From the NCBI GenBank assembly GCA_013115145.1, contig JAAPAO010000335.1, positions 1-38,395 of the forward strand: a stretch of DNA of 38,395 nt. Reading direction: 5' to 3'. A program made the translations under genes and the position numbers. The DNA is from Perkinsus chesapeaki ATCC PRA-425. Its lineage: Eukaryota > Protista > Perkinsozoa. This document shows positions 1 to 38,395 of this stretch, piece after piece. The notes under the pieces were generated by a model that searched no databases, was not told the origin of the DNA, and saw only the letters and a list, made by a program, of their open reading frames with translations. The number at the start of each line of letters is the position of its first letter. The stretch's first letter is position 1.

Positions 1-160
1 ATGTATTCTGGACTGTCGCTGGATCTACAGTAGTGACGGCAGCCGTGGTGACAACCGTTGTTGGGGCAGCTGTCGATGGCGCCGTAGTACTCACTTGCAG
101 CTCACGGAGTCTTGCAGAAGTCGCAGCGAAAGAGCAAGATAAGCGGAACAACTTGGCCAT
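1..160 (-). CDS. Partial CDS (N-terminus, runs off the window): Thr/Ala-rich, possibly secreted mucin-like protein
   Basis: ATG at 160 opens MAKLFRLSCSFAATSARLRELQVSTTAPSTAAPTTVVTTAAVTTVDPATVQNT with no stop before the window edge. A short, moderately hydrophobic N-terminus is followed by a T/A/P/V-rich tract. Confidence 0.6.
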   Translation of the reverse strand, partial: MAKLFRLSCSFAATSARLRELQVSTTAPSTAAPTTVVTTAAVTTVDPATVQNT

Positions 161-198
161 ATCTAGCGTCGACCCGTAAAAATTGACCTGAAATGAAT

Positions 199-1027
199 GG
201 GTCTCTTTCACAACAAACTCAAGTTTGAAGATTCTTAGGGTAAGGACTCTTATCCCGCTTACTTAACTTACGTCTAAGGTCGTTTCACGAAAAACTCAGA
301 CTTAGGCATAAGGGACCTCACCTTAAGATTTACCGTAAGCAAGGCCTCAGCACAAAACTTGAGTTCTTATCACAAATCTTAAGAAACTTACGCGCGCTCA
401 CAGTACTGCGAAAACCCTGAAACACTTCACGCGCGACGCGCGTGGCATACAATATACACCTTTTGCCCTTTACATAACAAAGAATTACGGCATGGACAAC
501 GGATTCCGTTATCCATTGAGTCGATATATTGAACGATGCCAATTCCGGATTGACATTCAATACATCGACTCAAAGATACTCAATACTCAAATGTACAACT
601 GTACTACAGTTACTGTAGCAAAAAAGTTCAAGTGAAAAATGAAAGTAAAATCGACCGTGAAAAGTACAAGTGTAGAAAACAAAAAAATGCTCCATGTGGG
701 TTTGTACCTGCGAGGCTTTTTTGAAGCGGGTACGAAGATTAGCGGTGCGGAGTAGGGAAATACATTTCCAACACGTAAGGTCAGGGAAGGGGTAGTCTAC
801 CGTTAAGTTAAGTAAGTAGTTAAGATCTAAGGTGAGTAAAACAAGTTCACTAACTTACTCGTATTTCTTAAGATCTTACCCGGTAAGGGTAGGGTTCCTT
901 ACCTTAAGAGTGAGGGCTCAAAACTTACGTAATCTTACCCTCCTTATCTGGTAAGTGAAACGATTTTATGTAAGTTCTTAAGTTCTTACTCGTAAGTTCT
1001 TAAGTGAGTTGCTTGTGAAAGAGGCCC
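199..1027. mobile_element. Non-autonomous DNA transposon (MITE-like), PIF/Harbinger(PHIS)-like termini
   Basis: 23-bp TIRs: gggtctctttcacaacaaactca (199-221) and the reverse complement of 1005-1027, gggcctctttcacaagcaactca, 20/23 identical. AAT on both sides (196-198, 1028-1030). Subterminal regions are rich in CTTA/TAAG units. No transposase ORF. Confidence 0.85.
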
Positions 1028-1719
1028 AATGTTCGCTTGGAAGACCTTGGAATTGTGAGTGGGAATTCAATCATTGATGGAGCGTGAAATATTAAAACGG
1101 TAAGATTCTCTGTGGAATCTTCACGAGTGCGCAAAGTTATCCCTTTGTGTGTCATCACTGACGATGGACACGTACTCTAGCGTTCATCCATGTGTGTCAT
1201 CCTTACAATCCACTCGTTTTATTGAGCCTACATCCCACGGGGTTGCATGCGACTCGCATGATGCCTAATTGTGCACATTTACGTAACTCAGATAAACCAA
1301 TGGGCAATTGGTTGAATGCCCACGAACGGCATGTGTCAAATCCAATCTAGGAGCTTCAATGTTGATTCATTTTTATTCGATAGTTGGTCCCGCAGCCATT
1401 TACACCTGGTTCTGTCTTGCTTCCAAGGCTCGATCTATCACTTGCGGATGGTCAGCCTTTCATGACCATCGTTGCAAGCCTTTGATACAATGTTTGCTAG
1501 CACTTCGAGCTCTAGGGGCAGCCTCTGACGGCACTTCCTTGCCAATCATGTATAAGACATTTCATCACGTTCCTTCCCGGGTAAGCTTGCGGGTAGCCGG
1601 GTAAGCACTACTAACAAACACAACACAAACATAAGCTGCTTACAGTCGCTTGAGAAAAACTGAAAATGTGGAAATGAAAATCAATTGCTTTCAATAAATG
1701 GTCTCATTATACAAAATGC

Positions 1720-4700
1720 TTATATTCCAGCAATAGTAACACGTCTTGGTGGGTTCTCGGAGGCTGGTAGACGCCTTCGCGTTATCTCGCCCTCCGAGAC
1801 GGGACTAGTTCGATCCCCCGCCTCAGGGATTGCTAATAGCCCTCGATCTGATCTGTCATCATCGTTGTCATCCGATCCGAATTGGGCAGTTGAAGGCCCC
1901 ACTGTGGTCGTCCCAGAATAATACGTGTAACCTAAAAACAACACATCAGGACAACACGGAGCAACCCCAACCCCGCTGCTGCTGCTGCTTACCGCTGTAG
2001 TCTCTCAAGCGACTATGCTCCCGTTCACGGTCCACAAAGTAAGTGACCATCTTCCCTTTTCCTTTTATCTCAATCTCTCCTCGACAAGTAAGATCGAATG
2101 ATCCTCGAAGTTCTCTGGCGGTCTCTGCCGTGCAATGTACTCTCATCTCTGCACCATGCGATTCCATCCTACCAACCACCGTGCAATCATTCTCACAGTG
2201 ATGACATCACAAACTACCTCGAGGCTGTATTAACACAGTCACCCCACACATCGTAGATGAACTTTTTTCTCCCGATAACCCCAGCCACACAGTGGCCGCT
2301 ATGCATGCCGACTCTGATACGCAAATGTCTGCCCAAGTGGTCCACCAAACCACAGTCATCGACGATGCTTGGATCCTCTAGCACCTACAAAGCAACAACT
2401 GTACCGTCGAAAAACAGCAGCAGCAGGAGCAGCGACCGTACCTCGATCATTTTCAGACCCATCCGAGCCGCTGCTTGAGCGTGCATCGGATTCGGTATGG
2501 GGAGGCCGGCAGCTGCCATGTACGCATCACCAATAGTTTTGATCTTTTCCAATCCACAGTCCTCGGCAATGTCATCAAAGAGCGTAAAAAGTTCGTTGAG
2601 AAGTTGAACCAATTCTTCCGGTTCTATATTAGAGCCGATAGTAGTGAAACCAACCACATCTGAGAATAGGATCGACACAGAATCATACGCCTCGGCAAAT
2701 CCAACGGCCATTTGATAGCTCAACCTTCTCGATGGTGTAACAGTAGCGTCGGCCACAGTCGAGCCGCCCTTTTCCGAGCCTCTTCGAGCAAGCTGAGCCT
2801 CTTGCCTGATCTGGTCATCTTGATTCTCCTTCAGCTGCCTTATAATAGACCCCGGCAGCACGTTCGATAGGAGGCGTTCAGATCGGTCTGCCTCAGTTGC
2901 CAGCGTCAGGGACAGAACGTAGTCCTTCCGACACAAGGACTCGTACATATAGCGAACCGTGGCCACTACAGCCACTGAGCCAATGTACAACAAGACATCC
3001 GGCGCGGCGTCCGTGAACAGCTGGGCGGGTAGAGCCGGAGTGCTCATAGCAATCCATCGCATGGACACAATACAAACAAAAAAGTATAACCCGAGGAACA
3101 CTATGAGAAGATACCTACAGAGAGACGATGAGATACTTCGTCAACAGCAGCAGCAACAACCGCAACAACCTACCGCAGCTTAAACAGGCCACCCAAAGCA
3201 GCAATGAGAACAGCAAAAGTTAGGGCTTCCTGAATCTTCCAGGTATAATAGGAAAGTGCCTGACATGAGCAAGAGTGAGCATGATGCTAAGAACCTTCTT
3301 AAAAGCTGACCAGCGGAGCGATGTACATCCAGAGGATAACCCCGGTGCCACAGAGGGCTCCCATACTGCCTTGGATGACATAGTAGTTCTCGATGAACCA
3401 CAGTGAATTATCGAAGAAGATAACTTCGATCTGACAAACGCATTATTGGTATAGAGACGACCTTTTGCCTACCACTAGCCTTATTAGGGCCGCAAAAATG
3501 ATGAGGACGGCAGGCTCGGACATAAATTGGCGGACGAATGTGACACTCGGGCTGTCAGTCTTATTGATTTCAAACCGAAGCCAAACGTAGAGCATCACGC
3601 AGGCGACGACCAGGAAGCTGTTCCAGTAGGGATACTTTCGAGCTCGAATGGCAAAGTCGACCTGAACACCACCACCACCACCGTCAGTGAGTTATCCTAT
3701 CATCCCTTAAGTAAAATCAGGACATTTATATAAGACGAGTTCGATAGGATCAACGAGCCCTATTATCAATCATTACCCGACCATTGCTGACAATCTCTGA
3801 ATGTCTCTCCACAAGAAAACCATATTAATATTGGAGAAGCAACCGATCAGAAAATGCGATCATATTTTCTGTTGAGTATTTTCCAATACAGAGGGTGTAG
3901 CATCGCCTCAGTGCTTCTTATAACGCTGTTTTTTCACACCGACGGTTCGTCAATACGAAAAAACAGCGGCCTCGACGACGAACATGTGAAATGCTCTTCC
4001 GACAACTCTATTATGGATCCCACCGACCTGGAAGCCTTTCTCCAAGGAGGCATCGTCGGTGTATTCCAATGTGAACCAATGTGTCGGCTGCCCAAATGTA
4101 CGCCATAATGCCTTCCGTTCGAGAGTGGTGTATTGTATCTGCCCAGTGAATCCATCACAACTCCATCACAGCAAAGGCTTACCTCGCTCCATCTGTCGGC
4201 TGATCCGACAACTTCCCGACCAATCACAAACCGTACTCGCCACGGCAAAAGACGCTTGATCTTGCCGTAGCAGCCCCGACCTTTCTTTGCTCCTCTAAGC
4301 ACCATCAATGACACCATACCACACAGTTTCGCCCAAGAGATCACCACAAGTCCCCACCCGTAATAACATTTCCCGAATATCCGATGCAAGGTTGCTGACC
4401 GAATATGAATATATGCGCCAAGCATTGCACTATAGCAGGCGGAGGAGGACCAGCAGAACTGCAAAGTCCAACTACAGCCCTGGCACGACGAGCGCGGCAG
4501 GTGGTCCAGTGGGAAAGGGTTCAACTTATCAATCATCAATAGCCCGGTTCCAAAAGATTAGCCAGTCTTCAATATCAGCATTTGAATACCAATTTCCATA
4601 GTCCCCTCCGGGCCACATTCTCCCGTGGTGGAAAATACGTTGTTCACTATCATCAGACACACCCATACCTCCGCCTTCGTCTGGTATGCCTTGACTCCTG

Positions 4701-4950
4701 TATTATCCTCCGACACTTCTGTTTTATATTACCCATCGATGGCAGCTTTCCTCTGCTCACTCCACGCCCAGGTGACATGTCCTAAATAAAACCATCTACC
4801 CTATCATCAACCACACCACGCACCTGTGCAGCACTTCCCAGGCCAGACTCCGAGCCAGCAGTAGTAGATTGACCTGATTTGACCAAATCCGTCACCCACA
4901 GTGTTGAAGTATCCTCTCACCCTGGCCCAAACCTTTCTTACCAAAACGCC

Positions 4951-4984
<34 letters not shown>

Positions 4985-6450
4985 AAGAAGAAGAGGAAGA
5001 TACACCCGTCAGTGGCGACAAAAGCGTAGGAATATACCGAGATTCTTTGAGGTTTTTCTTCTCCGTCATGCATATAGGAGAGCGATCTATCCCAGAACTT
5101 TCACTACCCATCACAGAGGTGTGCTGGATCAAAAACATCCCTGGCGCAAAGATATATCAGATATTTCGCTCTTCGAATGTCATCCTAGACCAACCATCTA
5201 GTGCAGTTCTACTTCCGTCAGGATTTCCCTTCTATCCCCATGCTTCTCAGCATTAGCCTTACCTCTGCCTTCCCCCACAGAAATGCCTCCTCCTTTCCGT
5301 GCTGCCTCAGCGTCATCCAGCAGTGCTGTTGTCGCCTGACCTCTGGTGGCTTCACTTTGATTAGCATTCATATCCTCCGCAACCACCGGCAGGCATGTAT
5401 ACCTCACAAAAAAGAACACCAGCGTCCATCAATAATTTCGCGGCGCGTGACTTTTCCTCTACCATAGCACGGCCAAGAACTCTGTAAGAGTGTTCTCGAA
5501 GACCTGTTCGTCTATACAAATCGGTCTGGAAATTGTGTGTGCACCCCGCGCCGAACGCTGGGACGAATCCTCCGAGTCCTCCATATCCTGATCACCAGCA
5601 TCCCACCCGACCGCCGCCGCCGCCGCCGCCCCACCTCCTCGGCATTGGGCTCCTCGCCTCCACTGTCCTCCCCTCCTATGTCGCTCGTTCCGTCCTGCCG
5701 ACGTAATATCCGAGAATCATGCTCCTTCACAGCATCCATCTGCAACGAGATAATAAATCTACCACGGTGGGCACCTTCTTACAACGCTCTGCATTCGATC
5801 AACCAATAGGTAATGTATCTTCTCTAGATCCCCTTGGTAGCACAGTTCCATCAGCTCGTCCACAGTATTGTTATCATCAAACACTTGCAGACATATATTC
5901 TGAAGATCCTGATGCATATACCTTCCCCGCCGCTGCAGCACACGCCTCAGTATCTCGTTTCCTGTCCGTCCTGCCATGAACACTAGCACCCTTGGGACGA
6001 GCCTTGGAACCTACGGGCAGACGGAGACCCTCGCCGTCGACTCGGAAATATGGACAGATTCCTGCTCTCTGTGTGGCGGCCAGATCGAGATCCCTGACAG
6101 AGCCTTGAAAGCCCATACCGCAATAACAACAACAACGTCTACCGAGCCCCCTCGACCGCTGCCACTGAGTCGGGTCCCAGTGGACATGCGACGTGATGAG
6201 GTCTGCGTGGCCGATATTCCATCGTCATCTGCAACAGCAAGAAGAAGACGACAGATCTATCATTACAATACAAGCGCTTGAGAGCCCCACCATGCGCGCA
6301 GCCGGTCTCCTGAACTGCCGGGCTCGATGATCTTCTTAAACTTGGTGGTGTGAGCCGTCGCATCGATTGATCAGACAGTGTAGGTATGATGGGTAAAGGC
6401 AGGTGAGGTGGCCCTCGCTGGAACGATGGCCTTGGTACTGCTCCCGCCAT
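1720..6450 (-). CDS. Multi-exon membrane-bound class III adenylyl cyclase with a single catalytic domain
   Basis: Motifs [56 protein letters not shown]|MESHG and [14 protein letters not shown] are in exons 1946-3101. Hydrophobic exons lie at about 3000-4500. Low-complexity upstream exons appear spliceable back to an ATG at 6450, but that 5' linkage is less certain. Confidence 0.85.
4951..4998. repeat. (GTA)11 microsatellite followed by a GAA run; encodes poly-Ser/poly-Thr in a probable cyclase exon
   Basis: Direct reading of 4951-4983 plus gaagaagaagaggaaga. The minus frame reads [17 protein letters not shown]. Confidence 0.9.
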
Positions 6451-6550
6451 ATGGGATTATAAACTTACAAAAATAATACCGCTATAAGTCTCAAGCAAAC
6501 ACCACTTCGTCCTTTCATTAAGCGCTAGTAATGCTGATGGTAATATGTTG

Positions 6551-9500
6551 CTAGAACAATAGCCACTTTTTCCGTTGCTGTTTTTTATTCATATCTCTCG
6601 CCATCCTCAACATATCTTCCGATTGCTGTGACATCTGAGCCGACTTCTCTTGAATGTCCGACAGCTTCTCCCTATTGCTCGCTATCTGCGCCCTAGCTCG
6701 ACTCAGCATCTCCTGAGTCTCTTGTGACGATGACGTCCCTGTTGCTGCAGCAGCTGCTGCTGATGCCTTCCCTCGGACCCCTTCATTGCCACTCCCCCTC
6801 CTTTCGGCCTTCACATCCATATCCTGTTTCTCCCCTCCGCCTCCTCGCAGCTTGTCTCGGATATGCCCGAAAGTGCTGGCGGCTCCAGCGACGGCCCTGT
6901 TAGCCGCCCGTTGACTGGCCTCTATGACAGCTCCCTGTCGTATCTGCTCCTGCATCCGTTGGCTCACCTCCAAAGTAGCCTCCGTCACTTCCATCCTGGA
7001 GACATACGCCTTCTGGGCCAAAACCACCGTCGACTCGTCAACTGAATCCTCGGACTTATTAAATTCCGAAATGACCGCGCGCCTCATTTCAGCGTAAAAC
7101 CGGATGACTAACCCTCTCGACGTGATCCATACCAAACTCGGTCCACTGTCCTCCCCTCCAGCAGCCTCACTTCTCCCCACCAGCACGCCATCCCTCAATC
7201 TTATCACTTCAACCGACCCTTCCTCATTCGCCACAGCAACACAGCGGCCATCTTCCCCTCCCATGTCCACCAGCTGCGCCGCAACAACGTCACTCCCCTC
7301 GCACGCCAGTACCGTCCATCTCGGGGTCTCAACAAGCCCAAAGCTCCGAACTGTCACCCCTGGAAACTGACCCACCACAACATCGCTCGCAGCCAGGTCC
7401 ACCGTAGGCGCCCCGCTCGAAATGAGCAGTCGGTAATCGACCTGGAATCTTCGGCCCGACACCGTGGTCACAATGACGAAGTTACCGACAACCTGTAGGG
7501 CATGGATACCCTCATCACAGCTGAAAACTTGGGATTTCGTGGCGAGTGAAATAACAGAGCCATCAGAGTAACCGGCAAATATAGTCCCAGCAGCAGCCAC
7601 GTCCGCGCACACTGCCGTCACAGCAGTATCCGTAGTTAAAGTGAAAAGCGATGCAATTTTCCTATCAGAAAATACGTAGCATCTCAACCCTCTGTTCCCC
7701 CCACACAGGAGGACACCTTCCCATCTGCCCAGGTCCCAGGTTCGAATCCCAGCAGCTCCATCTTTCGATAACTTCCCCAACAGTTTTTCCGTTCCCTGTC
7801 CTTTCGGCAGTTCGCAAAGAGCATGCCGGCCCGCAGGCTTCCATGAACTCATCGACGGTGCTCTAGTAAACCCAGACAGATTCATCTCTCTGTTATTAGC
7901 TTCCACCAAGGCCACCATTTTCTCGCGCGCCCCATCGAAATGGGCGTCCACAATCTCAGAGTCGGTTGTCTGCGGGGATTCTTCCCCCTCATCACAGTGG
8001 ACAGTCTTCACCACACCTGACGAAACTGCTGATAAGAACGCTAAACACTAACTTTCAACGTCTGAACTTATTAATTGCTCACCGAATCAAAGCCTCAACA
8101 ATTGAGCGGAAATTAGCGAATACTTTTCCCCAAGGAACCTCCCTCAGTTGGTAAGTGAGCTACGTGAACAAATGCACACCCACTCGAGTAGTGCGGCGAG
8201 ACCATGGCTTGGTGTAGAGTTCTCAGATCATATATGTGAAGTAGAATAATTATGAATAACATGAATAATATAAAACTACTTATTGAATGTTATTGTAGCG
8301 TCTATGGTGCAATGACTCCCCAGAGGGATGCCGCTCAGTCGAGTCCCTAGGGAAGGCTAGGCCCTGACCGACTGGAACTATTAAGTGGGAGCATATGAGT
8401 GCAGCAACGTGTAAGACAGTCTAACTGGGCCATATTGGCGTCTGACTTTAAACTACACAGCAACAACTTCCCAGTGGCCAACAGTTTAGCCAGAGTGGAT
8501 GATCAATACTACTGTAGACTTTGTTATACAAAAACTCAAGTGGCCAAGGAACTAAGTGATTGACCTTTTCCCCAACCAACAGCAGCTTCAACTGCAAGAA
8601 GCACGTCAAGCCCGATCCAGATATCTTTATTATGCCATCAGCAACATTATAACACCGAAACACCCCCAGTTTGCTGCCTACCGGTGACAGCATCGAACAT
8701 GAACTCTCCCAAGCATGTTGCCAGTCTTATCATACCATCCCTCCCAAATATGATATCAAACACATTCTCAGCTTCCCGAGGTAAGTCGATCGATGTCCCA
8801 TTTGGCATGTCCATCCACAACTGAGCAGCAGCCACCGGCAATCACCAACTCACTTTCCCATCTTCCCTTACATCATTCTCCGAACTAACCCACACCGTGA
8901 TCCAGGCGTTCGGTTGGAACTCGCAGCCAGCTATGCAAGTGGACCCATGGGCGGCTGTATTAATGCCAGCTTTCTGATCCGCTAGCCAACCTCGACTTGC
9001 TGGGGAGTAGAAGCGAACCGGGGACCTTATAAGATAACAGGGCTACCAGGACAGTATCACTTACGCCGCGGCGTCTCAGAAATGCAGTATACTGCTATAG
9101 TTAATAATATTAACATTTTAATAATGCATTTTGAACTGAATAATATTAAACTCCCCGTTGTGCATTTTCAACTGTGCTAGATGGTGTAGATTAACTTAAG
9201 ATTCACTGCATCGTTTTCAATTGTTCCATAATACAGAGGGAATGAAATTGTCGAAAATCTTCAAGGTAAGCTGCGTAGATTCTGACATCTAACAGTGCTA
9301 AAAGGGCATATAGCGAATGTGAACATCATCATCATCACCATCACAGGGATGATGATAATGTTCACATTTACTATATGCGGTCCAGGCTAGAGTGAGAAGC
9401 GTGAAGAGTGATGTCATCATTCTCCACGCTCCTCATATTAGCTCTTAGATATCCTCGCCGAAGCGTCGTATCAGATTGAAAAAGATAAAGTGGAATCTTC

Positions 9501-12214
9501 CCGCGGGTAAAAGCCACGAAAAGACTAACCGAGCATGCTGAATAGTATGCTCGCATGGGCCGTCTTGGAGCAGATGGCCTTGAATTGGCCTAGAATCTCA
9601 TGTGGGGGAGATCGGCCATTTGAAGTTTCCTCGCCAATGCTAAGCGCAAGCGTATATTACACACCGATCAATACTATTCAATGGTTGAAGTGTAAATGAC
9701 ATACTCACTTTTCATTGCCTATCATCCATACCGATCCATCCTTATTAGTGGCCAATACCGTAACCATACTAGCTTTGGCATCCCCCCCACCAGAATCCAA
9801 TACTAATGATGCCAAGAATGGTGCACTACCATCTGTGGCATCAATGACCTAAGTAGCAATAATGTAGCGGAAGAATTCCACTTGTTAGCGGTGGCACTGC
9901 TAGTGCAGTGAGGTGTTAGTGCCGCCCAAACATCTCAGAATGCTATTAAGGCAACACGGCAATTAATGCTGTTCGTTAGTAGTGTACTACTGATAAACCA
10001 AAGGATCTGTTATACTATAATTTTACCAAATATCGCATACCATTCCACATCCAGTATGATGATACTGTATCATATATAGTGTTATATTATTAGATAAAGT
10101 CCATACTATTATATCCACATCGCACTATCCTATTTACCCCACATGAGCAACAGTGTCAAAACGAAAACGCTTCTATAGGGAAAGCTTCAGGGCGCACATC
10201 GTACTCATTTCACCCATCTCCGCGACTCACCTTAGTGTTCCCCGTTGACGTCCCTACCAGGCACATACCTGTCTGGGCGATCGGGCACAGCTTGGTGACA
10301 GACGAGGTTTGAGAGATCTCTGAAAATCATCATAGTGCATAGCAGCGTTAAAGGCTGACTCACCTATTGTGACGGGCCCGGTCGCATTCGGTGAATCTTT
10401 GGCTTGCACCAAGTCCCATACAAAAACAACCTAATTAGCGGAGAGAGCGGTATGACAGACTGACCTTCGCCTTAGATACATTAAAGTGATTTTATCGATT
10501 ATTCTATTTCTTAATTTTGCAAAACTCGCATTTTTCGCAAGGTGTCAAGAGGTTCACGGTGAAAGTTGTAAAGTGATTAGTATTAGCGACTAGTTCAATG
10601 TTGACATCATCCAAATCGATCAACTCTTATAAGACCTATACAGGGACCAATACACCCATCACATATTAGGATCGAGCCATCAACCACTTTATTGCGCCAT
10701 ATACCATTGAGTGCTCTCAACAGTCGTATCAACTATACCAACAACCATTAGGTAAAATCCATGCGTTATATTTCCACTCTAGGCTTACATTCGCCGCGGA
10801 TGCAACAACGACCCCTCTCCCGCGTAGTGCAACAACTTCCTGGATCTCGCCCGGCGGTGATGGCCCTGGCAATACCTAAGGGAACAATGTCGAGCTTGGA
10901 AATGTATAATAATATTCAATTTATAATAAATCGCTATTATTTTGCAACTGCTACCTCCATATTGTTGAATAAAACTAGGCAAGTCGAAACCATTGTCAGT
11001 CTTCTAACTCCAACTCACCATCCCGATGTTCAACATGACTTGCGCTCGAGTATCAGATTGATTGAGGTGCAGAATTTGGTTCATTGTTTGGATTTTCTGC
11101 CAGCGGCATGCTCACGACACCACGTGCCCGTATTCCAGAGTCGATAGGGCCAGGAAGACCCAAGTAGAAGTAGAGTGACAGCTACCGTGTTTAATCAAAG
11201 TGGGATAGGATTCACTCTCTTGCGCACTACGAAGATTTCAAAGATACTAGCATCTTCGAAATCTTTGTAGTGCGTATACAGTTCGCTGGACCACACGGGC
11301 CGCACTATAAATGATTCCTTTAAGATTATCTTACCACATCCAGCTCATTTGTGTAAACCTTGAGCCCCCCTCCTCGAAGGGGGATGGCAATAATGCCAAG
11401 ATCGCCATCAACAGCAAAACAAGAATACCTGACCTAACCGTCAAGCCGTCACTGCGCCACGTAATTCGTCTACATCCAGTCGCTGCATATGCCCACATAA
11501 GCAGTTATCTTCTCTTCCTTTAAGTCAGCGTTACTGACACCTCTAGCTGCCACTGGCACGGCGGCAGGGGGAACAGGATGCGGGGAGCAACTAGGCTCCG
11601 ATTCCTCATTATCTTCCTCGAGAGTATCATCCGAGGATGATGACAACGATGAGGAGGAGCTTTCGGTCCGGCTACGCTGCGGTGGATCCCTGCAAAGGGA
11701 AGTAATGGGGATGCTGTCTGGGAAATAATTACAATATCGAGGATGTCGGTGCCTCGGATTGAACCTGTGCTGACGGATTGGATGACCTGATAAGAGGAAG
11801 TGAAACTTCTATCAGCAATTTCACGTGTTATAGCAAGGACAACCATGTTGGTCCGTAGCAACAAGTCACAAATAATATATGGACTACATTTCTAAGCTTT
11901 AACATATTCATATATTCTCAAGATATAATAATATTATAATACCTATACACACAAGACTCTCCCAAATACCACATTTCCGTTTGGAAGTACAATATACAAT
12001 ATAGTAGTAAAAAACGGTTAACATTATACCAAAATCTATTCACACTTTTATATACGATAATCTCACAAGCTGCCTACCTTCTGAACAATGAATCTATACC
12101 AGCGGTTTCGACATGCATAGGGACTGACAACTGGCTGCTGCTTGGGTTACCACTACCCCCACTAGTCTTATCGGCTTGCTCTTTGGCTCTCCGAAAATCA
12201 GATATAAAATCCAT
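6551..12214 (-). CDS. Tomosyn/Lgl(Sro7)-like WD40 protein with C-terminal R-SNARE-like coiled coil, multi-exon
   Basis: The C-terminus RARAQIASNREKLSDIQEKSAQMSQQSEDMLRMAR resembles the tomosyn VAMP-like motif, with no TM anchor. Upstream exons read as WD40 strands: YSCFAVDGDLGIIAIPLRGGGLKVY (about 11340-11430), VVFVWDLVQ (about 10400), SSVTKLCPIAQTGMCLVGTSTGNTK (about 10240-10320), LATNKDGSVWMIG (about 9720). The start MDFISDFRRAKEQ at 12214 is inferred. Confidence 0.7.
7731..7758 (+). pseudogene. tRNA-like 3' half (Ala-like acceptor), antisense to the tomosyn-like gene
   Basis: aggtc ccagg ttcgaat cccag cagctcc a reads as variable loop, T-arm with B-box, and acceptor 3' strand with U70 and A73. 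The T-stem is imperfect and there is no 5' half. Confidence 0.55.
9306..9378. repeat. 73-nt near-perfect inverted repeat (31-bp arms)
   Basis: 9306-9336 versus the reverse complement of 9348-9378: 28/31 identical, 11-nt loop. Confidence 0.9.
11221..11276. repeat. 56-nt near-perfect inverted repeat (23-bp core arms)
   Basis: cgcactacgaagatttcaaagat (11223-11245) versus the reverse complement of 11252-11274, cgcactacaaagatttcgaagat: 21/23 identical, loop actagc. Confidence 0.9.
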
Positions 12215-12655
12215 AAACAATCAAACTATAGCAACGAAGGTCCCATAAGCATCAACACACCGACGGGATACGGAAGGACCTTCCAATAATGACCAAACCG
12301 TCTAAAAAGTATTATTTCGTAACTGACGGAGGAGCCCCGTAGTAGTGTCATTTCCCTACCTGATGCTAGCGAACAAGTAATTGTGGTTGATTAAGAGGGC
12401 TCATATTCGTAACATCTGATGATCATTCGATGGCACTCACTATACAGTATAACCCACAAAAACATATGGAATTATAAAGGTATCAAATTCATTAACATGT
12501 TCCATGCCGACGATAGTTATCAAGATCGAAGTTGAGATTCTACTTTTCTAGGCTAATTAATCCGTCACCGCGCCACAAAATAGTTCATCTTCCAACTATT
12601 AACAATAACGACTTGCATTGATAGAAACGTTGCACAGGAGTAATGGTAAAGTATA

Positions 12656-14279
12656 TCATCGTTCGATCTTCTCGTGTATAAGCTGTCTTGTTAAAGGTAA
12701 TGCCGTTTGCAATGTCCTGTCAGTTGGTAAGCCTACTGCATGCCATCGGATGTATCCAAGACGATCTATCAGTAAAACTGAAAACAATGCAGCAAATCGA
12801 AATGACAAAGGGCCATATATAATAACCCCTACCGCAGAAATACAGTATAATGATAAATTTGATTGTAAGCAGATTTGTAGATAACATTTAATTTTCTCCA
12901 CATAAGCCCTTTACCAAATGGGCATCAGGCGCCCTTCATTCTCCTGGAGATGAAACACAGTACGGAATCGCCAAAACAAACTTCGTTTTCAATACAGAAA
13001 CGCTTTGCGAAATTTTCCCGGGATTATACTTCCTCGTCAAGATGCGTAGGTGAGCAAACGCGTGAGCTCCAAAAAACACTAACTCACCGACGGGCAAGGC
13101 AGGATTGTACAGATGCAATTTAGGCACTAAATCTCTTCGCCATTTACCACGATAAACGTAGGTATTCATCAGTTCATCTCGACCTTCAACCTAAGATACG
13201 CCAAGATACGCTAAATATAGCTCGCCAGAGGCTGTACCTGATCCCGCAAGGTGAGCTTAGTCAAAGGGTGGGTTCGTCGATTTATCCAGCCTTCATGGAA
13301 ATGGACCTGAGTCGACGTCACGCGCCACTAAATTGCGGAGTAAGATATTGGAAGCAACCACATCTTCCACAAGATCTGAGGAATTATTCGTAGAGCAAGG
13401 AATGCCGTCGGCACGCAATCAACCTCCAAAAGTATCTTTTGGCCGTTTCACCTGCAACATTTGAGTATCATCTCTATCACCAACAATAGGCTTCAATGCT
13501 TCCTTCCACGTCCTCACTCCCGAATATAACGACGATAATGGTTGACCTGCTGACAGGAAAGACAGGCATACCGCAAACCGAGTAAGCAGCCGACTAAGAT
13601 GGTGGAGCTAACAACCTCCCCCAGTGTAACCGATTATACAACTTAAAATTGTCAAGTGCCAATACAGTAAACAATGAAGCCAATGAGTAGCACACAAATT
13701 CTGTCCCGCTATACACCACCTTGAACTGTGTCCTTACCCGAGAATATAAGCATGATGGTAACCTTGCCTTGTAACTTATTAAATAATGTACACGGCTTGG
13801 CAGAGAATCTCCAAGTCTGACTTTGAGGTTGATAAATCTGATAGTAAGAAATAAAAATAATAACTGTTGAAAGCTATCTATCGAACAAAAGGAATTGGAA
13901 ATGTCCCTATACATGATGCTCAGAGCCAATGCTCGATTGGGGCGCTTAGGGAAGAAGGAGGCTTATCAAATTCAACGTTTTCTGAATTGATCCATATTTC
14001 GGCACGCGCTCGAAAACCCGAAACCCGAAAACCCGGTAGAGTCCTAAACCTACCGGATCAACGTAGAGGTCCAGTGGCCACCTATACGCTACCGACCGCG
14101 GTATGAGAACATTAGTCCAATTATATGCTGCTGTTTGACCTTTATGATATGGCTCTATTACCAGGTTGCACGAGTATCTTAAAAGATACTTTATAGGTTG
14201 ATTCAGTGTCATTTGCTTATTACTTAGGTGACATATCGATCGATGTGCCATATCCAATTGAGTTCCTCAATGCATCCAT
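12656..14279 (-). CDS. ATP10: ATP10-like mitochondrial F1Fo ATP synthase assembly factor, multi-exon
   Basis: The spliced C-terminus DELMNTYVYRGKWRRDLVPKLHLYNPALPV|VLLIDRLGYIRWHAVGLPTDRTLQTALPLTRQL fits the ATP10 pattern (Y-x-x-L-[VI]-D-x-x-G-x-I-R-W-x-x-x-G-x-[AP]-T). Upstream SDLEILCQ..VTIMLIFSG|QPLSSLYSGVRTWKEAL fits its thioredoxin-like start. The 5' end is uncertain. Confidence 0.7.
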
Positions 14280-14488
14280 TGCTAATCCGAATGGCCCTAC
14301 CTGAATAAATACACATAATACTACATTAACAAAAACGATATGACGTTTTCCCCTCTATTAAAGTTAAAATGGCTCTGCTCTATTCATGATGACTGAGTTA
14401 CTGCTAAAGTGAGATGGAGTAATGTTTCTACTAGATTATAAACTAATAATTACTTTATCTAATTCAAAGGTGCTTCCAATACATACAT

Positions 14489-15779
14489 TTAGTGAGCGTA
14501 GCTGCCGGTACATTCAGTACCCGATTCACCAGCAGAGCGCCATTTATCCAGAGCTGCTTGGTAAGTGACGAAATCAACCATTTGCTAGCATTTACGCAGA
14601 GGTTACGAACAATAATGGTAATGTCAATACAATCCTACTCATCAGCAAAAAGGATATTCAAGCAGCTTCAAGCTCGCTCTCTCCCCGATGTCCATCAGCT
14701 ATTATGTCTTCCGTTTCCTACTACCATAGGTTTCGTTGCATCCCCCTCGGCCAGCACTGCTGCATCTCTACTCCCTCCTTTATACAAGGAATCCATTACT
14801 GCTGGGCCACCCGATATATTAGACCACATCCTTTGCACCTGATCACATAGCAAGATAGAGGGCAGGTGAGTATCTTGGCGACCCGACCCGGGGAATGGAA
14901 GAGAATTGCCGATGACGATCATACGCTGTTATCAAGTTTCTGTTGGCAATCATTCACATTATATTCATCAACGTCTATACCGCCTTATCCTATATTCCTT
15001 GTATAATACATTATTTACTAAACATATCTATCCATATTATTACCATAGGTGCTATTGTGGCGGTTTTGAGGCCAGTCTCAATAGATTCACCAACCTTTAT
15101 GCCTTCCACTCCTACAGGTTGCCCAGCAGATACTACCGAGTCGACAGTGTCATGCCCTTCTAATGGAGCAGCCTTGCTTGATCTACTCACATCAGAGAGA
15201 GTATCTAAGGTCCAACCTCGCATTTTATCATGGTGGAAGATACATATATACTCAAATTTGCTTCCAGTGCAATTTGAGTTGAATGAGGATATCACAAAAC
15301 CATACAGACATCAAATCCCGCCTTTTTCCCCACGAGCTTTCCCAACTCAAGGGAAAGAATTGAACTAAGCAGGATGGGGATGCGATCGAAGACACTAACA
15401 CCATCAAGAATGCCCTCGGCGAATGGTGGGTCTGACGAGGTCGACTAGGATAGAGGGCATACAATATGACTTGATAGCTAAGGATGATTTTAACCATACT
15501 GTATTATATGCTGAACCACGTCATCTTCAACGACCATTGGTAAGCTCTAATAACGTGATTACCATCAGTCTGAACTAGGAAGGTAGGTTTACTCATAACA
15601 CGGCAATATGACTGGTATAGGTAGCTGGATACGATGATTTAGAAGAAATACGGTATAATTATTATAAATACGTCCTCCCTAATAGTACCATATTTCCCTC
15701 TAATAACAGCAGTATTAATGCTTCTAACAAGTCGATTGACTACACTCCCTGCCGGCCGAACACTCCGTGGCGCTAGCAT
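14489..15779 (-). CDS. Hypothetical multi-exon protein with an Arg-rich, acid-poor N-terminus (possible mitochondrial presequence)
   Basis: ATG at 15779 gives MLAPRSVRPAGSVVNRLVRSINTAVIRGKYG. Internal exon-like segments: SDPPFAEGILDGVSVFDRIPILL, GQPVGVEGIKVGESIETG, VQRMWSNISGGPAVMDSLYKGG. Last exon QMVDFVTYQAALDKWRSAG...AH*. No family recognised. Confidence 0.5.
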
Positions 15780-16028
15780 ATAAAACTAGAAGGAAAATAT
15801 TGTTACATAATTGACAAACGGAAACCGTCTAATCCATAGGCATCCGCGTTACGATGAATTTAATGATACATTGTTCATCTTAGTGCAACCCTAAGATACT
15901 TTTCCACAAGATAACACCCTCCATCAACCCAATAATAGTCCGATTTATAATTATATTATTATAATATATACTTACAACATTAATACTTATTATATTATTA
16001 CAATATTTCGATACCTTTGTAATTATTA

Positions 16029-19000
16029 ATGATATTCCCCTATACCCAGCCCACTCTCTTTCAAAGTTCCTACTTGCCGGAGACACGCATCTCAAGGCGT
16101 GCGCGTATTTTCGTGGCGCGCAGGAGTACTTGTTGTGATCAAACAAGTTAGCCTCGTTTTCTTCTCCTTTTCTGTTATTATGGACATTGCTTTAGCAGTA
16201 GCTGCTCGAACTGACTGTGAGCTATTGGATGATATTAATAATATAAAGGTCAATGCTGATGATACTGAGAATACTAGAAGAATAATGGAGGAAAATGCTA
16301 GGCTGGATCGGTAATGTCAAAGGGGGGATTCGAACCTGGGACCTTAGGGTTTTGAAGAACGCGATTCAACAGATAGATTAAGCCGGAGGAGACACCACTA
16401 AATTTGGTTTACAGAGTTAGCTATGTCTGCTCATAGTCCATCGGAAAAGACCAAGTCTGCTGCATATTTTCTATAAACGCAAGTCGACTGTAGAAGTATT
16501 ATAGTCAAAATGAACCATATTTAAGTGGGATATGAAGATAAGACGCCAAGACAATCATTCTCGGGCCACATCCTTCGTCGTTGAAAGTTTATTATGAAAT
16601 GGAATATCCAATGGTGATCACCCGCCTCTCCCTCCATTAAAGCACTGCTAATCGATCGGTGGCTTCGTAATAGACCCACTCTTGCATTGATGAATCTCAC
16701 TGACGTTATAAGAGTAAAATACGTCACATCTGCATCAGGGTGGATAACGACTATCTCATCACTGTACTGTCCGTCTTCGCTTTCGCACTGCCGGGGCCTG
16801 CTCCTTCTGGGGAGTCGTGACCGATGCGTTACGTGGAAATATCTCGATTTCGAGCTTGTAGAAGATTTGCATAATAAAAGAAAACTAGTTCTTTCCTCAC
16901 CATTGCATTCTAATGTTCAAAGATGCTCTCCATTCCGCATATGGTGTGGAAGGCAAGTAGATATACAATAGTATCTAGCAACTCAGTGAAGAGTTCTAAA
17001 AGGGCCCTAAACACTCTTGCGGTCCATCTGTACATCTCCGTAGTCATTGAATCCTCCTATGGCGCAGATCCCTTAGACGCGGGTGTCCATATCTCCACAT
17101 TTCCCCACTTCTGGTGGTCTAGGTATCCCGGGTCCAGACATTATTCAGTCTTAAGTAGATAGGGAGTGACACTGATGATGCTTCACATCGATAAATGATA
17201 TTAAATACTCTTCTAGTGGGAAGGAATTTTAGTTCCATCCGAAAGACCTATAAAATGGAGCATCTCTCTCCGGTTCAGTTACGAGACACTTCAAATTGAA
17301 GCAGTCACTTCAAATAGGAAAAATGCAGCAGTTGAAATGAAATGGGCGGAGCTGGCTAGAGTGGAGGTCCCACAGGTCAGGCACACGGGGAAAACGCCCT
17401 ACCTGGGGTTCGAACCCGCGGCCTGTTTAGGAATTAGCGAAGGAACTGGAAGCACAAACAGTGTCATGTCAATCTATTATTGATTCTAAGGTAAAGTAGC
17501 CGTCACGCGCCACGAAATTAGGAATGACTTCGCCTCAGGACCGTCGTATTAGGGAGTTTTTCATCGAATTGGAAGGCAAAAATGACTCATTTGTGAAGGC
17601 AATGAAGAAGGCTGATGAGGATGTAATAACTAGGAGAATAAAATGCCCTCGGTGGGGTTCGAACCTGGGTCGACAGGTGCGGAAAATGACAGCGTTAATG
17701 ACTACTAACGTGCGAACGCAACGTGATGTTCATGCGAAACAGCTGAAGGCTGTTGAGGAACATTTGGAGAAGGAACGAGCTGAGTTGCTGGGGAAACAAA
17801 AGAAGGAGTTAGATACGTTGTTTGAGAAAAGGAGACAGGTAGTATCTTGGCTTGACGCGTGCAAGATACGATTAAGGTTGATTTGAACTCAGATGGAAGA
17901 GAGCGAATTTATAGAACAACGACAGGAAAGAGAGAAGCAGTTTCAGCAGAAGAATGAGGAGCTCCGATACAGAGTATGTGTAACCGGGGCTCTCTCGACT
18001 GGACTATTCACGTGCTATGCAATGGAGATTATTCCACCACCTTGAATGACAGGAATTATCTTCTCGATCAGCGGGACTTCCTTTTCTCTATTTTGCAATT
18101 GTAAATCGTCATGACTTTTGAGGCTCAACAATTGTAACGTTTGTATGCTTTGGAGCAGCAGCAGCAGCCTGCTTAGTCGAGCATCGTCGTCTCTAACAGT
18201 GGCAGACTATCTGTTGCATGCTGCCTCTTCAGCTGCGCACTAAAATTCATCACTGGCAAACCGACAAGAAAGATTGTTAAAACGGTAGAGGCGTAGGAGG
18301 ATCGTGCCAGAATTGTGCGATCTTTTCATCAACACTCCTTCCCTCGCCGTAAGATGCGTTGAGTCCATGAAATCTTACCATTTCATCTTTTTCCTCCAAC
18401 ATATTTTCTATCACTCTTTCTGTTAAGCAAATATGTATTCTTTAATAGCAATGATGATGTAGGATAGTAGATGTGGTACCGTTTACAGGGTATATGTATC
18501 CTGTATATGGAACATATATACGTCAGGGTGGATGGACCCAACTCTAGTCCACTCGAGCACGATTTCGTCATCGCTTGAATCCCTTCCTCACAAGGGGGAT
18601 GTGATGGAATGAATACGAATTCCTGATAGTACGGGTCTGTGATCAAATGGGTGAATTTAGGACCTGGATGAATTTGGCAAAGTCAAGATGTCGCTGGAAA
18701 GATCAATACAAGAATTACAGCAACATTTAGAGAGGACAAAAGCGACTTATCAGCTTAATAAGGAAAAGTTAGACTACAACTTACAAGTAAGCATATAGCA
18801 ACTTGAAATCTTGCGCGCTCTTACGTTTCCTCAACGCCGCAACTGTCGAAAACTACATCCAGGGTCTCTAGTATCTACTAATAACGCTAGTGGGAGATTT
18901 CTACCGGCAGCTTAGCGAAACTGCTCGCCGTTCGTAGTAGCGTTTCAGAAATGCGTCATTTTGGAGGGAGGCGTCTTCATACATACTCATTGCACTTTTT

Positions 19001-21385
19001 ACTGTGGAGGAATGTGGTCTGGTTATGGTCTTAAATCCGCAATAGCGGTTTCAGAAGTCATTGGGAAATATCACAGGTTCTAGCGGAGCGAAACAAAGAG
19101 CATAGCGTGATTGAATCAAGCTATAAGACAAAGCTGAACAAGTTGAGAGAGTTGAAGCAAAACCTTACACAGCGGTATGGTGCATTTATCGGTCATTTGA
19201 GAGAAGTACGGTATGGCAGGTTTGTCAAACTCGAAACGAATTCCCGAAAGGAGAACACTAATTTGACTGAAGAGTTTAGTAGATTGATGCAACAATACCG
19301 ACATGTGCTGGAAAAAAATAAAAAATTTGAAGAGCAAGATCAGAAAAAATTCAGCGATATTTGGGCCAATAACGAAACCGAAGTTAGAAGTCTCGTTGCG
19401 AAAGTGCTAGACGGAGATAAAGTCATTCATGAGCAAGTAAATCGATCACCTGGGCGCGCGCTTTTTACATCATCGTAGTTACTGGGGCTGACATGGAGCC
19501 CTCCTACATTGGACCAAATACAGCAAGAATTGGAGATAATGAGTGAGGCTGGTACGGTGACAGGGAAGTCATCAACGGCATTGGTGAGCAGTGAAAGTGG
19601 ACATACTACTGGATCAGCTGGAGGAAGATATTCGGTAAGGGATAACGATGTGGTTAGGACTACTGAACTAGGACTAACACTGAAAAGTTGAGCCTAGTCT
19701 AACTCAACTAGGCAGCCCCTCCTGAATTCGGACGGTCTTTAATGGATAAACTGCGCCGTCAACTGCAACTCATCACAATATACTTAGTTATTCGTGCGCG
19801 TATAGGATTTTGAATCATTATTTTACCACCATTGTTTATATTCAACAATACCAGTGATAATTAATAGTAGACTGCTATTACAATGTGTAGACTATTTCAC
19901 AGTCTGAGCTGCCTATATAGACTTTTCATCCATTTAAAACCAATTGTTTCACAAGAATAACAATAATAAGAAGCGGACAGAAACCACATCAATGCGTCTA
20001 ACCGTCGAATATCCCTACTTGTGACGGCCCTTTCATGCCCCTAGTTGAGATTGCCGCCCTTCATAGTCATAGATTGTTGCCATTTTGTAGGGTAGTAAAG
20101 TTAAAGCTGTTATGGACTGGATAAGACAGGAAGCCTCATTCCTGTTGGATATGGGGGTTAGGCAGCAGTGTAGAGGTCTACCAGAGGAGCATAAGGCAGT
20201 TGTGGAGGTGAGAGAGTATATAATGAGTATTCTACAATATTAAACCCGAAACCGTATGATAGGGAAAATTTTGGGAAAATTTTCAGAATTGCTGGTCGAC
20301 TTTCCTCCCTATATGACTGGATGGGGAAGCCGTATACCTCGGCTGGGGAAGGCAGTGGAGAGATCTGCTAAGAATGTTTATGCCATATAATTTGCATTAT
20401 AATAATATCGGGGGAACTTTTATCAGACTTAAGGAGCGAAAGAGGGGATGTATGTGGATGTTAATTATTGCTCTATTCTCTTACCGAACATACCCATTGA
20501 ATCGGCGAATTCGAGAAAGAGACACTGCGACGGTATATGAATACCTGACTACTATTTACCGTATGCTCACTCAATTGATACTACTCGTGCACTTCTAGAT
20601 AATCCCCATAGGCAAGTTGTACGCAATACAGGCTCTTTCCCTTCGTCCATGCGAGCGGCCCATTGGACCCAATGATCTAGTCACAAGCTACATGTATCAG
20701 ATTGACGCCATCCTCCGCTCGATCGGGTGCGAGAATCAGCGAGACGTCGATCTCCTCGTATCGCAATTCTTCCGAGGACAAGATGAAGATGATGAAACTT
20801 GGCTGGTGGAGTCTGACGACGTACTCAAGCTCATCACGGAATTTATAGTGGAAAAGGAAAATCTCAAAATTGCTGACGTCGCTCCGGACAAGTAAGCCAT
20901 GGTGGTCGAGTTTAGCTCTTCTGGGATGTCTCAGGAAAAAGAGGGGTCGAAAGGGCGCCGATAAATTGTCCGATGCGGAAAAAGTAGCACGCAGACGCAA
21001 GGAGGAGCAGAAGTGCGCCGATGCCTGTGGCGGTTGGAAGGTGTGCTCTTTGTAGATTCTGGGAGCGAATCGGGCACGCTTTGCCGGACATGAGCGTTCG
21101 GCTGCATGTAGCCTTGGAGACCTGCCTCAATCGGCAGTACAGGCTGCTGCAGAGGAGGGCTATGACAGTTGAAAACTGCATAAACTTGCAAAAGGAGAAT
21201 ACGGAGGTGGGTTGCGCTGTCGTGGCACTTCTGTGGATGACCGTGCTCCCTTTCAGTTGAAGCAGCTCCTGGATAGTTATCTTGGCAGCAAGGTGAACCA
21301 TGAGCTGCAGGTGCCACCGATACATGTTATACGAGTTGTTAATGCACCTATGACCTCGGCATCAACGAGAGCGGTCGGGAAATGA
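16029..21385 (+). CDS. DRC1: Dynein regulatory complex subunit 1 (DRC1/CCDC164), multi-exon
   Basis: Exons give ETRISRRARI, NIKVNADDTENTRRIMEE, RKNAAVEMKWAEL, IIDSK|DRRIREF, ERAELLGKQKKELDTLFEKRRQ, KATYQLNKEKLDYNLQVLAERN and C-terminal YLGSKVNHELQVPP. All match the NYD-SP28/DRC1 pattern in the right order. The start ATG is inferred. Confidence 0.9.
16315..16390 (-). pseudogene. Decayed tRNA-like sequence at the start of a large DRC1 intron
   Basis: The minus strand reads ...ttcttcaaaaccctaaggtcccaggttcgaatcccccctttgaca: B-box, AGGTC variable loop, CAA at standard positions 34-36, Leu-like TGACA end. Acceptor and anticodon stems do not pair. Confidence 0.5.
17391..17424 (-). pseudogene. tRNA-like 3' half plus TTTT inside 55-nt DRC1 intron 17376-17430
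   Basis: Minus strand: aggcc gcggg ttcgaac cccag gtagggc g tttt. Confidence 0.55.
17502..17520 (+). promoter_or_regulatory. Representative copy of the recurrent motif GTCACGCGCCACGAAATTA
   Basis: Other copies: 5433-5451 (-, 18/19), 13317-13335 (+, 17/19), 22705-22723 (+, 17/19). Weaker ones at 11448-11466, 12564-12582, 16106-16120 (-), 24592-24606. Function unknown. Confidence 0.55.
17639..17673 (-). pseudogene. tRNA-like 3' half plus TTTT inside 54-nt DRC1 intron 17623-17676
   Basis: Minus strand: cgac ccagg ttcgaac cccac cgagggc a tttt. It aligns with the 17391-17424 copy over aaaa-x-gccct-xxx-tggggttcgaacc. Confidence 0.55.
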
Positions 21386-21472
21386 GAATCTTCACAGTGC
21401 GCACATGACGGAGATATCTTGTCGTTATCTGAATTTATGGCTGTTGAGTTGAGTTAGAATAATCTTGTCGAC

Positions 21473-21490
21473 AGCTAGAGGTGTCAGAAA
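21473..21490 (+). promoter_or_regulatory. Recurrent motif AGCTAGAGGTGTCAGAAA abutting the bromodomain gene ATG
   Basis: An exact 18-mer is repeated at 28301-28318. A 16-nt match (cagctagaggtgtcag) lies on the minus strand at 11534-11549. Confidence 0.5.
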
Positions 21491-22682
21491 ATGCCAACGT
21501 CATCATCACCACGTAGTCACCATCACCACAGGCATACCGACGTTCCCTTTAACGCGGAGGAGGCGAAATCGATTCTGACCAAGGCGGGCGAGCATGGCTC
21601 TGCCGGGCCCTTCCTCCAGCCAGTTGATTGGGAGAATGTTCCTGGCTTGCACGACTACCCTCTTGTAGTTAAGAAGCCTATGGATTTAGGTGGGTGCTGG
21701 AATTCACCAAGCCGCCCTATTTGGGGATTCAGGCACAATCGGCGAGAAGATCGACGAAGACGGCGATGATGCCTATGAGGACTTCGCTGCGTTTGAGGAT
21801 GACTTGAATCTCATCTGGGATAACTGTCATCTCTTCAATCAGCCGGGCTCGTATATGTAGCAGTTCAATCTGGCTCCAATCGCAAGGTTAATGCAGTTGT
21901 CAGATATAAGATGGCAACGAAGATGCGAACGTATTGCCAGAGTCTTTGCAGCGCAGCTGTTAACGGTGGTGGACAGCACAAGAGAAAACGAAAAACGTAG
22001 GGAAGTACATATTTTGCCAATCGCAAAGGATCGGATGGACTCAGAGGTCTGTTATCTCAAATCTAATCGTCTCTTAAGGAAATGTTTCGTCCTCGCCACA
22101 AGGACTCATCAGTGGCTAACGGCACCAGACACATCTTAAGTGCACCCCATACGTAGGCTGCTGGAAATCTCGATGCAGACTTGTGTCTTAGGAGTCACTT
22201 GTCTGAAGGAAAGCACTCTAGAAGCCGACGATCCAGTACGGCAGAAAGCTCTAATCGGTCGGAAGTTAAGGTTGAGAAGCCCACCGCTCCGGTGGAAGTG
22301 GTTACATTGCCTCCTATGGACAAGGCTGCAGCAGCCGAACTGTAGGTTAACGATTTCATGGCCAATTCATTGACGGACTCAGGCACGCGGCGAAGATCCG
22401 ACTGGGATGGAGATTGCACAGTTCCATGACGCCCAAAGAGCTTGCGTTAGTTGTGGAGTTCATGCGGTACCGAAAAACAGGTGCGCTTAAACCAGTAGGA
22501 TACATTCCAGGTGAAGTGCTTGCATCGGTTATGCTCTTTCTCAGCTTGGCGCCCCGGATGACGAGACCGGGTCGGAGTCCTTCCTCTTGGACATTGATCA
22601 CCTTGCTGCTCTCGATTATGAATGCTTCACTGACGTGTCACAATTCGTAGATTTGATAATACGATATAAAGAAGGATCGTGA
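21491..22682 (+). CDS. Bromodomain protein with C-terminal ET-like domain (BET/GTE-like), multi-exon
   Basis: GPFLQPVDWENVPGLHDYPLVVKKPMDLG|TIGEKI...FEDDLNLIWDNCHLFNQPGS is a bromodomain with the conserved Asn. KIRLGWRLHSSMTPKELALVVEFMR and ESFLLDIDHL resemble an ET domain. Confidence 0.8.
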
Positions 22683-23157
22683 GCATGCGAGACTTGAGTT
22701 CTACGTCACGCGCCAAGAAAATAAAGATACACCCAAGCTTACGGATTTGAGAAACAGGAAACGAAGCGTATGTAGTTTTCCGAATCTCACGATAATTCGA
22801 TCCAGATGTGGTATTGGGAATGTCACACAAGACACGCACTGCCGTGGCATTTTTGCCAGACGTAGGGCTTTCGACTTTACCCCTTATGAGTAAGGACTGT
22901 GACACCGTTTTTCGAGGGTATATCACAGAGCGTTGCCCGAACCCTTCGGCCGAGCCCTACACACAGCAAGTCCTCCCCAATCTATGGGACACAGTCGATC
23001 AACATCAACAACAATACTCATCGAATGTCGGCGTGTGCACTACTGTATGTAGACTTTGAGCAGGACCCGTACACATGCCACAAGGAAGTCTGTGGAAGTC
23101 TATACTGTGAAACACAAGACAGATCATATCACGGCAAAGTCACTTGGAGCATGAACG

Positions 23158-26100
23158 TCACTTCTTTTTCTTGGCACCACCCTTATCCCCACCAGAGGCT
23201 TCCATCGCCTTCGTCTAAAGCGTATCATACTAAACTCACCCTCTTAAGCTGCTCACCTCTTCTTGCATTTGCAGATTCCGTGCCTTATCGCCGGAGGCCT
23301 CGTAATCGAACTCCTGGAACTTCTTGTACTCTTCCTTCCAAGAGCATTCACATCGGGACAAAGGCTCGATAAATTCATGCAACGTCTGAAATTGAAATGC
23401 CGCCCTCCTGGCATGGCCGGAAGTGCCCACCAGAGGCCTGTGCTTCAGCCTGGCGATTCTGCGGCTGGTCAATACCTATTTCGAGAATGCATATCGAAAT
23501 GAAGGCTTCACGAATTCTGCGCACTCGTTCCACAGTCTGTCGTATAGCTCTGGTGGTATACCCTTCACTCAAATGGGCCAGGCTTGTAAGATTGAGATCA
23601 CTACTGGTTGCGATGTGCGGTGGGACCTGCTATCCGCAATGTTATCTCGTCTGCGTCGCTCCGCTCACTTACCCCTTTACTCTCCATAAAACTTCTCCAT
23701 AGTATAACTCTCGTGCCGAAGTCTGGAGTAGGCACCCAGACCTTCTCATCGAAAGCCGCCAGCAGTTCCTTTGTATCCACCCCCTCACCAGAAGGATTTG
23801 ATGTGCCTGGAGAAGCAGCACCTTGACCAGCGTTCGGAGGCCATCGGCTTGCATCCTATGAACAGTATCCTATCCTGGTCGGTGCTTTCAGGCCCGGTTT
23901 TCAGCTGCTTTATCGCCGCAATGAAATCTTTCTTTATTCTGCTCGGTGGGTCGCCTGAGTTTAATTGACTCCTCACTTTCCCTTATCAGCTTTCCTTACT
24001 TGCCGGTTCTTCCCCTGCCGGAGCTCCTTCGGTCGCAGGAGCTGCTTTGCCCTTTTTCTTGCCTTTCTTCACAGCTTGGAATACCTACCGATACCATCAA
24101 CACTTAACTTCGTAAACCTCGCAACATATCCTTAAGAATGCCTCCGAGTGAGACTTCGAAAGCTAAGCTGCAAACAACCATTCCGAGAGTGAAAGTGAGG
24201 TTCGGAAGATTTGGTATTAGTCCTATAGAACTGGTTACAACGGCATCAGGCAAATGTACGAATACACTGAACACACTAACACCTTTATAATACGAGTCTC
24301 ACCTGGTCAATATCATCACAGTAAATAGCAGCTGGTGCGTTATCCTGGGCTGCAAGGAAGGCCTTGTAGATGAGAAGAGCCGCACCGATCTTTGGCTGCA
24401 ACGCGGAGACCATGGTGAACACTATCTAGTATGTGTCTGTTTTGTACTGTCCCTACTTGTGTGTATTTCCCTTCTATAATTTTTGGTGATATGTCTATGA
24501 ACGTCGCGCCAACTTCAGTAGCTATGATTCGAGCCAGAAGGGACTTCCCACACCCTTTAGGGCCAAACCTGAAAGATGCTCACTGAACTCCCGCGCGCCA
24601 CAGAAACACCGGTTCTGGAAAATCATGCATCTCAGCCGTCAGCACAAATCGGCGCTCGAAGGTAGCACTTACAGTAGGAGAGATTTCGCTGTTAAGCTGC
24701 TGCACCGTTGGCGTATCGATGTCGATGCCAATGGCAGGCACACATGCTCCACGATCATGGACTTTATCTAAACCAATGCTCCACCGACTGAGGAAGGTGT
24801 TATCATCCGACCATCTGGGCACTTGGTGGGGGACACATCGGCTCGCTGACTCTCTGCAGCGCCCCGAGGAATGCAAACTCTCCCAGAAAGTCTTTCAAGT
24901 GTGCCGGTTTAATGCATTTAATGATGCCCTGAGAACAGGAGCTTCGAGATTCCTCGCGTAACAGAATCTAGTTACATCCTGGACCAGCTCAGGGAGACAG
25001 TCTTCCCTGTGTGCTACCATACCCACCGCAGCACACCACTTCTTCGCTTTGCTTTTCTTCTCCTTCTTTCCTAAACAGAACAGATGAAAACTCACCCGGC
25101 TTGTCACGAGTGTGTTGCGCACCTTTGCCTTTCTTCCCTTTTTTCTCTTTCTTCTTCTTAGCCTTCTCGTACATATTCTAAACTCCACTTCATTAAATCA
25201 ACTGTCACTCCGCCGCCGCACCTTCAAATTGGCCAGCTCCCCTCTCATAAGTTCATCAACATTATCCTGTATCTCTTTCTCCACCAGTGGGAACACCTTC
25301 GACCGAGTGAGCTGAATTAGACCCAACATCGGCAAGGACTTCTCATCAGTTTTATTTTCACATTCACGTCGTGACGTTGGTGCATATTGCTAGATTCATC
25401 TCTCGTCTCCCAGCTTGAACTATACTCCTTCATTAGCTCTACGAGCTTCTGGACCACCTGCCAAAGATAACAGGCCTACAGCCTGCCCAGTATGATCGTT
25501 GCTGTGAGCTCACCTCGGAGGTGCCGATGTCGTGGGTCTTTACAGGCTCCGGCTCGGCTGCTCCTTTATCACCCTTCTTGTTGCCACCCTAACGGAGCCG
25601 CAAGATTGTTCTTCCAGAAAATTGGGTCATAAACTATCATCACTGCACGTGTGCGTGGGATCTCTTTCATGTACACCGAGATACTTTCATATATATGTAT
25701 ATATAGTGTATACTGTTCTCGTTCTACTAACCGAAATCTTTGCCCGCCCCTACCGTTATTCTATAGATGTTGCGTGTTGTACTCGTGTGGGAACGGTAAG
25801 TTCGATTATCTACTACTACTGCTAGCATTCGGGGAGATGACTCGGGTAAGCTGTCGATGAACTAGGCTTAATAACGAAGTCACTTGGTTAGGGGAGCTGT
25901 GCTATTCCACGTCATTCTTCACAGCTGATATTCATCTTCAAAATATAACACGTTACCTTCTTTCCGGCGGCATCCTTCTTATCATTCTTCCCCTTCTTCC
26001 CACCACCAGCCGCTGGAGCCTCCTCCGCCGCCTAGAACAAGTCTGTAGCACTAAACCTGTTATTAACATATACCTCTGCCGGTTGGTCGAATCTTGTGTA

Positions 26101-28292
26101 AAACGCATCGAATTCTGCCGGGAAAGCTCCTGTTTGTTTGCGAACTTCCAACATCCACTGTCTTCGCTCTTCCAGCATTTCGCTTCGAATGTCTTCACCC
26201 TACAGCCGACCTCCTCCTCAGAATTACCTAAGGCCCTTCACCTTAGCGCTCCTAGTCCATGCCAGCTCATCTTTCAATGCTCTATCGTAGTCATTATCAG
26301 CTTCAAGCTGCTGTTGTCTTCTTTGGCGCCTAACTTCCTCAGCTAGCGCCACCTATGGTTAACTGCACGATCATCACGAGGCACAGAGGACCTTACACTA
26401 TCGACAGCTGGCTGGTCATTCGGAGGAGCCATTCCCAGGAAGACGTATTCATCTTGCTTCATTCTTTGGAAGTGCTGACAACATGACACCAGTGCCCATC
26501 TGGATTAGGAAAGCTCTTGAAATTTTGCAGGGCAAACGTGGACAGAAGTGAGAGGGCCCCTTCAGCGTCATTGAGTTCGACTAGGCAGAACGATCTGAAG
26601 CATGAAGATATTGGGAGAAAGGATAGATCAAAGGAGATGCTGTTACGATAACATGTTTGTCTTTGATACTACGAATAAAGTTGCCTATATCATTCTAGAG
26701 TCATTTGGGGTTTTAAAGCTAACTAATCGCGCAAGGGCAGATATACTTTTGGAATCGACTTACTCTCATAGCAACTTTCCTTTTCCATGACGCAGCGATT
26801 CTCGACGCCGCGGCCCTCTGCAAAGCCAGCAGCTCTTCCGACTAAACAGGTGATACTGTGACCACCGAGAACAGGTGGATCTTACGTCCTCCTCCAGTTC
26901 CTCTATATCCAGACCTTGAGCGAGCTTTTGCTCTTTCCTAAAGATACCCATCTCAATGCTCTCGCCAACTACTTCCTCTTGCCTTTGAGCCTCTCGTCGC
27001 CAAGTGGCAATCATAATAGCTTTCTGAATTCCTGCGCGCCCTCGTTCGTTTTTTTGAATCAGTCGTATCGCTTGGTCCAGTGTAAAAGGTATCTTAATCT
27101 TCTCGTATATGACGTTTGAGCTAATGTTCGTACATGAAACGGATCTGCGTGGCTGTCTAAATCATCAAGTGCTCGGCTAAGGTTGAAGGTCTTCTGCCAA
27201 TGCTGTATACGTTTGACGCGGATCTCGAGCCAGTCTGCTAAATGCTTGTCTGTCGTGAAGCACCTTGGGAAGCGCCATTCCAACACCGATGGACTCATCT
27301 TGAGGTCGGCCAAAACCTAGTGCGAAGCTCGGAGGGATTGGTGATCGCTGAGGTACCTCATCGAGCGGAATGAAACGATTCTTGTGACGTGGGTTAAAGA
27401 ATATAAGTTGTTCCTTTAACTCTAATACTCGTATTATTACGGACTCCATCACCTGATACCACACCCCTTGCAGTAATTTACATCACCAATGCAGCAGATT
27501 AGTAAGGTATCTACTAAACTAATCAGGTCAGCGGCTAATTGATGAATCGAGGACCAATGGAAAAGGTAGCGCTGAGAAATATACTGAAATCTGTAGGAGC
27601 ACGGAGATGTAAAGGGAGCAGCCTTCTCGAAGTGGGGTGCGACTTCTGGTAAGCCAGGTCTGGTATAATGAGCTGCATGTCCCGAATTCATACTTGCCGT
27701 ATAAATGTGCGTTTCTGAGGGTGAATCATTTGATCATAGACATCTTCAATGTTGGTGTATATATTGAGATACTTCACGTATAACAGAGCGACGGGCTGGA
27801 AGCCGACCTCGGGAGCCTGGCACCAAAAGCAGGATTCCTTATTATCATCATTGAGCCATCGTTGGGTCGCAGGATCAATCGATCAATCGAGCATGAATAC
27901 TACTGCTCTAAGATATATTTTTCGACAAGATCCAAAAAATAATGATATTCTGAGCTATCGCAGCTGCACGGAGACAAATGTGAAGAAGTTGGTAACCTAC
28001 TCGCGGAATTTATTTAACATTGTGGGACGAATGAGCCGACAGGAGCAGCGAAGCTACTGCAGAAATGTCGATATGAAGGCGAGTGACGTTTCACGGCCAA
28101 GCATCGTCTATATTAAGTTGTCAGTGACCACCGTTGTCTACTTTACCACAATTCCTCAAAGAGGAGTCACTCGGCTGTACTTACTGCAACACCCCCTTCG
28201 CGACCCTCTGCGGGTAAGTGCTCAATTTGTATTTGCTCTAAGAGCTCCGTCATGCAAGTAGCCCACCGATGTTGCCATGATTTGTTAGACAT
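23158..28292 (-). CDS. IQCA1: IQ and AAA domain protein 1 (IQCA1/DRC11), multi-exon
   Basis: MSNKSWQHRW, YVKYLNIYTNIEDVYDQMIHPQKRTFIRQ|VMESVIIRVLELK, VLADLKMSP, Walker A GPKGCGKS, Walker B-like AIYCDDIDQ, LAHLSEGYT, EFIEPLSRCE, KEEYKKF. Confidence 0.9.
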
Positions 28293-28522
28293 TCGTCAAT
28301 AGCTAGAGGTGTCAGAAACAGCGAAAACTAATTAATGCAAGGTTAGCAACCGGCAGGATGAAGAAAACTGACTATCAGGGGGAGCACAGGAATCTTACCA
28401 AATGATATTCAACTATTATAATATAACACAAAAAATCCTTCAAAGTAACAACTGATAGACATGCCTCACATGAACATCGAGCTAAACTGATGAATATAAA
28501 GGTGACATAATAATTAGTGCTT

Positions 28523-29470
28523 TCAGTCGTCCAGCTTAAAAAGATGATATTGCGATATGTGATTCTCCGGACCAGTGACGGCGAGGATGCCCGGGAATTC
28601 TTTGTCTTTGCAGAAACGAAACCCGATTCTGTGTCCATCTTTGACCACTTTGAAACAGCCGGTAATAGCGAAGTCCGAATCTCTCACAACGACAGCGTCG
28701 CGCAGAGTTACGATTGGGATGTTTTTAAACTTGCTGATAAATGTAGCGCTTTGTCGTCCGTCCGCTTGCGTTCCGATACTCAGCTCCACGGTCATGTCTT
28801 TATCAGGTATCGTACCGTAATACATACCATTATGAACAGAATCCTTGTCATTTCTATTTCCCAGAGATAGCCTTATCTTCTTCGTACGAGGAGGCCTTAT
28901 ATCTGAGTCCTGGCCTTCTTTGCTCATGTGACTTTCTCCCGCCTCAGAGCTTCTACTAGTAATCTCCGGTACGAATGTCACAGGAAGGCTTATGGATTGC
29001 GGAAGACCAGTATTGCCATGGAAATGCACCTTCATGTAGAGTACTAGCTTTACCTTTCCATCTTCATCACGAACTACTTCAATTAGAAACCTATAATTTT
29101 GGTCCTCTTCGTAATCTATACCACACTGCCTATACAATTCTTTAATCTTCTTGCCGACTCTTGCACGATTAAAAATATACCACTCACCATCCTTATGCAA
29201 AGAAGGTCTAATAGATTTCTGTTTTGTTAGCATGCCGCTAAGGAAAACAACGCCGTTGATTTCCAAGGTCCCAATTGCCTCGCCCTTGAGATTTACGATG
29301 GCAATACTCATTGACTTCAGGCAGTGTTGAAGCTCCGCAGGTATAATGGCCAGATATCTTCCTTCCGGGATACTTTTTTGAGGCGATTGTATCATGGCCG
29401 GAGCGGTTGCCGCATTACTAGACTGCATCGCTAGACTAGCCCATAGAGAGAAGCTTATGGAGCGTAGCAT
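28523..29470 (-). CDS. Intronless 315-aa predicted secreted protein, probably lineage-specific, with two modules joined by a charged linker
   Basis: Single long ORF with a signal-like N-terminus (MLRSISFSLWASLAMQSSNA). The modules begin PEGRY and HNGMYYG. The linker is SSEAGESHMSKEGQDSDIRPPRTKKIRL. Confidence 0.8.
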   Translation of the reverse strand: MLRSISFSLWASLAMQSSNAATAPAMIQSPQKSIPEGRYLAIIPAELQHCLKSMSIAIVNLKGEAIGTLEINGVVFLSGMLTKQKSIRPSLHKDGEWYIFNRARVGKKIKELYRQCGIDYEEDQNYRFLIEVVRDEDGKVKLVLYMKVHFHGNTGLPQSISLPVTFVPEITSRSSEAGESHMSKEGQDSDIRPPRTKKIRLSLGNRNDKDSVHNGMYYGTIPDKDMTVELSIGTQADGRQSATFISKFKNIPIVTLRDAVVVRDSDFAITGCFKVVKDGHRIGFRFCKDKEFPGILAVTGPENHISQYHLFKLDD

Positions 29471-29569
29471 TCAAATGATATGTTAATAACAGCAGCACTG
29501 AAATATGAGCAGTGTGGTTATTGATAATCGACATCAATAATCAATTATACGTTTCATAATAACAACGCT

Positions 29570-32500
29570 TGACAGTCTAACGGCTGCCTCAGGGATCTCT
29601 CCTGAAGAGTGCTGGTAAGACACAAGTACGTGATAACTTAATAATAACTTTACTTCCATTATTCACTAGCCTGTGCACATCCTGTCTCGAATGAGCCCTG
29701 TTTTTCGGCGAGCGAGAGTTATAATGTCGCTGTTACGTTCGCGCTCGTCACGGAGCAGTTCGAATTTGCGTTGTTCTTGTTGCTGCTGTTGATTATGACA
29801 ACTGCAATACCCTCGTGGATAAGCAATGGTGTTGCCAGGCAAGATAAACGAGGGTTGAATGATATTATTAAACTTAAGGACCCCAAAAGCACTTTAAGGA
29901 TCGTCGGTTCGCTGGGGATATTCTTACTCGCTGTTGGACAAGCTCATAGGACTGTGCTCAAGAGGAATCCTATCACGCTCAAGAAAAAGACCGATACAAA
30001 ACGGTAGACATAATAAATGAATATGTCATACCGTTCCCGCATACAGGCCCACTATATCGGAAGATGACACTAAGGAGGATGAGCTCCTTTTAAGCGAGAA
30101 AGTCGAGGGCAGTGGCTCTGGAGTTTTAAGTCGTATATTAGTAAGCATCACATTATAACATTGTTATTAAGCAGTAGGTCCCCAACTCAATGGCGCAACG
30201 CTTTAATGCATTAATACGTCTATTGAATGCCTCTTGGGATGGCACTGTGACTGATAAGGTAAGTATCTTTCCGTCCCCTACACAAATTGCACTTTATAGA
30301 TTATAACATACAGTATCCTTGTCGGTATATTGGGCACAGGCCTTGGGAAGGTGGTTGGTAGGTGTAGACGCTCACCAAAAGGGCATTCTAAAGTCAGGTC
30401 AACTTTATGTGTGGAAGCTAACATCTTTCATTGATGCTATAATACTGCGGAAGAGAGAGCCTCCCCTCTACAAGCTGCTCTCTTGTACTTCATCCTCGTT
30501 CTGAGCATTCCTAGCAGTAACCTGTTTCTAGATATGCTAGCTGCCGGTGTGCCTGTTGCAGCTCTGCAGTGCTCCAGCGCTTATCTGGCTTGCGAGTTCT
30601 CTAATAGGCTCAAGACAAAGCTTGTTAAAAGGTTAGATAAACACACAGAGAGTGATGACATATATATTGCATATTATTAGGCTACTTCATGATATATTAT
30701 TTTCGTCTCATAACCTCGATGAGCCAGTATCTATGATAGACAAAGATACCCTGGCATTGATAATGTCACATATTAACAAGGTGCTGCTGCTGCTGCCAGT
30801 ACCCAATCAACCCATCTCGCCTCAACTCCACAGGTCTCAACTACATTCGTTGAGCTCTATTGGAGTCGTACGATGAAAGCTGTTGATCTAGTTGTATATG
30901 CCGGAGCACTCATGGCTCAACACGGTACGCGTTTTTTTGTCAACTTGTGAACATTTCTCGAATCAGGTCCTTGGCCGGTCTTCGTTATGATGTTATATCT
31001 CTACACCACACTGAGGATAACCACGGGATTGCACAACTCCCGTCAAAACATGCTTTCTGTGATTGTCCTATTATTTGCAACGGACATCCTTGCTTTTGTA
31101 GGAGTCGAATCAACTAGAGTCGGCCGTCAATGAGGCCATCAATCGAGCGCTGAGACATCGAGACAGCATATCTGCGTGGCAGGGTCGAGGCTATCTCGAG
31201 TCCAAACAGATATCGTCACATTTGGTACCAATTTGGTGGACCCCAAGTTCACGTGACTTTCTTGATCAGGCACGATTACAGCGTTCCAAATCTGATCGTG
31301 CATGGTTTGATTTATTACTTGGTTTTATGTCAACATTGGGCAGCAAATACATAGGTAACCTTTAACGCATTCTCATCATCGTCATCATTAATTAATTTCT
31401 ATTGTTCAGGCTCAGCCCTCGGATTCTGGCTCACATCGTATCCTTATATAGCATCTCGTAATAGGAGATTTGCCCATATGTCAGCTCGTCCATCGGAGGT
31501 AGATGGCGAGATCATCGCGGGATCGATCATGCCATCCTTGTTAGGACTATTTCGGGATTATATCATACTTCTGGACAGCAAGGATAATGATGAACTTATG
31601 TGAGTTGCTAAATCTCTATTTTGCTTCGTTACTATCAAAATCGGTATTGAGCACCCTTCATTTAATACGTTTCTATTAACCTTCAGGTACGGCCTTCGTT
31701 CAGTTCATGGATGATAAGGCATCTCAAGAAGCAGGAGAAAAGCTCTTCACCAAGGTCAGCATTCTACTCCCCGTGATAGCCCTCCCAGCTTCACGATCTT
31801 TTCAGATTCAAAAACTTTATCAACTTCTAGTCGCCGCCCCCGACACTCTACCACGTCCACACAGAACATACAAAGTCAGAATGACAAATGTGAGCCTCAA
31901 AGGCGTCACTGTAAGCCCGGGAAGCATCACAGTTGTTGTTGTTGCCGTTATTGCTCTCGGTGGGCAGATTCAAAGCCCCTCTGGTCCTATACTGGTCCAA
32001 GCCTTAACGCTGGACTTGAACCCAGGTTCCTGTATCGCAGTGTCCGGTCCGAGTAAGTCATATTGTTATCAAACCCTTGGCATCTTTCTCACTTTTCAGG
32101 TGGCAGTGGCAAGTCTGCCTTGCTTAGAACGATCAATGGCACTTGGCCAATATGTAAGTTGCAGAATAGCCGCCGATAATAAATGCTGATATCCTTCAAC
32201 TGGCAGGCATCGGGGAGCTCGCTCGCCCTAAGCACGGCGTGGTCCTCGTTCCGCAAAAGCTGTACATGCTCAGGGAGTCCAGTGCCAAGCAGCAGATTGC
32301 GTAGGAGTATTACTGCGCCAGTTAGTTGCCGATGGTGTTGGTAGGTATCCCGAAGGCTCGCCAGAGAGTGCAGCAGATGAGGATAGAGTGGCCGAGGCTA
32401 TGAGGATATGTACGGACTTTTATCGGGAAATGTTTTAATGCACGCATTAGGTGAACTTGATATGTTATCTGGTCGCCACACACTGTCGGAGTCAGAGCAG

Positions 32501-32749
32501 GAGAGAGTAGTTCTGGCCAGGCTTCTCTACCACAAGCCGAGGTTCGCTCTGATTGACGACTGCCTGCGATGTAAGGCTAGTATGCCTTGTATAACATTCA
32601 TTATAGATTACTCTATTTGCTTCCATGACGCTGGTTTCTCTCGAGGACTTCGTAGCACCCTACTGCCGCTACTTACGGCGTGTAGAGGACAAGCATTATG
32701 GCTGAGTGATGTTAAAAATGATACACGGATACCGAATCCCAATACTTGA
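29570..32749 (+). CDS. ABCD-like (peroxisomal-type) half ABC transporter, multi-exon, with a degenerate NBD
   Basis: Hydrophobic exons at 29.7-31.6 kb; an EAA-like segment EAINRALRHRDSISAWQGRG; LDLNPGSCIAVSGPS|GSGKSALLRTINGTWP; VPQKLYM; QQIA|YP; LSESEQERVVLARLLYHKPRFALIDD. Both ends are approximate. Confidence 0.8.
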
Positions 32750-32759
32750 GGTCCCCAAT

Positions 32760-35470
32760 TAATACACCAAGATTGACGACAGTCTCGAACAGGCCGCCGT
32801 CGGCTAGTCTCCTCCACTAGGGTACATAGGTAGCTCTTTTCAAGAACGCCCCCTCTTAGAAAATTCGATACCATGTGTTCGTCTCCGGCAAAGTCACCAT
32901 TGGAGACTGGCGCGTCAAGACTGTTGTGTGCACATATGGCGGAACTCTCTAGAAGCTAGAGTCGCAACAAATGTTGTCAAGACTGACTGGTATGAGCTGA
33001 TTGTCTCGAGGGGCTTCAGAGGGGCATAGCGTATTCGTTGTTAGTGCAAGTCCCCGCTTCGTTTATACGATAAAGTCCAAATGCTCGAAGGGTTAACTCG
33101 TGGTTCAATCAGTGTAATTACCATTTCGAAGGTACCGATCCGAAGCTAGTAGGTGAAGTGGTATCGATACTCCGGCAGGACGGCTGTGGTATTGTAATAG
33201 CATCCTCTAGAGCTGCTAAGGTAGCTTGAAGGCAGCTGGCTCGTATGGTAGATATTTCGTTATTCAGTTGGATGCGTTATCAAAATACGTACCGTTCGAT
33301 GCTATTCTGTCCCTCGATAATAAGACAACACCACCCCGGCACACTTACACTGTGTGTAGTGCAGTCCCGGTGCCACTAGCAGATGCCAAGGCAAATACGT
33401 GATGATATTTAATTTATAATAATCATGGCGATGCAATAATGCCTTGTAACTTTTTTAATGTTATTTTTGGTGAATGCCGTGCCAACATTGTCGACAGCTT
33501 CTTGCCGCACAAGCGTGCGATCTCTTACTTATACTTGCGTTATGGAGTTGTATGGAGCAACGAGCAATATTATGCTACTTGAAGCAGCTAAGTGGGAAAA
33601 CGTGAATCTTCAAGGTGTAAGGTCGATGAAACTTCCAGCGAGCGATAACCGTCACAATCTATGCGCTAGTTTTGAGTGCACCTAAGTTCAAGTTGAAGGG
33701 TTCAAACCTGCGGTAGAGCATAACATGGACACTTTACGTAATTAACAAGCTACCCTCCCGTACTCCACAAGGAGGCCATGTTTAGTAATTAAGTCCACTA
33801 CAAGCTTAGAGTTATTTCACGCGTAAGTGTGTACTATCACCAATCGTCTTGTATCCTATATTTCACATGATACTCATTCTGAAGAGATACGCTGAAGTAT
33901 GTTGTTAGGATATGGCTAACTATTGGCAGGTCAGGAAGGATAGGTTTCGGAAATCAAACGCAAATGAACAAATGAAGTAACGGCCCACTATAGTAACCCA
34001 TAAGAAAGGTCAAGGAGGTATCAATATAGAGATCGGTGATGGAGGTCTCCATTGGAGACCATGTGAAGGTCGTGTCTGAAATAAGTTATTATCGTTGCTA
34101 ATGCGGTCCCTTGTCTGACGCATGTAAGGCTGCTAGTGCCACCAACTTCAGTTAGGAGGGGGGTCTCTTATCAGGAGCCACACAGCGTCATGAGGGACGT
34201 CTACCTCGAATACTACAAATCATATACTAGTGTCAGCCCAAGTCTTAGTTTGCCGCCGAATACCATTTCCGTGCAGGTTAATGAACCGCGAAGCTATCAG
34301 TAAACTGAGGAGCTTCAAAGGTAAGGTGCGAGGATACCCACTCTCAGCTCCCCATACTGACAAAGCATACTGGGACCGTCTAGAACTGCTGCGTACAGAA
34401 TGATATAGTCTACCATAAGCAAGCCATACACCTTGCTCCGCAAGTTGATGAGTGCGGTTCATCTGGCACGAGGACGTTAAGCGTTAATGCTTGCTACCAA
34501 TCAGCGGCTACAACTCCGAGTAGCATTTTTGCCCGATATTGACCTTGGTCATCAGCGAGCTCTCAGATTCGGATCTTCTATTCGTTCGCAACTTGACCAA
34601 AAGTTGGTGGTTCGTACTACTGTCTTCAAATACAGCCGCCTCAGAACAAAAACCCGGACGAGGTGTGCCATGAAACATCAAACATGGCAGAGGCAGTTGC
34701 CGGCCAAGACTAAATAGTCAATGTTCCATTCCACCAGTCAAGTAGCTATGTACGCGGTGCTGTCTGAGGAGGATGCGACTCGAGAATCCATCCCGGTCGG
34801 GTGATTACTACCTCGTTGTATCGTAGCCTTACTCTGACACCCGCACTGGTGACATCTTTTCAATGCTTTTGCTTTCTTATTTTCTTCTCAAGAATACCAA
34901 AATGCTAACAGTACGTCGGTAGGGCAGTCTCGCCGCGTCGCATCACGATTCCCGTTGGCAAAAACCCGGCTACCGCTGAATCACCGGGCCTGCCTCAAAG
35001 AATCCAGTAAACATCTCGAAGTGTATGATGCTACCACGTCGTTAGCTAACCACCTCACCCGTTGTCAGCTACGGTACTGATGGTCTATAGTAACTTATAG
35101 CACCGAGGGTCTTTAGAGTCATGTTGGTGAGATCTTTCGACGCGAAGCCTTAGAGCACGATGGACTTGTCTATCCTCTTATAATTGGCCGAAGCCTGACG
35201 TGAGCCAATCGTTGCTGCAATCACCTCCAGTTTGGGTAATGTGCAAGAACCGATTCAAAATACGTCTAACCGATAAAATGACAAACCAGAAACAAGCCTG
35301 AGGCTGAGACTCTCATCGTGCAGTTCGCGTGCGCGTCACCTCCCCGACATTTCAGCCCTCGCAATCCTTTCACTCGGTACTTTAAGTGGGGAGGCGGGCA
35401 ATCGACTTCGTAGACCACGAACGTATTCCATGAGCCAGATACCGGGATGCTTTCATAGGCCACCAGGGTT
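32760..35470 (-). other. Unresolved region of exon-like minus-strand segments (one or more hypothetical genes or relics)
   Basis: Short open segments bounded by AG/GT, for example LDAPVSNGDFAGDEHM|, DRTLVRQEAVDNVGTAFTKNNIKK|, ENKKSKALKRCHQCGCQ|. No consistent model or family could be built by eye. Confidence 0.3.
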
Positions 35471-35498
35471 CTCGAGTAGTTGCGTAAGCTTAAGCTGC

Positions 35499-36173
35499 AT
35501 GCTGCTTTTTATCATTATGTTATCCTTCGGGGGCTACCCTAGAACTGTGGCGGATCCAATGATTGAAGGGTGCCGACCACTCTTTGTTGTCGTATACTCC
35601 AGGCGACTTCGTCAGGTATATTTCCAATGGCGAGGGTGGCATGGCAGATGAGGGCTTTCATGCGAATGCCGAACCTGGTACGAATAGGTTACCACACACT
35701 GCCGAACTTGTTGAGTTTCGTTCCTTGATAACAAGATATGCGAGTTACATATTCGATGCCGATTGGGGAATGTAGGTGGGGCCCCTACTACGGAATTGAA
35801 GGCTGCTATTGCGAAGGAGGAGAGGTTCCTAACTGCATTGATGTAGGGGGTTACTTGCCCGCCGCGTCGGATGGCTATCGTACAATATCAGTTTGCATTC
35901 AAACCCAGACCTGTGGAATGCGTATGCACTCGCCAGTGTGAAACGAAAAGTGACTGTCAGAGTCGAGCTAATTCCCCGGCTAAGCCGTACTGTGATGGAG
36001 TGTGTAAGCTGGGCTGTTTAGTAAGTACCCTCAAAGTTGCTTTCGTGGTCAATCGTTTCCTTTGTCATTCTCAGTGGTTTAAGAAGTGTCCCCATGGTAT
36101 GCATTGCGACATAGGAAGTGATTGGAAAATTCAATGTATTTGGTGGATGCTATTTCCGAAAATAGGGCAATAA
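35499..36173 (+). CDS. Small Cys-rich predicted secreted protein, multi-exon
   Basis: Signal-like MLLFIIMLSFGG, then segments WGPYYGIEGCYCEGGEVPNC, CVCTRQCETKSDCQSRANSPAKPYCDGVCKLGC and KCPHGMHCDIGSDWKIQCIW. Confidence 0.6.
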
Positions 36174-36429
36174 GAAGGACCTTCTTGAAGGTCGATCTGT
36201 CTACTATAGTGATAACCCCATAGCCCTACTCTATAGTCCTCATTCTCACTTACGAAGGCAACCGTGTTGGGTTAGTCACTGATTGGGAAGACTCACACCC
36301 GAGTATTGCAGATGCGCGATTTCGCGTGATCGACAGGGATCGCGAGCCACTTGGAGCAATATCCGGGCCCACTCCACAGCACCTTTTAGGTTTTATTACT
36401 TTTGCAATCACTCAAATCATTTGAGTCAA

Positions 36430-36637
36430 ATGCCTACGTCCTACCTGCGGCCTGCACGCGGCAAACCGGCTGAACCGCTCGATCCTATGGCAGCAGATGC
36501 GGTGACCGACAGCAGGAGGGCAAGACAGCGACGCGGAACACGCCCCGACGCCGCCAAACCAGGCGGGCGGCTCGCGCTGTGCGACGCCGTGACAAGCGTC
36601 GGCTAGTCCGATCGCTTCGCAATAGTTCTGAGAGGGA
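36430..36637 (+). mobile_element. GC-rich fragment resembling the APE-RT linker of another LINE
   Basis: Across one frameshift it reads RGKPAEPLDPMAADAVTDSRRARQRRG / RRRQTRRAARAVRRRDKRRLVRSL, like the basic 'RR..K..VR.DK' region of LINE ORF2. Confidence 0.4.
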
Positions 36638-38110
36638 TTGGCCATGCTAGCTGCGGTCTCTCATTTGGAGCACGCGGCAAGCCACTTTCGAAAGCCCCAA
36701 ACACACCTAGGAACGTGGCTTAGCCCGGCAGAGAAGTGCTGGCATCAGCTAGATCACTTTCTGATCCGGGGCAACAGGAATATACGGGTGCTGGATGTTC
36801 GTGTGAGACGTACAGTTATGGGATCCTCGGATCACTGTGCCCTGGAACTCTCACTGCGAACAAAGGTAACCTGCGGACCCAGTCGGCCCTTTCGTGGACG
36901 GAGAGTAGTCCCCCGATCTTTCGTTGATAGACGGGCCTTCAATGCAAAGATCCGTGAAGAGCAAGCCCAAAGAGAGTTCGAGCAGGATATTATCCGAGCT
37001 TGTCCTCGAAATGGTGCTTACTCGGATCTGCTGGGCGCATTGCAGGTATCTATGCGGAATCTAGATGGGGCGAAACCCCGTCCCGAAAAACCTTGGCTCT
37101 CTGCACCTCATGTTGTAGCTGCGCTGAGCGACAAGAGGTTAAAGTGGAAGGCGTTCTCAGTGCAGTAAGACGCCAGGAGCTTTTGCTCTTTTTCGTGAGG
37201 CTCGCGGCAAAGTGGTGGCGGCAGTGAAAACGGCCAAAGCTGATTTCATAGAACTGAAGTGTGCTCAGATAGAGAACGCGGAAGCTCAACACGCTGTTGG
37301 GGACGTTAGAAGACTGATCAACGAAATGAAATCAGGACTAGGCTTCACGCTGACCCGCAAACGACATGATCCCCTCTCCCCGTGGGAGTTTGCAGACCAT
37401 TTCGCGAGTGGAGAGGTGCGAATGGAGTGCTCACATCTTTCCTAAAAGCAGGTGGTGAGCACACACTTAGGATTTTACACCAGCTGTGTCAACAGTGGTG
37501 GAATAATCCAACGAGTATTCCTGATGCCCTTGTGCATTCCATTATAGTCCCTTTCTAGAAGAAAGGAGATAGGAAAGATGCTGAAAATTACAGGGGTATA
37601 AACCTGCTTGATCATATCGGCAAAGTTTATGCGGGGGTTCTGGGGCAGAGGTTGAAACCTCTGGCAGTGACTTTTATTGGTGAAAAGCAGTATGGCTTTT
37701 TACCGCGAAATACCATAGATGCAGTACATGTACTTCGACGATGTCAGGAAGCTTGCAACCGTAACGAGTGTAGGCTCTCCGCTGTCTTTCTGGATTTGAA
37801 AGCAGCCTTCGGCAAGGTACCTCGTACTGCCATCTGGCGTGCCCTCAGGTTGGCTGGTTGCGATGAAAAGCTGATTTCAGCTGTTGAGTCGCTTCACCGA
37901 AACACTATTGGTCAAGTCCAGACCCAAAGTGGGATTTCTGAACCGTTCCCTATTGAGATGGGAACTCGACAAGGGTGCCGTATAGCCCCTCTCCTGTTCA
38001 TTATCTTCATGTAAATGGTAATAAGAGATGCCAATTTGGAGATTGGATTGAGCATTCCTTGTAAAAGCGAGGATAGTGTTGAGTCCGCAAACCTCCGGTT
38101 GCTCCACAGT
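36638..38110 (+). mobile_element. Degenerate non-LTR retrotransposon (LINE, RTE-like): C-terminal part of APE endonuclease plus N-terminal RT
   Basis: APE: HLGTWLSPAEKCWHQLDHFL...SDH. RT: KKGDRKDAENYRGINLL, QYGF, FLDLKAAFGKV, GTRQGCRIAPLLF. In-frame stops and frameshifts near 37166, 37443, 37555 and 38012. No YADD motif seen. Confidence 0.9.
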
Positions 38111-38395
38111 ATCCTTGTGAGGTGCACACTCCAAGGGTCTCCTTAACCGGATTCCCCCCCCACAGGCTGGTAAATGCGTCAAAAAAAACTTCACAGCACT
38201 AGCTAGGGATTGATTGGTGGCAAGCTTGTATTCTGCATTCTGCAACTCGGCGTACGAAACTATGTGGATGCGTAAGATGTGGTAAGATATGTAAGATTGG
38301 GCATTAGCCTGGTGGCGCCCTATGTAAGCGGAACTCGTGAAGCGCTTCGCTCCGCCGAGCCCGACTTATGTTCTTTGTGCCAGCTTGTCCCATTT

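Follow-up and report, generated by a model that had tools for sequence, protein, structure and literature searches.

A stretch of 38,395 nucleotides from Perkinsus chesapeaki ATCC PRA-425 (contig JAAPAO010000335.1, hereafter the window) raises the question of what a short word, repeated almost unchanged in and around unrelated genes, may be doing there. The first-pass annotation had described four strong copies sharing the exact 10-mer GTCACGCGCC, and all four were confirmed, with cores at 5442-5451 on the minus strand and at 13317, 17502 and 22705 on the plus strand. The four exact copies compare with a computed expectation of 0.03 for the window, in agreement with the earlier rough figure of fewer than 0.1, and none of 100 shuffles reached four. 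Taken as 19-mers, the copies at 5434, 13317, 17502 and 22705 carry 1, 2, 0 and 2 mismatches, respectively. Four weaker copies had also been proposed and proved uneven: those at 11448 and 12564 fit a longer variant well, the one at 16106 is degenerate, and the one at 24592, with 7 mismatches, is not a convincing member.

Architecture and abundance of the motif

The frequency of the motif across the genome was compared with that of the reversed pattern, which served as background. The 10-mer GTCACGCGCC occurs 683 times against 48 for its control, and the 18-mer, with up to 3 mismatches allowed, 1196 times against 14; 67 of these 1196 copies are exact. The earlier annotation had taken the GTCACGCGCC half as the core, whereas the invariant half is actually GCGCCACRAAAT; in the form GCGCCAC(G/A)AAAT it has 608 exact genomic copies against 2 in the control. 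A one-base-longer variant, GTCAC[T/C]GCGCCAC, has 140 exact copies against none. Enrichment over the reversed controls spans 14- to 300-fold, and the density of the motif is about one site per 20-35 kb.

The 5' half is looser, (G/T/C)TCAC, and is joined to GCGCCAC(G/A)AAAT by a linker that varies by 0-2 bases and takes the forms GC, TC, TGC, CGC and GCGC. Both half-sites are conserved while the linker varies, CACGAAA alternates with CACAAAA, and the total length across variants is 18-20 bp. The edges are sharp and the flanking sequences unrelated, so the motif is not a fragment of a longer repeat, an outcome that the annotation itself had named as fatal to its proposal; among 90 motif loci compared, no extended similarity was found in common. 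The motif is a real and abundant object with a defined architecture and copy number.

More than 1000 near-identical 18-mers are hard to reach by point mutation alone, and some copying process probably seeded them. This brings in the reading that the copies are scars of a short mobile or copied cassette, introner-like or a filler of breaks, with no present function. The many near-identical copies, including the 67 exact 18-mers, speak for it, as do local tandem arrays, with units of 55, 69 and 19 nt. However, similarity stops at 18-20 nt, and neither terminal repeats nor target duplications are visible at the copies. Invasive intronic elements described in Amoebophrya (PMC7789003), likewise a myzozoan genome, offer a parallel, as related sequence is found there in many short introns of unrelated genes. 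Introners, though, resemble one another over the entire intron and are a sign of recent intron gain. In the present case the alikeness is confined to the motif and does not extend to whole introns or their ends; the copies, which face both ways, are ancient, and those specific to one lineage stand in old introns common to two species.

Copies in the window and their conservation in Perkinsus olseni

The placement of the window copies in introns rests on homology with the sister species P. olseni, of which one collinear contig (L091) was compared. Five of the seven window copies stand at orthologous places there with variant and orientation unchanged, three of them in introns, one in a coding exon and one upstream of the DRC1 start, at a locus whose four-fold synonymous sites are only 39% identical; the comparison with sister species that the annotation had called for thus came out in favour of conservation. 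In DRC1, the exact consensus TCACGCGCCACGAAATTA (17502-17519, plus strand) lies in sense at position +12 of a 48-nt intron (17491-17538) and agrees at 18 of 18 positions with the orthologous P. olseni intron, the remainder of which has diverged. By our own arithmetic, the chance of such a match is 0.39^18, or about 4e-8.

The exon copy, TTCACTCGCCACGAAATC (7533-7550, minus strand), is a G6T variant that had been overlooked in the first pass. It sits within coding sequence, in an exon of the tomosyn-like gene, where it encodes S-L-A-T-K, and its orthologues are found at L091 12794-12811 and L092 1641-1658. In three species all five codons under the motif agree at every nucleotide, compared with 8 of the 37 conserved codons nearby (22%). 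In the same gene, the one-base-longer variant GTCACTGCGCCACGTAATT (11448-11466, plus strand) lies antisense in an intron of about 45 nt; the orthologous P. olseni intron carries the same T-insertion variant, also antisense (L091 10497-10515), and the two have an exact 15-mer in common. The canonical copy GTCACGCGCCACTAAATT (13317-13334, plus strand) is antisense in an intron of the ATP10-like gene, which is encoded on the minus strand, and P. olseni holds an antisense copy in the orthologous 96-nt intron at a different offset (L091 9049-9066). Some 70 nt upstream of the start codon of DRC1 stands the degenerate copy CCTGCGCGCCACGAAAAT (16107-16124, minus strand), with a two-base gap in its core; the aligned position in P. 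olseni (L091 5430-5447) carries TGCACGCGCCGCGAAATT, and the distance to the ATG is 70 nt in both species.

The three remaining copies are not matched in this way. Canonical GTCACGCGCCGCGAAATT (5434-5451, minus strand) is sense at position +12 of a 60-nt cyclase intron (5403-5462), the downstream exon of which carries Guanylate_cyc; it is lineage-specific, as the orthologous intron is present in P. olseni and lacks the motif. The one-base-longer variant GTCACCGCGCCACAAAAT (12564-12581, plus strand), in the spacer between the 3' end of the ATP10-like gene and the start of the tomosyn-like gene, has no counterpart in L091. The canonical copy GTCACGCGCCAAGAAAAT (22705-22722, plus strand) falls outside the P. 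olseni locus compared, in non-coding DNA past the last DRC1 block common to both species that could be intron, UTR or spacer. The intron placements given in the first pass hold for the cyclase (5403-5462), DRC1 (17491-17538) and the tomosyn-like gene; for the ATP10-like gene the copy is indeed intronic, but the intron probably covers 13307-13448 (142 nt) rather than 13307-13361.

In the 12 kb of orthologous gaps, the motif accounts for two of the three longest non-coding words in common, although most introns of the syntenic block are without it. Searches for further sister-species loci with an exon-sized DRC1 query and a 315-aa ORF query returned no usable relatives; exons were used singly throughout. 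Judged by this alignment, the motif is conserved beyond the neutral rate, synonymous sites included, and since it occurs more than 1000 times and is preserved without change at corresponding sites of a distant sister species, its copies are best regarded as a working signal.

These comparisons weigh heavily on the cassette reading. The copies predate the split from P. olseni and are kept by selection although neutral sites are saturated, so that a functionless scar is largely refuted. Moreover, the window-only copy (5434) and a copy found only in P. olseni (L091 4427) both lie in introns present in the two species, and motif presence does not track intron presence between the lineages; gaining the motif is therefore not gaining an intron. 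The suggestion made in the first pass, that the motif is the remnant of a tiny intron-generating element, is not supported on the same grounds, as only 18-20 nt and never a whole intron are common to the copies. We regard a functionless scar as highly improbable; a copying origin followed by co-option is possible.

Orientation, context and clustering

The annotation had reported copies in both orientations, which is upheld by the homology-verified intron copies of the window, two of them sense and two antisense. Copies face either way relative to the gene, and donor-like words are about equally enriched on the corresponding sides: GTAAG was counted 8 times 5' of sense copies and 9 times 3' of antisense copies against 3.5 expected. 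These data strain the reading in which the motif is an RNA-level signal of mini-introns that acts in the pre-mRNA, for instance as a splicing enhancer or as a platform to which a spliceosome-associated protein attaches. In its support, several copies lie in introns of 45-60 nt, both sense copies begin at intron position +12, and the GTGAC end of antisense copies, 10-25 nt from the acceptor, could on our reading be taken for a branch-site-like word. However, the two strands give unrelated RNA sequences and intron copies are about equally divided between them, most introns of the syntenic block lack the motif, and conserved copies also occur outside introns, one in a coding exon and one upstream of a start codon. 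A signal in RNA would be expected in a fixed sense orientation and within introns, whereas the antisense copies at 11448 and 13317 and the exon and upstream copies are all conserved. Such a signal is accordingly rated as quite improbable.

The concentration in introns that the annotation had emphasized is seen at this locus only. Genome-wide, the longest open frame over each copy did not differ from that at random positions, and a rule-based model of short introns, which fitted 44% of the motif sites and 42% of the controls, is non-discriminating. A log-odds profile of codon usage was too weak to classify the copies, given low codon bias and a small training set.

Groups of 3-9 copies occur within stretches of 2-20 kb. 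By our count from one listing of copies, 22 of 99 consecutive gaps are shorter than 5 kb, against about 6 expected, and in the window seven copies fall between 5 and 18 kb, across four genes, and one between 18 and 38 kb. The motif is therefore clustered as well as indifferent to orientation. Copies were found in the genes for the cyclase, the tomosyn-like protein, the ATP10-like protein, DRC1, dynein-2, chitin synthase and an ion channel, and no functional theme was found among them. The 17-kb dynein-2 gene holds 9 copies and DRC1 2-3, which brought a flagellar regulon into consideration; it is not favoured, as a further dynein heavy chain gene shows one weak copy at most and clearly non-flagellar genes carry copies as well. 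The cytoplasmic dynein-1 gene, also of 17 kb, has none. The ORF around the dynein-2 cluster had no match in a PDB search.

Indifference to orientation, a density of roughly one site per 20-35 kb, regional clusters taking in several adjacent genes on both strands, and host genes linked by no function are also what an architectural or chromosome-maintenance site might present, be it an insulator, a cohesin-loading site, a replication-origin element or a heterochromatin barrier. The 'extra' B-box sites of TFIIIC are a comparable case, being short, sharply bounded and conserved words scattered in introns and spacers in either orientation, and the genome does keep other conserved motif families, B boxes among them (33 in 262 kb). 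The motif is nevertheless unlike a B box in sequence; 3 copies have a B box within 150 nt, against 1.5 expected, and the spacing is not fixed. Nine copies in a single 17-kb gene are, in addition, denser than origins or boundaries usually need. An architectural role of this kind is unlikely on balance.

Roles in Pol III transcription were also considered. ARAGORN found no tRNA in the 90 loci or in the window, and a tRNA association was rejected. No Rfam family overlaps any motif copy, which together with the lack of a nearby tRNA and of a fixed B-box distance leaves no sign of a structural RNA or Pol III box. An snRNA PSE or a composite Pol III promoter was set aside as well, as no RNA genes adjoin copies on small contigs and the distance to B boxes is not fixed.

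A putative docking site and its candidate reader

The reading that we prefer, with a probability of about 0.6, is that the motif is a bipartite element of double-stranded DNA, 18-20 bp long, and a putative docking site for a sequence-specific DNA-binding protein. The two sense and two antisense intron copies, the exon copy and the upstream site all fit a site of this kind. The element would work whatever its orientation, and alike in an intron, a coding exon or the spacer upstream of a gene; mini-introns would hold most copies simply because they make up most of the non-coding DNA of a compact genome. Since the copies are clustered, 3-9 within 2-20 kb, they probably influence jointly how local genes are transcribed or what chromatin state they take. 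The layout of two half-sites with a variable linker suggests that the reader is a dimer or has two modules for reading DNA. Protein binding, the regulatory outcome and the identity of the reader are what we infer here. Against this reading count the lack of a functional theme among the host genes, the copy number, which point mutation alone hardly explains, and the local tandem arrays. The proposal made in the first pass, a scattered site bound by a DNA-binding or chromatin factor, fits the orientations, contexts, conservation and homotypic clusters well, with binding itself still putative.

No known transcription-factor site was confirmed as matching the motif. The likeness to MCB, SCB and E2F sites pointed out by the annotation is only partial; it is seen in the canonical form, which contains ACGCGCCA and CACGAAA, resembling E2F and SCB sites, respectively, together with the ACGCG of MCB. 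Yeast MCB (ACGCGT) and SCB (CACGAAA) are read by APSES/KilA-N proteins, and APSES factors are fungal. In the longer variants, which are common, ACGCG is lost; about two thirds of the family lack it, and CACGAAA gives way to CACAAAA in part of the family. E2F/DP sites (TTTSSCGC) share with the motif a GC-rich CGCGCC core beside an A/T run, abundance and use in either orientation. The motif is, however, twice as long, and its GC core and A-run are separated by AC or ACG in the consensus GCGCCAC(G/A)AAAT, so that the TTTSSCGC core is contiguous in no variant.

In Cryptosporidium, another alveolate, no upstream motifs are more over-represented than those of E2F (PMC4117751), which lends this reading some background. 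The search for E2F/DP or KilA-N domains that had been recommended returned none in six frames: PF02319 (E2F_TDP) and PF08781 (DP) had no match in the genome, although split exons could hide a 65-residue domain, and PF04383 (KilA-N) had none either, while the control E. coli genome gave one. The same six-frame method did find the AP2 domain, of 54 residues. There is only a very slim chance that the motif is specifically a cell-cycle site of the E2F/DP or MBF/SBF type.

For the docking site, the candidate reader would instead be one of the tandem-AP2-domain proteins of the genome, in which the six-frame search detected AP2 domains and two genes with tandem AP2. SPE2, bound by PfSIP2, is an example of a bipartite site read by tandem AP2 domains. 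By analogy, the motif suggests an ApiAP2-type site: both are short, lineage-specific alveolate words in double-stranded DNA that occur in either orientation, with two half-sites for two adjacent domains. Known ApiAP2 motifs are, in contrast, 5-10 bp long and mostly upstream, whereas this one is 18-20 bp long, has more than 1000 copies and lies largely inside transcribed regions. The background of the ApiAP2 family, with the AP2 domains of P. marinus assigned to the ApiAP2 type, has been described (PMC4117751).

The motif offers a concrete handle on regulation in perkinsids, since it is abundant, sharply defined and unchanged between species in which synonymous sites are close to saturated. To our knowledge, almost nothing is known of transcription control in perkinsids or in the dinoflagellates related to them. 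The 18-mer lends itself to direct use as bait for its reader, and P. marinus is transfectable. Should the reader be a tandem-AP2 protein, apicomplexan-style regulation would be tied to the base of Myzozoa; should the element be architectural, it would be a first boundary-type element for the group. A wider proposal, which we hold as doubtful, is that mini-introns encode much of gene or chromatin control through a small vocabulary of ultra-conserved docking cassettes, this motif among the most abundant, which were seeded by short-patch copying and then kept by selection, with tiny introns persisting partly as their carriers. The conserved intron copies already indicate that mini-introns in this shellfish parasite are more than neutral filler, a point that bears on gene prediction and on work into how introns evolve.

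Abundance and architecture of the motif

The bipartite DNA motif is real, abundant and ancient, is maintained by selection and is most likely a protein docking site, a reading to which a probability of roughly 0.6 is given. Its string was not found in the literature searched, where looking for work on Perkinsus introns or motifs likewise gave nothing on it, and in that literature it is undescribed. Four exact copies of the 10-mer GTCACGCGCC lie in the 38-kb window (5442-5451 on the minus strand; 13317, 17502 and 22705 on the plus strand), where dinucleotide shuffles expect 0.03, and the four strong copies of the first-pass annotation are thereby confirmed. The corresponding 19-mers carry 1, 2, 0 and 2 mismatches to the consensus proposed there, and alignment with 50-nt flanks confined the identity to the motif. 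A k-mer count over the 41.7 Mb assembly containing the window, with the reversed motif string as background, gave a genome-wide excess as well: 683 against 48 for the 10-mer, and 1196 against 14 for the 18-mer GTCACGCGCCACGAAATT with up to 3 mismatches (67 exact).

Among 98 non-redundant copies from 90 loci, information is restricted to 18-19 positions with flat flanks on either side, and the consensus reads not-G, GTCACGCGCC, A, C, G/A, A, A, A, T, T. Because all-against-all BLAST of the 90 loci returned almost no extended similarity, the copies are solitary and lie in unique DNA; the flat flanks together with this result rule out fragments of one long repeat. A few local tandem arrays carry the motif in each unit, namely 5 x 55 nt at locus L010 1501-1750 (G000 C17), at least 6 x 69 nt at L031 (C191) and 3 x 19 nt at L090 (C617).

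The copies at 11448 and 12564, earlier described as weak, are members of the family and not degenerate: one additional base follows GTCAC, which makes them a one-base-longer variant. An exact search for this longer form, GTCACNGCGCCACRAAAT, gave 140 genomic copies and none for the control, and its variable base N is T or C in every copy among the 100 listed of the 140. The right half alone, GCGCCACGAAAT, gave 608 exact copies against 2. When the seven bases left of the right half were read at the first 100 sites, with shares counted by eye, (G/T/C)TCAC directly abutted it in about 30%, the form annotated at first; TCAC plus one base was seen in about 23%, and ...GCGCGCC, with a looser T(T/G)(A/C)(C/T)(C/T) two bases farther out, in about 42%. 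A recurrent substitution variant, GTCACTCGCC, was also found. From the right-half, longer-form and left-side counts, the element is bipartite, joining an invariant GCGCCAC(G/A)AAAT to a looser TCAC through a linker variable in length and sequence. The first 12 bases form a partial palindrome (GTCAC, GC, GCCAC).

Conservation in Perkinsus olseni

A 487-aa open frame of the window shares 63% identity with a P. olseni protein, which places the genome in the Perkinsus clade, in a species other than P. olseni. That protein is encoded on P. olseni contig L091 (16.8 kb), which matches window 2767-21988 collinearly and keeps the order cyclase, tomosyn-like, 330-aa ATP10-like, DRC1. In 36 exon blocks, 74% of amino acids but only 39% of four-fold synonymous sites are identical, so neutral sites are near saturation. 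Only 8 exact words of at least 11 bases are common to the 12.2 kb of orthologous non-coding gaps, and the motif's 18-mer and 15-mer are two of the three longest.

The syntenic part of the window holds 7 family members and P. olseni 6, with 5 orthologous pairs. In the 48-nt DRC1 intron 17491-17538, TCACGCGCCACGAAATTA is sense in both species and 18/18 identical; the intron outside the motif is unalignable. The copy in a ~45-nt tomosyn-like intron is antisense in both and shows the same T-insertion variant in P. olseni. In the ATP10-like gene the copy is likewise antisense in both, at differing offsets, and, judged by the two species, one intron of 142 nt (13307-13448) is likelier than the 55-nt intron first modelled. 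A further pair lies about 70 nt 5' of the DRC1 ATG; here P. olseni has the better copy, that of the window being degenerate. A G6T variant in a tomosyn-like coding exon is kept in P. olseni and in a third lineage (L092, Logan assembly); all 5 codons beneath it are nucleotide-identical in the three species, against only 8 of 37 nearby codons whose amino acid is conserved. Three copies are lineage-specific, in the cyclase intron (5434), in a spacer (12564) and in one P. olseni DRC1 intron. Both intronic ones occupy introns present in both species; motif gain is thus not intron gain, and the proposed remnant of an intron-generating element fails.

Genomic placement and the candidate reader

Of the eight independent sites in the syntenic block, introns contain five and an exon one; the remaining two are in spacer or upstream DNA. 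Since seven of eight lie outside exons while about half of the block is non-coding, the motif here favours non-coding sequence, most of which is intronic, hence the predominance of introns. The concentration in introns first described holds for the block (5/8 sites), but three home-made classifiers applied genome-wide did not separate motif sites from random positions.

Homology-verified intron copies are sense at 5434 and 17502 and antisense at 11448 and 13317. In the set of 85 copies that are not part of tandem arrays, donor-like words show the same enrichment 5' of sense as 3' of antisense copies, with GTAAG found 8 times upstream of the former and 9 times downstream of the latter (3.5 expected). 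A signal read in pre-mRNA is unlikely, because both orientations occur, the exon copy is conserved and a copy lies upstream of an ATG; a signal read in duplex DNA fits. An identity as RNA snippet or Pol III box was rejected: no Rfam family overlaps motif copies, no tRNA lies near them, and the copies keep no constant distance to B boxes or members of the GCGGAGCGAAGC family. Members of different families can nevertheless occur together in a single non-coding stretch: at locus L046 (G000 C288:17829-19338), ~33 nt separate a GTCACGCGCC copy from an upstream GCTTCGCTCCGC, which is the GCGGAGCGAAGC family in reverse complement.

The copies are clustered. Consecutive gaps below 5 kb number 22 of 99, with ~6 expected, in our own count over the first 100 right-half sites; in the window, 7 copies fall at 5-18 kb and 1 beyond. 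Of three dynein heavy chain genes sampled, that of dynein-2 (intraflagellar transport) carries 9 copies in 17 kb, on both strands, that of cytoplasmic dynein-1 has 0, and the third has one weak copy. Further hosts are a chitin synthase, an ion channel and a C2HC zinc-finger gene, and no single functional theme was seen among the motif-carrying genes examined.

As for a protein that could dock at the motif, the resemblance to MCB, SCB and E2F sites noted earlier is partial, and a six-frame search of the genome gave no match to KilA-N, E2F_TDP or DP domains. AP2, a domain just as short, gave 6 matches, among them those of two genes in which a pair of AP2 domains lie side by side. AP2 domains of P. 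marinus cluster with ApiAP2 domains, and among apicomplexans E2F is present only in Cryptosporidium and absent from the others (PMC4117751). A bipartite site with a flexible linker would go well with a two-module reader, for which a tandem-AP2 protein is a conceivable candidate.

Other features of the window

One DRC1 intron holds different cassettes by species: in the window (17623-17676, plus strand) it is 54 nt long with a sense B-box-like GGGGTTCGAACCTGGG, and in P. olseni (L091 ~4420-4590) it is ~170 nt long with an antisense motif copy close to its 3' end. A type III hammerhead ribozyme (RF00008) is matched at full length at 22079-22135 on the minus strand, with 37.1 bits (E ~1e-6), below the gathering score of 48.5; the GUC site and the core, CUGAUGAG and CGAAAC, are intact and there are three short stems. 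The corresponding part of P. olseni (L091 1-900) showed no counterpart. At 9309-9444 (plus strand), several unrelated miRNA precursor models match below threshold across two adjoining stretches able to form hairpins; an inverted repeat is the probable explanation. Besides the motif, the only long conserved non-coding island within the 19-kb block is the 16-base word TTTCTGACACCTCTAG (window reverse strand), exact in an orthologous non-coding gap (window ~21475-21490, L091 1101-1116), which overlaps a weak snoR1-like Rfam match at 21469-21513 on the minus strand.
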